64,000 nucleotides of DNA, taken from a virus. Its lineage: Duplodnaviria; Caudoviricetes. Within the stretch, counting starts at the first letter, position 1; each line of letters opens with the position of its first letter. This document shows positions 1 through 64,000 of this stretch, piece by piece. Where the stretch lies: positions 32,001-96,000 of IMG/VR virus record IMGVR_UViG_3300021540_000004; one strand, 5' to 3'. The position numbers and the translations under genes are program-made. Below the pieces are notes generated by a model. That model was not told the origin of the DNA, ran no database searches, and saw only the letters and a list, made by a program, of their open reading frames with translations.

Positions 1-247
1 TAAACTGCTCTATCAATGTATTATTCATCTTTTCATAATCTATATCCACACTTACTTCAGAAGAAACAGAATAATTCTTAATAACAATATTTAATAATTT
101 ATTCAATTCAGATAATTGTCTTGCATTCAAAAATTCCTGCATATCACGAATAACATTATTAATAAGAACATTACATTCATTATTATCTGATGTAGTGTAG
201 AAATCATTTAAAATAGCATTTCCAACATTCAAATTTATAGAATTCAT
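1..247 (-). CDS. N-terminal part of a tyrosine recombinase (type B paralog), runs off the window edge
   Basis: Manual translation MNSINLNVGNAILNDF...LINNVIRDMQEFLNARQLSELNKLL...DYEKMNNTLIEQF aligns with the N-terminus of 3431..4507 (LINNVLHDMEDLLESRQFVELN); GGTGA RBS upstream. Confidence 0.75.
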   Translation of the reverse strand, partial: MNSINLNVGNAILNDFYTTSDNNECNVLINNVIRDMQEFLNARQLSELNKLLNIVIKNYSVSSEVSVDIDYEKMNNTLIEQF

Positions 248-284
248 ATCCCAAAATCACCATCCATTAATCATATCTTTTTTT

Positions 285-1379
285 TTAGAAGTTAGTGTAT
301 TTTTTATGAGTCATTGCAATTGTCTCATCATCCATATCAAGATACCTCAATGTAGTCTCCAAGCTCACATGACCCATTAACTTTTGAACTTGATCTATAG
401 GCATACCTTTCTTGATCATTGTCGTGCAAAAAGTCCTCCTGAATTTGTGTGGATGTATATCTATATCCAAATATTCACCTATCCGTCTAAAAACCTTATC
501 AACACTTGTAATTGATAAAGGACTACCAATATTTATGTTTGATTCTTGAACAAACATATAAATACTATCATCCTCCCTTAATCGGAGGTATTGGAGCATG
601 TAATTTTTTGCTTTTTCACTAAAATAGATTACTCTTTCTTTATCACCTTTACCATGGACTAAACCTTTACATTCATCAAAATTAATATTATCCGTTTTCA
701 AACTAACTAGTTCACCAACACGAATACCACTACTTAATAATAATTCAAACATTGCTTTTGTCCGCATTGTCCGAATGCTTAATTCATTCTTATTCTTAAG
801 ATAAATATTCCTATTAATGAACCATCGCATTTTCTCTATTTCCTCATAAGTAAATGCTTTTTTAATCTTTTTAGGTTCTTTAACTGGAGGAATACGTAAC
901 ATTGGATTTATTAAAATCTTCTCTTCATCAGTTAAAAATCTAAAAAAGGAAGATAAATTCCTACGCATATTATTAATAGTTGCTTTACTACAACCATTCT
1001 GTTCTTGATAAAAAATAAGAAAATCTTTTAAATCTTCACTGGTTAATTCCAGAAACGATTTAATAGACCATTTCTTCAATGCATTTAAAGAATACTTATA
1101 AGCACCTATAGTTTTTTTAGATAAACCTTTAATTTTTTTAACTTTAACAAACTCTTTAATTAAAATTTCATTTGTTTTATCATAATCCAAATCATGATTT
1201 TTAGGATTATCTGCAAATGTTAAATGGTTTGTATTATAGTATAATGATTTATTTAATTCAGATAATTGTTTATTATCCAGTAAATGTTCCATTCCACCTA
1301 ATACATCTTCAATGAATTGTTTTTTATATTCACCAGTTATTGCTTGAAGTTCATTAATCATATTATACATCAACTCCAC
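285..1379 (-). CDS. XerC/D-family tyrosine recombinase (type A paralog)
   Basis: SGIRVGEL (R), HGKGDKER (K), HPHKFRR (HxxR), LMGH, TTLRY (Y); SAM-like core-binding domain. Confidence 0.95.
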   Translation of the reverse strand: MELMYNMINELQAITGEYKKQFIEDVLGGMEHLLDNKQLSELNKSLYYNTNHLTFADNPKNHDLDYDKTNEILIKEFVKVKKIKGLSKKTIGAYKYSLNALKKWSIKSFLELTSEDLKDFLIFYQEQNGCSKATINNMRRNLSSFFRFLTDEEKILINPMLRIPPVKEPKKIKKAFTYEEIEKMRWFINRNIYLKNKNELSIRTMRTKAMFELLLSSGIRVGELVSLKTDNINFDECKGLVHGKGDKERVIYFSEKAKNYMLQYLRLREDDSIYMFVQESNINIGSPLSITSVDKVFRRIGEYLDIDIHPHKFRRTFCTTMIKKGMPIDQVQKLMGHVSLETTLRYLDMDDETIAMTHKKYTNF

Positions 1380-2916
1380 TAACGTCTAATTCACCATTCA
1401 TCAATAAAGGTAACATTTTATCTAATAACTCTTTTAAGTATCTATTTTCTTCATTATTCCACATTAAAACATTTTGTATCCATAAACCCATCATCATACT
1501 AAACATTTCAGATAATGATTCTTCCTTACTATTTTGTTCAAATTTAACCTCATTCTTCTTCTTAGATAACTGTAAATACTTTAAAGGAGTATAATCTAAA
1601 TCTTCAAAAGTCAAATCTTCCATCTTATCAGGGTTTGTTTCTAATAATTGTTTTAAATTATTAAATATGGCATTAGCTTGTTTATTATCTACATTAACTG
1701 TTTGAATATCAAATTCTTTAGCTAATGTTTGATTAATAGTTAATTTAACTAAACCTCTGCGAGTATCGCATCTTTTAATATCATTAATAATGTCCTTGAA
1801 ACTTCTATGTTTCTTTAAACTCTTTTTAAAATCAAATTTTATATACTTGGATGGGGATAAATCATAATCCTTTTCTCCCACATCTTTAACATTAACTGTT
1901 ATGCAGTATTCCTCTTGGTCTTTTTGGTTTTTTATCGCTTCTGAGATTTCCACTAAATCTTCATCAGTATAATACAAGAAAGTTTTTGTATATACTCTTG
2001 TTTTCATATGGTCTTCGCCTTTCTGCTTTCTTTCAAACAAACCCGTAGGTTGTGATTTAATAAATGTGATTTTACCTTTTCGATTATCTGGTTTAGATTT
2101 TCTAACTTTCAATATAGTGGTTGGAATATCTGTATTAGTAAACATTTTACCAGGAACATTTATAACAACATCTAATAAATCATTATCAACTAGGAATTTA
2201 CGATATATTTTTTCATCTGTTGAAGATAAAACACCATTAGGTAAAATGAATACTCCTACTCCATCATCTGTTAATTGGTCTAATGCTTTAAACACGAAAG
2301 CATAGTTTAAATTCTTATCAAAATTAAAATCATTGGTAATTACTGTTTTTTCTAAGTGTAAATTAAATGGCGGATTAGATATTACTGTATCTACTTTAAC
2401 ATCAGCATTTGGCAATACATTTACTAATAATCCATCTTGCACAGTATATTCTTTAACTCTTTTATCAAACAATACATCTTCTGTGTACACTTTACAATTC
2501 ACTTTATTATAACATAATTTAAATAGTAAAAATGGTAGAACAGTTGTATCTAATTCTTTTAATATGTAACTGCATTGCTCATGAGATTTAAACTTTTCTA
2601 ATGTTAAACTACCCATTCCACAACACATATCATAGATTATGTTTTCATTTTCATGGTTAGATAACATTGCAACCAGTTTACTTAAACTCTTTGGAGTGTA
2701 ATCCTGACTTAAACCTTCACGATCACTTAACCAGAATTCATATAAACCCTGAAGATAATCAAAGTCATCATCTTTTGTAAGTTTATCATATGCTTTAATA
2801 AGTTTACTTAATTCTTTTTTATTACCAATCGTTTTTATTAAAGTATTAGGTAATTCTGAAACATCTTGAATGTTTAATGTTTTTAATAGTTTATTTGTGA
2901 ATTTTTTTAATTCCAT
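1363..2916 (-). CDS. HsdM-like N6-adenine DNA methyltransferase with an HsdS-like C-terminal helix
   Basis: QDYTP, motif I DMCCGMG, motif IV NPPF, ILPNGVL, MFTNTDIPT; ends LKELLDKMLPLLMNGELDV. Confidence 0.9.
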   Translation of the reverse strand: MELKKFTNKLLKTLNIQDVSELPNTLIKTIGNKKELSKLIKAYDKLTKDDDFDYLQGLYEFWLSDREGLSQDYTPKSLSKLVAMLSNHENENIIYDMCCGMGSLTLEKFKSHEQCSYILKELDTTVLPFLLFKLCYNKVNCKVYTEDVLFDKRVKEYTVQDGLLVNVLPNADVKVDTVISNPPFNLHLEKTVITNDFNFDKNLNYAFVFKALDQLTDDGVGVFILPNGVLSSTDEKIYRKFLVDNDLLDVVINVPGKMFTNTDIPTTILKVRKSKPDNRKGKITFIKSQPTGLFERKQKGEDHMKTRVYTKTFLYYTDEDLVEISEAIKNQKDQEEYCITVNVKDVGEKDYDLSPSKYIKFDFKKSLKKHRSFKDIINDIKRCDTRRGLVKLTINQTLAKEFDIQTVNVDNKQANAIFNNLKQLLETNPDKMEDLTFEDLDYTPLKYLQLSKKKNEVKFEQNSKEESLSEMFSMMMGLWIQNVLMWNNEENRYLKELLDKMLPLLMNGELDVSGVDV

Positions 2917-2934
2917 TAAATTGTTCCTCTCTTT

Positions 2935-3414
2935 TTATGTTATGATTGATGCAACCATTTCTTTAGCTTTATCTTCAGTTAAGAAACGACCATAATAATC
3001 ACCATTAATGTAAACAACATAAACTTGTTCATCTTCTAGCCAGTAGTAATATTTTGGCTGGAAATTTAATGTATTAATGGTTTTTTGATGTAATTTACTT
3101 TTATCCCATCCAACTTTTTTTAACTTACGAACAATATTTTTAGCAGTGCTTTCTGATTCAACAGAACCATAATAAACACCACTTTTACGGATATAATATC
3201 GTCCATTACGTTCAAAATAAAACTTATTCTGAACTTTATTTTTAAAGAATAATTCACTCGCTTCACCTGTTAAAGATGAATCTTTCCAATTAACTTTATC
3301 CAATTCATTTACTAGGAATTTCGCTTCTTCTTCAGTATCTACTGTTGTATAATACTTATTTTTTTTACGAATAACATACTTGCCTGATGCTAGTTTAAAA
3401 TAACATTTAACCAT
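2935..3414 (-). CDS. AP2-like repeat DNA-binding protein (3 units)
   Basis: Repeated YYG...E..A......L....W unit shared with five other ORFs in the window. Confidence 0.6.
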   Translation of the reverse strand: MVKCYFKLASGKYVIRKKNKYYTTVDTEEEAKFLVNELDKVNWKDSSLTGEASELFFKNKVQNKFYFERNGRYYIRKSGVYYGSVESESTAKNIVRKLKKVGWDKSKLHQKTINTLNFQPKYYYWLEDEQVYVVYINGDYYGRFLTEDKAKEMVASIIT

Positions 3415-3430
3415 AAAGAAACACTTCCAT

Positions 3431-4507
3431 TTAGTCTGTTAGTTTTTTATGAGTATGTTTTAATTCAGATTCATCAATAATAGTGTATAACTGTGTTGTA
3501 CTAATTCCTTCATGTCCAAGGTATTCTTTTATCTGTTCAATAGGAACTCCTTTTTTCAAAAGATTACTTGCCATCGTACGTCTAAAACGGTGAGGATGAG
3601 TATTTTCCACTCCACAACTTCTTCCAACGTTACGGACTAATCTTTCAACACCATTCGTCCCTAATTGGTTATGTGGTTTTTTAGAAGATACGAATAAATA
3701 AGGATTATTATCTGTTCTTTCATCCAAATACTGTTCCAATAAGAATTTAGTTGTTTCATTAAAATAACAGACACGTTCCTTATTACCTTTACCTAATACA
3801 ATACAAGTTTTATTACTTATATTAACATCATCAAGTTTTAATCCAACTAATTCACCTACACGCATACCACTACTTAACAGTAATTCAAATATGGCCTGGT
3901 CTCTTAAACTTTTTTTATTAAAAGCAAAACGTAACCTGACAATCTCAGCATTACTAAAAGGTTTCTTAACCCTAACAGGTTCTTTAATCTTATGAATACC
4001 TACTAATGGATTATTAAAAATCAAACCATGAATAGTTAAATATTTAAAAAATGATCTTAAATTACGAACATAATTATTAATCGTAACAACACTAATACCC
4101 TCCTCCTGTTTACACCTCATGAAATATTTAATATCCTCCGCGGTAATCTCCTGTAAACCTTTAGGAACATACTTTAAAAAAGAATCAACCGTACTCCCAT
4201 ACAATTGTAATGTCTTTTCAGATAAACCCTCAACACGTTTACCATCTAAAACAAAATTGATTAACTTCTCATTAGTAACACTAACATCCTCATTGAAATC
4301 AACATATTTAACACTGAAACTATAATCAGCAGCAATACGTTTCAAGTTATTATTTAATTCTACAAATTGTCTGCTTTCAAGTAAATCTTCCATGTCATGT
4401 AAAACATTATTAATTAGTGATTGTGCTGCACCATTATCAAAATCATTATAGATTTCTTTACTTACAGCACCACCAAAACCTTCTAATCCAGTATTTAAAC
4501 CCAACAT
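3431..4507 (-). CDS. XerC/D-family tyrosine recombinase (type B paralog)
   Basis: SGMRVGEL, GKGNKER, HPHRFRR, LGH, TTQLY. Confidence 0.95.
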   Translation of the reverse strand: MLGLNTGLEGFGGAVSKEIYNDFDNGAAQSLINNVLHDMEDLLESRQFVELNNNLKRIAADYSFSVKYVDFNEDVSVTNEKLINFVLDGKRVEGLSEKTLQLYGSTVDSFLKYVPKGLQEITAEDIKYFMRCKQEEGISVVTINNYVRNLRSFFKYLTIHGLIFNNPLVGIHKIKEPVRVKKPFSNAEIVRLRFAFNKKSLRDQAIFELLLSSGMRVGELVGLKLDDVNISNKTCIVLGKGNKERVCYFNETTKFLLEQYLDERTDNNPYLFVSSKKPHNQLGTNGVERLVRNVGRSCGVENTHPHRFRRTMASNLLKKGVPIEQIKEYLGHEGISTTQLYTIIDESELKHTHKKLTD

Positions 4508-4513
4508 AATTTT

Positions 4514-5581
4514 TTAGAACTCCATATATTTTTCATGATTTATTTTTAATTCATCCTGATCAACAATTGCATAAATCAAAGTAGTATCAGCATTAGAATG
4601 ACCTAAAAATTTACTAACTTGCTCTAATGGTGTGCCTTTACGCAAAGCATTAGTCGCCATCGTCCTTCTAAATTTATGCGGGTGTGCATGAACACCAGAA
4701 CTCTCACCATACTCCCTTATCAACCTTTCAACACCCGTAACCTGCAACCTATTATGAGGCTTTTTAGAAGAAACAAATAAAGCCACATTATTATCCTCAC
4801 GAGTACTAAGATAATTCTGCAAAGCAACATTAGTCTGACTATTCATATAACAAGTACGCTGCTTATTTCCTTTACCTGTAACAATAAAACTATTATTATT
4901 AAAATCAATACTAGTACGATTTAAATTAACCAACTCACCAATACGAATACCACTACTCAACAATAATTCAAAAATAGCTAAATCACGTTCTTTATTATGA
5001 TTAATCTTATTCTTCTTATGACTATTCTTCTTATCAAAAATAATAGCATTACGCAACAAAGTAATTTCCTTAGCAGTAAAAGGCTCCTTAACAGACTTCT
5101 TAGATTTAATAGCTGGAAGTTTACGCATAGGACTATCAATAATATACTCCGATTCAATAAGATAATTATAAAAACTACTTAAAACACGTCGCACATTATC
5201 CACAGTACTATTACTACAACCATTCAAATCTTTATAAAACTTAAAATAATCCTTAATATCATTAGTAGTTAAATCAGTTAAAGGTTTAACCGCCCAATCA
5301 CTAAAATTCTTCAAAGTACTACGATAATAACTAATCGTCCTTTTACTACAACCCTGTAATTTCTTCTCAGAAGTAAAATTACGGATTAACTCCTCATTAG
5401 TAACATCATAATCCAAATCCACCACAGGCTTATCCTTAATATTCAAATCATCAGTATGCCTATTCAATGATTTATTCAACTCAGTTAATTGCCTATTATC
5501 CAACAAACCATTCATACTTTCTAATACATCATCAATGAATCGTTTCTTATACTCTGCAAAAACAACATCATACTCTTCCAT
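4514..5581 (-). CDS. XerC/D-family tyrosine recombinase (type A paralog)
   Basis: SGIRIGEL, GKGNKQR, HPHKFRR, LGH, TTLIY; N-terminus EYKKRFIDDVL matches 285..1379. Confidence 0.95.
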   Translation of the reverse strand: MEEYDVVFAEYKKRFIDDVLESMNGLLDNRQLTELNKSLNRHTDDLNIKDKPVVDLDYDVTNEELIRNFTSEKKLQGCSKRTISYYRSTLKNFSDWAVKPLTDLTTNDIKDYFKFYKDLNGCSNSTVDNVRRVLSSFYNYLIESEYIIDSPMRKLPAIKSKKSVKEPFTAKEITLLRNAIIFDKKNSHKKNKINHNKERDLAIFELLLSSGIRIGELVNLNRTSIDFNNNSFIVTGKGNKQRTCYMNSQTNVALQNYLSTREDNNVALFVSSKKPHNRLQVTGVERLIREYGESSGVHAHPHKFRRTMATNALRKGTPLEQVSKFLGHSNADTTLIYAIVDQDELKINHEKYMEF

Positions 5582-5600
5582 ACGAAAAAAACACCCCCTA

Positions 5601-5858
5601 TTAAATTAATTTAGTTTGAATATTGTCAAATGTATCAATAACCCATTCTCCTTTAAAGTCTTTGTCTTCAGGTTCATAGCATATTAAATCATAGCCTAAT
5701 TCATTTAATTTATCCAGTAGTAATTGCTGTTTTAACTCATATTCATTGAGTAGGTCTACTGGGAATTTTCCTATTTTTTTGTCTTCTTTATCGTCTTTTA
5801 TATGGACTGTATCGTGTGTTTTTCCATATACTAAACGATACCTGTTTTCTTCATACAT
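5601..5858 (-). CDS. Hypothetical protein ending in QTKLI
   Basis: ORF with GGAGG RBS; C-terminal motif shared with three other proteins. Confidence 0.7.
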   Translation of the reverse strand: MYEENRYRLVYGKTHDTVHIKDDKEDKKIGKFPVDLLNEYELKQQLLLDKLNELGYDLICYEPEDKDFKGEWVIDTFDNIQTKLI

Positions 5859-6027
5859 TATTTATCCTCCATTTTCTCTTTTTTTAAAGTATTCACAACA
5901 GTCTCCAAGTCTGTGAACATAATAGTTATGATGATAGCAGAATCCTTGATATTCACGTGGTCTTAACCATTGGTAATGTTTACATTCAAAATGTCTACAA
6001 TTCATTCTTATAACACCTCATTTTATA

Positions 6028-7590
6028 TTAGGGGTATATTTTATCTGCTTCCTCTTTGATACCAGGGAATTTTTCCTCGTTCCAGTTTACATCAATTAAT
6101 TGGTCTCTTATGTATTCTGCTTTTTCTTTATTTTGATAGGTTCCGAAGTTATTCATGCGTTTATCTTTTCCTTTATGTCTTACGGAATAGCTAATTACTT
6201 TTCCTTTATATTTATTTTCGTAAACCCATCTTTTGCTGCCGACAATACTTTGGAAACCTATTAATTCATGTATTTTTTTAAGTCTTTTTTTATCCCAATC
6301 ACATTCTTTTAATTTTTTAACAACTTTTTTAGCTGTTTTTTTATTTGGGTAACTACCATAGTATACTCCTTTACGTGCAATTATGTATGGGCTGGGTCTG
6401 CCATCTGTTCTGAAATGAATATAATTTCCATCACTATAATGTACACTTAAATCCGGTGTGAAAACACGTTCTATTTCTAATAATTCTAATGGGTCTTCAC
6501 CAGACCAGCATATGTTTTTGAAATCCTTCCAGCTAATATTATATCTTTTAAGGTAATTTCTAATTGATTGTTCATTAATACCCATTAATTCAGATAGTTC
6601 TTTTTGAGTGTTAACTCCCTCCAGTATTAATTCTTTCATTCTTGTGAGTTCATCTTCATAAGTTTTAAGTGGAACATTATGTAAAATAGTTCTTTCTGGA
6701 TATGGAGGTAATTCCATATTGTAATATGGGTTATTATCATCGTTAGCACAATAGACAATTGTTTCTATATCAAAATCATATTTAACATATAAATCACGTT
6801 CCCATAACGCATCTTCTAAATTACTAAAAACTAATGTTGTTATTTTGCCTTCATTGTTGGTTGGTGTTAATACGAATGCCCATTTACCATCATGTGATCC
6901 ATTCTTTAAATGTGGTCTGACATAACGATAGAATCCTACTAGCCAGGTATACCATTTAGGATAATCGTTTAATATTTCAGGTATTTTATTTTTATCCCAG
7001 TTACATTCTTGTAGTCTTTTTTTCACGTAATAAGCTTGTTCATATGTTCTGCATGCACAATAATACTTACTGCTGTATTTTACATGGTATGATTGTGGTC
7101 CTTTTTTAGTTATTGTTCCTTCAGCGTAATTGGAATCTTTTTCTTTTTTAACTAATCTTTCAGGTACTGGATAATCTAAACCATCTTCTAAATAAGGGTT
7201 ATCTGTAATTAAATCATATAATTTAATATTTAATTTAACATCCCAATTATTATGTTTAACAATGTCTCTCCATAATAAAGCTTCTTCTAGTGTGTTGCAT
7301 CTTCCGAAATATGTGTTTTTCCCGTTTATTCTTTTGATTATAATATATTGGGAATTTTTAACTAATGTAATGTGTTTATAGTATTCTTTTTCGTAGTCAA
7401 CTTCTAATGTTTTTATCCAATCATGTTCTATTAACCAGTCTCTTTTGTTGACTGCATCTTGGAAATTATCATATTGTCCGAAATATTCTCGTTTACCATT
7501 TATATTTTTGAAAATACGATATTTTCCATCATATTTGTTTATGTATTTACCATACTGTTTTTCATAACTATTTTTACTTCCAATGCTCAT
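6028..7590 (-). CDS. Multi-AP2-like repeat protein with internal HTH
   Basis: About six YFG.Y....A...RD.L....W units; HTH-like TQKELSELMGINEQSIRNYL; start moved to ATG 7590 after the TTTTTCGTATG context. Confidence 0.7.
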   Translation of the reverse strand: MSIGSKNSYEKQYGKYINKYDGKYRIFKNINGKREYFGQYDNFQDAVNKRDWLIEHDWIKTLEVDYEKEYYKHITLVKNSQYIIIKRINGKNTYFGRCNTLEEALLWRDIVKHNNWDVKLNIKLYDLITDNPYLEDGLDYPVPERLVKKEKDSNYAEGTITKKGPQSYHVKYSSKYYCACRTYEQAYYVKKRLQECNWDKNKIPEILNDYPKWYTWLVGFYRYVRPHLKNGSHDGKWAFVLTPTNNEGKITTLVFSNLEDALWERDLYVKYDFDIETIVYCANDDNNPYYNMELPPYPERTILHNVPLKTYEDELTRMKELILEGVNTQKELSELMGINEQSIRNYLKRYNISWKDFKNICWSGEDPLELLEIERVFTPDLSVHYSDGNYIHFRTDGRPSPYIIARKGVYYGSYPNKKTAKKVVKKLKECDWDKKRLKKIHELIGFQSIVGSKRWVYENKYKGKVISYSVRHKGKDKRMNNFGTYQNKEKAEYIRDQLIDVNWNEEKFPGIKEEADKIYP

Positions 7591-7608
7591 ACGAAAAAAC
7601 ACTTCCTT

Positions 7609-8160
7609 TTATATTAGTTTTGTTTGTCCTGTTGCGTTTATATTGTTGAATACTTCTAAATCTAATTCTAATGATTCATCTAATGAAACTGTATCAACAT
7701 CTAACACAATATCCTCTGAATAAATATTATTATAATTATTATCCATTGTTTTTTCTTTTTCTAAACGATAATACGATGAGTTTATGATTTCTTTTTTTAG
7801 GTAGTATGTTTCTTCTGGTGTTGTATATCTCATTCCACGACATGGTGTGTTCAAAGCATAAGGATGATGTAATTTTATTGCATTATTGATACTGTATATG
7901 CTCATTAAATCATCATCTTCCAGGTTATTACATTTTACTGGTCCTAAGATATAATGGTCTTCACTAGTTAAGTTACGGTATAATACTATTTGGAAGTTGT
8001 TCTCTACTCCGATATGTGTTACACGGTCGTTTTTATCAACTACTGCTAATGCTACATAGTAACCGTAGCTCATGCTTAGTTTACGTATGTATCTCATATT
8101 TTTTTGTGGTTTGAATAATAATATTCGTTCAAAACCCGTGTTTAAATTATAATCAGTCAT
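7609..8160 (-). CDS. Hypothetical protein ending in QTKLI
   Basis: ORF coupled to upstream gene by ATGA overlap. Confidence 0.65.
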   Translation of the reverse strand: MTDYNLNTGFERILLFKPQKNMRYIRKLSMSYGYYVALAVVDKNDRVTHIGVENNFQIVLYRNLTSEDHYILGPVKCNNLEDDDLMSIYSINNAIKLHHPYALNTPCRGMRYTTPEETYYLKKEIINSSYYRLEKEKTMDNNYNNIYSEDIVLDVDTVSLDESLELDLEVFNNINATGQTKLI

Positions 8161-8741
8161 ACTATTTCACCATTCAATCTTAGTGTATTAACATCAAATA
8201 TGTCTTCACCATAACCTTTTAGATTATATTTACTATGTATTATTTCGTTATCATGGAATAATTTAAAATAAGAACCGGATTTCATGTTTTCTGTACTATA
8301 GTATGTCCATGTTATATTTAGTTCTGGATGCATTTGGAATAGTTTTAATATTACTGGTTCCGGTTGATACCATGCTGTATCAAATACTATTATTAATGGG
8401 GTGGATACTCCAATATTTTCCTCTAATATTTTTTCATGGTCAAATAATTGTAATCCACAGGAGTTCCATTTTGTGTTCCAGAAATCTTTTCTCCATTCAT
8501 ACCAGTTGAACCAATCATTTTCACTGTCTGGTGGGTGTAATGATGCTTTATTATTTAATGCATTACTATGATAGTTTAGATTATATTTTTTAGGACAGTT
8601 TTTTTCTGTTTCTGGTTCTGGTATTATTGTATTAAAATCAAAAATGTTATCCTGCACATGTTTTTCTAAAAAGTTTATTATTTCAGTATTATCTCTTTTC
8701 TCTGAGTATATTTCTATTATATTTTTAACATAATTTGGCAT
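8157..8741 (-). CDS. DUF1281/YubB-like ferredoxin-fold protein
   Basis: MPNYVKN, FDFNTIIPEP, WYEWR..WNTKWN, FDTAW..P motifs typical of this mobile-element family. Confidence 0.7.
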   Translation of the reverse strand: MPNYVKNIIEIYSEKRDNTEIINFLEKHVQDNIFDFNTIIPEPETEKNCPKKYNLNYHSNALNNKASLHPPDSENDWFNWYEWRKDFWNTKWNSCGLQLFDHEKILEENIGVSTPLIIVFDTAWYQPEPVILKLFQMHPELNITWTYYSTENMKSGSYFKLFHDNEIIHSKYNLKGYGEDIFDVNTLRLNGEIV

Positions 8742-8769
8742 TTTATCATTAACCCTCCCCTAGTTTTTT

Positions 8770-9186
8770 TTATGGGAATAACTCCATTGCTTTTAACTGG
8801 ATATTTTTTAGGCATTTACGATTCCAGTTAACTTTTTTTAGTTCGTATACTACATATTGTGCTTCTTCTTCGGAGTTGTATGTTCCGAAGTGTTTTTGTT
8901 TTCTACTTTTGGTTAATGGTGAGTAAACAACCCAGTAACCTCCTTTTTTGTTGAAATGATAATATTTTGGTGCATTATCTGTTTCTTGTTTTTTTGTTTG
9001 TTTTTCGGGTTTTCTTGGTGTTATTAATCCATCATCCACTGCATGTTTGTAGAATGTGCTGCATTTATTCAAGCTGATTTGTAGTTTTTCAGCTATTTTT
9101 CGGATAGTCATTCCTTCTCGATAAAGGTCGATGTACTCATTGTATTTGTCTTCCACTATTTTAAATTCAAGCATATTTAACTTCAC
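8770..9186 (-). CDS. HTH plus AP2-like DNA-binding protein
   Basis: GMTIRKIAEKLQIS HTH; HFGTYNSEEEAQYVVYELKKVNW. Confidence 0.65.
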   Translation of the reverse strand: MKLNMLEFKIVEDKYNEYIDLYREGMTIRKIAEKLQISLNKCSTFYKHAVDDGLITPRKPEKQTKKQETDNAPKYYHFNKKGGYWVVYSPLTKSRKQKHFGTYNSEEEAQYVVYELKKVNWNRKCLKNIQLKAMELFP

Positions 9187-9198
9187 CCACTATTTTTT

Positions 9199-9957
9199 TT
9201 AGATTAGTGTTGTTTGTCCATTAGTGTTTTTAATAATATTTTCCTTAATGGATTCATCAACTTTATTTTCATTAGTGTCATTTAATGATGGATTGTTTTG
9301 TTTTACTCCGATGAAGTTATGTGCTTCATGTATTGAATTAATCTCCTCTATATGTGGTAAGGGAATTCCATGAAGTAAATACCGGTTAACTCTCCAACCT
9401 TTATAGAAAGTTTCCTCTAATGTATTCATATGTAAAATACTGCCCCGTACACCATGAATATAGAAATTTAGAACAGACATTTTACAGCTTGTTTCATCTA
9501 AATCTTGACCAATACAATATAGTTGGCCTTTACTATTACAATGTGATGCTAAAAGAAATCGTCCACTTCCGCAACAAGGATCATTAGCAAAACAATTATA
9601 ATATTCTTCAGGTTTTTTATTTATTACCATCTCACCCATTAATTCGGTTATGTGTTGAGGTGTGTAGTATTGTTGTAGGGTTTCCTGTTTTCCTTTTGAT
9701 TGTACATTATCCTCATATAAGTAACCTATTAAGTCGTAGTATGGTTTATCTTGTAATTCTTTGTTCATTTCGTTTATCCATTCGTTGAACATTTCAAAAT
9801 AAGTTTCTTCATTACCATAGAAGCTCTTAGGCGAATATTGGCTTGATGTTTGCATTAAATTTATATCAATGCAGTAATCTAGCCAGTTGTTCCAGATTAT
9901 GCTTCTATCATTGGTTCTTGAGAGTTCATCGAATAGTTCTTCAAATTTAGAACTCAT
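9199..9957 (-). CDS. Truncated HsdM-like N6-methylase domain protein lacking motif IV; ends in QTTLI
   Basis: QYYTP and DPCCGSGRFL present, no NPP[FY]. Confidence 0.75.
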   Translation of the reverse strand: MSSKFEELFDELSRTNDRSIIWNNWLDYCIDINLMQTSSQYSPKSFYGNEETYFEMFNEWINEMNKELQDKPYYDLIGYLYEDNVQSKGKQETLQQYYTPQHITELMGEMVINKKPEEYYNCFANDPCCGSGRFLLASHCNSKGQLYCIGQDLDETSCKMSVLNFYIHGVRGSILHMNTLEETFYKGWRVNRYLLHGIPLPHIEEINSIHEAHNFIGVKQNNPSLNDTNENKVDESIKENIIKNTNGQTTLI

Positions 9958-10055
9958 ATTTTCTCACTTTTTCTCATTTTTTCTTTTGGGATTTTTTAGG
10001 AGTAAAAAATTGTACTCCCTTATATAATATTATGATATACTAATATATAAATATT
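9958..10055 (-). promoter_or_regulatory. Early promoter plus structured leader, copy 1
   Basis: TTTATATA TATA box, TATATCATAATATTATATAAG, GGAGTA/TACTCC hairpin, CCCAAAAGAAAAAA box, AGTGAG RBS. Confidence 0.75.
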
Positions 10056-10282
10056 TCCATCAAATTGGTGGTGAAAAAAACACTAACTCGACAAACGCTT
10101 AACAATCTTACGACTACCCAACCTAATCAAATCATTCAACTCAGCAATCTGATTAACATCAGGATCATCACTCAACACAACACTAATAGTACAATCACAC
10201 CAACCTAAACTAATCTTCTCCTCAACAATATTATCCATACAAAAAACACTCCTTACCTTTAATATTAAATAAAATAAATTTT

Positions 10283-11008
10283 TTAATTCAAACGCTCAAC
10301 AACATTCCAACGAAGCTGAAAACCCGTACCCTTCAAATACCTACGAACCTCAGACCTCGTATACTCCAAACTATAACCAAAACTATCAGCCAATTCCTCA
10401 ACATTCTTACCCGCTAAAAAATCAACACCACCACACTCATTAATCAACTTAAAAATAGGAGTCTCATGCTCCTTATACAACAACTTCTTCAAACTCAAAC
10501 CATTACGACGAAACACCTCATTCAAATAAGGATGTGGAACACCTAAACACTTAATAACCTCACTAAGACTATAACCATCACCTAATAATCGTTCAACATC
10601 ATCAATAATAACCTTATCATTACTAATAACACGATTACTACTACTAGTCTTATTATAACCAAGGTTCTTCCAAATAATATTATTCCTTTTAAAATACTCA
10701 GTTAAAGGAACACTACTCTTATAACCTAAATCCTCACCAATATCCTTTAAAGTATATCCCTGGTTTTTCATACGGATAATATAAGATAATCCTCCTTTAT
10801 CATAAATCAGCTGATTAATATTACGAACCTCTTCATTACATGGTAATTCAGACCAGGTTAAATCATATTTCTTAAGATAATTATAGATTATTTTAGGATT
10901 ACTATAACCTAATTCTTCAGCAGTTTCACGTTGAGTTTTACCCTCAGCACGAGATTGTTTAATAAACTCCAATCCCCCTGCATTATCAATTACATCACTA
11001 GAATTCAT
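10283..11008 (-). CDS. Tandem-HTH protein
   Basis: Repeated GG...G.T....E.LGY units (about 4). Confidence 0.6.
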   Translation of the reverse strand: MNSSDVIDNAGGLEFIKQSRAEGKTQRETAEELGYSNPKIIYNYLKKYDLTWSELPCNEEVRNINQLIYDKGGLSYIIRMKNQGYTLKDIGEDLGYKSSVPLTEYFKRNNIIWKNLGYNKTSSSNRVISNDKVIIDDVERLLGDGYSLSEVIKCLGVPHPYLNEVFRRNGLSLKKLLYKEHETPIFKLINECGGVDFLAGKNVEELADSFGYSLEYTRSEVRRYLKGTGFQLRWNVVERLN

Positions 11009-11013
11009 AAATA

Positions 11014-11367
11014 CTACACCTCATCTCTTATGTTGGTTTCGTAGAATTTACATCTTGGATCCATTATCCTACCATCACCACATTTACCTTTCAAATGATT
11101 ATACCTGTTACAAGTATAACAATGTGGAGGTACTGTAATATCCTTATTAATCCATACATCATCAACATTTATATGTTCTTCGCCTTGCCATACCGGTTCC
11201 AGACTTAAATGAACTTTCTTCAATTCCGGTATATTACCATGTGCTCTTTCTTCAGTGTATCTTATTTTAAATATTCTACTATAATATGTTCCATCAGGTT
11301 CTATTATATCTACCAATGCATCTTCTGGTAGTTTACTTAATACTTCTTGTAATTTTTTATTTTTCAC
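11014..11367 (-). CDS. Hypothetical protein with C-terminal Cys cluster
   Basis: CYTC...C...C; overlaps upstream gene. Confidence 0.6.
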   Translation of the reverse strand: MKNKKLQEVLSKLPEDALVDIIEPDGTYYSRIFKIRYTEERAHGNIPELKKVHLSLEPVWQGEEHINVDDVWINKDITVPPHCYTCNRYNHLKGKCGDGRIMDPRCKFYETNIRDEV

Positions 11368-11839
11368 CTTGCAACTCCTCCCTTAAATATTCTGCATAAG
11401 TTTTACATTTCTCCATATCTTCATCAAGATTCTTACTATCGCATCTCACAGAATATTTAATAATATTACCTTTTAAAAATCCAATATATTCTTCTTGACT
11501 TAATAATCCCATCTTAAACGCTTCAATGGGACTTAAACCATTTTTATTATAATATTTTGGATTGTAAATATCATCAATTGTTTTAACTTTATTACCTTCA
11601 ACATTAATATCAATATTTTCTGAATTTAATATGTTAAAGTATGCTTCTTTTAAACATTCTTTTAAGGAGTTTTTATCAAATGTTACTTTATTATCTTCAG
11701 CATAAATTGTTGTTGATAAGTTTTCACTTAATACTTTAGCGATTTCTGATATTATAGCTAATTTAGTATTTCCTTCAAATGTTGAAGATTTAATAGTTAA
11801 TTTTCTTTGAGATGCTTCCCTATCAATTTGTAACGACAT
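11357..11839 (-). CDS. DUF3310-like phage protein
   Basis: NPKYY, GFLKGNIIKY..R...KN..EDMEK. Confidence 0.7.
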   Translation of the reverse strand: MSLQIDREASQRKLTIKSSTFEGNTKLAIISEIAKVLSENLSTTIYAEDNKVTFDKNSLKECLKEAYFNILNSENIDINVEGNKVKTIDDIYNPKYYNKNGLSPIEAFKMGLLSQEEYIGFLKGNIIKYSVRCDSKNLDEDMEKCKTYAEYLREELQGEK

Positions 11840-11878
11840 AATTAACCTCCTCCTTAAAAAAAAATATTTTATCTTTTA

Positions 11879-12616
11879 TCACTCTGTTTCTTTATATAAT
11901 TTCCAGGCATCAGGAATATTTATCTCATAGACATGTGCACTTGTAGCATGATAATCTATACCTTTAAAATATACTTGTTTATTTAATTTATAACTATTAT
12001 ATTCCTCCATTAATTTTAAACCAAAATACGTTAAGAATAGCATATTACCATACCATGCACCATAAATATCATTGCTCCTGAACAGACAATGTAATATTAA
12101 TTCATTCTCATGTCTTATTGTTGCTTGCAAAAATTGTAAGCAAGGTATATCTTCAACACTATTATCTAAGAATGGATTGTATATTGTTGCAACAGCACGA
12201 TTAGTGTTACTATTATTATTTAACCTGTTAATCATAACATTAAATTGATTTATAACTGTTACTGGTTCAGTATCTAATGCTTTTTGTTTGAATATACGGT
12301 TAGGATAACTGTAAACAAAACTTTTATCACCAGTTAAATTTATCTGATCAGTATTGTCTACTGCTGTTGCATATTCCATTAATGCTTCACCTTTCAAACC
12401 ATAATTATTCAAGTCAAATCTTCCTTCTTTTAAAGATTTACGGTAGTATTCTAAACCAGTCATGTCATCTGGTTTTTCATACACTTCAGGGAAGGGATTA
12501 TTGATGAATATATGGTTTCCTAGGCTTTCTTGTATTTTACTATCATCTTTATTTGTTAGTTCACCATATACTAGTATGTTTTTTAGTATATGGTGTAATG
12601 CATTTATTATATGCAA
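11879..12616 (-). CDS. thyA: Thymidylate synthase family (ThyA or dUMP hydroxymethylase)
   Basis: YSYPNR, NRAVA, catalytic PCLQ, FRSND..GAW..N (Asn indicates dUMP substrate), SAHVY. Confidence 0.8.
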   Translation of the reverse strand: MHIINALHHILKNILVYGELTNKDDSKIQESLGNHIFINNPFPEVYEKPDDMTGLEYYRKSLKEGRFDLNNYGLKGEALMEYATAVDNTDQINLTGDKSFVYSYPNRIFKQKALDTEPVTVINQFNVMINRLNNNSNTNRAVATIYNPFLDNSVEDIPCLQFLQATIRHENELILHCLFRSNDIYGAWYGNMLFLTYFGLKLMEEYNSYKLNKQVYFKGIDYHATSAHVYEINIPDAWKLYKETE

Positions 12617-12617
12617 A

Positions 12618-12971
12618 TCATAAACCTCCTATTACTGGTATTAAATGTATGTTTTTTAATATTAGTTTGAAATCGTGAAATCCGTTTTCGAATACTATTA
12701 TTGGGAATGTTTTGCGTTTAACTATCATTATATTATATTTTATATGTAACATGTCAAGTACTGGTGTTATGTAGTGTACTTGTGTTTTATGGATTTCTAA
12801 TCCTTCTTTCCATACGCATTTTGTTATGTCGTATGGGTGTTCTTTTACAGGTACTGTTGTTGTGTTTGCAAAGTATCCCATTTGGTTTAAGGATGAGCTT
12901 AAACGGCCTCCGGTATTGTATAAATCCATGTTTTCTACAATGTTGTTTAGTTCTTGTTGCATTTGGGTCAT
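12618..12971 (-). CDS. Hypothetical early protein (start corrected to ATG 12971)
   Basis: GGTGAG RBS at 12982-12987 lies inside the leader, so the listed upstream start is leader sequence. Confidence 0.6.
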   Translation of the reverse strand: MTQMQQELNNIVENMDLYNTGGRLSSSLNQMGYFANTTTVPVKEHPYDITKCVWKEGLEIHKTQVHYITPVLDMLHIKYNIMIVKRKTFPIIVFENGFHDFKLILKNIHLIPVIGGL

Positions 12972-12979
12972 AATCAATA

Positions 12980-13070
12980 TTCTCACCTTGGTTTTTTTCT
13001 TTTGGGGTTTTTTTAGGAGCATAATTATACTCCCTTATATAATATTATGATATACTAGTATATAAAAGTT
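12980..13070 (-). promoter_or_regulatory. Early promoter plus structured leader, copy 2
   Basis: TTTATATA, TAGTATATCATAATATTATATAAG, GGAGTATA/TATGCTCC hairpin, CCCCAAAAGAAAAAA, GGTGAG. Confidence 0.75.
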
Positions 13071-13071
13071 T

Positions 13072-13383
13072 TCATAATATTTTGAATTGATACTGAAAAA
13101 CCACACTACCAAAACCAAAACCATCAAAACAAGACCTTAACTCATGCAAAAACAAATCACGATGAACATAACCCTCAGCACGAGCCATAAAAAAATCAAC
13201 ATCACTCAACTTGCAACTAACAACCTCCTCCACCTGACAAGTCAACCTACCACCCACACCATCAAAAACCATGACAAACCTATCACCACGCCTCAAACCA
13301 TTATCATCCAAAAGACTAAAAGCAACCTTACGCTTACTCAAAACAGGAGCCTTAAAATCCTTATGCAAAACAACCTTAATCAT
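13072..13383 (-). CDS. ASCH/PUA-like domain protein
   Basis: GD..V...V.EV....L.DV....ARAEGY...F...L pattern. Confidence 0.55.
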   Translation of the reverse strand: MIKVVLHKDFKAPVLSKRKVAFSLLDDNGLRRGDRFVMVFDGVGGRLTCQVEEVVSCKLSDVDFFMARAEGYVHRDLFLHELRSCFDGFGFGSVVFQYQFKIL

Positions 13384-13700
13384 CCACATTCTCCAAGACA
13401 CTTAGCCATATAACCCTTAATAATCTTCAACTCATCCTCTAAAACACGACACTTATACGGGTCTGTTTCACTAATAAATAATTCAAAAGTAAACTTATAC
13501 CGTATAACTAACTCTTCAAAACTAGCACCCTCATGAATACTATCTTTACAATTAACACTAGTGAAATATTTAGAATTCACTTTTTCTACAAAAACATCAC
13601 AACGATTCTTAGGATAATACTCTTTATAAGGAATATTCTTTAATAATTCCAGGACATTCTTTTTTTCAAAAGCTTTTTTAATTTCTTCTTGATCAACCAT
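13380..13700 (-). CDS. Hypothetical protein
   Basis: ORF in operon context. Confidence 0.55.
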   Translation of the reverse strand: MVDQEEIKKAFEKKNVLELLKNIPYKEYYPKNRCDVFVEKVNSKYFTSVNCKDSIHEGASFEELVIRYKFTFELFISETDPYKCRVLEDELKIIKGYMAKCLGECG

Positions 13701-13715
13701 AACCTTTCACATTTT

Positions 13716-13812
13716 TTATATTAATGTTGTTTGAACAGATTCCTTTTTCTTTTTTACAGGAATTATTTCCAGTAATTCACCACCATATCCTTTAGGTGAA
13801 TGTATTACTTCA
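13716..13812 (-). pseudogene. 3' remnant of a gene interrupted by the IS (EVIHSPKGYGGELLEIIPVKKKKESVQTTLI*)
   Basis: Open frame begins exactly at the IS right end; probable 5' part MIKCPDCNK with GGAGG RBS lies at about 15150-15177. Confidence 0.6.
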
Positions 13813-13847
13813 TTGAACTACTACGACCTAATAGAGGTCGTAGATTC

Positions 13848-14996
13848 CTAACTTCGAGATGAAAGGCAAACTCCGTCGTCCCAACGGTTTAAGATATTAA
13901 TAGCGGCATTAATATCCCTATCATGAGTATTTTGACACTTAGGACATGTCCATACTCTATGACTAGTAGTTAATTGATTAAAATATTCATGGCAAACACT
14001 ACATTCTTGACTAGTATATGCAGCATTAACTTCAACTAAACCAGTAGCTTCAGGTTTATACCAACTAAATTTATATTGAATCATATTTTTAAATCTATTT
14101 AATGGAAACCGAATATTTTGTTCACCTTTAGTTAAAGATTTAAGTATATTAACCCAATTATTTTCAATTACAATAGTATCACACTCTTTAACCAAATTAG
14201 TTGAAAGTTTTTGAGTAAAATCGTTTAATTTATTCTTGATTTTATCATACCACTTATTTAATCTTCTTTGATATTTTTTAAAGGCTTGACTTCCTTTCTT
14301 TTTAGTACTTAATGATTTATTCAATTGTTTAATCATTTGGATTTCATGATTAATATCAAATTTATATTTATCACCAGTATTACTAACAAGAAAACTATTC
14401 TTATTACTATTTAAGTCAAAACCTTTATTAATACCGGTTAATTCTAATTTATTAACAGGAGCTTCAATATTAACAATAGCAAAATATTTAAAATTATCAT
14501 AACTAATAGTTATATTGTTAATTTGAATATCTTCTGAATTAAGTAGATTAATATATTCTTTACTAGTTCTAAATCTAATCATACCATATTTTCTAAGCTT
14601 AAAATGAGTTCCTTGAACTAAATTATCCGTTACAGTTTGTCTAAAACTTAATCTAGTATTTTTTTTACTGTGAAATTTTGGAAATTTTGATTTAGGATTT
14701 TTAAAGAACATTTGATAGGATTTGAACAAATCACGGCTAGATTGTTGAAGACTAGTAGATTCAACTTCTTTCAAAAAATGAAATTCTACTTTAATTTCAT
14801 TTAAAAATGTATTGATTAATTTGATATTTAATTTATACATTCCTGAATACCTAGCATATAGATTGTTTAATCTATCTAATATTTGATTATATACTAATCT
14901 AGAACAACCAAAGTTTTGCTGAAAAAGTCTTTCCTGTTCCTTATTAGGATATATTCTAACCTTAATTCCTTTATTTACTATTTGCATATACTTCAC
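13848..14996 (-). CDS. tnpB: TnpB RNA-guided endonuclease
   Basis: KVRIYPNKEQ...FGCSRLVYN; RuvC I GFDLN, RuvC II VIEN, YTSQECSVC/CPKC zinc finger, RuvC III DRDINAAIN. Confidence 0.95.
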   Translation of the reverse strand: MKYMQIVNKGIKVRIYPNKEQERLFQQNFGCSRLVYNQILDRLNNLYARYSGMYKLNIKLINTFLNEIKVEFHFLKEVESTSLQQSSRDLFKSYQMFFKNPKSKFPKFHSKKNTRLSFRQTVTDNLVQGTHFKLRKYGMIRFRTSKEYINLLNSEDIQINNITISYDNFKYFAIVNIEAPVNKLELTGINKGFDLNSNKNSFLVSNTGDKYKFDINHEIQMIKQLNKSLSTKKKGSQAFKKYQRRLNKWYDKIKNKLNDFTQKLSTNLVKECDTIVIENNWVNILKSLTKGEQNIRFPLNRFKNMIQYKFSWYKPEATGLVEVNAAYTSQECSVCHEYFNQLTTSHRVWTCPKCQNTHDRDINAAINILNRWDDGVCLSSRS

Positions 14997-15150
14997 CTCC
15001 TTGATTGATTTTCAATATATTATTTAATAGTTTCTATATTTGCTCCTCCAATAGTGGTTATGAAATATCCTATTTTCCAAAATTGAGATTTCCACAGTTT
15101 ACTTTTAATTTCTGGATATTCTTTTTTAATTAATCTACTACTAGCCGGTT
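14993..15150 (-). pseudogene. tnpA: IS200 Y1 transposase C-terminal remnant
   Basis: ASSRLIKKEYPEIKSKLWKSQFWKIGYFITTIGGANIETIK*YIENQ; 5' half missing, internal TAA at 15020-15022. Confidence 0.85.
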
Positions 15151-15205
15151 TTTATTACAATCAGGACATTTAATCATAGAACCTTCCTCCAGTTTATCTT
15201 ACTTT

Positions 15206-15802
15206 TTAGTATTCTATGATACGAATATCAGACTCCCCACCACAATAAATATTATGCTGTGAGGCTGCTTCAATAGCTAAAGACACCTGCTTAACCTTCC
15301 CAATATTCGGGTTCAACTTACCGCTAGTATATAAACTAGCTAAAGCTTCAACATAACCTGAACCATCAACAATATAATCCATTACTTGTAAAACACCAAA
15401 ATTACGTTCTACCTAAAAGATTTCATCACCATAAACTATTATAAGATTAGACTCACTATCAAACTTATTGTTACTGTCACCAACAATTTTATTATTAAAT
15501 AAATCATCTCTTAAACATTTTAAGAATTTTTTATGTAAATATTCCATGAATTCCATATTATTTGGTAATGATGGTGCTTCAAAGCTATATTCAATAAAAT
15601 TAGTCATAGAGGCCATTCCTGCAACAGCAATGTAACATTCATCAGTTCTTACAGTTTCACCGTAACCATCAATAACAGGAATGTTAATATTTAAAATTTT
15701 ACTATCAATAATATCTTTAGTATAACCATAAGTCATTTGCTTATCTGTACCGAGTATTATACGATTATTTTTTTTATCTTTTAAAGCAACTATAACTGTC
15801 AA
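15206..15802 (-). pseudogene. Ntn-hydrolase (proteasome beta/HslV-like) protein split by one in-frame TAG
   Basis: MTVIVA..GTD N-terminal Thr; frame continues past TAG 15413-15415 with DGSGYVEA...AIEAASQHNIYCGG to TAA 15206. Confidence 0.75.
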
Positions 15803-15959
15803 TTTAACGATACCTCCCTGGACCTTCTATTACCTTATTTTTTTTAAACCATTTTCTATTTAAAAAGTTAATATATCGTATTTCTATTAAACTACCGTCT
15901 CTTTGACGATATTTATAATATTCTCTTTTTGGTATAAATTTCATCATAATAAAATTCTA

Positions 15960-16247
15960 TTATCTTCTTGGGTTTGTTACTAATCTGTATATGGAACCGT
16001 TTTCTTTTTTAAATTCTTTTTCTAGCTTGTATCCTATTGATTCTGCGATTTCTTGTATATCTTCCCGTTCTTCTTCAAATCCTATGTATATGGTGTATAC
16101 ATTATTATCAATAGCTAGTAAATCTACATGTTTTGTTCCTAGTTCTTCTTTTAATCTGTTTTTTAATTCTTCTTTTTTATCATATACCTGGTTTAATTTT
16201 ATTAGTAATTTGTTTAAATCTTCATTTAGTGTGTTTGATAGTTTCAT
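15960..16247 (-). CDS. Hypothetical protein
   Basis: ORF with GTGAGG RBS and TTTTTCGTATG start context. Confidence 0.6.
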   Translation of the reverse strand: MKLSNTLNEDLNKLLIKLNQVYDKKEELKNRLKEELGTKHVDLLAIDNNVYTIYIGFEEEREDIQEIAESIGYKLEKEFKKENGSIYRLVTNPRR

Positions 16248-16268
16248 ACGAAAAATCCCTCACGTTTA

Positions 16269-16643
16269 TTATTTTTTTTGCCAGTTGTTCTTTTTTAATT
16301 GTTCAACCATTTTTTGTGCTTCTTCTTCAGTAGCATATCCGCCGAAATAGATTTGTTTTCCATCTATTCTTTTACTAACATCCCATCTTTTCGTACATTT
16401 ATTATACCTGTAATTTTTAATATTATCCCTTTTGGGCCTGCTTACACGTGGTGTACCTCCACGTTCTATGAATTCATGATATAACCTTAGATAATGGTTT
16501 TTACCATATTTTGCATATAAATCTTTTACACTATTATTTTTATCAAGGTAATCTTTTTCGAATTCATCATATTTGTTGCGTATTTCTAAATTGAATATAG
16601 TATTAGGTATTGTTTTAAATTCATCAACAGCAACATCACTCAT
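16269..16643 (-). CDS. AP2-like DNA-binding protein
   Basis: IYFGGYATEEEAQKMVEQLKKNNW. Confidence 0.65.
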   Translation of the reverse strand: MSDVAVDEFKTIPNTIFNLEIRNKYDEFEKDYLDKNNSVKDLYAKYGKNHYLRLYHEFIERGGTPRVSRPKRDNIKNYRYNKCTKRWDVSKRIDGKQIYFGGYATEEEAQKMVEQLKKNNWQKK

Positions 16644-16663
16644 TTTAGAATCCCCCCAGTCAT

Positions 16664-17014
16664 TTATTCATTTTTTTGTTCTAGTTCTTCTAATTCTCGT
16701 ATTATTTCTTGGTTTTCACTTAATGAATTATTTAAGCATTCTTTTAAAATGTTATATAATACATTGGTAGTGTGTTCTTGTAATTTTAATTGAGTTTTTA
16801 ATTCTTTGTTTTCTTCTTTTAATTTCTCTATTCTTTTAATATATTCTGTTTCTTGTTCTTGTAATCTGTTTTTATAATAAAATTCTAGAAAAGAATCAAG
16901 TTCTGGTTTTTCATATGTTCTGTGATTATTAACGTAGTATATTGCTGAGAATACTAATGCTAATAATAGTGGAAATCCAATTGCTACGATTATACATGGA
17001 ATGTAATCTATCAT
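16664..17014 (-). CDS. Membrane-anchored coiled-coil protein
   Basis: N-terminal hydrophobic helix, heptad-rich C-terminus. Confidence 0.6.
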   Translation of the reverse strand: MIDYIPCIIVAIGFPLLLALVFSAIYYVNNHRTYEKPELDSFLEFYYKNRLQEQETEYIKRIEKLKEENKELKTQLKLQEHTTNVLYNILKECLNNSLSENQEIIRELEELEQKNE

Positions 17015-17017
17015 AAT

Positions 17018-17521
17018 TTATTCTCCGGTATATTTTGAGTATACTGTTCCTTTACTGTTTTGATAATGTGAGTTTAATCCATCTGAACCATAAGGATTAT
17101 CGCATCTGCTGGATAATTGTTCTAGAACTAACTGGCAGATTTGTATCTTTTTATGTAATCTGAATGTTTGGTTACTGCAATTGTATAGTTCTAGTGTTAT
17201 GTTTCCTTTAAATCCTGGGTCAATGTATCCTGCTGTTACATGTATCATGATACCCATACGGCCTATACTGGATTTTCCGTCAACTATACCAACAAGATAT
17301 TCGGGTATTTCTACATGTTCATATGTAGATGCAAGAATAAATTCACCAGGTTCAAGATTATATCCTCCATCATTTAAATTCCATGAATCACCATTTAATG
17401 TTTTAATCATATCACCTAACCTTAAATCAACACTTGCTGGTTGAATAATATCAGGTTCAGGTATAATCTTTAATGACTCATCCATTAATTCCAACTTAAT
17501 ATCACGATCACTTAAAATCAT
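17018..17521 (-). CDS. dcd: dCTP deaminase / trimeric dUTPase family
   Basis: MILSDRDI, QPASVDLRLG, GKSSIGRMG, TAGYIDPGFKGNITLE, YGS....HYQ. Confidence 0.9.
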   Translation of the reverse strand: MILSDRDIKLELMDESLKIIPEPDIIQPASVDLRLGDMIKTLNGDSWNLNDGGYNLEPGEFILASTYEHVEIPEYLVGIVDGKSSIGRMGIMIHVTAGYIDPGFKGNITLELYNCSNQTFRLHKKIQICQLVLEQLSSRCDNPYGSDGLNSHYQNSKGTVYSKYTGE

Positions 17522-17547
17522 CTTATAAAACCAACCTTATATTTTCT

Positions 17548-18081
17548 TTATACTACGATACGATTACCAAGATAATTACTATAATCAAGTGATGTAGCAT
17601 TAGAATCATCAATAACTTCCACACTCAAAATATTCGGGAACCCATTATTAAACCCTTCACGCCAACCATAATATTTCACTTTCAAAACAGAACCTGGTTT
17701 AGCATTATTCAATATATCACGACTATTAAACTTACCGAACAAGAAATTATCCTCATTTAAAAAACCTTCACCATCACTAGTAACCATTAATAAATCACCA
17801 GCAGAATCAATAACCATAAAACCATTATCATTTTTACTTATACCTGGTTTAGGCTGCCAATCACCAACAGTAACAATCTTCTCATTAACAGAATTCACTT
17901 CAACAGTATAATGCCACATAAGTGGTGTTGCAACTAATAATACCACACCAATTATCAAGAAAACAATACCTACCTCTAATATCCTATCATTATTACTTTT
18001 AAAAATACAAAGTACGCCAATTACAATTGGTATTATCCAAAGGGACCATAGTAACATTCCCATAAACCATGAAATCATCAA
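17548..18081 (-). CDS. Membrane protein, DUF1523-like
   Basis: Two TM helices followed by NED..FGKFNS...YYGWR...FPNI. Confidence 0.55.
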   Translation of the reverse strand: MMISWFMGMLLWSLWIIPIVIGVLCIFKSNNDRILEVGIVFLIIGVVLLVATPLMWHYTVEVNSVNEKIVTVGDWQPKPGISKNDNGFMVIDSAGDLLMVTSDGEGFLNEDNFLFGKFNSRDILNNAKPGSVLKVKYYGWREGFNNGFPNILSVEVIDDSNATSLDYSNYLGNRIVV

Positions 18082-18097
18082 ATCACACCACCATTTT

Positions 18098-19408
18098 TTA
18101 TTTGTTGAGTTTAATCTCCAATAAATTATAAACTTTACCGGACTGCTTTTTTAACTGAGGATACTTCTGAGCAAATAACCTAATCAAATCCACCACATCA
18201 TAACCAGGATAATCATTAATCAAAGTATCAGTTATTTCATCTAACTCCGGTGAAGGATTACGAGCCTCCCACATTTTTAAAAATAATCTTTCAGTCTTAT
18301 TTTTTGTTTTATGATTATCCACATACTCTACAGGATAATCCTCTAACAACATTTCACGAACATAACCCCAGTAACAATACTTATCTTCACTGTATAATTC
18401 TTTTAGTTGTGATTGATAATCATCAAAATACTTATTCAACTCTTTAATAATATCATTTTTAGGAATACCATTTTCACTGCGATGTTTTATTTCAATAGCT
18501 GATGTTTTAACTTTAATATACTTCTGATTACCACTTGGTGAATAAGTATTGAAAACAACACCCTCCAATAAAATAGACTCCCTACTTTCATTAATGTAAT
18601 CTATAGCATTTTTACATGCAACGATACAATCCATCATATTATCAAAAGAATTATCCTCACCAAAAATCTCGTCGGTATAGTTTAAATCAGCTAGAAGACT
18701 ATCACCAACAATTCCTAAACGGAATTTACCATCCTCATTTTTGTCTATGCGGATTAAAGGTATGTTCTCTGTGAAATAATCTACACTAACATTTCTTAAT
18801 TCCCCTGCACCTAACCAATAGGCACCGCATTCTTCAGGAGGATAATTTACTATACTTTTATTCTTATATACTCCGATTAGTGTTAAATCTAAATCAACAT
18901 CAGGATAGTATATTTCATGCTTATTTTGTGAACCATACATTTCAAAAACAAGTGTATCAAAACGATTACCTGGAGCATTATAATATTCATCGATATGTTT
19001 ATGATCCATTTTGTTAAACATGCTGATGAAATGTTTATCTGCAACAGCCATTCCACGTGTTTTAGGTACATATTCAATAGTATGGTCCGGTAAAAATAAT
19101 GGATAAATAATTAAACATGAACCATCCAATTTTTCAAAAGCAAAATGAACACTTAAATCTTCATCAATCTGACTTTTATGCTCATAATATTTAATCTTTG
19201 GAAACGATTGTACAAATTGTGTTGTTTCTTCACCATCAACACGTAAAATCAACAAACTACCAAGGAAATGATTATGTTTATTACAGATATAACCATTAAT
19301 CTCATGGCCTTCTGGTGTTGTGGCTTTAAATTCTCTTAATTCTTTACTGTTCATACCACCGAAATATGAATCAGCATACTTCTGCTTATCTTCTTTACTT
19401 ATATTCAT
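18098..19408 (-). CDS. ATP-dependent RNA ligase-like nucleotidyltransferase
   Basis: Motif I EKLDGS, III FEMYG, IV EGVV, V KVK. Confidence 0.75.
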   Translation of the reverse strand: MNISKEDKQKYADSYFGGMNSKELREFKATTPEGHEINGYICNKHNHFLGSLLILRVDGEETTQFVQSFPKIKYYEHKSQIDEDLSVHFAFEKLDGSCLIIYPLFLPDHTIEYVPKTRGMAVADKHFISMFNKMDHKHIDEYYNAPGNRFDTLVFEMYGSQNKHEIYYPDVDLDLTLIGVYKNKSIVNYPPEECGAYWLGAGELRNVSVDYFTENIPLIRIDKNEDGKFRLGIVGDSLLADLNYTDEIFGEDNSFDNMMDCIVACKNAIDYINESRESILLEGVVFNTYSPSGNQKYIKVKTSAIEIKHRSENGIPKNDIIKELNKYFDDYQSQLKELYSEDKYCYWGYVREMLLEDYPVEYVDNHKTKNKTERLFLKMWEARNPSPELDEITDTLINDYPGYDVVDLIRLFAQKYPQLKKQSGKVYNLLEIKLNK

Positions 19409-19665
19409 ATGTCCTCACTTTCTTTCTTTTGGGTTGATAAAAAAAATTTATAATTTTAATAAGTGTAATTAAGTTATTTATTTAACCATCACATTTATTC
19501 TCCTCCAAATAATTCTCCAAATCATAAATATCAATATCCAAATCACCTAACCGTATAAGATATTTTATCCGTTCATGCTCTTTATCACATTCCTGCAACT
19601 TACGAGTATAATATCTTAATAAACTGTAACAGGCTTCTAATTTCTGCTCTTCATTAACCAATTAA

Positions 19666-20163
19666 TCAAGCCTCTCTATTAATGAATTTTTCAATATTTT
19701 CAGGATTCAAATCATAACAAAAACTTAAACTATTATCATAATGATTATCCTCATACCATCCTTCACAGAAATCATCTAAAAGTTTACGTATATCTTCACT
19801 TACACGATATGAACAGTCAAGAACAATCCGAACATGAGATTCATCACTATACTCCACATACTCCACAGAAATATCATCACAACTGTTAAGGATTATTTCA
19901 GGTATTTCCTGTTTAACTTCTTTTTCCAGTGTATCTATTACTTGTCGAAGATTATCTCCTAACAGATAAGCATTAACCATATAACCTTTTAAATCCATAT
20001 ACTCGCCCTCAGTCTGTAAATACCAATTATACTCTTCCATAAATTCTTCGTATAATTCTTTTTGAATATAACCTGCTCTAATAGATTCATTAATAGCATA
20101 ACATAATTTATTATATGCTTTAACTACTTCATTAGCTAATATTTTAAAATATTTATCCATCAT
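19666..20163 (-). CDS. Hypothetical acidic protein
   Basis: ORF in coupled operon. Confidence 0.6.
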   Translation of the reverse strand: MMDKYFKILANEVVKAYNKLCYAINESIRAGYIQKELYEEFMEEYNWYLQTEGEYMDLKGYMVNAYLLGDNLRQVIDTLEKEVKQEIPEIILNSCDDISVEYVEYSDESHVRIVLDCSYRVSEDIRKLLDDFCEGWYEDNHYDNSLSFCYDLNPENIEKFINREA

Positions 20164-20492
20164 TCTAAATCTTCTTTTTTAGTGTAGTAATTACAAAAAT
20201 CAATTAATATAGGTGTTATTTCTTCACCACTGTGTTCACATAAATGTTTAACCATATATTCAATACCTTCACCACGATCACCAATACATACTTCTTCACC
20301 ATAACAATATTTGCATGTGAAACAATCTATTCCCACTTCTTCAACATTGATTAATTCTGGTTTTTCAACAAATACTATTGCTGATTTTTCATGTTCTTTT
20401 ATTTCTTCAATTATTCTTTGAGCTACTCTTTTAGCATCTTCAGTGTTTTTTTGGTAATTTACTTTGAATGTTATAGTAACTTCATGAAACAT
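20160..20492 (-). CDS. Hypothetical protein with Cys cluster
   Basis: CFTCKYC...C...C. Confidence 0.6.
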   Translation of the reverse strand: MFHEVTITFKVNYQKNTEDAKRVAQRIIEEIKEHEKSAIVFVEKPELINVEEVGIDCFTCKYCYGEEVCIGDRGEGIEYMVKHLCEHSGEEITPILIDFCNYYTKKEDLE

Positions 20493-20495
20493 ACT

Positions 20496-20792
20496 TTATT
20501 CCTCCTCATACATTTCTAATAATTCTTCAGGAGTCTTCAACTTTATAAGAATACGTGGATTACCTGAATTTACTCCTTCAAGTTCTATTTTAAATAGTGA
20601 AATAAACTCTTCATATTCAATTAATGATTTATCTTCATCAGATAACTCATCATACCATTCAAGTAACTTATCATTAACATTATTCAATGCAGTTGATAAT
20701 GCGGTTTCGAGTATTTCGCTTAAATTTTTCTCAAAATTTAGATTACTCGTTCTTTCAGGAGTTTTTATTTTATCAAAATCTAGAGTATTCAT
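20496..20792 (-). CDS. Hypothetical protein
   Basis: ORF with ATGA overlap. Confidence 0.55.
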   Translation of the reverse strand: MNTLDFDKIKTPERTSNLNFEKNLSEILETALSTALNNVNDKLLEWYDELSDEDKSLIEYEEFISLFKIELEGVNSGNPRILIKLKTPEELLEMYEEE

Positions 20793-21163
20793 TCTTCCAT
20801 CTCACTTATTTTTGATTTAAGTTTGAAGTTTTCATTCTTTAATTTACGATTATTTTTTCTTAATTGATATATCGTATTATCTTTAACTTTATCACTACAT
20901 GATTTACGGATAAATTCTGCAAATGTTTTAGGATTAACTTTCTTATACCGGTTATGATATTTTTTATGGCAGGATTTACAGATTACAACAAGATTATTTT
21001 CTTCACAATAATCTGGTTTACTTGCTTTCACTTGTTTTAAATGATGTGGTTCAAGATTTTCTCTTGATCCACATACAAAACATTCACCAGTTTGCCTTTT
21101 TAATCTGTTGAAAGTATAACCTAAATCATAATAATATTTTCCTTTATGTATCTTGTAACTCAT
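20789..21163 (-). CDS. HNH endonuclease
   Basis: CFVCG...LEPHH...NNLVVICKSCHKKYH. Confidence 0.85.
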   Translation of the reverse strand: MSYKIHKGKYYYDLGYTFNRLKRQTGECFVCGSRENLEPHHLKQVKASKPDYCEENNLVVICKSCHKKYHNRYKKVNPKTFAEFIRKSCSDKVKDNTIYQLRKNNRKLKNENFKLKSKISEMEE

Positions 21164-21666
21164 AAGAACATGTTTTTCTCTTTATTTAATGGGAATTCAT
21201 AAGTTTTCATATCATAATCCGTCAACGAATAATAACAAATACTCAAACAATAATCAAACTCACCATGTATCTTTCTTATATTCTCTAAGAATATTTGATT
21301 ACTGTCATTATAAACTTCTAAATGGAGATATGGTATGTTTATTGTTCGTTTTAAAAGCACCTCATCCTTAGGAATATATTTTAATTCCATTGAAATATCA
21401 CGAGTTTGTTTTAATATTTCATGTATTACATCGTTTAAATTTTCATTAAGAATATACTGTGCTATTCTTTCCAAATCACCAATATTTTTCACATACCTTA
21501 CTATTTCATCTTGCATTGTATCTAAATCAGATGTTAATAAACAGTAATGTGCTCCATAGGAGTATACTCCAGTTATTTCTTCACCATTTCTTTTTTTAAC
21601 TACAGTTAAATCCGCAGTTCTTTCACGTAGTTCTTCTAATTCTTTTATTAATTCACTAATATTCAT
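21160..21666 (-). CDS. Hypothetical protein
   Basis: ORF with ATGA overlaps on both sides. Confidence 0.6.
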   Translation of the reverse strand: MNISELIKELEELRERTADLTVVKKRNGEEITGVYSYGAHYCLLTSDLDTMQDEIVRYVKNIGDLERIAQYILNENLNDVIHEILKQTRDISMELKYIPKDEVLLKRTINIPYLHLEVYNDSNQIFLENIRKIHGEFDYCLSICYYSLTDYDMKTYEFPLNKEKNMFL

Positions 21667-22253
21667 TGTACAATATTACTCCATGTTAATGGTATTCCTT
21701 GATGTGTACCTTTTTTATTATTACATTTTAACCAGGATTCATTTTTGTTTAATCTGTGAAGTAATGTCCTGGTGTATTCAACACTATAATATTTATTATA
21801 TTCCTTGTTGATGTGTTCGCTTATTTCTCTTGTTGTGAGTTCATTATTATCCTCTAATAATCTTTGTATTGTTTTTTTCAATTTTTTTTCAGGTATGTTT
21901 TTTCTTTTCATCTCACCCCATTTCTCTTTATTCCAATCAATCGACTCTAATATATCCAGTACAACCCGTAATTCTGCTTTGATATATGTACCGTAATTAA
22001 TATTATTCCTGGTTATATTATAACGGGAACCTTTTTTACTAACATATTCTGAGTATATTGGTGTTACTGGTCTTCCACAGTTACGTTTATAACCTGTTTG
22101 CCGGTATATTCGTTTTAAAATATTACGCCAGCGATTATTGCTTAAGTTATATTCTTCTTTGATTTTGTGTACTGGTACATTGTTCAGGTAATCTATGCTG
22201 ATGCGATTTATTATTTCATCAGATGTTGATCCACCGTCTTTTATATGAATCAT
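21663..22253 (-). CDS. HTH / AP2-like / winged-helix DNA-binding protein
   Basis: NYGTY....LESIDWNK; LTTREISEHIN. Confidence 0.55.
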   Translation of the reverse strand: MIHIKDGGSTSDEIINRISIDYLNNVPVHKIKEEYNLSNNRWRNILKRIYRQTGYKRNCGRPVTPIYSEYVSKKGSRYNITRNNINYGTYIKAELRVVLDILESIDWNKEKWGEMKRKNIPEKKLKKTIQRLLEDNNELTTREISEHINKEYNKYYSVEYTRTLLHRLNKNESWLKCNNKKGTHQGIPLTWSNIVQ

Positions 22254-22768
22254 TCACCCAACCACCTTTTGCGTATGTCTTCCCATAAAAAATAGTTTTT
22301 TGACTTTTCACAGTTGTTTCGTGTTGTGTAGATTGCTTTGTATTTGATTAAATCGTAATCTAAGTCAAATAGTTTTAAAACTTTTTTGGGTGTGGTACGG
22401 TCATATTTTTCATATTCAAAAACTAGTATTGTTGAGTCAGTGTATACTTTGCAGCATTTGCAGTCATTGTCTTTTAGGTATGTTTCTAGTTTTTCTGATA
22501 ATGTTTCATTATTGATTTTTTCCCTGTATAGTACTTCTAGGATATTTTTTGGTTTTATATTTTTGTTTAACCATTGGGTTAATTCTTCAGCTTCATGTAG
22601 CTGTGTTAATGTTATTTCTGGAAGTTCATTATATTCATCAATAATTTTAATTGAATCATCATCTAGATTAAATCTATCTTCATTCTTCTTGATTTTATCT
22701 TTTATGTATTTGTTTTGAACTAAACAATCTCTGATACTAATTACTTTATTTTTTTCTTTTTCATTCAT
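22250..22768 (-). CDS. Hypothetical protein (start at ATG 22768)
   Basis: TTTTTTCGTATG start context. Confidence 0.55.
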   Translation of the reverse strand: MNEKEKNKVISIRDCLVQNKYIKDKIKKNEDRFNLDDDSIKIIDEYNELPEITLTQLHEAEELTQWLNKNIKPKNILEVLYREKINNETLSEKLETYLKDNDCKCCKVYTDSTILVFEYEKYDRTTPKKVLKLFDLDYDLIKYKAIYTTRNNCEKSKNYFLWEDIRKRWLGE

Positions 22769-22895
22769 ACGAAAAAAATCCCCTTTAAACTCCAAAAAAA
22801 ATTTTTAATTTTTATTCTATTATGTGATGCTGCAACATCCATTATAAAAAAATAGAATAAAAAAAAATATTTTTATATTCATTATAATGTTTTTT

Positions 22896-23429
22896 TTACA
22901 TTTTAAACGAAACATAAATGCCTTTATAATCAAACTCCTGCTTATACTCTATATATGTAAACATTAATTCTGCGAATTCTTTTATAGTACATAATAATTC
23001 ATAATCCTGTACTTCAAAAGGACCATAAGCATCATCTTCAGTGTGATTAATAGTTAAAATATTATCATGATACTTTAAATACAATCTGTTTCCACAAGGT
23101 TCTCCCATTTTACGATATTCTTGATATTCATCAACTATACGGTTCAATGAGATATATGTGGTATTTGAAGAATCTTTATACAGATATGTTTCTATTGTAT
23201 CGGTTATTTTATGGTATGGTAAAGGTATTTGACAGTATCTACAGAATTCCTCTAATTTTTCTATAAAGACGTTTTCATCAATAACTGAATTATGTACTGA
23301 TATACTGGCTATTATCATAGTTGATAATTCAGGGTAATCAGTTATTATTTTTTCTTTTAATTCTTTTTTTGAGATTAAATCTTTTATTGATTTTGTGTCC
23401 ATAATCTCTGTGTATGTTATTGTTTCCAT
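22896..23429 (-). CDS. Hypothetical early protein
   Basis: First gene after leader copy 3, GGTGAG RBS. Confidence 0.65.
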   Translation of the reverse strand: METITYTEIMDTKSIKDLISKKELKEKIITDYPELSTMIIASISVHNSVIDENVFIEKLEEFCRYCQIPLPYHKITDTIETYLYKDSSNTTYISLNRIVDEYQEYRKMGEPCGNRLYLKYHDNILTINHTEDDAYGPFEVQDYELLCTIKEFAELMFTYIEYKQEFDYKGIYVSFKM

Positions 23430-23528
23430 CTCTTTCTCACCTTTATAATTTTTTTCTTTTGGGATTTTTATAGGAGCATAATATATACTCCCTTATATAA
23501 TATTCTGATATACTATTATATATAATTT
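23430..23528 (-). promoter_or_regulatory. Early promoter plus structured leader, copy 3
   Basis: TTATATATA, TAGTATATCAGAATATTATATAAG, GGAGTATA/TATGCTCC hairpin, CCCAAAAGAAAAAAA, GGTGAG. Confidence 0.75.
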
Positions 23529-23549
23529 ACCATACATATACCTGTGATT

Positions 23550-23816
23550 CTACTCAGATTCCAAACGAACCAAAGACAACTCACTAATACCCTTATACTG
23601 CAAATATATAGTACTACTATCCATCAAAATAACCTCAAAACCACAATCACAAAAAGTAATCAAAGAAACATTACTTAAATCAAAATGAAAAGACTCACCA
23701 GAATTACGAACAACAGCCAAAATATAATGATTCAAATGATTCTTCAAATTACTCAAACGATGATTCAACCTTTCAAACAAAGTAGGAACATCACCTACAC
23801 ACTCAGACTTCACCAT
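23550..23816 (-). CDS. Hypothetical protein
   Basis: ORF with GGTGA RBS. Confidence 0.55.
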   Translation of the reverse strand: MVKSECVGDVPTLFERLNHRLSNLKNHLNHYILAVVRNSGESFHFDLSNVSLITFCDCGFEVILMDSSTIYLQYKGISELSLVRLESE

Positions 23817-23823
23817 AACCTAT

Positions 23824-24348
23824 TCACCTGACAAGAACATTATCATCCAACAATTTAACAGTATTCCAATAAGCACGTTCCAATAAAGTTGGATCTATTA
23901 TCTTCAATTCATCACTAGTAAAATAACCTTTACGGCCTTTCTGCATAACCATATCCGCAATCATCTCTAACACATCAATAAGATTAACATCAACAGGACA
24001 ATTAGCATTTAAATGATGACGCTCCTTAGTAATATGTTTAACCCACCAGTCAGATTTAAGAAACTCATCATCTTTCACATCATTCAATACTAAGCCAATG
24101 TATTCATCCATGTCAACTACTTTAGTATTGTCATGCATTAATCCTGCACGAGCTATTTTAGCGGAGAAAAAATTCATCGCTTTTTGAACATCTTGAACAT
24201 GTTCTAATGTGTCTTCCCTACAGGTTTCTTCAGTTAAAAATTGGTTGCTTGTACGGCTATCTGCATTGGGTGTTGGTCGTATAACAATCTTATTACTTTT
24301 TGTTTTTTTTGCAGGTAATGTAATATCATTCATACTTTTATTCCTCAC
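23824..24348 (-). CDS. DUF5662-like HD-fold protein
   Basis: H...V...HDNTK...H...RHH...L.DVLEMIAD metal-binding pattern. Confidence 0.65.
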   Translation of the reverse strand: MRNKSMNDITLPAKKTKSNKIVIRPTPNADSRTSNQFLTEETCREDTLEHVQDVQKAMNFFSAKIARAGLMHDNTKVVDMDEYIGLVLNDVKDDEFLKSDWWVKHITKERHHLNANCPVDVNLIDVLEMIADMVMQKGRKGYFTSDELKIIDPTLLERAYWNTVKLLDDNVLVR

Positions 24349-24550
24349 TTTATTTTTTTTGGGTTGAAAAAAATATTATTTTTTTATATGTTAATATTAT
24401 CTAATAACTCTAAACGATACTCTTCAAAAGCATCAATCTCCTTTTGTATCTTATCAGATAACTCTTTATCAGTAACATTCTCTTTTTTCTTTTTCAACTC
24501 ACTTATAGTGAATTTAACAGCTTCTAATTCGTTTTCTAATTTATTCATAT

Positions 24551-24859
24551 TCAATCCTTTTTATATTTTAAAGTATACTCATAACTTAATGATTGTGATA
24601 AAACTTTATCCTCACCTATATTATTACGGGTTGTTATTTTAGCACTTATCAATGCAAGGCCGTAATCGTTTTCTAAACGTTCAATTAAACTATCAGTTAA
24701 TTCTAACCATGTGAGAATAGTAACACCATACTTGCTAATATAAACTCTTGCATCATAATCTAATAATTCTTTATGAATTAAATCCTCTAATTCATCAACA
24801 AGTAATAATTTAATCCTCATTAAATCCGTATACTTTTCGTATAATTCTTTAAAACTCAT
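24551..24859 (-). CDS. Hypothetical protein
   Basis: ORF in coupled operon. Confidence 0.55.
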   Translation of the reverse strand: MSFKELYEKYTDLMRIKLLLVDELEDLIHKELLDYDARVYISKYGVTILTWLELTDSLIERLENDYGLALISAKITTRNNIGEDKVLSQSLSYEYTLKYKKD

Positions 24860-25203
24860 TTTCTTTTAATCCTCAAATATTTAAATTCTTTTTCTATTAT
24901 ACTTGCTTCTCTTTCGAAATCTTGCTCCTCATTAATGTGAGGTCCTAAAGTACCTGTACCTAAACCCCACCGTTGTTTCTCCGTTAACTCATGTTTATGT
25001 TTATGATACCATCTATGACTTGTTCTTCGTGAATGCTCCTGTAAAGAATAGTATCTGCATTCACTACTACAATAAGATTCTTTATTGTGTTTCTTTATAA
25101 ATAATCCATTACACCATCGACAAGTACCAACACTCAATCGTGGAACTCTTTTTTTTAAAAAAATATTATTCCATGTTGTTAAACCTGCATTTAAACTATG
25201 CAT
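24856..25203 (-). CDS. Zinc-finger protein
   Basis: CRWC...YCSSEC. Confidence 0.65.
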   Translation of the reverse strand: MHSLNAGLTTWNNIFLKKRVPRLSVGTCRWCNGLFIKKHNKESYCSSECRYYSLQEHSRRTSHRWYHKHKHELTEKQRWGLGTGTLGPHINEEQDFEREASIIEKEFKYLRIKRK

Positions 25204-25876
25204 GTCCTAATAAATCCTCCTTAATATAATTTTTATTAGTCAGCCAGCATCCATAATCCCATTCAATCGACTCCAGGTAATCACGGATTTTCATAGCATC
25301 CTCATAATTATTATAATAACCGAAAAAATGATTCTTATCCCCAATTCTTTTTCTGATGTATACTTTATCAAAATACTTATAGATATACCTGTGCGGATTA
25401 GCAAGACGATAATCTTTTGTTGAATTTAATTCCTCTTTGATTATGTGAATGAATTCATATAATCTGTTATATGGTAGTTTGAATTTTGATTGTAATTGAT
25501 CCCACGAGTAATCTTTATCATATTCTTGTTTTATCATTTCCAGTATATCTTCATCAGTTACTTTTTTCACAACATAATCAGGATTATTTATCTCACTATT
25601 CTTTAATAATGCCTGTTGTAGTGTGGGATGATAACTATGCACTTGTATTTTTAAAGTGTTTATTATCATGTAGCAGCCATTATGGTATTTGTTATGTACA
25701 CGTGGTGTACGATAACTGTTTTCATCCACACCTAATTCTTTTTTCACTGTTTTTAATAAACGATTATATGTTCTTGTACTTATACCTACGATTTCACGTA
25801 TCTCATAGGAGGATAATGTTGTGTAATAATAAGCTTTTAATTGTTCAACGAGTTCCCTTTCTGTTTCATCCACCAA
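25196..25876 (-). CDS. HTH plus AP2-like DNA-binding protein
   Basis: SSYEIREIVGISTRTY; HFFGYYNNYEDAMKIRDYLESIEW. Confidence 0.6.
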   Translation of the reverse strand: MVDETERELVEQLKAYYYTTLSSYEIREIVGISTRTYNRLLKTVKKELGVDENSYRTPRVHNKYHNGCYMIINTLKIQVHSYHPTLQQALLKNSEINNPDYVVKKVTDEDILEMIKQEYDKDYSWDQLQSKFKLPYNRLYEFIHIIKEELNSTKDYRLANPHRYIYKYFDKVYIRKRIGDKNHFFGYYNNYEDAMKIRDYLESIEWDYGCWLTNKNYIKEDLLGHA

Positions 25877-25932
25877 TATTAAAAACCCCCAAATTTGTTA
25901 TTTTCCTGTTGAAACGATTCTAAATACCATTG

Positions 25933-26832
25933 TTAATATTTACATATTGTTTTTTTTCCATTTATAATATACCAGTCTAACCCCTTTTCTTTTACTTTAT
26001 TTTCTAATTTTTTAATATCAACACTTGTAATAATCTTCTGCTTACCATTTTCATAATATTCATATCTCCATGTAAATCCTTGTTTACAAGATTCACATTT
26101 ATTTTTACTAACCCTATAATAACCTGAGGTATTTTGTACTTCACTTAATCTTTTTTTATGTTCATTTGAAAATATTCTACCTTTAAGTTTTTCACTTAAT
26201 TTCTTTTTATGATCATCTGAATGATGTTTACCATAATTTGGATTATTTTTACCTTTTTTTGAATCACTTATTTTTCTTTTAGTTTCCTTCGATGGATGTT
26301 TACCATAATTTGGATTATTTTTACCTTTATTTGCATCACTCATTTTCTTTCGAGTTTCATTGGAAAATACTCTACCTTTAAGTTTTTCACTTATTTTCTT
26401 TTTTGTTTCATCTGAATGATGTTTACCTTTATTTGCTTCACTTATTTTCTTTTTTGTTTCATCTGAAAGAGGTCTACCTTTCTTTGATTCACCTACTTTT
26501 TTTGCGATTTCCGGATGTTTCATTGGATTAAAATCACCACCCCAAGTAAAATTATAACCCCCTTTATAAGTACCATACAAATTAATCAACTTCCTCTCTT
26601 CATCATCCAATTCATTCTTGGAACATTTTAAAAGAATATTAAAATTAAAATCATCTTCACCATATTTATTCCATACATTTTGTAAATAATTATTCGGATG
26701 ATTACCCTTATTCAAATGATTAATATGATGTTTAAATCTTCTTTCTATATTAATGGATTGACCAATATACATTTTACCAGTACTTTTATTGATTATTGCA
26801 TAAATACCGCAAGTCATAATAATCCACACCAT
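25933..26832 (-). CDS. GIY-YIG homing endonuclease with NUMOD3 repeats
   Basis: GIYAI...YIGQS..I.RR; multiple H(S)DETKKKISE repeats. Confidence 0.92.
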   Translation of the reverse strand: MVWIIMTCGIYAIINKSTGKMYIGQSINIERRFKHHINHLNKGNHPNNYLQNVWNKYGEDDFNFNILLKCSKNELDDEERKLINLYGTYKGGYNFTWGGDFNPMKHPEIAKKVGESKKGRPLSDETKKKISEANKGKHHSDETKKKISEKLKGRVFSNETRKKMSDANKGKNNPNYGKHPSKETKRKISDSKKGKNNPNYGKHHSDDHKKKLSEKLKGRIFSNEHKKRLSEVQNTSGYYRVSKNKCESCKQGFTWRYEYYENGKQKIITSVDIKKLENKVKEKGLDWYIINGKKTICKY

Positions 26833-26858
26833 ACATCCATTTATTTTTCCATTTCCTT

Positions 26859-27107
26859 TTACAGCATATTATTAAAATAAAAATTAATACATTTTAAAAT
26901 ATGTTTACAACAATAACTACCTAACTCTTTATGTTTTGCATACAAGTACGACGGGCAATCACATCGCCAAATTCCTTCCACACAACTGGTTAAATATTCA
27001 TCTTCACTTGTACCTTTTACTTTAAATACTATTTCATCTTCATCAGTATCATAAAATAAACTTATGTCTTCATCTTTTATTTGTGAAGCTCTTTGAAATG
27101 TTTTCAT
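26859..27107 (-). CDS. SWIM zinc-finger protein
   Basis: CDCP...CKH. Confidence 0.8.
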   Translation of the reverse strand: MKTFQRASQIKDEDISLFYDTDEDEIVFKVKGTSEDEYLTSCVEGIWRCDCPSYLYAKHKELGSYCCKHILKCINFYFNNML

Positions 27108-27151
27108 AATGCACGCCCATTTTTAATATGATTATATGTTTCTAGCAAGTA

Positions 27152-27793
27152 TTATTTTATACCATGTTCTTCTTTATATTTCTTAATATATTTAATTGCT
27201 TCACGGTTATCTTCTTTGGAGATTTCTCCTGCTTTGTACATGTTCATTCTTAAACCGTTGAGTTTGTATACTTCTGCTTTTTTGTTTGGGTATTTGTTTC
27301 TGTATATTTCTAGTAGTTCTTGTATTATTTTTGGATGTTCAGATTCGGTTACTTGTTCAACTACATTACCTGTTTCTCCAGGTGCTTCTTCTATAGTTGC
27401 ATCTGGATCTATACTGTCTTCCAGTATTTGGAATGTATCCATTAACAGGTAACGTTTTAGGTATGTTATTTTTTTTCCTTCGTCTTTTTCATCTTTGGTT
27501 ACTTCAGGTAAGCGTACTCTTGCACTGAATTCTTGATAGTTTTTATCTTGCCAGCCTACGAGTTTTAATAGTAATTGGTCGTTTGTTGCTGTGAAGTACA
27601 ATGTAAGATGATATTTTTTACATTCTCTCATCACAGGTGGTAGCATTTCTTGTAGTGGTATAAATTCTCCATGATATCCTTCTTTGGTTTTGAATTTATG
27701 GCCCATTAATGCTGTTTGTATGTTACTTATTTTTTCATGTATGGACATGTTTTCTATGTCTTCTACTTGTTCAATGGTATTATTTTGGTTCAT
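27152..27793 (-). CDS. ERF-family single-strand annealing protein
   Basis: SIHEKI..IQ, G..ITYLKRYLL...F.I...D.D. Confidence 0.75.
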   Translation of the reverse strand: MNQNNTIEQVEDIENMSIHEKISNIQTALMGHKFKTKEGYHGEFIPLQEMLPPVMRECKKYHLTLYFTATNDQLLLKLVGWQDKNYQEFSARVRLPEVTKDEKDEGKKITYLKRYLLMDTFQILEDSIDPDATIEEAPGETGNVVEQVTESEHPKIIQELLEIYRNKYPNKKAEVYKLNGLRMNMYKAGEISKEDNREAIKYIKKYKEEHGIK

Positions 27794-27795
27794 TG

Positions 27796-28050
27796 TTATA
27801 AGTCCCCCATGTGGTAGTAGTATGTATTTGCCTCGGTGTTACCAGAGAATGCAAAGCACATTGTTATGAATAATGCCATTATAAAGATCAATAGTAATGC
27901 TACTAATATGGTCATTATTGTGTTGTAATGTTTTTCTGTCCATGTTTCTTTTTTTGGGTATAAGTTAGTAGTTGTTGTTGGTTTGTCTACTAGACTTAAA
28001 CATACTATTAGTATTATTGTTTTTATGGTGTTTAGTATGGGAGTGTTCAT
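27796..28050 (-). CDS. Small membrane protein
   Basis: Long hydrophobic helix. Confidence 0.5.
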   Translation of the reverse strand: MNTPILNTIKTIILIVCLSLVDKPTTTTNLYPKKETWTEKHYNTIMTILVALLLIFIMALFITMCFAFSGNTEANTYYYHMGDL

Positions 28051-28190
28051 TTTTGAACCTCCTGTTTTAGTATGTTTAGTAGTTCGTCTTCTTTGTTTTC
28101 TTTGCGGTATTGCATGAATTCGTATCCTACTTTGGCGAAGTTTAGGATGGTGTTCATGTCCATTTGTTTAACTTTGTCTTGGAAAGTCAT
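28047..28190 (-). CDS. Small early protein (start corrected to ATG 28190)
   Basis: GGTGAG RBS of leader copy 4 precedes MTFQDK. Confidence 0.55.
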   Translation of the reverse strand: MTFQDKVKQMDMNTILNFAKVGYEFMQYRKENKEDELLNILKQEVQK

Positions 28191-28194
28191 TTTT

Positions 28195-28360
28195 TTCTCA
28201 CCTTCTATAATTGTTTCTTTTGGGATTTTTTTGAGGAGATTTTTTTGTAGCTGCAACTACAAGTTTGGTTTCTCCTGTTTGGTTGTAGTTTTTGTTTTAT
28301 ATAATATATAAAATTTATTTTAACTACTGTGTGATATAATATTTCTATATACTAGTATAT
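28195..28360 (-). promoter_or_regulatory. Promoter plus extended structured leader, copy 4
   Basis: AGGAGA/TCTCCT stem enclosing TTGTAG-TTGCAG-CTACAA, then CCCAAAAGAAA and GGTGAG. Confidence 0.65.
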
Positions 28361-28668
28361 ATATTTTTTCATTTTTTAAGTTAATGTAAAATAAAAGTTA
28401 CAATAAACTATAAATAACATTTACACTATATATTAAAAATGCATACAAATCAAAAAAATATAAAAACAGTTTTTTTCTCACTTTTTTCTTTTGGGTTGAA
28501 ATAAAATGACAAAATTACTTTTTTTTAAACAAACTTGATTTGTACTGCATTCATACGAAAAAACAGGGAAATAAAATATCTGCTCACGAGAACTGCAATT
28601 CTCAAGAAAATTTTATTTCCCAAACCTTTTAAAATAATACAAAACAAATCTAAAAAATTAAAACACCA

Positions 28669-29853
28669 CTACAACCACCCCTCCATATCTTCAACATCAC
28701 TCTTAGAAACATTCTTAAAAATATAATGCTCAATACTCTCCAAACGACTAGATAAAACATCCAAATCCTTAGACTTACGCAAATTCTCACGCTCCAACTC
28801 AATATATTCCTTACTCTTATAAGTTAAATTCTTCAAATTCCATCCAATCATAACTGCATCCATATAACGCATATACTCCTCTTTCAAAGAAGCTGGATCA
28901 TCTAAAAAATAAGCTTTATGAACATTACTTTTACTACGGCCTTGCAAAGAATCAACATTATCTACACTCATACCCGCATTATGCAAACGACTAGCATGAA
29001 ACTTCCTTAACATATGTGGTCTTAAACGAGTATAAGTTCCTTTTTTACCGAGATTCAGTTTTTCATTCAATACATTAAAAACATAATTCATGTTAGAAGC
29101 ACCAATATCAAATAGTCTATCTGTATTATGTATTTCTTTTTCTTTGCTTACTAAATGAACGTTTATTGCATTAGCTGCTTCAGGTGAGCAAAAAGTAGTA
29201 TAATGTTTATTTGTTTTTTTACGTAGTATTTCAAATTGAGGAACAATATCTTCTCTGTCTTTTAATATGCTTAAAACTTCATAGATATTACTACTATGAT
29301 GATAGGAGTATGTTGCATCAATATAATCTTGTACTGTAAGGTTGGAAACTTCTGTTCTTCCACAACCGCTTGATATTATGAATAGTATTATGGCCCTGTC
29401 TCGTATTTTAGCTATATCTAGTGCTTTTTTTATTATTTCTTCATCGGGTAGGTCTCTGTAGTTTATTGTTCTTGGTGTTTTTACGTTTTTTTCGCTTATT
29501 GGTGGTAAGTCTCCTATTTCTATTTCGCAGTGTCGGTATATTGTGCATATACAGGTGAAGTATCTTTTTGCTGTGTTTTTTAGGTAGTCTTTGTATAGTG
29601 CTGCTCTGAATTTTAGTAGTCTTGTTCTTATTGTTCTGTTTTTCCACCTCACTCTTTCTTCTTCTTCTTTTTCGGCTTCTTTTATCAACTCTTTCATTGA
29701 TTTGTTGTTTTGTTTTGTGTATTTTGTTATTACTATACGGTATATCTCTTGGGTTGATAATGAAATGTTTCGTATATCTATTATGTCTTGGAGAAATTTT
29801 TCATCTTGCATATACATTAGTATCACTTTTATATTTATATTTGGTTTTTCCAA
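28669..29853 (-). CDS. Tyrosine recombinase/integrase (methanogen-type clade)
   Basis: SSGCGRTE (R), RKKT (K), HMLRKFH, LQGR, HKAY (Y). Confidence 0.9.
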   Translation of the reverse strand: MEKPNINIKVILMYMQDEKFLQDIIDIRNISLSTQEIYRIVITKYTKQNNKSMKELIKEAEKEEEERVRWKNRTIRTRLLKFRAALYKDYLKNTAKRYFTCICTIYRHCEIEIGDLPPISEKNVKTPRTINYRDLPDEEIIKKALDIAKIRDRAIILFIISSGCGRTEVSNLTVQDYIDATYSYHHSSNIYEVLSILKDREDIVPQFEILRKKTNKHYTTFCSPEAANAINVHLVSKEKEIHNTDRLFDIGASNMNYVFNVLNEKLNLGKKGTYTRLRPHMLRKFHASRLHNAGMSVDNVDSLQGRSKSNVHKAYFLDDPASLKEEYMRYMDAVMIGWNLKNLTYKSKEYIELERENLRKSKDLDVLSSRLESIEHYIFKNVSKSDVEDMEGWL

Positions 29854-30111
29854 GAGAGCATTTGAAGAGTAATATTTTCCAAAAGGTCGAAGGAAATATG
29901 TATTTCCTGATGAAAGAGATTATTGATTCTTACGTTCTTTTGGGTTGTATTTTTCAGAATAAATGCCCTAAAACCAAGTAATATATTATATATGTTCATT
30001 ACTATAAATAAATAACTATAACTCCTTATAGTAATAAAAAAAATAAAAAAAGTAATACTAAAAAAATGAACGTAAAAAAAAACAAAGGGAAAAAAACAAT
30101 TTTTCCCTTTT

Positions 30112-30528
30112 TTATAATCTTTTCAAAATCAACTCACCAAGATGCAAAGATTGACCAGACTCTAAGATTGCAGCCATAGCATAAATATTATTCAAATCAT
30201 CAACAATATCCTTAAACTTCAACCATCTTTCCTGCTCCTCAGCATCCTCATAATTATACACCGGCAACTCATCAACCAATTCTTTCTTACGATTAAAATA
30301 CTTAATATTACGTTCCGGTATATTCCAATCAATAACAAACTTAACCCAACAATTCTTGCACTTTGTATCATACAAAATATATTGAGCTTCTTCCATTCCT
30401 ACTTTACTCTCCAACAAACGGAGAATAATATTCTCATAAGTCTCTCCAGGACTATATCTTAAACTATTTAATCTTTGTTTTGTAGATTCACTAAGTCTTA
30501 TTGTCGTTATTTTCATAACTAACCTCAA
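30112..30528 (-). CDS. Ribbon-helix-helix/antitoxin-like regulator
   Basis: ITTIRLSESTKQRLNSL...ETYENIILRLLE. Confidence 0.65.
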   Translation of the reverse strand: MRLVMKITTIRLSESTKQRLNSLRYSPGETYENIILRLLESKVGMEEAQYILYDTKCKNCWVKFVIDWNIPERNIKYFNRKKELVDELPVYNYEDAEEQERWLKFKDIVDDLNNIYAMAAILESGQSLHLGELILKRL

Positions 30529-30588
30529 ATAAAATATTTATATATTTATTATTTATTAATTATTTTATAATATAAAGTTAACTTCCCA

Positions 30589-31797
30589 TTATAAGTTGAA
30601 TGTATTTTCTATTCTTTGCTCATCAATAATATCATAAGGGTCTCCAAGATTATCATATAACTTGTATACGCCCAATCTATCCGTATTGATTGCTTTAATA
30701 TTATTGTCCTTTGAATAATCCAATAATATATAAGAAACATTATCCTCTAATTTATGTTTCATTGAATATACTTCAATAGCCTCCATAAACAAAGGACTTT
30801 TAGTATTCACATATATATTAACTCCAGTATTTTTAACAAACTTACACAACCACTCACCCAACAACAACTGCTTTTCAGGATGAAGATTACACTCCACCTC
30901 ATCAAAAATCAAGAAACTATCAGGACCAATATTATGATAATGCAGCAGCAAATATAAAACACCTAAACCACGAGCACCACCACCACAATTACTCAAACTA
31001 TAAACATGATCATCCACCCTTGATTTAAAAATAAAATCACCTTGTTCAGTATAGTCAAACACACCACCAATAATATCAACTAACTCATGCTCCAATTCCA
31101 AGAAGATACTATTATCAAAGAAACTATTTTTATCCATTAATATAGCATCACGAACATCATCCATATAAATACAATTAAAAATTCCATTATAATCCATGTA
31201 ATCAAGAAGTGTACCTGAATTATCTAAATAGAATACATCATAAAAAACACCACATTCTTCATACTCTAGAAAATCATCACTATAAAAATCTTCATTAAAA
31301 TCTAAACAATAAACATTATCATCATTGGTTAATGTTATTTCACCATTAAAACTATCAGTACCATACATTCCTTTTAATAATGTTCTTAAAAGTGAAACAT
31401 GTAATTCCAGGCCATTGTCTTTTACTATTTTAATTAGTTTATCCAGTAACTTAAAATCCTCTTTATAACATTCTTCATATAATGCATGATGTTCTAATTT
31501 GAATTCTTCTTTTAAATCTAGATAGTTACCAATATATTCATATGTATTAGCTACTGGTAAAACTAAATCTATTTTATGTCTTACCCTTATTTTATTAACT
31601 AATTCATCTATATGTTTAGTGATACTTTCTAATGCTGGTTCATTTCTATTATAACAGTTGGATTTTAATAAGCAGTATAATATTTTACTTATGTTTGTTT
31701 TACCTACACCGTTTACTCCAGTTACAATGGTTAGTTTATCTAGGTTTAATGTTATTTTTCTGTTTATTTGCTGGAATTTTTTTATTGATAATTTCAT
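30589..31797 (-). CDS. ABC-type ATPase (AAA_15/AAA_21-like)
   Basis: Walker A GVNGVGKT, signature-like CGGG, Walker B LIFDEVECNLHP; H-loop reads NTKSP. Confidence 0.85.
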   Translation of the reverse strand: MKLSIKKFQQINRKITLNLDKLTIVTGVNGVGKTNISKILYCLLKSNCYNRNEPALESITKHIDELVNKIRVRHKIDLVLPVANTYEYIGNYLDLKEEFKLEHHALYEECYKEDFKLLDKLIKIVKDNGLELHVSLLRTLLKGMYGTDSFNGEITLTNDDNVYCLDFNEDFYSDDFLEYEECGVFYDVFYLDNSGTLLDYMDYNGIFNCIYMDDVRDAILMDKNSFFDNSIFLELEHELVDIIGGVFDYTEQGDFIFKSRVDDHVYSLSNCGGGARGLGVLYLLLHYHNIGPDSFLIFDEVECNLHPEKQLLLGEWLCKFVKNTGVNIYVNTKSPLFMEAIEVYSMKHKLEDNVSYILLDYSKDNNIKAINTDRLGVYKLYDNLGDPYDIIDEQRIENTFNL

Positions 31798-31821
31798 AAT
31801 CCCTTTACACCTTAATGTATT

Positions 31822-32451
31822 TTATATTATTTTTAAGCTTAATATTTTTCTTGCTAGACGATAATCATATGGTATTTTTCTACCGATTGCTCCATGCATA
31901 CTGGTTTTAATATTATTTTTACTATAGTCATCTCCTTCTTTACTGTTGTTGATGATGTACCATATTTCATGGTCTTTTTTGTTTATGATGAACCATTCAC
32001 CACCACCATAATCATTTCTAGGGTTTAAGGGGTTGTCTATGTATGTTCCGTGTGGTCGGTGTTTTCCTGGTGGTACTTCGGTTAGGCTGAATTCTTCTTG
32101 TATTTCATGGATTTTTCTTTCGGTTGCTTTTTCTTCTCTGTGTGTTTTGTTATAGTTTTCAGTGTATTTTTTTCTTCTGTATTTTAGTGTTTGTTCTTCT
32201 GGTATTTCTAATATTTCTTCAACGGTTTCGGGTGTTTGTGTTACCCATCCGTATACAGTGTTTCCGTTGTGTAATTCTAGAGTGTCTTTTTCCACATAGT
32301 CGAAGTGTTGTTTTACTTTTATCCATTTTTCGTATGGTATTATGGTGTTTAGTTTGTAGAAGTATATTCCTGTTATTATATCTCTTCCTATGCTTTTTAG
32401 GTAGATGGGTTTTTCTTCGTTTTCGGTGGGTGTGTCTATTTTTAGTTCCAT
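31822..32451 (-). CDS. Hypothetical protein
   Basis: ORF; YGGGEWF...NN...GDD.S.NN motif. Confidence 0.6.
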   Translation of the reverse strand: MELKIDTPTENEEKPIYLKSIGRDIITGIYFYKLNTIIPYEKWIKVKQHFDYVEKDTLELHNGNTVYGWVTQTPETVEEILEIPEEQTLKYRRKKYTENYNKTHREEKATERKIHEIQEEFSLTEVPPGKHRPHGTYIDNPLNPRNDYGGGEWFIINKKDHEIWYIINNSKEGDDYSKNNIKTSMHGAIGRKIPYDYRLARKILSLKII

Positions 32452-32802
32452 GATTACTATATTTTTATGATTCCTTTTTTATATTTTAATAAGTGTATAT
32501 ACTATTATTTATACTTTATGGTCTAATTTTATGGTTTATGATGATTATAATGGTGTTTAGAGTATATTATAGAAATAAAAAAAAGGAAAAAAATTATATT
32601 TTATAAAAAATATTTAATATAATCTTTTTTCGATGATGAACCGTTATTAAGCATGTCTGATGATGAGATGTATCTGAGATATTCTGACATGTGACTGATG
32701 CTTGGATCATATGATGATGATTTCATTGTTCATCACCACCAGCAGTTTCATCATCTTCGTTTATTATTACGTTCCAGTAGTAGTCTTTGATTCGGGCCAT
32801 GC

Positions 32803-32958
32803 TTATTCACCTCGGTAGTAGTCATCTATTTTTTCTTGTAGTTCTTTTTCTTCGTTTTCGATGATTTCGAGTATGAATTCATCATGGTCGTTTATGTTTT
32901 CGGTTTCGTCTGGTACGTCTGTTGTGTACATATGATTGTTGTGTGTTTTTTCTAACAT
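32803..32958 (-). CDS. Small acidic early protein (start corrected to ATG 32958)
   Basis: GGTGAG RBS of leader copy 5; D/E-rich. Confidence 0.55.
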   Translation of the reverse strand: MLEKTHNNHMYTTDVPDETENINDHDEFILEIIENEEKELQEKIDDYYRGE

Positions 32959-32961
32959 TTT

Positions 32962-33070
32962 TTTTCTCACCTTTTGAAAGTTTTTCTCTTGGGGGTTTTT
33001 GTGGGGAGATGTTTTCGGTGGTTTCATCTCCTTGAATATACATATGTGTTGAACTACTATATAAAGTTTT
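32962..33070 (-). promoter_or_regulatory. Promoter plus structured leader, copy 5
   Basis: TTTATATA, GGAGATG/CATCTCC hairpin, CCCCAAGAGAAAAA, GGTGAG. Confidence 0.65.
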
Positions 33071-33082
33071 CTATTTTAATAT

Positions 33083-34136
33083 CTATAAAATATTATACTC
33101 CTTCCCAGACAAAAAAACATTCACAACAACAGTAAACTCCTGATTAACAACACCACCATCACCAAAACCATCAACACCCCTAAAAAACATAACATTACCC
33201 ATAACACCCACATACAACTCCTTCAACCAACGAGGATTAGTCTTAATATAAGTCTCATGAACCATATTCTTACTACGACCCTGCAAAGCATCCACATACT
33301 CAGCACCCAAACCAATAATTAGACGCATGAAACTTCCTCAAAGTATGAGCACGAAAAAAACGATACCTACCCTTAAAACCCCAACCCATACGATCATTCA
33401 ACTCCTGAAAACGAGACAACAACAAACTACTACTAAAATCAAACAACCTATCATCCAAACACAAACCATCACGAGTCAACAAATAATCAACAATAGCACC
33501 ACTAGCCTCAGGAGAACAAAAAGTATAATACCACTTATCAGTCTTAACCCTACGCAAATACAAAGTAGGAACAACATCACCACGACCCTTCAAAAAATCC
33601 AAAACACTCCGCAAATCACCACCTTTATGATAATCCCTGGTACCACGAACAAAATCACCAACAGTCAAAGACAAAGTTTCAGCCTTAGCAGTACCACTAC
33701 TAGCCATAAACAAAATAACAGCCTTCAAATCCAAATCAACACTATTCACAGCATTCAAAATATCATCATGACTAGGCAAATCACCATAACCAGTAACATA
33801 ACCCTTGTCATAACTAGCCGGAGGAATATAAGGCAACTCCAACTCAAAATGCAAATAAAAAGTCTTAACTTTCTGAAAATAAGTTTTACTAGTATTCGGA
33901 GAAAAATCCTCCTCCAACAAAAAATTACGGAACTTCAACAACCTACGCTTAATACGACGATTCTTTAAAACAATACCATTATCCTCATCTTCCATAGCCT
34001 CACTTAACAATTCAGAAACACTCTTTCGATGAACTTTACAATACAAATTCAAAGAAGAAATATAACCTTTACGAGTACTATCTTTCAAATTACGATCTAC
34101 ACAAAATTGCTCAAAAAATTTATCTTCAAGAATCAT
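33083..34136 (-). pseudogene. Tyrosine recombinase, paralog of 28669..29853, with a +1 frameshift
   Basis: HTLRKFHASN continues as IGLGAEYVDALQGRSKNMVHETY after removing one T near 33317; catalytic Tyr lies in the second frame. Confidence 0.85.
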
Positions 34137-34470
34137 AGTAATAGATTGTTATTAAAACTGTATAATAAATTATATCAATAACAATAGTTATAAAAAAAAG
34201 TTAAAAATAAAAAAAATACACAACATCCCCCCACCCACACAATAAAAGGACATCATTCATCTTTTTAATATTTAAAATCAAGAGAAATCACTAAAAAAAA
34301 TTGAAACCTATAAAAAGAATAAAAATTCCAATTTCTTTAAAGTAATATTATTCTAAATGCGGGACTAAAAAAAAATAAAAAATTTTTTACCTAATTCTTC
34401 TCATTAATCCCACATTATAATATACATATGCATAAAACATATATTAATAATTAACTATCTAAAAAATCCT

Positions 34471-35220
34471 TCAACTATTACTATATTCATTTAAGTCAAT
34501 CCATTCTAAATTTTTAGCTAATACTTTCTCTTTTAACTTATTAATATCAACACTTTTAATTTCTTTACGTTTACCATCTTCATCTACATAAATATAACGA
34601 TATCTGAATCCTTGTTTATGCTTATATGAATAGTCTTTAGACACTCTATAAAATCCAGTTTCATTTTTTGCTTTGGATAAAGCTATTTTATGGTCCATGT
34701 TAAATTTTTTCCCATAATAATGATTATTTTTACCAGAATGATGTAATTTTGAATGTTCAGAACTACTAATTAACTGAAGATTAGAAATATCATTATTTAA
34801 TTTATTCCCATCAATATGATGTATATGATAACCCTCAGGTATTTTACCATTATATTTTGACCAGACTAACCTATGATACATCATTGTTTTCTTCGGACAA
34901 TATACAATCATATACCCTGCTTTATCAAAACCAGTTAACCCAAATTCTGTTTTAAAAGTTTTCTGGGTAAATTTCAATCCCAAATTGGAAATATCAAAAT
35001 TTCTTCTGTTTCCATCTTTGAAAATAATATATGCATTCTCAGGTATTTTACCATAATACTCTTCCCATACTAAATGGTGAACAAATTTTTTATTATTCTT
35101 TTCTTTTTTACTTGTTATACGGTAACCTCTTTTATCATCAAAAGATGCTGACCCATATTTTGTCATTATTTTACTCATAGTTATCGCCCTTTTACTCTTT
35201 TTTAAAAAAATCGCCCACAT
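34471..35220 (-). CDS. HNH homing endonuclease (two HNH-like units, NUMOD3-like, C-terminal DNA-binding domain)
   Basis: HRLVW...HIHHIDGNKLNNDISNL...H. Confidence 0.9.
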   Translation of the reverse strand: MWAIFLKKSKRAITMSKIMTKYGSASFDDKRGYRITSKKEKNNKKFVHHLVWEEYYGKIPENAYIIFKDGNRRNFDISNLGLKFTQKTFKTEFGLTGFDKAGYMIVYCPKKTMMYHRLVWSKYNGKIPEGYHIHHIDGNKLNNDISNLQLISSSEHSKLHHSGKNNHYYGKKFNMDHKIALSKAKNETGFYRVSKDYSYKHKQGFRYRYIYVDEDGKRKEIKSVDINKLKEKVLAKNLEWIDLNEYSNS

Positions 35221-35307
35221 TTGATAGGCGATGTAGATAGGCTGAGTAAAAGAAAACCTATCTACAATTGATATATCTAATATTCATAAGATATAATTAT
35301 TTTTGTT

Positions 35308-36606
35308 TTAATCCCCATCGTAAATCCAAGAAGGATTAACCTCTAAAATATTATTGCTAGTACCACACCAATTACTACTTATATCTCCACCATCTAATAC
35401 ACAAGCACCATCCCTGTAGAAATAATTTCCATTATTACTTCTTAATCGTAGCCTTATATGATCATAACCACTCACAGGACACCAAACATCAAGGTACCAC
35501 ACTTCATATTTCCTACCATATTTCGTGTTCATACCTTTAGCTAAATGATATAAAACTTCAGCTATGTCAAAACAGTTAGCCCCTTTTCTTTCATAGACCC
35601 TATCTATTGTTTCATACATATTATATCCATCACTGAAGTAGAATTTATATCCTCTACCTTTGATTTTAGCTAATGCATCATCAATATACTCTGTAGTACC
35701 AAATCTAGATTCAAAATAATCTAATATCTTTTCTGACCGAGATTTTTGTGGTTCAGGTTTAACTTCATTAACTACAACAGTATTAGAAACACTTGAAGGT
35801 AAATGTTTATTATCCCCAACAAAATCAGCTTTTATATTATATGTGCCGGGATTTAAGTTGATATTTAATTTATATAAACCTTCAGAGTTAGGTGTTCTTT
35901 CATAGGTTACTCCGTTTATTGTTATTTTAACGGTTCCTGAAATTCTTCCCTCATCACTGTATACTGCACATTGATAAGGAGTTGAATCACCAAATGTTTT
36001 ATTAACATCAGTTCCTTCCATCCAAGTTTTCTTTAATGGTTCACTAGATATATGTATTGTATTTTCTTTCACAGTATTTAAACAGGAAGTTTTTATCTTA
36101 TAATCTCCTGCATTTAAATTGATATTTAATGATGCAGCACCATTAATATCTGTGGTTCGGTTATAATCTATACCATTGATATTGAATGTTATTTTAACAT
36201 TTCCTAATTTATCACCATTAATAGATTCAGTGTATGCTGTGAATTTACTGCCGTCATGTTCCATCATAGTTAAATCATTAGTGATTAACACTGGTAGTAT
36301 GGTTACTTTGCAGTATGTTGATGTTTTTTCGTATTCCTGGTCGTTGAATGTGATGTGTGTGTCATATTCTCCAACACCTAGGTTTATGTTTAGTTTTGCT
36401 ATCCCATCATCATTAGTTTTACGAATATAGTCTACACCATTAATATTGATTGTGATTTCTTTATTGATTAATGGTGTTTTGTTTTCATATAAACCTATTT
36501 CTAATTGGTCTTTTGCTCCTTGTGTTTTACTTAAGTCTTGTGCTATTATTCTAGCTATTTTCTTATTTGATTTAAATAAGTTTTTTATATAATCTAAAAT
36601 ACCCAT
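35308..36606 (-). CDS. Pseudomurein endoisopeptidase (PeiW/PeiP-like C71 catalytic domain) with three N-terminal Ig-like repeats
   Basis: GYKFYF, NCFD (Cys), GYDHIRL (His), YRDGA (Asp); repeats INGV.Y.R.T...G.A.LNINL..G.Y. Confidence 0.8.
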   Translation of the reverse strand: MGILDYIKNLFKSNKKIARIIAQDLSKTQGAKDQLEIGLYENKTPLINKEITININGVDYIRKTNDDGIAKLNINLGVGEYDTHITFNDQEYEKTSTYCKVTILPVLITNDLTMMEHDGSKFTAYTESINGDKLGNVKITFNINGIDYNRTTDINGAASLNINLNAGDYKIKTSCLNTVKENTIHISSEPLKKTWMEGTDVNKTFGDSTPYQCAVYSDEGRISGTVKITINGVTYERTPNSEGLYKLNINLNPGTYNIKADFVGDNKHLPSSVSNTVVVNEVKPEPQKSRSEKILDYFESRFGTTEYIDDALAKIKGRGYKFYFSDGYNMYETIDRVYERKGANCFDIAEVLYHLAKGMNTKYGRKYEVWYLDVWCPVSGYDHIRLRLRSNNGNYFYRDGACVLDGGDISSNWCGTSNNILEVNPSWIYDGD

Positions 36607-36689
36607 TTTATTTTTATATTAACTCCCTAAAAAATTATCTTATAAATTTACCTTTTAAAAATTTTAAAAAAAAATTAAATATGTTTTTA

Positions 36690-37997
36690 TTATTTGAATT
36701 TTATGTTTGCGGATAATCCATAACGAAATAATATTACTCCTTTAGCACCATTATCTAAACATGCTTTAATATCATTCTGTAATTCACTCTCTGATAATAA
36801 TGTAGTATCATCATCTGAATGATATGATTGTAATCCTGAGTACACATTTGCAAGTTGAGAAAACATTCTTGTAGTGGATGCTAACCATGATGTTGATTGA
36901 TTATAATTTCCTTTGTATTGCATTGGAAGAACAGCATCACATACTTTTCCCAGAACTTCTATGTCTTGGCCGTAGTAGTATTTGGTTTCGGTTTCCGGCA
37001 TAACTGCACATGAAAGGAATTTATCACCAATATTTTCACGTACCTTTTTAACGAATTGGTTTATAGCTTCGGTTCCACCATTAGTTTTATAAGCATTACC
37101 TGGATATCGTAGATAATCTAAGTGAACACCATATACTCCAGGTATACTTGCATATTTTCTTGCTTCAGTTATCTTAGATGTTAAGTCTGTGGTTTTTGGA
37201 TTATGCCATTCACCATCATAGAATGATTGCATCCATATATGGATATTGATTTTATTATTGTATGCGTTTTGTATCCATTCACGTACAACTGATTCACCAT
37301 GTGTATTGAATGCATAATAGTTTAGGAATATATCGGTTACACCTTGATTTTTTAATGCCGGCAGGTTTACATTTTTCATGTCTTTACCGAATACCCAGTA
37401 ACCATAATGTGAAGTTTCTTCTTTTTTAGATGGTGCCTCTATATGTATGGTGTTCTTTTTAACAACATCATAACTTGATGTTAAAATCTCATAATCTCCT
37501 GTATTTAAATTAATATTTAAACTGGCAAGTCCATTAATCCCAGAGGTTCTTTCATAGTTTAAACCATTGACAGTGAAAAGAACTTTCACACCAGCTAAAC
37601 TAACACCATCCACATCACAAACCTGTACAGTAAAACGTGACCCATCACCCTCAACCATACTCAAATCATTTGTAACTAACGCAGGATTAACAGTTACTTT
37701 ACAGAAAGTCTTCACACTAACATAATCATTATCATCAAAACGAATATGTGCATCATAAACACCAGGCCGTAAATTAATATTCAACCTAGCAACACCATCA
37801 CCATCAGTACACCTAGTATATTCCACACCATTAATACTAATAACAATATCTTTATCAGTTACTGGTGTTTTATCCTCAAACAAAGCAACTTCCAAAGGTG
37901 CGGATTCACCATAAACTTTACTCAAACCATTAGTAATGATACGAGCATTCTTTTTATTGCTTTTAAATAAATTTTTAATAAACTCTAAAATAAACAT
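36690..37997 (-). CDS. Ig-like repeats plus TIM-barrel glycoside-hydrolase-like domain; putative second lysin
   Basis: GVTDIFLN, IHIWM, GVHLDYLRYPG, YYGQD, PMQY, GVILFRYG; N-terminus nearly the same as the endoisopeptidase. Confidence 0.7.
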   Translation of the reverse strand: MFILEFIKNLFKSNKKNARIITNGLSKVYGESAPLEVALFEDKTPVTDKDIVISINGVEYTRCTDGDGVARLNINLRPGVYDAHIRFDDNDYVSVKTFCKVTVNPALVTNDLSMVEGDGSRFTVQVCDVDGVSLAGVKVLFTVNGLNYERTSGINGLASLNINLNTGDYEILTSSYDVVKKNTIHIEAPSKKEETSHYGYWVFGKDMKNVNLPALKNQGVTDIFLNYYAFNTHGESVVREWIQNAYNNKINIHIWMQSFYDGEWHNPKTTDLTSKITEARKYASIPGVYGVHLDYLRYPGNAYKTNGGTEAINQFVKKVRENIGDKFLSCAVMPETETKYYYGQDIEVLGKVCDAVLPMQYKGNYNQSTSWLASTTRMFSQLANVYSGLQSYHSDDDTTLLSESELQNDIKACLDNGAKGVILFRYGLSANIKFK

Positions 37998-38020
37998 AAA
38001 AAAATTGTTCTATGTCTGAT

Positions 38021-38287
38021 TTATTTCTTTTTAGGATTAATAATTAACTCCTCAGACTCTTCATCACCACAGATACAGTAAAAAGACAATTTATCAGTTG
38101 TGTTACTAGTACCTGCTTCAGCTTTACCCTCACTATCAGTGTAAGTGGTAGCCATATGGTTCTTATTCATATAAAATTGTATTTCGCTTGATGGATGAGT
38201 AGTGTTAGCAATAATATGTAACATTTCATACTCTTCATCATCAAATTCTTCTTTTACTATTTCACTTCTTAATTCAATCATGATCAA
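38021..38287 (-). CDS. Small acidic protein, Ig-like fragment
   Basis: IQFY...TTYTDSEGKA. Confidence 0.5.
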   Translation of the reverse strand: MIMIELRSEIVKEEFDDEEYEMLHIIANTTHPSSEIQFYMNKNHMATTYTDSEGKAEAGTSNTTDKLSFYCICGDEESEELIINPKKK

Positions 38288-38446
38288 AAAAAATTTTTAT
38301 TTTATAAATATTTTTTTTCCTTTAATTTCTGTTGAGAAACCGGAAAAAAATTTTTAGAAAAAAACTCCTATTATCTTCTTATAAAGTAATAGAAAAATTT
38401 TTTAAAGCATATGCGTCTTCACTATATACTCTGACAAAATAAAAAA

Positions 38447-38917
38447 ATGGGATATGTGAAAGATAACAAAAACTTACTAACATATAACCAATGGTCCGCA
38501 GGAGAATATGAAAACAGCCCAGACATATTTGTAGTAAAATATTATATAAAAAATATAAATACTACTGAATATTCAGACATCGGTGAATTATCGATAAAAC
38601 TAACAAGAACAGAAAATGGTGGAACTGGAGGATCATATGGACAAATATCCTACGAAAATAGTATACCTAACAAAACATTAACTGCTTCAGCAACAATTAA
38701 AACAAAAGAAACTGAAGTAGACATGATATTACTTGACAAGCTAAGTACTCAGGAATTTAAAGCGAAATATGTGCGGGTGCCGACAAATTTTTGTGGTAAT
38801 GTTAATGTTTCATTAGAAAGTAATGAATTAAACAGTTCATTCGCTATTCAATTTAATAATCGGGGAAATAAAAACGATTTCTTATATGTTGACAATACAT
38901 CATTAATTATAAGTTAG
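38447..38917 (+). CDS. Receptor-binding-domain cassette 10 (inverted; has own ATG GGA TAT before the site)
   Basis: GTGAAAGATA at 38456; NLL.YNQWSAGEY, SDIGE.S, YVDN. Confidence 0.85.
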   Translation: MGYVKDNKNLLTYNQWSAGEYENSPDIFVVKYYIKNINTTEYSDIGELSIKLTRTENGGTGGSYGQISYENSIPNKTLTASATIKTKETEVDMILLDKLSTQEFKAKYVRVPTNFCGNVNVSLESNELNSSFAIQFNNRGNKNDFLYVDNTSLIIS

Positions 38918-39369
38918 TGAAAGATACTAATAATTTATTAAATTTTAACTATTGGTCCGCAGGCGAGTATGAAAATAAACTAAATTACATGATAACAATT
39001 GATTCTGGAGCAATAATTACTAATGAATACTCAGATATTGGTGAATCATCAATAAAACAAATAAGAACTGCAGATGGTGCAAGTGGTGGGTCATATATTA
39101 GAATAAACTATAACAATAGTATCATTAATAAAACCATAACAGCATCAGCAACAATCAAAACAACAGACTATGATGTAGATGTAATTATTGGAGAAAAAGC
39201 TGATGTAACTAATGCATATTCAACAGTTGTACCAGCTAATTCCTGTAGGAATGTTAGTGTTTCATTAGTTAGTTCATCTTCGAATACTTCCTTTTTTATT
39301 CAAGTCAATAATCGTGGAAATAAAAATTCTGTTGTGTATGTTGATAATATCTCATTATTTTCGAGTTAG
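38917..39369 (+). CDS. Receptor-binding-domain cassette 9 (inverted)
   Basis: GTGAAAGATA at 38917; same motifs. Confidence 0.85.
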   Translation: MKDTNNLLNFNYWSAGEYENKLNYMITIDSGAIITNEYSDIGESSIKQIRTADGASGGSYIRINYNNSIINKTITASATIKTTDYDVDVIIGEKADVTNAYSTVVPANSCRNVSVSLVSSSSNTSFFIQVNNRGNKNSVVYVDNISLFSS

Positions 39370-39812
39370 TGAAAGAAAACCAAAATCAGATGGAGCATAA
39401 TATATGGAGTGGAACAGAATATAAAAACAACCTAGAAGACATAGATTACATCACAAATACATTAAATGCAAATCAAAGCACGTATTGGTCTAGTATTGGA
39501 GAAACATCACTACACCTAAAATCAACAATAAACAGTTACCAACATGCTATTTTTAAAAAAATAAATGTCGAACAGGACACTAATTTAACAGTAGAATGTG
39601 ATATATTACATAAAACCGGTGAAAACATACAATTAAGGATATTTCAAGATACTGCCAATTTTACTGATGTTGACATACCTATAAATAATAATCCTATGCA
39701 TGCCAGTGTATCCAGTTTAATAACCAAATCCCAAACCATACATATACTATTAATTTTAAGAAATAATACTGATGAAGCATACATTGATAATATAAAACTA
39801 ACTACGGATTAA
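39369..39812 (+). CDS. Receptor-binding-domain cassette 8 (inverted)
   Basis: GTGAAAGAAA at 39369; NIWSGTEY, SSIGETS, YIDNI. Confidence 0.85.
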   Translation: MKENQNQMEHNIWSGTEYKNNLEDIDYITNTLNANQSTYWSSIGETSLHLKSTINSYQHAIFKKINVEQDTNLTVECDILHKTGENIQLRIFQDTANFTDVDIPINNNPMHASVSSLITKSQTIHILLILRNNTDEAYIDNIKLTTD

Positions 39813-40230
39813 TTCAATATTATCTAAATAAAATGATTTTTTATATAATGTTGTACACATAACTTTAATAGACGAGTTTGTTGTTTCTGCTGAAACGGAA
39901 AATCTTCCCAGTGAATTTTCAGGTATTCTAACTATTCCAATATTATCCCCATCATTAATAAATATATTAACCACATTATTTGGTGAATATACATCTGCTT
40001 CAAAAGTGAATGAATTACTGCCCGTTAAACCAGTTAATACACAAACAGTTATGCTACCCATTAATGTTTCATGTGTTCTAGTTATTTTTAAACTATTTTC
40101 ACCTTTTGTGCTCCATTCTTTTGATGGTTGGATTATTGAACCGTTCATATTACTGAAATCTGTAGTGTTTTGTAAGTAATCCGTTCCACTCCATTGGTTA
40201 TATGATAGTAGGTTGTTTGTATACTTTCAC
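39798..40230 (-). pseudogene. Receptor-binding-domain cassette 7 with a 1-nt insertion in its head site
   Basis: GTGAAAG[T]ATACAAACAACCTA; removing 40223 restores VKDTNNLLSYNQWSGTDY in frame with ORF 39798..40148. Confidence 0.8.
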
Positions 40231-40649
40231 GGAACAGTAATTAATGCAATATCATCAATATATATGGAAGCATTCATAGTGTCTGATAAAAAACGAACCC
40301 CCCTAATATTTTCATTATCAACTTGAATAGATAGCGTTTGTATTTGATTACTTGGCTGAAACATAACATAAGAAGTACTGTCTGTTCCATATTTAACCAT
40401 TACTCTACCAGTACCTTCAGGAGAATATATTTTTACTGTTAATTTATAATTATCCGTTGGAAGTGTAATATCATGGTCTGATATATAATCCACAATATTT
40501 GGGCCTGTTCGTGTTAATTTTAAACTTCTCTCACCATCATAACTCCAGTTATTAGATGAAATAGGGTTTCTAGTAAATCCTGTAATGTTTTGATTATAAT
40601 CTGTTCCACTCCAAACATTATATGGCAATAAGTTATTAGTATCTTTCAC
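40227..40649 (-). CDS. Receptor-binding-domain cassette 6
   Basis: GTGAAAGATA at 40649; NVWSGTDY, GERSLKL, YIDDI. Confidence 0.85.
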   Translation of the reverse strand: MKDTNNLLPYNVWSGTDYNQNITGFTRNPISSNNWSYDGERSLKLTRTGPNIVDYISDHDITLPTDNYKLTVKIYSPEGTGRVMVKYGTDSTSYVMFQPSNQIQTLSIQVDNENIRGVRFLSDTMNASIYIDDIALITVP

Positions 40650-40655
40650 AGAATA

Positions 40656-41117
40656 TTAAATGGATTCATAAGTTATTTTTAGATCATCTACAAAAATACT
40701 TGAACCAACAACATCATGAGTATATAATTGTAATCTTAAACGTTCAACTGCATCACCAGTAGTTAATGTTATTGTTGTTTTTTGTGTTGTATTTGCAGGA
40801 ATAGTAGTAAATACTTGATGATTAACATTATTACCCTGTTCTATTGCCATTAAAACAGCATCATTATTTGATGTTTTATAAGTTGCTGATACAGTTACTA
40901 AAACATTATGTTCTGTGAATGGTTGTAATAAATACATACTATATCCATTTTGACTTAAACGTGTTAATTTTAAACTTTCTTCACCAATACTAGAATATTG
41001 GTTAGTTGATTCGATATTAACACAACCAACAACATTAGGTAAAAATTCTGTTATTGTGTGGTTATATTCCCCAACACTCCATGCGTTATGGTTTAAGATA
41101 TTATTATTATCTTTCAC
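40656..41117 (-). CDS. Receptor-binding-domain cassette 5
   Basis: GTGAAAGATA at 41117; NAWSVGEY, SIGEESLKL, FVDDL. Confidence 0.85.
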   Translation of the reverse strand: MKDNNNILNHNAWSVGEYNHTITEFLPNVVGCVNIESTNQYSSIGEESLKLTRLSQNGYSMYLLQPFTEHNVLVTVSATYKTSNNDAVLMAIEQGNNVNHQVFTTIPANTTQKTTITLTTGDAVERLRLQLYTHDVVGSSIFVDDLKITYESI

Positions 41118-41566
41118 AAACTAGTTAATGATAAATTATCAAAATAGGAGGACTTATTTAGGCTTTTAATAGTAATACGTAAAGCAACACTAGTAACTTC
41201 TTTGTCTTGATGAGATTTTGCATTTAAAGTAATTAGTTGTGGTTTATCCGAAGATGGAATAGAAATGTAGTCCATATGTTGTGAATCGTCAGAATAAAAA
41301 AAAACAATACCTAATATTATTTCTGATGTTGGTGTGTAAATAGTGGATTTTCCTTGTAGGTCATTATATTCTCCATATAGTAAATATTGTACCCACATAT
41401 ACTGGTCATCAATAGTAGTGGCTTTAAATGATTGTTCTCCAATACTTGAATATTCATTTGTTAATGTAATTTTTAATCCTGGAGCAATGATTAACCCTGA
41501 AGTATTTTTATTGTATTCTCCACCACTCCAAATGTTGTGTGGTATTAGATTGTTATTATCTTTCAC
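41114..41566 (-). CDS. Receptor-binding-domain cassette 4
   Basis: GTGAAAGATA at 41566; NIWSGGEY, SIGEQS, YFDNL. Confidence 0.85.
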   Translation of the reverse strand: MKDNNNLIPHNIWSGGEYNKNTSGLIIAPGLKITLTNEYSSIGEQSFKATTIDDQYMWVQYLLYGEYNDLQGKSTIYTPTSEIILGIVFFYSDDSQHMDYISIPSSDKPQLITLNAKSHQDKEVTSVALRITIKSLNKSSYFDNLSLTSL

Positions 41567-42015
41567 AAACTAATTAATGATAAATCATCCCAATAGCATG
41601 GTTGATTAATAGCATATATTAAAATACGTAAAGCAACACTAGTAACCTCTTTATCCGGGTCGGATTGTAAGTTTAATGTAATTAGCTGTGGTTCATCCGA
41701 ACGTGAAACAGTTACACCACCCGTGCTAAAAGAACCATCAGAATAATAAAAAACAATATATAAACTACTTCTTCCTAGTGGTGTGTAGATGATTGATTTT
41801 CCTTGAACATTAGTATATTCTCCAAGTACTGTTGATTGTGCCCAATGATTGTTTTCATTGATTCTTTCACATTTAAAAGAGTGTTCTCCAATAATTGAGT
41901 ATTCATTTGTTACCATAACATCAAATCCAGTAAAACATGTTAATTCGGAGATGTTTTTAGTATATTCCCCTGCAGACCATTGGTTGTGTGTTAGTAGGTT
42001 ATTGTTATCTTTCAC
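41563..42015 (-). CDS. Receptor-binding-domain cassette 3
   Basis: GTGAAAGATA at 42015; NQWSAGEY, IIGEHS, YWDDL. Confidence 0.85.
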   Translation of the reverse strand: MKDNNNLLTHNQWSAGEYTKNISELTCFTGFDVMVTNEYSIIGEHSFKCERINENNHWAQSTVLGEYTNVQGKSIIYTPLGRSSLYIVFYYSDGSFSTGGVTVSRSDEPQLITLNLQSDPDKEVTSVALRILIYAINQPCYWDDLSLISL

Positions 42016-42018
42016 AGA

Positions 42019-42468
42019 TTAAACATACTCTAATGTAAAATTATCAACAAAAACAATATTATTTTCAGAAGATAAAATCCTCAAAGAAACAGATTTAAGA
42101 GTTTCTTGTTTAGTTGGGTATGTATTAACAATTATTTTATTAAAAGTGTTATTAACTGGTACAGAAGCTCCTCTAATGTCTTGAGTATTATCTAAATATG
42201 TAAAAACAATTAATAAACTAGTTGTGCCAGATGTTAAAATATTTGCTGTTCCTTTAAAAGTAGTGTTGGTTGGATTACTTAATATGCAGTCTAAACGTAG
42301 ATATGAGTTTCCAATACTATTTATTTGTAGACAGTTCTCACCTATTATGGAATTCTTGTTTGATAAATATGTGGTTACTCCACTACCAATGTAAAAATCA
42401 TTTAATGTATTATTATATTCTCCACTACTCCATTGATTAAATGTTAAGAGATTATTGGTATCTTTCAC
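42019..42468 (-). CDS. Receptor-binding-domain cassette 2
   Basis: GTGAAAGATA at 42468; NQWSSGEY, IIGENC, FVDNF. Confidence 0.85.
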   Translation of the reverse strand: MKDTNNLLTFNQWSSGEYNNTLNDFYIGSGVTTYLSNKNSIIGENCLQINSIGNSYLRLDCILSNPTNTTFKGTANILTSGTTSLLIVFTYLDNTQDIRGASVPVNNTFNKIIVNTYPTKQETLKSVSLRILSSENNIVFVDNFTLEYV

Positions 42469-43403
42469 TGACTTGAAATAAAATTTATATTATCTAAATA
42501 ACATGAACTATTAATATTTCCATTATTCACAACTTGTACTACAAATCTAACGTTTTCGGAAGTAGTAACTAATGATAATGTTGTATTAGTACAAGTATTT
42601 TTAGGTATTATTGTAGATACATGATTTAGGTTAGTTACATCTGAAAATTCATATAAAAATATTTTTATTGGCGATTTAGTGTTAATATCTAATTTTACAG
42701 TAATAGTTTTTGAATATATGCTGTTACGATAGTTTATTCTTACCCATGATGTTTCTTGTAGTTTTATTACTTTTAATGAGTTTTCACCAATACTACTCCA
42801 TTCATTAGTATGTATTAATGAAGTATGTTCAGATGATTCTACATCGAATCCGGTTTTTTCTTTTTCATATTCACTTCCAGACCATTGGTTAAATGTTAAT
42901 AGGTTATTAGTATCTTTCACAAACACGGATAAAATATTCGATTTCCACACAGAACCTGAGACGGTGACTTCAGCGTATACATAGTATATGCCTACTCCTA
43001 GTATTGTTCCGTCGAAAGTGTAATTGTATCGGCTGTTGGTGCTGTCCCATGTTGCTGTTCCTAGTACTGTTCCATCAACTTTTTTAACTGTACAGGTTAC
43101 ATTGCTTCCGATACCTGTGATTCCGCTTATGTACACTGTTTCGGTGGTGGTGTCTGTTATCCCTATCTTGGTTAGGCCTTCGAATGATGGTGTTCCGTCG
43201 TGGAAGCATAGGTATGGGTTTCCTGTTGTGGTGATGTATCGTGTTAGTCTTTCGTTGTTGATTCTATCTTTGTTGGTGAATGATGTTATTTTTCCTTGTA
43301 CATCTACAGTGTTTATTTTTTTGTCTAGTAAAGTGTCTACTTCGGTTTCTGTGTAAAATATTCCTTTTAACCAAGTTAAAAAGTCTGTTGTAAATTTTGC
43401 CAT
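42465..43403 (-). CDS. Tail fibre/adhesin expression locus: constant N-terminus fused in frame to cassette 1
   Basis: N-terminal LTWLKGIFYTETEVDTLL anchor shared with other fibres; internal VKDTNNLLTFNQWSG starts at GTGAAAGATA 42920. Confidence 0.85.
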   Translation of the reverse strand: MAKFTTDFLTWLKGIFYTETEVDTLLDKKINTVDVQGKITSFTNKDRINNERLTRYITTTGNPYLCFHDGTPSFEGLTKIGITDTTTETVYISGITGIGSNVTCTVKKVDGTVLGTATWDSTNSRYNYTFDGTILGVGIYYVYAEVTVSGSVWKSNILSVFVKDTNNLLTFNQWSGSEYEKEKTGFDVESSEHTSLIHTNEWSSIGENSLKVIKLQETSWVRINYRNSIYSKTITVKLDINTKSPIKIFLYEFSDVTNLNHVSTIIPKNTCTNTTLSLVTTSENVRFVVQVVNNGNINSSCYLDNINFISSQ

Positions 43404-43514
43404 AACTAAATTTTTTTCCTTTATTTTTGTTCCTATATTATTATTTTAATATAATTTATTAATTTTAATAAGCTTTATTTTCGTTTAAGTAAAATTTATA
43501 ATCTTTATTTGTTT

Positions 43515-45758
43515 TTAACTAACATTCACATGACACATTCCAGCTGCAACAATCTTATTAGTCGAATTAGCAAAGTATACACGAATATGATATACTCCTG
43601 CATTATTTATTGTATATTCATACCAACCATAACTCAATGGATATCTAGTAAATGATGCTCCATTATTCCAATCAATATAAACATATCCGTTTAAATAATT
43701 ATTGTTCTGGTCAGAGCAACCAAGATATAATTTCGCCCCGGCAGATATGGATATATTACTTAAATTCTCTGGTGATGAACGCCAATCTTTACCAGTATGT
43801 GTGATATGTGCTTTAAATACTTTTACACTGGACATAGCATTTAATCCACTGTATACTGCTCCACTGGTAATTAACTTATCACTTCCACTTGTTCCACCAC
43901 TACTACTATCTATTATGCTGGATGTGTTTAATTTATCTAACTCAATGGTATTATCTGCAATATTACTATTAATAATAGTTTTACTCAAATCATTCGTTAA
44001 CTCAGACAATTTAGTTGGAATGTCGCTTGTTGATGCTATTTGATACCATTCAGACCAAGATGGGAGATTTGTAGTTGAATCAAGACTTCCTGCAGTTCTA
44101 AAAAAGATTTTATGAGCGTTATTATTCTGAAAAGCAATCTGTGCAACTTTCCCACCAATACCTGAAGATATAACTAACAAGTGCATTGAAGGATTACCTG
44201 TCCAAGGTAAATCACCATCTAAATTAGACATTTTTCCATATCCACAAACATACTTACCATTATGCTCATTTAAATACAATGCATCTATATTATGTGAATG
44301 AGCAGTTTCTCCTATCGTAGTAATATTCAAATCACTCCAAGGATGTGTATGGCCAGTATCAGACTTCCCACTCAAGGCAGTGTTTAATGCTTTTCCTTGT
44401 TTAGCAGATAATGCATCACTTGAAGAATCAGAAGACAAACTATCTACAACATTTACCTTATTAAAAGTAGATTGTGCAATATTGGAACCGTTTGCAAGTA
44501 ATAAATTAGTGTTTCCACTTGTTTTACTAATTTTTCCACTTAATCCACTGTATACTGCTCCACTGGTAATTAACTTACTAGAATCCTCTGTTCCACCACT
44601 TGTAGTATCATAAACATCACTATTCAGTTTACTTAGTGTAACACCAGTATCTTTTATCTTGAATTGTCCATTATTTAATTCTAAAGTTGAGTTGTCCGCA
44701 GTATATACATCAACTAAATCTGTAACATTAATATATAAATGTTCATCAGTAGCACTGCTGTCTTTTGTGTTGATAATAAAATCTAAATATTTATCCCCTA
44801 CTTTATACCCTGATACTGGTTGATTTGCTTTTGTACATGTTCCTACACTTGCACTTTTTACAAGATAATCTTTTGGTATATCAATTACACCAATACTGGA
44901 ATCACCTTGTTTAATTTCATATGTTGCAATATAACCAGTTGTAGCAGTGCTTAATTTTGTTAAAGTAACTGTTTTTCCATTTAATGCAGTGTTTAATGCT
45001 TTTCCTTGTGCTGCTGACAGTGCGTCTGTTGTGGAATCAGAATAAAGACTATTTTCAACATTAGGAATTTCATCAGTTGTGGGGAATGTTTTCCATTCAA
45101 GCCAAATATCATCACCATTATTATCTTTACCAAACATTACTCGATAATAAACTTTATTTTTAACATTATCATCGGTTATTGGGAATAAAATTTGAATAAG
45201 ATAATTAGCCATCCTATAATCAATTACACGAAGATAAAAAGCCCTTTTATCTGTGAATGGCATATTATTTATAGTTGGAACACTATTTTTTGAACAAGTG
45301 AATAATCCTTCTTGTTTATAATTGTTTAAGTCATTGTTTACTGTTTCTCCATCAACAGTAATAGTCGCGGGTATTGGATTATTTCCAGTACCTCCAAGAT
45401 ATCTCCAACTACCCCATGTTGAATTTTTATAACTTCTTACATAAACCATCGTTGTATATGATTCGAGGTTATAAACAGTTTGAATTAAAGTACTATTAGC
45501 ATCACTAAAATTTTTATTTTCAATAATGCAAGTTGAACTACCAATAAACGGTTTATTTTTTAATGTTGCACTATTACCACTTGTACAAGTATAAATACCT
45601 TGTGTTGTAATATCATTTAAATCCGTATCTTCAAGTAATTCTTGTGTTACCCCTATATCTGCACCCTTGTGACTATGCACAACATCTGCTTTACCAGTTA
45701 ATTTATTATCAAATAGCTTAACAGAAGCTTCTTCTAAAATTGTTTCTTTATCCGCCAT
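43515..45758 (-). CDS. Mosaic tail fibre with three knob-like domains
   Basis: DLN.....G.Y.C...Q.....Y.R....W..W units; DALSA.QGKALN repeats. Confidence 0.75.
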   Translation of the reverse strand: MADKETILEEASVKLFDNKLTGKADVVHSHKGADIGVTQELLEDTDLNDITTQGIYTCTSGNSATLKNKPFIGSSTCIIENKNFSDANSTLIQTVYNLESYTTMVYVRSYKNSTWGSWRYLGGTGNNPIPATITVDGETVNNDLNNYKQEGLFTCSKNSVPTINNMPFTDKRAFYLRVIDYRMANYLIQILFPITDDNVKNKVYYRVMFGKDNNGDDIWLEWKTFPTTDEIPNVENSLYSDSTTDALSAAQGKALNTALNGKTVTLTKLSTATTGYIATYEIKQGDSSIGVIDIPKDYLVKSASVGTCTKANQPVSGYKVGDKYLDFIINTKDSSATDEHLYINVTDLVDVYTADNSTLELNNGQFKIKDTGVTLSKLNSDVYDTTSGGTEDSSKLITSGAVYSGLSGKISKTSGNTNLLLANGSNIAQSTFNKVNVVDSLSSDSSSDALSAKQGKALNTALSGKSDTGHTHPWSDLNITTIGETAHSHNIDALYLNEHNGKYVCGYGKMSNLDGDLPWTGNPSMHLLVISSGIGGKVAQIAFQNNNAHKIFFRTAGSLDSTTNLPSWSEWYQIASTSDIPTKLSELTNDLSKTIINSNIADNTIELDKLNTSSIIDSSSGGTSGSDKLITSGAVYSGLNAMSSVKVFKAHITHTGKDWRSSPENLSNISISAGAKLYLGCSDQNNNYLNGYVYIDWNNGASFTRYPLSYGWYEYTINNAGVYHIRVYFANSTNKIVAAGMCHVNVS

Positions 45759-47210
45759 AATTTAATCAATTCTTTTATATAAAAATAATAATAGTTAATT
45801 AGTTTTATTTTTTTTATGATACATTTATCAATTTACTACTAACTGTACTTCTAACAGTTCCTGATCCTCTTGCAAATAACATTACATTATGCACACCTGT
45901 TGGAAATTTGCTGCTAACAGTTAAAGTACCGGTTTTACCTTCACTATCAGTAGTTCTCTCATATTGAACACCATTTAAATAAATAAAAACAGTTTTCCCA
46001 TTTATATCAAAGTCAGGGTCATCACAACTAATCTTCGCATATAATCTATGAGGGTCATGACCCCTTGTTACTTCAAGTATTTGTTTTAATTCACTTGTTT
46101 CCGGGTCATCATAACGATAAAGATTAACTCTTAAACTATTATCGTAATATTGTCTCATAAAAGATGTTAAAGCACTATTAACCGCTCCACTAGTAATTAA
46201 CTTACTAGAACCACTTGTTCCCCCACTAGTACTATCTATTACACTGGATGTGTTTAATTTGCTTAATTCTATGGTGGAATTTGAAATGTCTTCATTAACT
46301 ATTGTACCATTAGCAATATTGGTGGATGTTACTGTACCTGTACCAGTTTTAAGATAAGTTCCATCGTGATTATGACTATATACTGCTCCACTAGTAATTA
46401 ATTTATCACTTCCACTTGTTCCTCCAGTAGTATCATCAATTACACTTGATACGTTTAATTTGCCTAGCTCAATGGTATTATCTGCAATATTACTATTAAT
46501 AATAGTTTTACTCAAATCATTCGTTAACTCTGATAATTTGGTTGGAATATCGTTTATACTTGCTACTTCTTGCCATGAACTCCATTGGGATTGACCGTTG
46601 TTGTATGTTCTCCAAAATACTTTAGGTGAGTCTTTATCAACCAAGTAAGCCACTTGAACGATTTTTCCATTTGTATTACCATATACAAATAAATCCATTG
46701 GATAATCATCCGTCCAAGGCAAGATTCCTCCAACATTACCATTAGTCATGTTTTTTCCGGCACAATAATATTTTCCTTGATATGCCTCTGTTTTTAAGTC
46801 ATCTAAATTATACTCATTTGGATTCTGACCAATTGTTGTTGAATCAATAAATGATTTTTTAGTAACTGTAGATGCTAATTGAGTTGCTGTTACTGCCCCA
46901 TCATCTATTTTTTTAGTAGTAACTGCTTTTGAACCCAACTGGGTAGCAGTGATTCCACCATCTGTAACTCCTAACGTCGTCTTGTTGGTGATTTCCATAC
47001 TTGTGCCAGCAGTATCAATTTTTCCACTTAATCCACTGTATACTGCTCCACTGGTAATTAACTTACTAGAATCCTCTGTTCCACCAGCAGTATCATCTAT
47101 AACACTGGATGCGTTTAATTTATCTAACTCAATAGTATTATCTGCAATATTACTATTAATAATAGTTTTACTCAAATCATTCGTTAACTCAGACAATTTA
47201 GTTGGAATAT
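43841..47210. repeat. Near-identical ~170-190 bp direct repeats shared between the two fibre genes
   Basis: Approximate copies at 43841-44022, 46379-46549 and 47021-47210, partial at 44531-44600; all full copies carry TTATCTGCAATATTACTATTAATAATAGTTTTACTCAAATCATTCGTTAACTC. Confidence 0.85.
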
Positions 47211-47868
47211 CCGTTTTACGTGCTATTTGTTGCCATTTGCTCCAGTTAGTACCGGGATTATATGCTCTCCAATAAGCAAGAGTATGATCTGCAGTTGAAC
47301 TAGTGAAAATCCTATATGCAATTTGAACAGTTCTCTGTCCATTATTATTAAAAACCCATAATAAAAGACCTTGACTTGTTGATGATTCATCAGCCCATGG
47401 ATAATTTAATAAATTACCAATATTACTATAAGAACACCAATATTTTCCTTGTGATTCAACCCCCACTAAAGTATCTAAATCATATTTATTAGAAGGATCA
47501 GCACCAATTGATGTAGTATTATAAAATGTGTCTTTTTTAACATTATCATCTAATTTTATAGCACTGATTGTATTATCGTCAATATCTTCATTAACTATTG
47601 TACCATTAGCAATATTTTCACTTGTTACAGTACCTGTACCATTCTTAATATAAATACTATCATGATTATGGTCTTTTGTTGCTTTATTATTTAATTCATT
47701 TGTTAATACATTATTTTCTACAGGATTTGTACTTGTTGTTGATAATGTTTTATCCGCAGGGTGTGTATGGTCTACATTACTTTTAGTTAATAATAAATCA
47801 TCTACCTCTGTTTCTGTGTAAAATTTTTCTTTTAACCATGTGAGTAAGTCTTTATCTAATAGTACCAT
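45814..47868 (-). CDS. Mosaic tail fibre with two knob-like domains and a C-terminal Ig-like domain
   Basis: LTWLKEKFYTETEVD anchor; repeated IPTKLSELTNDLSKTIINSNIADNTIEL and KLITSGAVYS; LNGVQYERTTDSEGKTG. Confidence 0.75.
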   Translation of the reverse strand: MVLLDKDLLTWLKEKFYTETEVDDLLLTKSNVDHTHPADKTLSTTSTNPVENNVLTNELNNKATKDHNHDSIYIKNGTGTVTSENIANGTIVNEDIDDNTISAIKLDDNVKKDTFYNTTSIGADPSNKYDLDTLVGVESQGKYWCSYSNIGNLLNYPWADESSTSQGLLLWVFNNNGQRTVQIAYRIFTSSTADHTLAYWRAYNPGTNWSKWQQIARKTDIPTKLSELTNDLSKTIINSNIADNTIELDKLNASSVIDDTAGGTEDSSKLITSGAVYSGLSGKIDTAGTSMEITNKTTLGVTDGGITATQLGSKAVTTKKIDDGAVTATQLASTVTKKSFIDSTTIGQNPNEYNLDDLKTEAYQGKYYCAGKNMTNGNVGGILPWTDDYPMDLFVYGNTNGKIVQVAYLVDKDSPKVFWRTYNNGQSQWSSWQEVASINDIPTKLSELTNDLSKTIINSNIADNTIELGKLNVSSVIDDTTGGTSGSDKLITSGAVYSHNHDGTYLKTGTGTVTSTNIANGTIVNEDISNSTIELSKLNTSSVIDSTSGGTSGSSKLITSGAVNSALTSFMRQYYDNSLRVNLYRYDDPETSELKQILEVTRGHDPHRLYAKISCDDPDFDINGKTVFIYLNGVQYERTTDSEGKTGTLTVSSKFPTGVHNVMLFARGSGTVRSTVSSKLINVS

Positions 47869-47982
47869 AATTATCTTGTTTTTTTTATTATTCTCTCTAT
47901 AAAATATCCTTTTATTTTAAAATAAGTGATGGAAGAAGTTTATTATATATTAAACTCCTTTACCATCCAATAGTTTATAATA

Positions 47983-49128
47983 TTATTCGCTTCCGCTGTT
48001 TGTTTGACCGACAGTTACGGTTAAAACACCAGTGGTTGTGTTGAATGATACATCAATATCATCCGCTTCTAATTTACTGTCTAATTCATCAGTAACTGCT
48101 GAAGCTAATTTTGCACGAGTAACATTTGCATCTGCGATTTTAGCAGTAGTAACATTAGAGTCTGCAATTTTTGCAGTGGTAACATTTTCATCAGTAATTT
48201 TAGCAGTGGTAACTGCATTACTTGCTAATTCAGTTGAGGTTACTCCACCAGCTTTAATACTGAACTGATTATTACTGACAGTTAAAGTGGATTCATCAGC
48301 AGTGTAAGTATCGATTAAATCAGATACAAGAATGTAGATGTGTTCATCAGTACCGCTACTATCTTTGGTGTTGATTACGAAGTCTAAGTATTTATCTCCA
48401 ACTTCATAACCTGATACTGGAGTGTCTGCTTGTGCACAGGTTTCTAATGATGCGGATTTTACAAGGTAATCTTTAGGTATGTTGATTTTTGGGGATAAAG
48501 CTGTTCCACCTTGTTTTAATACATAGGTTGCAACATAACCTGATTCTGCAGTAGCTTGTTTTTCAACAGTTACTACACCACCAATATCTGCTAAAGATTG
48601 GTGTTGGGTTAAATAAGTGTTGGTGTCTATTGTACCATCGTTTTTAATTAATCCAGCAGTATCGGATTTTTGAACGTAATTGGTTAAACTTTGGTGTTCG
48701 GTTAAATAAGTGTTAGTATCGATTGTACCATCGTTTTTAACAAGACCTGCGGTTTGTGATTTGGAGATTTTATCATCTAAACTGTTTGCAACAAGTTTTT
48801 CAGATGGGTATTTGTCATCTGATAAAGGTGTACTCCAACCTGAGGTACTGGTTACTTTGTTGCTAGTGTTTTCTTTACCGGATATGTCTTGGTGTTGGGT
48901 TAAGAAAGCGTTGATACCGTCACCATCGTTGGTTAAATCACTGGTTTTTGTTGGTAAATCTGTAGTGTCTGCTTTTGCATTTAATAAGGTGTCTACTTCG
49001 GTTTCGGTGTAGTAGATGTCTCCGTGAGTGTGTCCTACATCGGATTTACCTGCTAATGCAGTGTCTATTTCGTCTTTGTCGTATACTATTCCTTTTAACC
49101 AGGTTAATAAATCTATTGTAAATGCCAT
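47983..49128 (-). CDS. Tail fibre/fibre-assembly protein
   Basis: LTWLKG anchor, YLT.HQ repeats, VTTAKIAD repeats, IPKDYLVKSAS module shared with 43515..45758. Confidence 0.7.
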   Translation of the reverse strand: MAFTIDLLTWLKGIVYDKDEIDTALAGKSDVGHTHGDIYYTETEVDTLLNAKADTTDLPTKTSDLTNDGDGINAFLTQHQDISGKENTSNKVTSTSGWSTPLSDDKYPSEKLVANSLDDKISKSQTAGLVKNDGTIDTNTYLTEHQSLTNYVQKSDTAGLIKNDGTIDTNTYLTQHQSLADIGGVVTVEKQATAESGYVATYVLKQGGTALSPKINIPKDYLVKSASLETCAQADTPVSGYEVGDKYLDFVINTKDSSGTDEHIYILVSDLIDTYTADESTLTVSNNQFSIKAGGVTSTELASNAVTTAKITDENVTTAKIADSNVTTAKIADANVTRAKLASAVTDELDSKLEADDIDVSFNTTTGVLTVTVGQTNSGSE

Positions 49129-49198
49129 AACTTTAATATTTTCTTATCTTTTATTGTTTTTTTGTTTTAATTTAGTTTTTTTTCTAAAAAAAATTTTT

Positions 49199-49804
49199 TT
49201 AGTTTCTTAATATTATAACTCCATCGACAAAAGAAACATCTTCTATTCTAATATAATCCTCAAGAGCTTCGTTTAAATCGTTACGTGATATGTATCCTTG
49301 AAGATATTCTTGAATCTGTTCTTCATCAAGGAAGGGTAATGAAATACTATTTAACAATTCACCATTACTGTATAGTAATAAGCTATTATTTTCGTATTCA
49401 ATGGAGTCGATTTTACTGTTTATTTGTTCGAGTGCTACTATGAAAGCATCACGTGATGCTTCACTGGTTGGTGTAATATCGGTTGTGTATCCTGAGCGTA
49501 TTAAAGGTATTGTAACCTCATTTGTAGTGATTAAATCACCACCATAGACTGTTATTTTAAACCATTTTCCTTGTAATACCTCCCATGGTACAATACAATC
49601 CCCTGAATTATTATTGCCTAATGGAATATTATAAGTATCTGTGGAGTTAGAGAATAATGCAAATTTTTCCACACCATCCCATAAACTGTCTTTAAATGTG
49701 AATTTACATTTTAATATATTATGGGACTTATTGACGATTGTGTGATGGTCTCTTCTTTTTAAGTATTGTCCATAAATATTAAATATTAATATCTCATTAC
49801 TCAT
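49199..49804 (-). CDS. BppU-like upper baseplate/fibre attachment protein
   Basis: CKFTF...WDG..K.A.F...C.VPWEVL...ITTN pattern; position. Confidence 0.55.
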   Translation of the reverse strand: MSNEILIFNIYGQYLKRRDHHTIVNKSHNILKCKFTFKDSLWDGVEKFALFSNSTDTYNIPLGNNNSGDCIVPWEVLQGKWFKITVYGGDLITTNEVTIPLIRSGYTTDITPTSEASRDAFIVALEQINSKIDSIEYENNSLLLYSNGELLNSISLPFLDEEQIQEYLQGYISRNDLNEALEDYIRIEDVSFVDGVIILRN

Positions 49805-50110
49805 TTTAGTTCCATTTTTTTCTTATTTTTTCTATAAATTAGTTTTTATATTATTGCTTGATTTTATTTTTTACATTTTATTTTTTTTTTGATTTAAATA
49901 GAATTAAAAATGTTATTTTAATACTATTCTTTTTAACGTTTGGTTTTTTGCTTCACGAATCATCCATTTACGATTGGTTAAATAACAGCAATGATTTAAA
50001 TCTTGATTGCAATTTAAAAATCTGTTTTCATGTTGATTGTAGATACATTCGCTACACAGGTCTGACATAACAAATCACCCCGAAGAAATAATTCATTAAA
50101 ATTTATATGA

Positions 50111-51100
50111 TTATGATACTACCAATAACTTATGATCAACAACCATATTCTTATCCTCATCACCATCAAGGAATGCAGATATGAAATACACACCAGGATC
50201 TAATTCAATTAACTTACCACTTGTTGTTCTTCCGTTTTTATCGGTTGTTCTATTATATGATACACCATTAATATACAATCGTATAACTCGGTTTGATTTA
50301 TCATATGATGAGTCATCACAATCTATTTGCGCATAAACATAATCCTGCCCACGTGAAACAACTAATTGAGTTCCATCAGCACCATCAAAGTTTCCATTAT
50401 GATATCTTAAGAATAAAATACGTATATCGTTTTTATCTATTTTTCCTTGTAATTCAACAACAGATTCTTGAAGGTTAGTGATTGCATTAACATAATCAGT
50501 TGTCATCAAACCGTTAGTGTTGGTGGTTGCTACAACATTTTTATCTGCTTTACTGTTTAAAGCAGTTACTATGGCTCGGTTTTCAACTGCATTAGTTGAT
50601 GAATCGCTTAATTCATCATCAATTACGTTTCTCGTTGCTTTTGTTTCTATTTCACTTAGTTTTTTATAATCTCCTTTAGTTAATAAACCATTACGATTAT
50701 TGTTCGCAGTTACATTATCTGCTTTACTATCCAATTTATTTTTAATTACTTTGTTTTGTACTGCATTGGTTGATGATGAGCTTAATGCGTCATCAATTTG
50801 ATTATATGTTGCACCATCTTCAATATTACTTAATTTAGTGTAATCCTCTTTTGCCATTAACCCATTTGCTTCATTGCTTACCAATACATTATCCGCTTTT
50901 CCTGCTAAAGCATTAGTGATTGCTTTGTTGGTTAATGGGTTGAGTGATGTAACGTCTGTTTGTGTATCAATAGGATGGGTATGGTTTACTTTTGCGAAAT
51001 TTGTGTTTATATAATTTTGTGTGTAGAAGTATTCTTCCATTAACACTTTTATATTACATATTATATCGTTTATGTTTTCTATTTCGTTTTGTATAGGCAT
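50111..51100 (-). CDS. Tail fibre-like protein with C-terminal Ig-like domain
   Basis: Repeated D..LS..STNAV.N..I...L..KAD and NGLM...DY.KL; INGVSYNRTTD. Confidence 0.65.
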   Translation of the reverse strand: MPIQNEIENINDIICNIKVLMEEYFYTQNYINTNFAKVNHTHPIDTQTDVTSLNPLTNKAITNALAGKADNVLVSNEANGLMAKEDYTKLSNIEDGATYNQIDDALSSSSTNAVQNKVIKNKLDSKADNVTANNNRNGLLTKGDYKKLSEIETKATRNVIDDELSDSSTNAVENRAIVTALNSKADKNVVATTNTNGLMTTDYVNAITNLQESVVELQGKIDKNDIRILFLRYHNGNFDGADGTQLVVSRGQDYVYAQIDCDDSSYDKSNRVIRLYINGVSYNRTTDKNGRTTSGKLIELDPGVYFISAFLDGDEDKNMVVDHKLLVVS

Positions 51101-51117
51101 AATTTTTTTCCTTTTAT

Positions 51118-51945
51118 TTATACTACTTCGATTATTTTCGCATCATTTGCTGGATATAAACCATCAAAACCTCTAATAAAAGCAGTTAACAAGTAATTTC
51201 CCCTTTCAAGATTTATTCCTAATTTACCTGTTTTTCCATTACTGTCTGTAGTACGAGCATAAGGTATACCATTAACCACTAATATTACTTGTTTTTCGCT
51301 TAAATCAACTCCATGTTTGTCACAGTATAATTTTGCATATATACCATTACCCGCACCATATTGTACTTGTATTTTTGTATCGTCTTCTTGTGCTTCATCA
51401 CTCCAACGACCAATTTTTATCCTCATACTGTTACGGTAATATGCTTCAGCTACACTATTAGCTGTTTCTTCCACTGTGGTTAATCTGTCATTTAAAACAT
51501 ATCCTTGGTGGCTTGATAATGCTTCACTAACATTTAAGTTTCTTGCATTTAAATCATCACGTACTTTCACATGGCCGTATTGGTCGCTTGTTCCTGCTCC
51601 ATATGTTGTGCTGATATTACTTTCATGTTTGTTAGGTGCGAATTGTCCTTTATGATCATGTTCTGCTGGTGCATAATAACTGGAATTGTGTCCGTCGAAT
51701 GTGTTTGCATTAACTGTTACGGATTGTTCTCCAAATACATTTTCTGTTAATGCAGTTAATAATTCGTTTTTATCAACATACGTGTCGTCCAGGTTTTCCA
51801 GTTTTGCTTCTAGTTCTTCTAGTCCATGTGCATCAGTTATTAGTATTCTGTCTATTATGTCTTCATCTTCATTGTAGACTTTTACTTCCGCACCGATTAT
51901 TTTTTTGTTTTTCTTGTAATAGCAGCTTACTTCAAAATCTGTCAA
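51118..51945 (-). CDS. Tail fibre-like protein with C-terminal Ig-like domain
   Basis: YGHVK, ALSSHQGYVLN, VNGIPYARTTDSNGKTG. Confidence 0.65.
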   Translation of the reverse strand: MTDFEVSCYYKKNKKIIGAEVKVYNEDEDIIDRILITDAHGLEELEAKLENLDDTYVDKNELLTALTENVFGEQSVTVNANTFDGHNSSYYAPAEHDHKGQFAPNKHESNISTTYGAGTSDQYGHVKVRDDLNARNLNVSEALSSHQGYVLNDRLTTVEETANSVAEAYYRNSMRIKIGRWSDEAQEDDTKIQVQYGAGNGIYAKLYCDKHGVDLSEKQVILVVNGIPYARTTDSNGKTGKLGINLERGNYLLTAFIRGFDGLYPANDAKIIEVV

Positions 51946-51994
51946 AACGTTAAATGTACTCCCTTAATATAAATTTTTTAAACTTGTCTTTTTT

Positions 51995-54346
51995 TTATGC
52001 TTTGTATTCAATCCAATTAGATGAAATATATGCTTGTTTAGCAGTGTTTGTTCTTGTAATATGATAACCTAATGTTAAAGCAGAATCATCTAGGTTTGGA
52101 GTGTAAACAATTCTCACATGATCACCTACTTCTAAAGTAGTTGTTTCATCATCGGTGTAAATAACATTAAAGGTTACTACTTTAGTAGTGTAATCAACAG
52201 TATATTCAACATCTTCTGTTAATTCAATGTTTTCTTCACTATCATCATCTTCATTGTTTTTAACAATTATTACTTTACGTATTGGGTCTACTGGTGCTGC
52301 TCTTAAGCTTAATTGTCTTGTTTCTATTTCCTCTTCAGTTATTATAAAGTCCTCTTGGAAATAATCTAATACAAGACCGTTTTGTGAACCGATTTCTTCA
52401 TTTGTTAAATTATCAAGGAACAATGGATTATAGGTTACTGTTAATGCACCTTTTTCCATTAGTGATAAAGCATTATCTGTGAATGTTAAAATATCACTAT
52501 TATAATCTGCTGTGAAATCATACCATTCACCGAAGTATATTGTTGAATTTTTGCTTGGTTGTAAGTATACTGATATTAACGGGTATGATGGGCTGCTTTT
52601 AAGTTTTATACTGGTGAAATAACCGATTATATATATTTGATCATCTTCCTGTAATGCTGATACTACTGATGGGTTATCGGTTAAGTATTTTTTAATAGCT
52701 GCTTCTGTTTTTCCTTTTACCTTGGTTTCATCAACATTTTTCAGGTTAGTATAATATATAAGGTCTGATGGTTGTATTATTATGAAATGTTCCATTACTT
52801 CACGTTCCCTTATTATTTCCACACTAGCTTCTACAGTTTCTTCGGTGGTGAATGGTGCTCTTATACGACCCCAAACATCAGCGCTAAGAATACCGGTTAA
52901 TGGTGGTTCGTAAGGGTGTGTTCGAATATACATTTCTTTTGGTAATGTAGTATTCAAATCTATACTTAAACTTTGTAAGAGTGGTGATTCTTTATTATCA
53001 TTAGTTAAAAGTACTGCTCTGACAAATAATGTGTGGCTGTATTCACCTGTGTTACTGTCTGGTTGGAAGTATAACCATTCTCCAGGATTAATATCATTCC
53101 ATGTATCATCTCCACCAGTTGTTGATACTTGATATTTAATATAGTAATCCTCTCCTGCTGTATCTCCTTTGTCTGATGCAGATAGTTTAACTGATTTGAT
53201 TGGATTAGAGTATATTGGTTTTAAATACATGTAGTATTCTTTACCAGTATCATATAATATTTCACATTCTGTTGTTTTTTCTTCTATGTGGCATTGGAAT
53301 GCGAAGTCTTGTGGTGCATATTTACCTGCATGATATTCTACTTCCTCACCTGTTTCTACATCATCTTTACCATATCGTATCCATGTATGGCCTGTGTTCC
53401 AGCTGTAGAATGCGTTTCCATCCTCATATACATCAGCGTGGCAGTGGCGGTTCCATCCTCCTACCCAGTAACAATTAGTTGGATGAGATAGTGGACTTAA
53501 TAGTACTATTGCGTATGTTTTTCCTTCGGTTACTGTGCATGGGTAGTCGAATGTTACACTGTATATTCCTGGGTCGGTGTTTGTGAATCTTACATCTTGT
53601 ACTGCTAGGTGAGGCCCTTCGCCTGTTCCTACTGGTACATATACACCATCCTGTAGTTCGGTTTTTCTTATTTCTACTCTTAATGGCATTCCTGTGTTGT
53701 TGGTGCCTTTAAGGTTTAATGTTACTGATTGTAATTGTCCAGAGCTTTTAGCCTTGAAAGTTTGTGCACGTGATATTCCAGGTATTTCTCCGTTGAATTT
53801 GTTTTCAAGCCAGTTAGGTCTTGTTTCGTAGGTTCTGTTTCTGTCAAAACCAACATACCAATACTCATTACATGTCATATCATCGGATATGATTTCATTA
53901 GTATTTGGGTCTCTTATTGTCCATGGGCTGAAATTTCTTGTGGTGTTCTTTTTGATGGTGGTTTTGCAGCTTTCACTTGTTGGTATTGCGAATTGTTTTA
54001 TGATGGTGTTTTCATCATCAATTTCTGAACGGAGTATTGCTGTTGTTTTAGATAAGTCAACTACACTAGTATCGGAGAAATCATAATTGTAGTTTTTATA
54101 AGTTTCAGTATCGAATTTTATTGTTCCGTCTGTTCCTACTTCGTATCCGAAACTTTTGTTTTTGTCTATCGGTACTGGTTTGAATCGTTTTCTTACTGCT
54201 GGAGGTGTTAAGTATTCAAGGCTGTCTACTTTCTTTTTTAACCACGCATCATTCATACAGAATTGTCTTAGCATTTCTTCTGTTACGTATTTTTGTTCTC
54301 CGAATGATGATAATCCTAAGTTTTTATATTTTTCTGGACAAGTCAT
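51995..54346 (-). CDS. Large virion structural protein (baseplate/tail)
   Basis: Beta-rich, AQTFKA...L.SV.L.L domain; lies in the tail operon. Confidence 0.55.
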   Translation of the reverse strand: MTCPEKYKNLGLSSFGEQKYVTEEMLRQFCMNDAWLKKKVDSLEYLTPPAVRKRFKPVPIDKNKSFGYEVGTDGTIKFDTETYKNYNYDFSDTSVVDLSKTTAILRSEIDDENTIIKQFAIPTSESCKTTIKKNTTRNFSPWTIRDPNTNEIISDDMTCNEYWYVGFDRNRTYETRPNWLENKFNGEIPGISRAQTFKAKSSGQLQSVTLNLKGTNNTGMPLRVEIRKTELQDGVYVPVGTGEGPHLAVQDVRFTNTDPGIYSVTFDYPCTVTEGKTYAIVLLSPLSHPTNCYWVGGWNRHCHADVYEDGNAFYSWNTGHTWIRYGKDDVETGEEVEYHAGKYAPQDFAFQCHIEEKTTECEILYDTGKEYYMYLKPIYSNPIKSVKLSASDKGDTAGEDYYIKYQVSTTGGDDTWNDINPGEWLYFQPDSNTGEYSHTLFVRAVLLTNDNKESPLLQSLSIDLNTTLPKEMYIRTHPYEPPLTGILSADVWGRIRAPFTTEETVEASVEIIREREVMEHFIIIQPSDLIYYTNLKNVDETKVKGKTEAAIKKYLTDNPSVVSALQEDDQIYIIGYFTSIKLKSSPSYPLISVYLQPSKNSTIYFGEWYDFTADYNSDILTFTDNALSLMEKGALTVTYNPLFLDNLTNEEIGSQNGLVLDYFQEDFIITEEEIETRQLSLRAAPVDPIRKVIIVKNNEDDDSEENIELTEDVEYTVDYTTKVVTFNVIYTDDETTTLEVGDHVRIVYTPNLDDSALTLGYHITRTNTAKQAYISSNWIEYKA

Positions 54347-54379
54347 AATCTTTTTTACTAATCTCTTATTTTTTTTGTT

Positions 54380-55063
54380 TTATTTTGTTTGTATTATAAT
54401 CTCGTTGTTATCAGGGTGTGTGTCGTCTGATGTACGGACATATAAGTTTTTGGTTGTAGTTTCATAGTAGTATGAACCTTTATTGTTTACTACTTCTTCT
54501 ATACTGTTTTTTCTTACATATCCGCTGTTGGTATTGTATTCTATTACTCCTGTTACTTTTGTTGGTTCATATACGTAGTACAGGTTTGTGTGTTGTGTGC
54601 TTTTTTTCCATTGTGTCCTTAAGCTTCCGGTGTCTAGGTGGAAGTTGTATGTTAGGTTTATTGTGGTGGTTAGTTCTCCGATTACGTCTTCGGATAAGGT
54701 GGTGTATAGGTCATGACTGATTAGTATTTTATCGTTGGCTACTCCTATTTCTGTGGTGTTTAGTATTTCTTTTGCGGTGAATGTTGCGGATAGTTCTAAT
54801 GTTTTTGTGTTTAGGTTTACATTGGTTTTGCATAGTTTTCTGCATGTTTCGGAACCTAGTGATTCATCTGTGATTAGTGGTCTTTTTGTTCCTTTGCCTA
54901 GTACTAGATATTTTAGTGGTTCGAATTCGTTGTCTATCCATCTGTGCATGAAGAATGATGCGCCGAATAATGTTATTAGGTTTTCACCGTATATTTTTAG
55001 TTTGGTGTTTATGAACATTGTGGTGATGGGTATTTCGAATGTGTAGGTTCCTTTTAGCTTCAT
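54380..55063 (-). CDS. Tail-fibre proximal (gpH N-terminal-like) protein
   Basis: NLIT..G, YLVLGKG....TD..L..E, TEIGV. Confidence 0.5.
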   Translation of the reverse strand: MKLKGTYTFEIPITTMFINTKLKIYGENLITLFGASFFMHRWIDNEFEPLKYLVLGKGTKRPLITDESLGSETCRKLCKTNVNLNTKTLELSATFTAKEILNTTEIGVANDKILISHDLYTTLSEDVIGELTTTINLTYNFHLDTGSLRTQWKKSTQHTNLYYVYEPTKVTGVIEYNTNSGYVRKNSIEEVVNNKGSYYYETTTKNLYVRTSDDTHPDNNEIIIQTK

Positions 55064-55104
55064 AACAAATTTTTATATTTTTCTTTTTATGTTTTTCCTC
55101 TTCT

Positions 55105-55377
55105 TTATATTAAGTTTATATTTTTAGTTTCTTTGCCAGTATCTATGGTTATTGTTGTGTGTAGTTGTATTCTGTTTCTTTTTTCTGATGGTTTATAATC
55201 CATGAGGTTTAGGTGTATTACTTTAGATAGGGGCATGTGGTTTTGTAGGCGTTCGTTTAGTTGTGTGGCCTTTTCTATTTTTATGTTGGATGGTACTAAT
55301 GAGGGTTTGAATGTTATGTCATAATCGTTTGGTGTCCAATTATGTTTGGTCCTCATTAGTTTGCAGTTTTTCACCAT
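55105..55377 (-). CDS. Small tail/baseplate protein
   Basis: ORF in tail operon. Confidence 0.45.
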   Translation of the reverse strand: MVKNCKLMRTKHNWTPNDYDITFKPSLVPSNIKIEKATQLNERLQNHMPLSKVIHLNLMDYKPSEKRNRIQLHTTITIDTGKETKNINLI

Positions 55378-55379
55378 GT

Positions 55380-58300
55380 TTATTGTTCCTCGTTTTCTTC
55401 AGGTTTTTCTTTTATTGTTATGTTTAGTGTTACTTGTTTTCTTCCATGGATTGTTGTTGCTGGTGAAACTATAAGAATCTTATAATTACCTGCATTTAAA
55501 CCAGTAGTTGCATCATAAAGCATTGTATATATTGAACAATCATTATAGATATTGGTCTCATAAGGTAATTCCACTATATTATTGTTACTATCATATACTG
55601 TTAGCTCTAGATTTTCATAGACTTCACTATAAATATCCTTTCCTTCATTGAAAGTATCATCTAAAACAGTAACAATAAACTCATCATCCTCATAAATATC
55701 CTCACTATAACCTTCACCAGTACCATAAGCATATAACTTAAGACTATCTTTAACAGTGACAGGTAAAGTAACTTCTTTATAATCAGTAATATCAGTAATA
55801 GGTGAAATAACTTTAACTTTATAATCTCCAGGAGTTAATAACATACTGGAAAGATAATGTACTGTGTAAACACGACTATCCAAGAACACATTATCCTCAT
55901 AATCCACATTCACAACATTATCCTCACTGTCATAAATATTGAATATTAAATTACTGAAAATATTACTGTACCTGGTTGTTTCCTGGAATTCAGAATCAAT
56001 GACTGTGATAATGAATTCTTCACCATAATTAACTTCACCAGTTTCATCTTCACTATCAATATAAATGTATAATTTAAGTGTATCATTTATAACTTTACAA
56101 TTATAACTGTATTCTGCTGAAGTGTAATTATTGGATTGATCATGAACTACACGAATACTATATTCACCTTCACCTAACTCGTTTAAGTAAGTGAAAGTGA
56201 AATCACCATTACTGTCTGGTGTTACAGTTTGTTTTAATTTGTTGTTGACATATAATTTAACTGATTCATTTATCTTTTCACCATCATCAGTTAGTAATGT
56301 TCCGTTCAAGTCGAAATTATTACCCAGGAAGTAAGATGTTTTAGGATTAAGTAATGTTAATACACTTGTTTCACGATTAACATCAACATTTATAGTACTT
56401 GACTCACAAGCATTAAATACATTATCACCATCATACTTTAACTGTAATGTATGTGGGCCTGCAGAATCACTTATAGTATGTGTTATACTGAATTTACCTT
56501 TATTATTAGTATTAGCTGTTTTAACTAATGTACCATCAACATATAAGTTTACTGGTTTGCTTTTTATTATAGTTTCCCTTGTGAGATTGTTTAAAAAACC
56601 AGTAATCGTGAATGGGTCAGTAAAAGTAATAGATGGTACACTAATATTATTCAAACTAGTATCTAGTTTTAATACTGTTAAAGTGAAACTATATTGGCTG
56701 TTTTTATAATAGCTATTACCATTATAATTTAATTTTATAGTATAAGTTCCTGCTTCCGGAACAGTTAAACTATTGAAAGTGCATTGACCATCACTAACTG
56801 TAGCATTATATTCTTGATTGTTGAATTTTAAAACTACATCACCATCAATCACATCATTCTCAAATTCATCTATTAAACTTAATGGTACGTTGAAAGTATT
56901 TACATCCCTGTATAATGATAAGCTATCATAGGTTTCTATTCTTGTTGCTGGAGGATAGAATACTATGCTGCAATCCTCAGTTACACCAGCATATTTTGTA
57001 TTACCATTATATGTTAGTTTTACTGTTAATGTGTTTAATCTTACACCATTGTTTTTAAGTACAGTACTGAATTCGCCTTTAATATTAGTGGTTGCTGTTT
57101 TCTCATTAAGTAATGTGTCTCCATCATACAATCCTAGTGTTACTTCTTCATTAGGTACTACAGAATCTTCAATATCTATGAGATAACCGGATACTGGTAT
57201 TTCTTCATATTTATAACTGTATCTTGGTTTTTCACTTATTACTTCATAATCAGTTATTGGTAATGGATTATCTACGAAATCCCTTATGAATACTATATTA
57301 CTATATACATCTTCATCTACAGTACTAATAGCTTGTAATACTATACCATGACAGTTATGTATTGCATTAGTGTTTATTGTGAAATCACACCATCCATCAT
57401 TACCTGTAGTGTAATTATCGGTGTGTTCACCAGAGTATGTGGACCATATATGGAATCCTGTATTTTTTAATGGATCTCCATTTTTATCACATGCATAAAC
57501 ATGGCATGGTATGTTTTGTGTGTCTGCTTCGAGTATTTTAACTTCTGGGTATAAGTATAAGTTGATGTCGCTTAATTCATCGTTTCTTATTCTTACATTG
57601 AAAATATTACTGTTGCATTCATCATAAATATCACTACCATTATAAGTTAATCTTAGGTAGTGTCTTCCTTCGGTGAGATTGTTTATGTTGAATGTTACTG
57701 TTCCATCATCTTCTCTACTATAACTCTGACTTAATAGAACATCACCATCATATAATTTTATTAATGCATTTTTAACTGGTCTTGATATTTCATCTATTAA
57801 TGTACCATATGCAACAATAGTTTCACTAGTGGAGTAATTTGTTTTATCAGTTAATAATACCATGCTGGTATGATATTTACGTACATTACATGTTAAACCG
57901 GTTACTGTTGATTCTACATAGGAATCTCCTTTAAACACTACTTTATATGTATGGTTTCCTAAAGGTGGTATATAGGTGAAATCATCATAAGCTTCAACTG
58001 TTTCTACAAGAACATCATCTTCATATAAGTATAATGAACCAGTTTCCACATCAATGTCATAATAATCTTTTAATGTATAATTTATTGGTAGTAGGTCGCC
58101 GATTAATATTTCATCTGTGGATATTTCTGCTTGTAATGTGGTTGGCATGTCTTCAACGGTGAATGATACATCTACAACATCACTGTTACAATAATTTACT
58201 GTTTCCGGGTGGTTTATACCATAAGTGAATGTTCCTTTTTTATTGAATCTTAAATCGAAACTGTATTCTCCTTGATTATCAGATTCAGTGGATTGTTTTA

Positions 58301-60179
58301 ATTTTTCAGGGTCTATTATTATACCATCATAAAGGTTGATAGGTTCATTTTCTAGTTTTTCACCCATAATGTTTAAGTGTTTGATTATTGCATTGGTTCC
58401 TAAATCAAAGCTTGTTCCTGTTTCATCTGATTCCACATATGTTTTACGGCCAGTTAATTCCAGTGAGGTTACATTACCTGTTAGTGTGTAGTTGGTATGT
58501 GCATAAATGACTGGTTTTTTATTATTTACTTTTAATGATACTGGTATTTTACATTCTGTTAATGGTATGGTAACGATTTCTTTTTCATTTTTAGTATTAT
58601 TGTTGATGAATTTTTCGTCTTCAGCGAATAAATTACAACATTTATAATTTAACCCAACATTAACCAAATCTAATTCATGGTCGTGGTATATGCGGAATAT
58701 ATCGCAGGAGGATGTGCTTTTTATTATGGAGTCTCCACATGATAAAATACCGGTGTCTGTGGTGATGTCTATTATATCGTTGATTATGTGTGTTCCTGCT
58801 TGTAATACTATTACGTTATTGCTGGTTTCCACAAGACTAACAGCATATTCCAATGTTTTAAGTGGGTTTTCTCTTGAACCGTCATTAGAATCATCTCCAG
58901 TATTATAGTTAACATAGTAGTCAGCGTTTCCACAGCCTTTTATGGTTACTGGTATTTCTTCTGATTCTATATATTCCACATCTTCGTTGAAGTCAGTTAG
59001 TGTTTTATATGCTTTGAATTGGAATTTTAAATCGTATACTTCTTCACCGAAACTTTTAGTGGATATTATCCAGTAATAATCTGTTATTAAGGAGGTAGGG
59101 TCACCACCAGTATCTGGTGTATAAAAATACTCCTCTCCGTTTAAGTATACTTTAATGTATTTATAATCGTAATTGGTTTCTACAAGGCTTGTGAAGAATT
59201 TGAATGTGAATTTGATTTTACGGCCGTATATTGGTGATGCATCATTTACATTAGCAAAAAAGTATACAGGTTCTTCTCGTGGACAACCCATAGCATCTTT
59301 ATGCTCCCATTTTTCAGGAACCCAACTATCATCATATACCCCACCTTCAGGTGTGTGTTTAGCTTTACTAAACATCTTACAAAGCAAATCTTCCCTATTA
59401 GTCATGGAAGCATCAATATCATCACCAAACAACTTCCATAACTCCAACAAAGGTAGTGGGGTGTCATGTACATGTTCCGCATAGTATAATATACGATTCA
59501 TGTAGTTATAATCATCCTCTGTCAAACGATTATTATAATGAGGTTCGGTTAAACTATAATCTGTATCCTCACCATAAGTATAAGTTTTACGAGGTATTTC
59601 TAATAAATCACCGAAATGGTCTAATGATTCATCATGGTCGAAAATATCGCCTTGTGCTTCATCGTTTTCCGGAAAACCTTTCTCTATTGTATATTCATCA
59701 TAAGTTTCTATTTTTATATGGTACTGGTCTTCAGGTATTATCAGTCTTTCTTCAGGTATGCTGGCAATATGTTCAGGGTCATCATTAAATGGATCATAAT
59801 ATGGGTTGAATCCGCTTCCATCATCATTATACACTTCTGGTGTGGAGTCATTGTAATCGTATTGGAAGAGGTATTGTTCTTCTTCCTGTGTGTATTCCTG
59901 TGTGTATATTTCGGTGTTGTTTTTGTAGCAGGTTATTTTTTTGAGTTTTGGTATGCTTACTGCGAAGTGTATGGTGTAATTGTATTTTTCTTCTTGTGTT
60001 TTCCAGATTAGTGCGTGTTTTCTTACTTTGCTGTCAAGGTATACTTGGAATAGGTCATCGTATAGTTCTATCATACGATTATTCCATATTCTTCGTGTTT
60101 TTGTGAAATTACTGGATTCTCTTTTATCGAAGAAGTGTGGGTATTCTTTTAATAATGATTTTAAACTATTATATGCCAT
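55380..60179 (-). CDS. Baseplate-wedge-like N-terminus fused to an adhesin (pectin-lyase-like lead-in plus many Ig-like repeats)
   Basis: Follows gpJ; SLDHFGDLLEIPR; YYVNYNTGDDSNDGSRENPLKT; repeated L.Y.G...Y..S Ig-like units. Confidence 0.7.
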   Translation of the reverse strand: MAYNSLKSLLKEYPHFFDKRESSNFTKTRRIWNNRMIELYDDLFQVYLDSKVRKHALIWKTQEEKYNYTIHFAVSIPKLKKITCYKNNTEIYTQEYTQEEEQYLFQYDYNDSTPEVYNDDGSGFNPYYDPFNDDPEHIASIPEERLIIPEDQYHIKIETYDEYTIEKGFPENDEAQGDIFDHDESLDHFGDLLEIPRKTYTYGEDTDYSLTEPHYNNRLTEDDYNYMNRILYYAEHVHDTPLPLLELWKLFGDDIDASMTNREDLLCKMFSKAKHTPEGGVYDDSWVPEKWEHKDAMGCPREEPVYFFANVNDASPIYGRKIKFTFKFFTSLVETNYDYKYIKVYLNGEEYFYTPDTGGDPTSLITDYYWIISTKSFGEEVYDLKFQFKAYKTLTDFNEDVEYIESEEIPVTIKGCGNADYYVNYNTGDDSNDGSRENPLKTLEYAVSLVETSNNVIVLQAGTHIINDIIDITTDTGILSCGDSIIKSTSSCDIFRIYHDHELDLVNVGLNYKCCNLFAEDEKFINNNTKNEKEIVTIPLTECKIPVSLKVNNKKPVIYAHTNYTLTGNVTSLELTGRKTYVESDETGTSFDLGTNAIIKHLNIMGEKLENEPINLYDGIIIDPEKLKQSTESDNQGEYSFDLRFNKKGTFTYGINHPETVNYCNSDVVDVSFTVEDMPTTLQAEISTDEILIGDLLPINYTLKDYYDIDVETGSLYLYEDDVLVETVEAYDDFTYIPPLGNHTYKVVFKGDSYVESTVTGLTCNVRKYHTSMVLLTDKTNYSTSETIVAYGTLIDEISRPVKNALIKLYDGDVLLSQSYSREDDGTVTFNINNLTEGRHYLRLTYNGSDIYDECNSNIFNVRIRNDELSDINLYLYPEVKILEADTQNIPCHVYACDKNGDPLKNTGFHIWSTYSGEHTDNYTTGNDGWCDFTINTNAIHNCHGIVLQAISTVDEDVYSNIVFIRDFVDNPLPITDYEVISEKPRYSYKYEEIPVSGYLIDIEDSVVPNEEVTLGLYDGDTLLNEKTATTNIKGEFSTVLKNNGVRLNTLTVKLTYNGNTKYAGVTEDCSIVFYPPATRIETYDSLSLYRDVNTFNVPLSLIDEFENDVIDGDVVLKFNNQEYNATVSDGQCTFNSLTVPEAGTYTIKLNYNGNSYYKNSQYSFTLTVLKLDTSLNNISVPSITFTDPFTITGFLNNLTRETIIKSKPVNLYVDGTLVKTANTNNKGKFSITHTISDSAGPHTLQLKYDGDNVFNACESSTINVDVNRETSVLTLLNPKTSYFLGNNFDLNGTLLTDDGEKINESVKLYVNNKLKQTVTPDSNGDFTFTYLNELGEGEYSIRVVHDQSNNYTSAEYSYNCKVINDTLKLYIYIDSEDETGEVNYGEEFIITVIDSEFQETTRYSNIFSNLIFNIYDSEDNVVNVDYEDNVFLDSRVYTVHYLSSMLLTPGDYKVKVISPITDITDYKEVTLPVTVKDSLKLYAYGTGEGYSEDIYEDDEFIVTVLDDTFNEGKDIYSEVYENLELTVYDSNNNIVELPYETNIYNDCSIYTMLYDATTGLNAGNYKILIVSPATTIHGRKQVTLNITIKEKPEENEEQ

Positions 60180-60248
60180 AACTATAAATTAAATCTTCTT
60201 TTTTATAATTTTTTTTATAATCCTATTATATATTTATTTTTGTTTTTT

Positions 60249-61406
60249 TTATTCCATTACAATCGTAATTTCACGAGAAACACACTGCTCCTCATCAGAT
60301 ACCACAATAGGAGTATCCGGATATTGAAAAGCAATACTTTTTAATTCTTTAATCTCCTGGTCCAAGAAAACCTGCAACTTATGAGGAATGAAATCCTCAC
60401 CAATACTTAAACCACGATAATAACTACCATCAGAACGATAACCACCATTAATAAATAATTTCACAGCAGAAACAATCTTATACTGAATATCCTCCTTAAA
60501 AGTCGCATCATAAGGAGTTAAAGTATCTAAATCAATGTTAACTTTAGCATAAACATCAATATAAACTTTCTCCGGTGCTGTTAAATAAATATCCTCAGTC
60601 ATCTGAGTAACCTCATCCTGCAAAGTATTATAAATACTACGCAGAGTATAAACATCACCCGGATCAACAATAATTTTAACAGTACCTGTACCATCCCAAT
60701 TAGGAACAAGTTTATAACCATCAATACCACCTAAATTAGCAAAGAAAACATCAAAAGCCGCTTTGTTTCCTTTTTGATTTGCTTTAATCCATACCTTCAA
60801 TAATTCCCGGTATTCTTCATCAGTGTATGCATCATAACCACCACTACTTGAATTCTCATTAATGCAAGCTATGTTACCAGTATAATATTCTGATACACTG
60901 GAAACAATAGTGTTTAACTCTGATTCCACTATCTTACCTTTAACACCAGGTGTAGCAGCATATGCATATGCGGTAGCTACTCTTGAACCTTGAGGGAAAT
61001 ATATTTCTTCAGCTGTTACATATTCTATTCCTGATTTACCTGTTAAAACTATACCTGTTGGTAGTGTGATGTCTTCTGATGTGGCGTTGCTTAATGTGAA
61101 TGTTACTTCTACACCGGCGTATGATGCTTGTGGTCTTGGACAATTAATAATATCTCCTAAATCATCCAAATCATTTCCTAAAGCAAGCCCTACTTTATTA
61201 CTATTATATACTTCAGTAATATCATCATAAGTATAATCGAAACGTTGTGCTTCTATACTTAAATTCATTACATGGAAATTACTAATGTCTTTCCTGCTTT
61301 TAACATAATCAATGAATTCTTCTTGATGACTGATTAAACCTGCTTCTTTGGATTCTTCCAGGTCTTTTAGAAAAATCTCTCTGTAATGTTTCTGTGTGTA
61401 ACTCAT
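60249..61406 (-). CDS. Baseplate J-like protein
   Basis: ALGNDLDDLG...RPQA..A...VTF, GG.D..TDEEYRE, GTGTVKI. Confidence 0.88.
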   Translation of the reverse strand: MSYTQKHYREIFLKDLEESKEAGLISHQEEFIDYVKSRKDISNFHVMNLSIEAQRFDYTYDDITEVYNSNKVGLALGNDLDDLGDIINCPRPQASYAGVEVTFTLSNATSEDITLPTGIVLTGKSGIEYVTAEEIYFPQGSRVATAYAYAATPGVKGKIVESELNTIVSSVSEYYTGNIACINENSSSGGYDAYTDEEYRELLKVWIKANQKGNKAAFDVFFANLGGIDGYKLVPNWDGTGTVKIIVDPGDVYTLRSIYNTLQDEVTQMTEDIYLTAPEKVYIDVYAKVNIDLDTLTPYDATFKEDIQYKIVSAVKLFINGGYRSDGSYYRGLSIGEDFIPHKLQVFLDQEIKELKSIAFQYPDTPIVVSDEEQCVSREITIVME

Positions 61407-61455
61407 TTATCTTTTTTTTTACTTCAAACCCTTTTTTTATTATATTATATTTTTT

Positions 61456-61896
61456 TTATAGTGATAATGATGAAACCAAACTATTATCATCAATACTAGT
61501 GATACTGAATGATACATCATACTTATGAAAATCTTGACTACTAACTTTTACCTCAATCCAATTAACCTTTTTAATACGGCGCATACTCTTTAAAGTATCT
61601 TGAATAAACTCCTTAATCTTATACTCCACCATCAAAGACTGATTCTCTTTAATCAACTCATGCACACGACAACCAAAACCTTGATATAATGGATTTTTTC
61701 CTAATTCATTATATCTTGTCATAATAGCTATTACACAAGCATTCTCCAAACTTTTCAAACCATCAACATAGACTATATCTCCATTATTGAAGTCTAAATC
61801 CCATCTTCCATATTCATCACTTTTAAGATGAACATCCTCATTTAAAGTACCATATAATCTATGATTTACATCATTATAATCGTGTGGTAATGTCAT
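61456..61896 (-). CDS. Baseplate wedge / sheath initiator (gp25/gpW-like)
   Basis: D.....GD...VDG...L.......T...EL...Y..FG pattern directly upstream of gpJ. Confidence 0.65.
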   Translation of the reverse strand: MTLPHDYNDVNHRLYGTLNEDVHLKSDEYGRWDLDFNNGDIVYVDGLKSLENACVIAIMTRYNELGKNPLYQGFGCRVHELIKENQSLMVEYKIKEFIQDTLKSMRRIKKVNWIEVKVSSQDFHKYDVSFSITSIDDNSLVSSLSL

Positions 61897-63218
61897 TCTG
61901 TTGCCTCATCAGTACTTTCTTCTATTTCTTCTTCACTATCTTCTTCCTCATCGGAGGTTTCTTCAGTTTCTTCTCCTAAGCTTGGTGGATAATCAGTTAA
62001 GTTTAGGTTTGCTGTCCAATCACCATTATTATCTTCTGATTGTGATGCTTTAGTAATATACATATAATCTTCTAATTCAAATGTTGGTAGTATCACTTTA
62101 GCCCATTCTCCAGGATGCCATTTTTCAGAACCTTGTACTTTACATTCTAATGTGTGCCCGTCATCCCTTTTTATCTTGGCCCATTCTACTCTTGCAAAGG
62201 TTTCGGCTTCTTCTAATGTTTCCACCGGAACTTCCTCTGTTTTAGTAACAGTTTTAGTCTCAGTAGTCTCAGTAGTCTCAGTACTAGTGGTGGTGTCATC
62301 ACTACCAGTATCAGTAGTTGTGGTGTCTGTATCTATATCGGTTGTTGTGTCTGTATCTGTTGATGTTACGGTTTCTTCTTCTGTTACTGTGATTTTTTTA
62401 ACAGCATCTAATTCTAAAGGTTTTTCACCGAAACGTGCTATTAATTTTTCATCACGATAAACAATATCCTCACCACCCTGCCAATGAACAGTTAAAAAAT
62501 TGACAGTGTCAGGATTATAATCATTAATAGTAACACTATCATCTATAATGTTACCTCCTTCCATCAACACATACCGGACATTTTCACGTGGATCTTGAAT
62601 TTTATTAATGTAAATATATTCATTGATACATTTACATTCCACTTCACCATCCCATGCAGCTAGCAATTGTTTGATTGCGTCTTTGATTGTTGAACCTGAA
62701 GAACTTTTATTATCATCACTGGCTTCTCCACCATTAGCTAGACTTTCAGCTATTTCATCAAAACTACATCCTTGTTTTCCACAAACATAGCTGATGTATT
62801 GTTTGTTTTTATCAAAGTATGCTTTTGCGGTTTGTCCTACAGCCTCAATATTAGAACCTGAATAGTTGTCGTCCCATGCTCTTACTAATGGGGTGTTTGC
62901 CAAACCATTACATGTTATCCATTTGTCTGTTGTTGCTGTGTCTGATGCGAAGCAAACCCACATGTATTTATAATGGTAGTAACCATTCTTTAACCCCGTA
63001 ACGAAGTCAACATACATTCCTGCATCACTACCACCTACAATGAATACTCCTATTTTTCCACTTGATGAACTGGATAAGCCTACACTTTGTATGGTGTTTG
63101 GGCCTACACCTGCGTTTTGACATGTGTGTCCTTTGGCTTCTAGTTTTTCAATGACTTTTTGTATTCTTGATTGTTCTTTACCGTCAATATTATCGGATGA
63201 AACTACGTACTCAGACAT
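61893..63218 (-). CDS. Baseplate hub-like protein with T/D/E-rich insert
   Basis: KLIARFGE, W.PGEW.KV, YITK; low-complexity T/D/E tract. Confidence 0.5.
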   Translation of the reverse strand: MSEYVVSSDNIDGKEQSRIQKVIEKLEAKGHTCQNAGVGPNTIQSVGLSSSSSGKIGVFIVGGSDAGMYVDFVTGLKNGYYHYKYMWVCFASDTATTDKWITCNGLANTPLVRAWDDNYSGSNIEAVGQTAKAYFDKNKQYISYVCGKQGCSFDEIAESLANGGEASDDNKSSSGSTIKDAIKQLLAAWDGEVECKCINEYIYINKIQDPRENVRYVLMEGGNIIDDSVTINDYNPDTVNFLTVHWQGGEDIVYRDEKLIARFGEKPLELDAVKKITVTEEETVTSTDTDTTTDIDTDTTTTDTGSDDTTTSTETTETTETKTVTKTEEVPVETLEEAETFARVEWAKIKRDDGHTLECKVQGSEKWHPGEWAKVILPTFELEDYMYITKASQSEDNNGDWTANLNLTDYPPSLGEETEETSDEEEDSEEEIEESTDEATE

Positions 63219-63249
63219 TACAATATAATAATTATTTTTATGTTTTTTT

Positions 63250-63945
63250 TTATTCTTCTTCAGGTTTTAATTCTTTTCTTAAATCATCTATAGCTTGAGC
63301 TATTAACTCATCAACTTCATCACGAGTATACAATTCCTCTTTAGTATAAACATCATCTACAGTAGGTGTCTGTTCAACATTAGCATACTCAACAGCAGTC
63401 TCATCATCCGGAAATACACCCTCTGTGAAACCCACACCATCCATACTTCTTATCTCAACTTTACCACCACCAATATCAATACCATACTCATTAGTAGCAT
63501 TAATATTAGTTATTTTATAATGGCCCTGTTCAGCAGGATGAATATAAACAATATCATTTTTAGGATAATAACCTAAAATTAACTGTTCTTTAGTTCCATC
63601 ATTAACATCCACTACCATTACATTTAATTCTGCACGCGGTAGTATACATGGTTCTTTTAATGTTTCACAAAAAGATAATTCTCCTTCAGGTGTGAAGAAA
63701 TCTATAATATTTCCATCCATACGGCGAAGATAACTGCATAATACTTCTTTACCATCTGATAGTTCTACTAATGCTTTACCTTTGTAATGATAGAATTTTT
63801 TAATTACTCCAGTTCTTGTTTTAGCATCGTTAACTGTTTTTTCTATCATTGATGGAATATTTCTTTTATCGAGTCTTTGATCGATTTTATTATCCAATAA
63901 TCTGTTTAATCTTGCATCAGTGACTGTTATATTACTAGATTTCAT
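63250..63945 (-). CDS. Baseplate spike-like protein
   Basis: OB-like N-terminus, ILGY, beta-rich middle, YTKEELYTRDEVD. Confidence 0.45.
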   Translation of the reverse strand: MKSSNITVTDARLNRLLDNKIDQRLDKRNIPSMIEKTVNDAKTRTGVIKKFYHYKGKALVELSDGKEVLCSYLRRMDGNIIDFFTPEGELSFCETLKEPCILPRAELNVMVVDVNDGTKEQLILGYYPKNDIVYIHPAEQGHYKITNINATNEYGIDIGGGKVEIRSMDGVGFTEGVFPDDETAVEYANVEQTPTVDDVYTKEELYTRDEVDELIAQAIDDLRKELKPEEE

Positions 63946-64000
63946 TTATATTATATTATCCCTATTTTTTTTATCTATTATATGGATTACCACACTTATT

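Follow-up and report, generated by a model that had tools for sequence, protein, structure and literature searches.

A 120-kb virus of gut methanogens encodes two tandem pairs of XerA-like tyrosine recombinases, and our analysis of a 64,000-nucleotide stretch of its genome (the window) supports the conclusion that such pairs belong to a two-subunit, XerC/XerD-like recombinase module. This conclusion draws on the separate clades formed by the two members of the pairs, the mirroring of those clades, the linkage of the pairs to AP2-repeat genes, and the position of host XerA as a sister group. In the fuller reading, which we tentatively favor and rate a little below an even chance, a first XerA paralog, a second XerA paralog and an AP2-repeat protein would form a self-contained unit for site-specific recombination in large methanogen viruses, an XerC/XerD-like heteromer specified by accessory genes rather than a shufflon invertase or a tRNA-site integrase.

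On the minus strand, the genes follow the order A, B, a 159-amino-acid AP2-like repeat protein (X159), an N6-adenine methyltransferase, A' and B', just as the first-pass annotation had described. A (4514-5581; 355 amino acids) is the first-type recombinase of pair type I, as judged from Pfam and NCBIfam matches, its placement in the first clade and an AF2 model. B (3431-4507; 358 amino acids), 6 nucleotides past A, is the second-type recombinase of the same pair by Pfam, NCBIfam and the tree, and X159 (2935-3414), the accessory gene of pair I, was recognized from its AF2 model, fold matches and co-inheritance. The same criteria as for B identify A' (285-1379) as the first-type recombinase of pair type II; its probable start is the ATG at 1361, 1 base past the methyltransferase stop. 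The window holds the N-terminus of the second-type partner B' (1-247), assigned from its domains and by alignment with the extended sequence: the complete gene encodes 352 amino acids and runs to genome position 31189, ending 811 nucleotides before the window start. After B', outside the window, comes Y' (533 amino acids, six AP2-like repeats). Its paralog Y (6028-7602, minus strand; 524 amino acids, 40% identity), with five AP2-like repeats and a weak HTH, lies upstream of pair I. Immediately upstream of A, an ORF of 85 amino acids was called (5601-5858, minus strand), for which we found no homologs in related loci. No RNA genes emerged from Rfam or tRNA scanning, whether of the window or of the module.

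The methyltransferase that lies between the two modules (1363-2916, minus strand; 517 amino acids) is of the N6_Mtase/Eco57I type, with matches to PF02384 (E=1e-39) and Eco57I. It had been labeled HsdM-like; however, it is not an HsdM equivalog, scoring 80 bits with TIGR00497 against a cut-off of 242.75. It had also been suggested that the recombinases mobilize this gene. We found no sign of this: no repeats flank the methyltransferase, and in the closest relative, L007, the gene is simply missing from the equivalent position.

All four recombinases contain SAM-like and Phage_integrase domains (E values of 1e-32 to 1e-37), and for each the best family match is archaeal XerA, NF040815. With a curated cut-off of 220 bits for that family, A (224.5) and B (233) score above it and A' (205.3) and B' (207.4) below it. 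The viral proteins fall well outside the bacterial XerC/XerD equivalogs TIGR02224 (cut-off 335) and TIGR02225 (cut-off 330), their scores being 136-183 bits. A profile comparison gave Pyrococcus abyssi XerA (PDB 4a8e) as the best match, with E=4e-47 over profile positions 65-353, and in the AF2 model of A a disordered linker connects an N-terminal helical hairpin to an XerA-like body. Importantly, the residues R213, K237/240, H302, R305, H328 and Y337 are invariant in A, B, A' and B'. The catalytic set that had been reported for the three complete genes is therefore intact in full-length B' as well, and these residues are also kept in both subfamilies among the related viruses. Bacterial homologs that carry part of the N-terminal extension (in Selenomonas and Lachnospiraceae) are single genes.

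The motifs that were said to unite A with A' and B with B' held up within the first ~75 amino acids, where A and A' align with a score of 168 (55% identity) and B and B' with 109, as compared to 56-84 for the cross pairs. They did not hold beyond that region: there, the four proteins are about equidistant (38-50%), and the closest two overall are A and B (47.8%). Because the likeness is confined to ~75 amino acids, a phylogeny was needed to establish the division into A and B types. In trees built from 8-9 related viruses, we found that one branch divides all first-of-pair from all second-of-pair proteins (93/97 support; 100% of bootstrap trees), which demonstrates that the two are distinct paralogs and bears out the expectation that A and B would fall into separate clades. 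Furthermore, the first and second subtrees mirror each other (distance correlation r=0.957; Mantel 0/9999). This co-divergence supports the earlier proposal that A and B are partner subunits, although physical linkage alone could also have produced it. Host chromosomes encode one XerA each, with the same N-terminal extension (the helical hairpin), and together these host proteins form the sister group of the viral clade that unites first and second proteins. By descent as read from these trees, the modules were shown to be a duplication of a Methanobacteriaceae-type XerA within the virus lineage.

The association between the two subfamilies is consistent across viruses. The order first-then-second was seen in 14 of 14 complete pairs and in the cut pair of L007. 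We distinguished at least four pair types, which are never mixed and matched, and pairing and order persist down to about 38% identity. Six viruses carry two pairs, always of different types (I+II, I+IV, IV+III or II+III); the present virus combines type I (A, B, X159) with type II (A', B', Y'). In keeping with fixed units, DNA homology between this virus and L116 spans A' and B' and nothing more, and that with L007 spans just A, B and X159. In no intact locus did we see a lone first-type gene. Single second-like genes do occur (L011_x, L012 and G197), and G254 contains a full-length Xer-type frame, which may belong to either subfamily, beside a truncated one; given the G254 frames, pairing may not be strictly obligate.

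The third component is equally regular, as an AP2-like repeat gene begins 1-176 nucleotides past the pair in 14 of 14 pairs, and no such gene is present in G006, a relative without pairs. In L007, X159 has been inherited together with A and B. Its AF2 model (pLDDT 82) contains three beta-beta-beta-alpha units. The best fold matches were AP2/ERF domains, namely WRINKLED1 (Z 4.6), AtERF1 (2gcc; Z 4.5, with an rmsd of 1.2 over 38 residues), PfSIP2 and TEM1, followed by a weaker match to the arm-binding domain of lambda Int. The Z values are low for a domain this small, and the AP2 match that topped a Foldseek search was weak. By sequence, X159 matched nothing in the PDB and no Pfam family, AP2 included, at E<=0.01, and for Y' the one match, to an HNH-endonuclease PHROG, was confined to its DNA-binding part. 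We refer to X159, Y and Y' as AP2-like, putative DNA-binding proteins.

These findings suggest a model in which the two recombinases would act jointly as a hetero-oligomer, by analogy with XerC and XerD. Each subunit would contact its own half of an asymmetric core site, and catalytic activity would reside in both. The AP2-repeat protein may serve as an accessory DNA-binding or architectural factor, and its role would then match that of the cis-acting arm-binding domain in lambda or Tn916 integrase. At least four specificity types of module have evolved, and the modules are apparently expressed in a long unit alongside methyltransferases. Shufflon-invertase and tRNA-site integrase roles fit the separate Int5/Int6 family. 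Our best guess is that the modules recombine the viral genome at dif-like sites specific to the virus, either to resolve replication multimers or to circularize the genome; counting against this guess, we saw no partition or plasmid-maintenance genes among the 20 larger ORFs scanned. A bolder version, which we regard as a long shot, holds that a long protein with an array of AP2 repeats recognizes an extended DNA address and guides the heteromeric XerA pair to it. Such a three-part address-reading system would diversify its specificities, with large archaeal viruses stacking two types, and could be used for rearranging or capturing the DNA of the host or of competitor viruses rather than for multimer resolution.

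Our searches revealed no target site for the pairs, which counts against the model. Outside the tail-fiber cassette array, a whole-genome self-comparison detected neither inverted nor direct pairs of sites; all that it returned there were direct repeats of promoters or leaders. A scan for 11-(6-8)-11 imperfect palindromes produced many chance matches, with array junctions as the sole notable ones, and the nine module loci had no noncoding motif in common, their common 12-mers being of low complexity or coding. In five host genomes, a generic dif-like pattern was no commoner than the control and host dif could not be defined.

The first-pass annotation had offered the pairs as candidates for the trans-acting invertase of the cassette array, which was thought to have no adjacent recombinase. 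The array (38447-43403) comprises one expressed gene, six minus-strand cassettes and three plus-strand cassettes, each starting at GTGAAAGA. The premise was wrong: a tyrosine recombinase of the Int5 family, Int6 (33087-34136, minus strand), lies 4.3 kb away and had been missed; a 1-base frameshift after FHASN breaks its frame. An intact paralog, the 394-amino-acid integrase Int5 (28669-29853, minus strand; 40% identity by sequence comparison), is also at hand, whereas the A/B pair is 33 kb from the array. In support of an invertase role, an 11-6-11 imperfect palindrome whose two arms differ is seen at some array junctions, as would suit a heteromeric enzyme with one subunit on the conserved GTGAAAGATA arm and the other on the weakly conserved upstream arm; moreover, the frameshift in this virus's Int6 gene may create a need for a further recombinase. 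However, a DNA-pattern scan recovered G006, an 87-kb relative that is complete because its contig ends overlap. It has a homologous array with 12 GTGAAAGA sites on both strands, and thus the same site and both cassette orientations, yet no A/B-type gene. Other inverted cassette arrays, in G209, G211 and G212, are likewise without A/B, and all four viruses carry an Int6-type tyrosine recombinase near the array (the intact enzyme of G006 shares 56-66% identity with Int6). Conversely, the five viruses G001-G005, which contain pairs or single Xer-type genes, have no cassettes of this family. The predicted co-occurrence of pairs and arrays therefore fails, and at the level of genome content inverted arrays occur without these genes, the outcome that was to count against the proposal. 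From these results, we conclude that the tail-fiber cassettes are probably inverted by enzymes other than the pairs, and we consider a trans-acting invertase role very improbable. The picture of the tail-fiber shufflon is corrected accordingly: Int6 is a better candidate than A/B, and the likely enzyme belongs to the Int5/Int6 family, whose Int6 member is frameshifted in this genome.

Three other readings must be weighed against the heteromeric module. One is that the pairs are integrases, exploiting or imitating host XerA/dif so as to insert the virus at chromosomal dif or at some other secondary site. This would agree with the viral proteins being the closest relatives of host XerA and with the record of a member protein, P0101, on contigs of 0.2-1 Mb. 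We nevertheless consider this distinctly improbable: among 201 Methanobacteriaceae genomes, pairs were found only on contigs of 17-66 kb and never in a large chromosomal contig, and, as noted, no dif sequence was definable in the five host genomes. Moreover, the virus group offers one clear provirus (G155 contig 3), whose boundary is marked by an Int5-family integrase beside tRNA-Ala; neither this provirus nor its host genome contains an A/B pair. A copy of the tRNA-Ala attP was found neither in the virus's own genome nor in G006 or G001. It is also unlikely, in our view, that A and B work independently of each other, each as a homomer at its own site, and have stayed adjacent only through tandem duplication and tight linkage. 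Both have full active sites, and a precedent exists in host XerA, a homomeric enzyme whose dif site is nearly palindromic (PMC2958812, PMC3646895). In addition, no residues tell the first from the second subfamily at 85% conservation, and the single second-like genes and the G254 frames could be read in the same way. Weighing against independence is the preservation of order and pairing to about 38% identity across the 14 complete pairs and the cut L007 pair, without mixing of types and without a lone first-type gene in any intact locus. Finally, we judged it quite unlikely that the module is a selfish, Tn554-like mobile cassette of two tyrosine recombinases and a third accessory gene that moves between viral genomes and is functionless for the virus. 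The layout does match tnpA-tnpB-tnpC, where both recombinases are required (PMC3414803), and smaller relatives are without modules. Pair types are reshuffled among viruses, and, as in the L116 and L007 comparisons, homology ends at gene boundaries. Homologous recombination between co-infecting viruses, however, would explain the reshuffling equally well, and the modules always occupy one neighborhood and orientation, operon-packed with spacers of 1-50 nucleotides. We found no terminal repeats, target duplications or pairs of empty and filled sites, and the module proteins matched none of the Tn554 families in NCBIfam.

How, then, does the proposed heteromeric XerA module compare to known systems? 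The enzymes of shufflons and phase variation (R64 Rci, Int1 of the haloarchaeal virus phiCh1 and Rin of Bifidobacterium prophages) share with this virus the combination of a tyrosine recombinase and an invertible receptor-binding cassette array. Those enzymes, however, are single and located at or in the array, whereas A and B are distant from it and missing from relatives with the same array; such a role fits the Int6 family better. Tn554 (TnpA, TnpB, TnpC) and the RIT elements also have tandem, co-oriented tyrosine recombinases, each with a plausible active site, and their recombinase subfamilies remain associated (PMC3414803). Tn554, like the viral modules, includes a third accessory gene. 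In contrast to the modules, for which we found neither signs of transposition nor defined ends and whose third gene is of the AP2-repeat kind, Tn554 and RIT are bacterial mobile elements that use other recombinase families. The best match remains archaeal XerA (4a8e, NF040815), with the same domains and catalytic residues and, in the Methanobacteriaceae chromosomal form, the same extra N-terminal helical hairpin. Archaeal XerA is nevertheless a single chromosomal gene whose product works as a homomer at dif; the viral proteins form two diverged paralog subfamilies that are always adjacent, are virus-encoded in two to four copies per genome, and come with an AP2-repeat gene for each pair, and A' and B', unlike A and B, fall below the XerA family cut-off. 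The XerA of archaea is described as single and homomeric, and no heteromeric recombinase of archaea or archaeal viruses is mentioned in the reviews consulted, which deal with archaeal tyrosine recombinases (PMC8371274) and with Xer systems. The main methanogen-virus compendium aside, we found no description of the A/B/AP2 module in the literature. For the viral pairs, neither a dif-like asymmetric site nor an FtsK-type activator of the kind that serves XerC/XerD was identified. Bacterial XerC and XerD resemble the viral pairs in being two paralogs with active sites intact in both, in forming separate clades and in co-evolving, whereas the viral duplication is independent and took place within the virus lineage. 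If the heteromeric reading is true, the modules would represent an independent re-invention of the XerC/XerD principle in gut-methanogen viruses, and would offer at least four natural specificity variants for study.

The 120,184-bp virus record, of which bases 32001-96000 make up the window, has a CheckV completeness of 89% and a G+C content of ~29%. Its host is a gut or rumen methanogen, because related sequences occur in Methanobrevibacter and other Methanobacteriaceae assemblies. The ORF listing and Pfam confirmed the minus-strand gene order described in the first-pass annotation: the recombinase genes A (4514-5581) and B (3431-4507), X159, a 159-aa ORF (2935-3414), a 517-aa N6_Mtase gene (1363-2916), a second recombinase gene A' (285-1379), and the N-terminus of B' (1-247), the rest of which lies beyond the window. 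In the whole-genome view B' is complete (352 aa) and is followed by Y' (533 aa), which is 40% identical to Y (524 aa; 6028-7602), an AP2-repeat paralog upstream of A. A composite leader/promoter element (TTCTCAC...CTTTTGGG, then a TATA-rich box) is present in direct copies that mark transcription-unit starts, at genome positions 1894-1937, 3917-3991, 14532-14590, 27096-27193, 41959-42060, 44992-45071, 55427-55522, 60193-60231 and 117389-117426. The module region lies between the copies at 41959-42060 and 27096-27193, and the modules appear to be part of a single ~15-kb transcription unit with DNA-binding proteins and methyltransferases. Elsewhere within the viral genome is a TnpB/IS605 OrfB-type gene with a Cas12f1-like TNB domain (window 13848-14996, minus strand).

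Each of the four recombinases contains a SAM-like core-binding domain and a Phage_integrase domain, with the catalytic Arg, Lys, His-x-x-Arg, His and Tyr invariant in all four. Each matched the archaeal XerA model best; A and B exceeded its cut-off, and A' and B' fell just short of it. The proposed resemblance of A to A' and of B to B' held in the first ~75 residues, but elsewhere all four proteins are about equidistant, and A and B are the closest overall. In an AF2 model of A (pLDDT 87), the N-terminal extension is a hairpin of helices (residues 2-22 and 29-43) carried on a disordered linker, followed by an ordinary XerA body; the closest solved structure, P. abyssi XerA, lacks the extension. 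Single tyrosine recombinases from Selenomonas, Parablautia and Lachnospiraceae genomes (L117, L119 and L120; 33-39% identity to A) align with A from residues 7-12 onward, and part of this 'methanogen' extension is therefore also found in gut Bacillota.

We found the same layout in related viral contigs, with two pairs in L007, L010, L036/L037, L038 and L116, and one pair each within the fetched stretch of L009, L011 and L203. In a maximum-likelihood tree of 43 proteins, a single branch (support 93/97; present in 100% of 200 bootstrap trees) divided all 14 first-of-pair proteins from the 13 second-of-pair proteins, bearing out the proposal that A and B are separate families; a smaller tree gave the same separation. 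The two subtrees have identical internal topology, and pairwise distances among first proteins track those among their partners (r=0.957; Mantel 0/9999). That the pairs act as a heteromer is reasonably supported; a rival reading is that A and B form two independent homomers.

The pairs belong to four or more types: I (A/B of this virus and L007_p1), II (A'/B' of this virus, L116_p1, L009, L011, L036_p2 and L038_p1), III (L010_p2, L116_p2, L036_p1 and L038_p2) and IV (L010_p1 and L007_p2). Every two-pair virus carries two different types. The DNA homology between our virus and L116 covers exactly A'+B', and that with L007 exactly A+B+X159. These limits indicate that the pair, sometimes with the third gene, is the unit of inheritance and exchange. 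The translation-start region of first-type genes is conserved between pair types, reading roughly AGGGG(A)GTGTGTTTTTTT(C)GTATG 5' of the genes (window 5582-5600; L007 9975-10000 and 12700-12726). One contig (G254 contig 273; 130.6 kb) holds a 77.1-kb viral genome assembled ~1.7 times over, all matches repeating at +77,099. It carries a full-length and then a truncated Xer-type frame, the latter sharing its open frame with an Int5-like fragment with an internal TGA; the Xer frames look like a decaying pair.

Among 201 Methanobacteriaceae genomes, many encode a single chromosomal XerA of 327-338 aa (for example, on two ~1.68 Mb contigs that span almost whole assemblies), which already has the N-terminal extension. 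In the tree, the host proteins group in a clade of their own (SH-aLRT 99), beside a viral clade (94) made up of a first-protein branch (83) and a second-protein branch (95). The A/B duplication therefore took place within the virus lineage and started from an XerA of host type.

The pairs are followed by a third gene. With a profile built iteratively from the X159 repeat, we found that the gene beginning 1-176 nt after the pair encodes 2-9 AP2-like repeats in 14 of 14 pairs with downstream sequence; the same profile found no such protein in G006, a pair-less virus. The X159 model (pLDDT 82) consists of three beta-beta-beta-alpha units, best matched by AP2/ERF domains of plants and Plasmodium, with the lambda integrase arm-binding domain further down the list. 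The Z-scores are low (3-4.6), in keeping with a domain of 40 residues, and we assign the AP2-like fold with moderate confidence.

The methylase between the two modules belongs to the N6_Mtase/Eco57I type of N6-adenine enzymes; an HsdM equivalog identity was rejected. Its junctions with the modules are 18 nt and overlapping, and it is absent from the corresponding position in L007. We found no repeats flanking it, and no sign that the recombinases mobilise it, as had been suggested. Another viral contig has a methylase, 36% identical, at 1 kb from a lone Xer-like gene, and small N6_Mtase genes are often upstream of pairs; the association with methyltransferases is recurrent but loose. The virus has no fewer than four adenine methyltransferase-like genes, including a 630-aa MmeI-like N6_Mtase before the window (genome 4067-6479; L230) that adjoins a gene for a Type I specificity (Methylase_S) half-domain of 170 aa.

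The first-pass annotation had also proposed the pairs as the invertase of the tail-fibre cassette array. The array is real: GTGAAAGA(T)A is shared by ten cassette openings, of which seven are minus-strand and three plus-strand. A DNA-pattern scan identified a homologous fibre gene in G006 (87,267 bp), whose array (L111 4267-10003) has 12 GTGAAAGA sites (9 minus, 3 plus; one inside a cassette) and two adjacent genes of the Int5 family of tyrosine recombinases. Although IMG/VR classes G006 as 'linear', its ends overlap inside a recombinase gene, and the genome is therefore complete and circular or permuted. Profile, HMM and tblastn searches found no A/B-type gene in it. G006 encodes, 2 kb from its array, a tyrosine recombinase of 345 aa that is orthologous to Int6 (window 33300-34136), the C-terminal part of which, including the catalytic Tyr region, continues in another frame to ~33087 (whole split gene 33087-34136, minus strand) after a one-base insertion following the FHASN codons; the break may be genuine, making Int6 a pseudogene, or may come from misassembly of an A/T run. 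Int5 (28669-29853) is an intact paralog (40% identity). Int6 orthologs occur in seven more IMG/VR viruses; the six records searchable whole contain no A/B type, and three of the six have, at 1.5-10 kb from Int6, cassette arrays of another kind in which ~45-nt opening segments are inverted. G001 contains two A/B pairs and an array of this other kind, with none of the GTGAAAGA-type cassettes. Every array-bearing virus examined has an Int6-type gene, that of G001 being only 23% identical. Because arrays occur without A/B, and pairs without GTGAAAGA-type cassettes, the two vary independently; the invertase role is left unsupported and is unlikely. The smaller invertible-looking arrays (L207 12520-14640; L209 18250-20505; L210 18890-20005; G001 58425-60875) have direct and inverted copies of their opening segments ~1.1-1.2 kb apart; these differ from GTGAAAGA, and those of L209, L210 and G001 are related to each other.

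Another rival is that the pairs integrate at secondary sites. The virus group has relatives in ~22 of 314 Methanobacteriaceae genomes, G254 among them; almost all are on contigs that do not look like part of the chromosome. In G155, a relative lies within a 234-kb contig with an Int5-family integrase at its edge (L238, contig 3, 3827-5181), adjoining tRNA-Ala(GGC), with host housekeeping genes beyond; the G155 genome has no A/B pair. Integration in the group thus also fits the Int5 family. We found no tRNA-Ala-derived site in our own virus, and a sequence search for a target site of the A/B pairs gave none.

We favor the reading that the modules constitute a heteromeric Xer system belonging to the virus, in which the AP2-repeat protein is an accessory factor. 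Its substrate would be the viral genome itself, for multimer resolution or circularisation, a role that is a guess. The literature searched yielded no description of paired tyrosine recombinases in archaea or archaeal viruses. The three genes of the module recall the three-gene layout of Tn554 (PMC3414803), and a Tn554-like selfish cassette is a rival; the viral modules show no sign of transposition. The pairs are relatives of XerA by sequence but lack its defining single-gene, homomeric, chromosomal character. They are proposed to work similarly to XerC/XerD, although they are not members of those families.

Follow-up and report, generated by a model that had tools for sequence, protein, structure and literature searches.

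Tail-fibre switching by site-specific recombination has been described in several viruses. In the Rin shufflon of Bifidobacterium dnaJ2-integrated prophages, a constant receptor-binding protein (RBP) N-terminus (Rc) is accompanied by several start-less variable C-terminal segments (Rv), each preceded by a short asymmetric crossover site (11-bp rix); a tyrosine recombinase is predicted rather than a serine invertase, and isomers are seen by comparing related prophages (Mavrich et al. 2018, PMC6109161). In the Min (p15B), Gin (Mu) and Cin (P1) systems, serine invertases act at sites at the constant/variable boundary, changing the fibre C-terminus and hence host range, and Min has several segments (PMC6109161). 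In the haloarchaeal viruses phiCh1, phiH1 and ChaoS9, two full-length opposed fibre genes flank int1, whose product, the tyrosine recombinase Int1, changes the expressed fibre by inversion, in what is essentially a two-partner exchange (PMC6471424). In the R64 pilV shufflon (Rci/sfx), multiple C-terminal segments of one constant gene, flanked by alternating inverted short asymmetric sites, are exchanged by a tyrosine recombinase and serve a conjugative pilus adhesin.

The locus described here lies in a 120-kb tailed virus of a gut methanogen (IMGVR_UViG_3300021540_000004), within a 64,000-nt stretch of that record (positions 32,001 to 96,000; hereafter the window). It comprises one expressed and nine spare tips for a tail fibre, and close relatives show tips being swapped at the same short site by DNA inversion and deletion, a way to change which cells the virus can attach to. 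No description of such a locus was found in the literature on shufflons, archaeal tail fibres and methanogen proviruses, although a prior description in the methanogen-virus compendium (doi 10.1038/s41564-023-01485-w) cannot be excluded, and the MSTV1 paper contains nothing on inversion.

Organization of the fibre locus

The ten-cassette arrangement reported in the initial annotation was confirmed. The ORF listing gave a fibre gene at 42465..43403 (-), encoding 312 aa, in which a constant part of 161 aa is joined at GTGAAAGA to a tip of ~150 aa. Cassette ORFs followed at 42019..42468, 41563..42015, 41114..41566, 40656..41117, 40227..40649 and 39798..40148 on the - strand, and at 38447..38917, 38917..39369 and 39369..39812 on the + strand, so that six of the nine silent tips are co-oriented with the expressed one and three are inverted, the two blocks converging at 39798-39812. 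The features of the locus and the two recombinase genes discussed below are as follows.

42921..43403 (-): constant N-terminal part (161 aa) of the tail-fibre gene, ending in SNILSVF immediately before the site; homologues 35-50% identical in 17 database proteins
42465..42920 (-): cassette 1, the expressed tip (beginning VKDTNNLLTFNQWSG), fused in frame at site 42913-42920
42019..42468 (-): cassette 2, silent and co-oriented; its site (42461-42468) contains the TGA stop of cassette 1
41563..42015 (-): cassette 3, silent and co-oriented
41114..41566 (-): cassette 4, silent and co-oriented; tandem duplicate of cassette 3 (about 72-80% DNA identity)
40656..41117 (-): cassette 5, silent and co-oriented
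40227..40649 (-): cassette 6, silent and co-oriented
39798..40230 (-): cassette 7, co-oriented; its site (GTGAAAG-T-ATA) has a 1-nt insertion (extra T at 40223), so a fusion at the core would be out of frame, and it is probably a dead cassette
39369..39812 (+): cassette 8, inverted, of the 'VKENQN' type, with site variant GTGAAAGAA
38917..39369 (+): cassette 9, inverted; closest paralogue of cassette 1 (48% aa identity)
38456..38917 (+): cassette 10, inverted, at the far end of the array; preceded in frame by ATG GGA TAT
38412..38455 (+): conserved far-end flank with a TATA-like CTATATAC...GACAAAA block, shared with the related loci L043, L045, L048, L050 and L052; function unknown (promoter or accessory site)
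33083..34136 (-): tyrosine recombinase syntenic with the array in six other loci, here split by a +1 frameshift (extra T near 33318) that leaves the catalytic Tyr in another frame
28669..29853 (-): intact paralogous tyrosine recombinase/integrase, 39% identical to the enzyme of the related locus L002; candidate to act in trans

The sequence GTGAAAGA occurred 13 times in the window against 3.4 expected, and none of 100 shuffles reached 13. Nine of the 13 occurrences were cassette starts in one codon phase, and three of the nine silent sites were inverted relative to the expressed one. Stop codons of upstream cassettes lay inside or just before the next site, as GTGA, TAGTG or TAA plus 3-6 nt. 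All ten cassettes aligned as one domain family.

Predicted fold of the tips

Structure prediction, which had been proposed beforehand as a check on the suggestion that the tip is a CBM-like jelly-roll, bore that suggestion out at the level of the fold. The AF2 model of cassette 1 (pLDDT 88.9) was a CBM4/11/22-like beta-sandwich jelly-roll, and Foldseek matched it to CBA120 TSP4, the Kp7 fibre gp52 and CBM4, CBM11, CBM22 and CBM61, all at probability 1.0 (TMq 0.52-0.70). At the sequence level the support was weak, as only 2 of 25 cassettes hit Pfam CBM_4_9, with a best E of 0.002, below the curated cut-off; membership of the CBM4/9 family is not settled, and ligand binding was not assayed.

Cassette starts and sister arrays

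As all nine silent cassettes in the window start with GTG, and several have GTGA or TAGTG overlaps, it was considered whether each could be translated by stop-start coupling into a free glycan-binding protein of ~150 aa, a reading that the initial annotation had named as the one that would overturn its own if accompanied by a single invariant arrangement. This reading fails at family level. Sister arrays used other cores, uniform within a locus: the G179 array, with 29 cassettes, used ATAAAAGA and the G221 array used GTAAAAGA, beginning with ATA or GTA, which cannot initiate. In the window, 0 of 9 sites had an SD-like motif, against 10 of 30 long ORFs, and 9 of 9 starts were GTG, against 3 of 30 for the long ORFs of the virus. 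Val is GTG in only 9.6% of this virus's codons, and the internal Val of every expressed fibre is also GTG. Moreover, three cassettes are antisense to the operon, and the same cassettes are found fused to the shaft in relatives. Independent translation is therefore considered very unlikely. Cassette 1 was not on record as a free ORF. A sigma-70 promoter and terminator scan showed no enrichment and does not apply to archaea, and no RNA data set was listed among the sequencing runs, so that expression was not examined.

Every GTGAAAGA-type locus whose sites were listed showed the core at its cassette starts, and in 70 unique such sites synonymous positions varied beyond +10.

Rearrangements among relatives

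Comparison of cassette order in related genomes, also named in advance as a test, showed switching at the core. Searches of three collections with the constant part, or with an alignment of it, found only L001 and the L002 contig; pattern scans of viral contigs for the shaft end plus site found nothing, and scans for the VKENQN start found only L002 plus chance matches. Among database fibre proteins, constant parts 92-99% identical carried tips only 26-35% identical, and three of these proteins carried the VKENQN tip. Orthologues of cassette 8 were the first inverted cassette in the window, L001, L002 and G187, and the expressed tip in the fibre proteins P0005, P0009 and P0015.

Two viruses with 99%-identical constant parts differ by reverse-complementing the cassette block. 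L043 and L045 had co-linear flanks at 96-99.6% identity, while 3.5-kb and 1-kb cassette blocks were reverse-complemented at 99.5% and 95%; junctions changed exactly at the core, and only 9 bp were shared between the two recombining sites. L052 and L054 had an identical shaft end, joined to VKENQN in one and to another tip in the other. In L050/L051, the constant part was fused at the core to the orthologue of the silent cassette 9 of L048, with the array collapsed by deletion. The tip of the fibre protein P0020 was 96% identical to the silent cassette 5 of L002, on a shaft 91% identical to that of L002.

Gene conversion or homologous recombination, as in pilE/pilS or vlsE, was also considered, whereby silent cassettes would donate sequence through the conserved ~55-nt 5' region and 3' motif using host RadA, with no dedicated site. 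The first ~55 nt of the cassettes were 65-88% identical, and L001 had a 42-nt perfect inverted repeat at the expressed and VKENQN sites. However, junction switches mapped to the core boundaries, the constant-part site and the VKENQN site shared only 9 bp, the longest identity between any two site contexts in the window was 20 nt, whole blocks were inverted reciprocally rather than copied, and the core differed between loci but was uniform within each locus. This alternative is regarded as unlikely.

State of the array in the present virus

For this virus itself the evidence for switching was weaker. Its arrangement was 100% identical in five independent contigs from at least four samples, including an unbroken 8.8-kb Logan contig, and no alternative fusion protein with this constant part was on record. 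The L002-type array was likewise identical in two samples, and the VKENQN cassette sat in the same inverted position in four diverged loci, so the common state is stable. Sequencing runs were examined as contigs only; no strand-changing joint was listed, and the listed joints that skip sequence had sides of 20-24 nt in low-complexity DNA and were set aside.

The only hint of a flipped form was an assembly-graph branch in one sample (sequencing run X2), in which Logan contigs ended at 39376 and 42920, exactly at two sites (S8 and S1), with 30-nt overlaps. Both 30-mers are unique in the window, and the k=31 graph therefore branches only if a 'cassette-9-end | core | cassette-1' junction is present in that sample. 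This branch showed only one of the two reciprocal junctions, and no junction contig was displayed. Set against the five invariant contigs, it leaves undecided whether isomers of this virus exist, whereas in relatives alternative isomers with junctions at the site were observed.

Recombinases in the record

Neither a serine recombinase of the Resolvase/invertase family (PF00239, for which control genomes scored) nor a reverse transcriptase (PF00078) was found in the 120-kb record. By these criteria the locus is neither of the Gin/Cin/Min/Hin serine-invertase kind nor a diversity-generating retroelement, and the variation is in whole cassettes, not in adenine-directed point changes.

A syntenic tyrosine recombinase was present in the window, L002, G001, G187, G233 and L052, but the window copy carries a real +1 frameshift, its truncated product being found on 3 contigs. 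The same recombinase family occurred in 56 of 314 family genomes, whereas the arrays occurred in only 10, so it may simply be the integrase. Its co-occurrence with arrays (7 of 10 against 56 of 314 genomes) was rejected as proof of the invertase, because both ride on one provirus family, and the records behind the ENA loci were not searched for recombinases. Whether a dedicated recombinase is encoded with the locus is accordingly not decided by these observations. Five other intact tyrosine recombinases lie in the record. Candidates for the switching enzyme are the gene at 28669..29853, the Xer-like genes at 285..1379, 3431..4507 and 4514..5581, and the intact L002 orthologue of 33083..34136.

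It is possible, though less likely than a working switch, that the array is a frozen relic, built and once shuffled by site-specific recombination, with the fibre now always carrying cassette 1 and the other nine cassettes being inert passengers. The invariant assemblies, the frameshifted recombinase and the damaged site of cassette 7 favor this reading, while the open frames and perfect cores kept by nine of ten cassettes, the five intact recombinases and the X2 branch speak against it.

Interpretation

The locus is best explained, with good confidence, as a cassette array for switching the receptor-binding tip of a tail fibre in a Methanobrevibacter-type tailed virus. In this view, one promoter-driven gene encodes a constant shaft, joined at a ~14-bp site (consensus roughly G-T-T-W GTGAAAGA T-A, with an invariant 8-bp core) to a CBM-like jelly-roll tip, and nine further tips lack their own translation signals, each starting at the same core in the same phase and ending at a stop codon in or just before the next core. 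A site-specific recombinase, most likely a tyrosine recombinase, would exchange DNA at the core. Exchange between the expressed site and an inverted site would flip the intervening block and put a new tip on the shaft, with the VKENQN cassette acting as the usual gateway, since once it is flipped every other cassette faces the expression site. Exchange between co-oriented sites would delete cassettes and lock in a formerly silent tip.

The anatomy, the predicted fold, the start-less sister arrays, and the inversion and deletion junctions at the core among close relatives are shown, whereas the identity of the enzyme, glycans as the ligands, and continued switching in this particular virus are inferences. 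As its syntenic recombinase is broken, switching here would need the paralogue or another of the five intact tyrosine recombinases, and may be rare. The array is therefore a true shufflon-type locus, but it may be slow or frozen in this virus. The interpretation given in the initial annotation, namely inversion between the expressed site and opposite-facing sites without a diversity-generating retroelement, is supported, with the caveats on this virus given above and two more: deletion between co-oriented sites also switches tips, which had not been foreseen, and the layout is closer to Rin/Min than to R64, to which it had been likened.

A more speculative and doubtful possibility is that the array works as a two-ended, integron-like cassette store. 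Inversions would then exchange tips both on the fibre shaft and at a second, promoter-bearing far end, which would make a free CBM domain (decoy, receptor mask or superinfection block), while recombination between direct sites would excise or insert single cassettes, giving irreversible 'class-switch' progeny with locked host range, while lysogens keep the master library of up to 29 tips.

Methanobrevibacter are the main methane producers of animal and human guts, very few of their viruses are known, and host range is the main obstacle to using or even isolating such viruses. A family of methanogen viruses carrying libraries of 10-29 exchangeable glycan-binding tips would be the largest receptor-binding shufflons described and the first multi-cassette shufflon in an archaeal virus, where only the two-partner phiCh1-type module appears in the reviews consulted. 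It would explain how these viruses track variable cell-wall glycans, and would give a ready panel of natural binders for methanogen surfaces, as well as an 8-bp site and recombinase pair that could serve as a genetic tool in methanogens.

Comparison with known systems

The closest known systems are Rin, Min and phiCh1. The array shares with Rin the constant N-terminus followed by start-less variable segments, the short asymmetric site before each segment, the prediction of a tyrosine recombinase and the detection of isomers by comparing relatives. Homology to Rin was not examined. The array differs in its archaeal host, in holding 10-29 cassettes rather than a few, in its CBM-like jelly-roll tips, in a core that doubles as the stop codon of the preceding cassette, in a recombinase that does not abut the array (4-5 kb away, beyond the lysis genes) and is broken in this virus, and in the occurrence of deletion derivatives.

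With Min, Gin and Cin it shares inversion at the constant/variable boundary, but those systems rely on serine invertases and have far fewer alternatives. With phiCh1, phiH1 and ChaoS9 it shares an archaeal tailed virus as its setting and a change of the expressed fibre by inversion, with a tyrosine recombinase here inferred as the enzyme, but in place of two full-length opposed fibre genes, one shaft serves an array of 10-29 tip-only cassettes with an 8-bp core. As in R64, multiple C-terminal segments and short asymmetric sites serve one constant gene, with a tyrosine recombinase as the most likely enzyme, but most sites here are in direct repeat, with a small inverted block, rather than alternating in orientation.

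Genomic context and organization of the cassette array

The window belonged to an IMG/VR virus record of 120,184 bp, rated 89% complete by CheckV, with a GC content of about 30%. The region held tailed-virus genes, including Baseplate_J, fibre repeats and Ig-like lysins, among which a Pei-type enzyme was found in relatives. A relative's copy was located in a Methanobrevibacter MAG, and the sequencing runs holding the sequence were animal faeces and gut metagenomes.

Everything described in the initial annotation of the array was present. The fibre gene was followed by six further cassettes on the same strand and three on the opposite strand, and the site GTGAAAGA occurred 13 times against 3.4 expected, a count that no shuffled sequence reached. 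Nine of these occurrences were cassette starts in one phase. The main features were:

42465..43403 (-), fibre gene, with 161 constant residues (the shaft) ending ...SNILSVF, then VKDTNN...
39798-39812, point of convergence of the two cassette blocks
40223, extra T inside the site of cassette 7
41863-41870 (-), extra GTGAAAGA inside cassette 3, out of phase with the cassette frame, probably a chance occurrence but a potential off-target site
38412-38455, conserved flank at the far end of the array

The ten cassettes, together with 15 from two relatives, aligned over their whole length and shared W13, Y18, S42, G45 and E46 as well as the C-terminal Y.DN motif. An AlphaFold model built on this 25-sequence alignment was confident (mean pLDDT = 88.9; pTM = 0.83) and all-beta. 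Foldseek placed it with three groups, all at probability 1.0, namely the tip domains of phage CBA120 TSP4, the Klebsiella phage Kp7 fibre gp52, and the CBM4, CBM11, CBM22 and CBM61 modules, whereas Pfam gave only sub-threshold CBM_4_9 and mannanase-GBD hits. The predicted fold is therefore a carbohydrate-binding-type jelly-roll, glycan binding itself being an inference.

The far-end flank contained a conserved TATA-like block (CTATATAC..GACAAAA), lying 13-35 nt before the far-end site in six loci (the window, L045 at about 7302-7345, L043, L048, L050 and L052; L numbers denote related loci). An in-frame ATG preceded the site in the window and L045, but not in L043, L048 or G001 (G numbers denote Methanobacteriaceae genomes). 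The block may be a leaderless promoter for a free far-end cassette, or an accessory site.

Silent cassettes versus independent genes

As every silent cassette in the window started with GTG, the alternative reading that each is an independent gene was tested in other genomes. A profile search of 314 Methanobacteriaceae genomes found arrays in 10 of them, and cassette loci of this class include the L002 and GTAAAAGA loci. The largest array seen was in G179 (locus L024, contig C71, 16030-31060), with 29 cassettes over 15 kb (2 co-oriented, 27 inverted), each beginning at ...ATAAAAGATA, with the stop TAA inside the core. In G221, each cassette began at GTAAAAGATA. As ATA and GTA are not start codons, those cassettes cannot be translated on their own. 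The core was uniform within a locus but differed between loci, as expected for a strand-exchange site.

Within the GTGAAAGA group, 70 unique sites carrying the core were collected, the core therefore being fixed by the way the sites were selected. They showed conservation from about -4 to +10, while synonymous positions varied beyond that. Every cassette start listed in these loci carried the core, except that of cassette 7 of the window. Moreover, Val was encoded by GTG in only 9.6% of this virus's Val codons, yet the internal Val of every expressed fibre was GTG. None of the nine sites had an SD-like motif, compared with 10 of 30 long ORFs, and all nine putative starts were GTG, against 3 of 30 for the virus's real genes.

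Exchange of tips at the core among related viruses

A database search with the constant part returned 17 homologs. Several pairs and trios had constant parts 92-99% identical but tips only 26-35% identical. Three proteins carried the VKENQN-type tip, which in the window (cassette 8), L001, L002 and G187 is the first inverted, silent cassette. In L001, a perfect 42-nt inverted repeat (the last 34 nt of the shaft plus the core; 10403-10452 and 12186-12235) preceded both the expressed tip and the inverted VKENQN cassette, the array of that MAG being split over two contigs that end inside it (C86 and C90).

Retrieval of the loci allowed direct comparisons. L045 possessed the shaft, 11 co-oriented cassettes and one inverted VKENQN cassette, while L043, whose shaft is 99% identical, possessed shaft-VKENQN followed by 14 cassettes, all inverted. 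By blastn, the flanks were co-linear (96-99.6%), while 3.5 kb and 1 kb of cassettes were reverse-complemented (99.5% and 95%, respectively). The same shaft end was joined to cassette 1 in one and to VKENQN in the other, and the same far-end flank was joined to VKENQN in one and to another cassette in the other. The switch fell exactly at GTGAAAGA, and the two parental sites shared only 9 bp. In all, 5 of 12 L045 junctions kept their upstream 45 nt in L043 but had a different cassette downstream. Just beyond the tip array, L045 also contained a second, unrelated array (9100-12475, -) of at least six tandem ORFs of ~160-200 aa, each opening with LLLKE(T/R)xxx(E/Q)D, with one copy in L043 at about 19535. 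It is possibly another cassette system and was not present in the window.

The contrast between a shaft joined to VKENQN and a shaft joined to another tip was repeated in L052 and L054, with 40 of 40 identical shaft-end bases. L048 had 17 cassettes, whereas in L050 and L051 (two samples) a 96%-identical shaft was fused at the core to the ortholog of the silent, co-oriented cassette 9 of L048 (42 of 42 nt after the core) and the array had collapsed, which is the product expected from recombination between direct sites. The fibre protein P0020 had a shaft 91% identical to that of L002 and a tip 96% identical to the silent cassette 5 of L002. In G179 and G207, orthologous cassettes (88-92% identity) sat in different neighbourhoods, and the tip expressed in G179 was silent in G207. 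The initial annotation, which read the locus as an inversion switch for the fibre tip, had set a single invariant arrangement in deep reads and all relatives, with each cassette translated as an independent protein, as the observation that would count against it, and the relatives proved not to be invariant. Its interpretation was supported by the relatives.

Arrangement in the virus under study

For this virus itself, the evidence was mixed. Contigs from at least four samples were 100% (one 99.97%) identical to the window across the array and showed the same arrangement, one of them being an unbroken 8.8-kb Logan contig, and no other fusion with this shaft is on record. However, in sequencing run X2, a probable source sample at about 10x depth, Logan contigs ended at 39376 and at 42920 with 30-nt overlaps. 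These positions are the end of the core of the cassette 8 site and the first base of the expressed site, respectively. Both 30-mers were unique in the window, and no two site contexts shared more than 20 nt. A k=31 graph branches at just these two nodes if the sample also contains a junction of the cassette 9 end, the core and cassette 1, one of the two junctions made by inverting between sites 8 and 1. The reciprocal junction was not in the graph and no junction contig was shown, so that this is a hint and not proof. The other break with a 30-nt repeat (43870) is explained by a real 3-copy repeat. Repeats of 70 nt, near-identical to 86% identical, within and between the 747-aa and 684-aa fibre genes (43841-43910, 44529-44609 and the gene at 45.8-47.9 kb) break short-read assemblies at this position.

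Candidate recombinases

Neither a serine recombinase nor a reverse transcriptase was found in the record. The tyrosine recombinases of interest were:

33083-34136 (-), tyrosine recombinase split by a +1 frameshift (extra T near 33318)
28669..29853, intact paralog, 39% identical
285-5581 (-), three intact Xer-like tyrosine recombinases interleaved with an N6 DNA methylase

The first lies a few kb beyond the array, past the small ORF and the lysins, and was found there in the window, L002, G001, G187, G233 and L052. In the window it carried an extra T (AATTATTGG against AATATTGG in L002), which moves the C-terminal 84 codons, with the catalytic HETY, to another frame. The truncated 278-aa product was on three contigs, so the frameshift is real. 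The syntenic family occurred in 56 of the 314 genomes, against 10 with arrays, and may therefore be the integrase of this provirus lineage. Which enzyme acts on the array was not identified. A fourth intact Xer-like recombinase lies just outside the window, and the Xer-like genes and the methylase look like a separate recombinase/methylase module.

Proposed mechanism

The analyses showed one expressed shaft-tip fusion, silent in-phase cassettes bounded by a core that also supplies the stop of the preceding cassette, and inversion and deletion products at the core among relatives. The remainder of the model is inferred. In this view, a tyrosine recombinase pairs two cores, inverted pairs flip the block between them, and direct pairs delete. 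The VKENQN cassette would be the first partner, after which all other cassettes would face the shaft. The commonest state is stable, so switching is probably rare or limited to some phase of the life cycle, and in this virus it may be crippled.

Comparison with known systems

Among archaeal viruses, the papers examined (PMC10791045, PMC6471424) mention only the phiCh1/phiH1/ChaoS9 module, with two opposed fibre genes around int1. No paper describing multi-cassette arrays in methanogen viruses was found, although the search did not extend to one key compendium. The design is that of the Rin shufflon of Bifidobacterium prophages, with its Rc/Rv parts, an 11-bp rix site and a tyrosine enzyme, and it resembles, less closely, Min/Gin/Cin and R64. 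Within this known design, the present arrays are of high interest for their size (10-29 tips), their host domain, and the co-existence of inversion and deletion outcomes.
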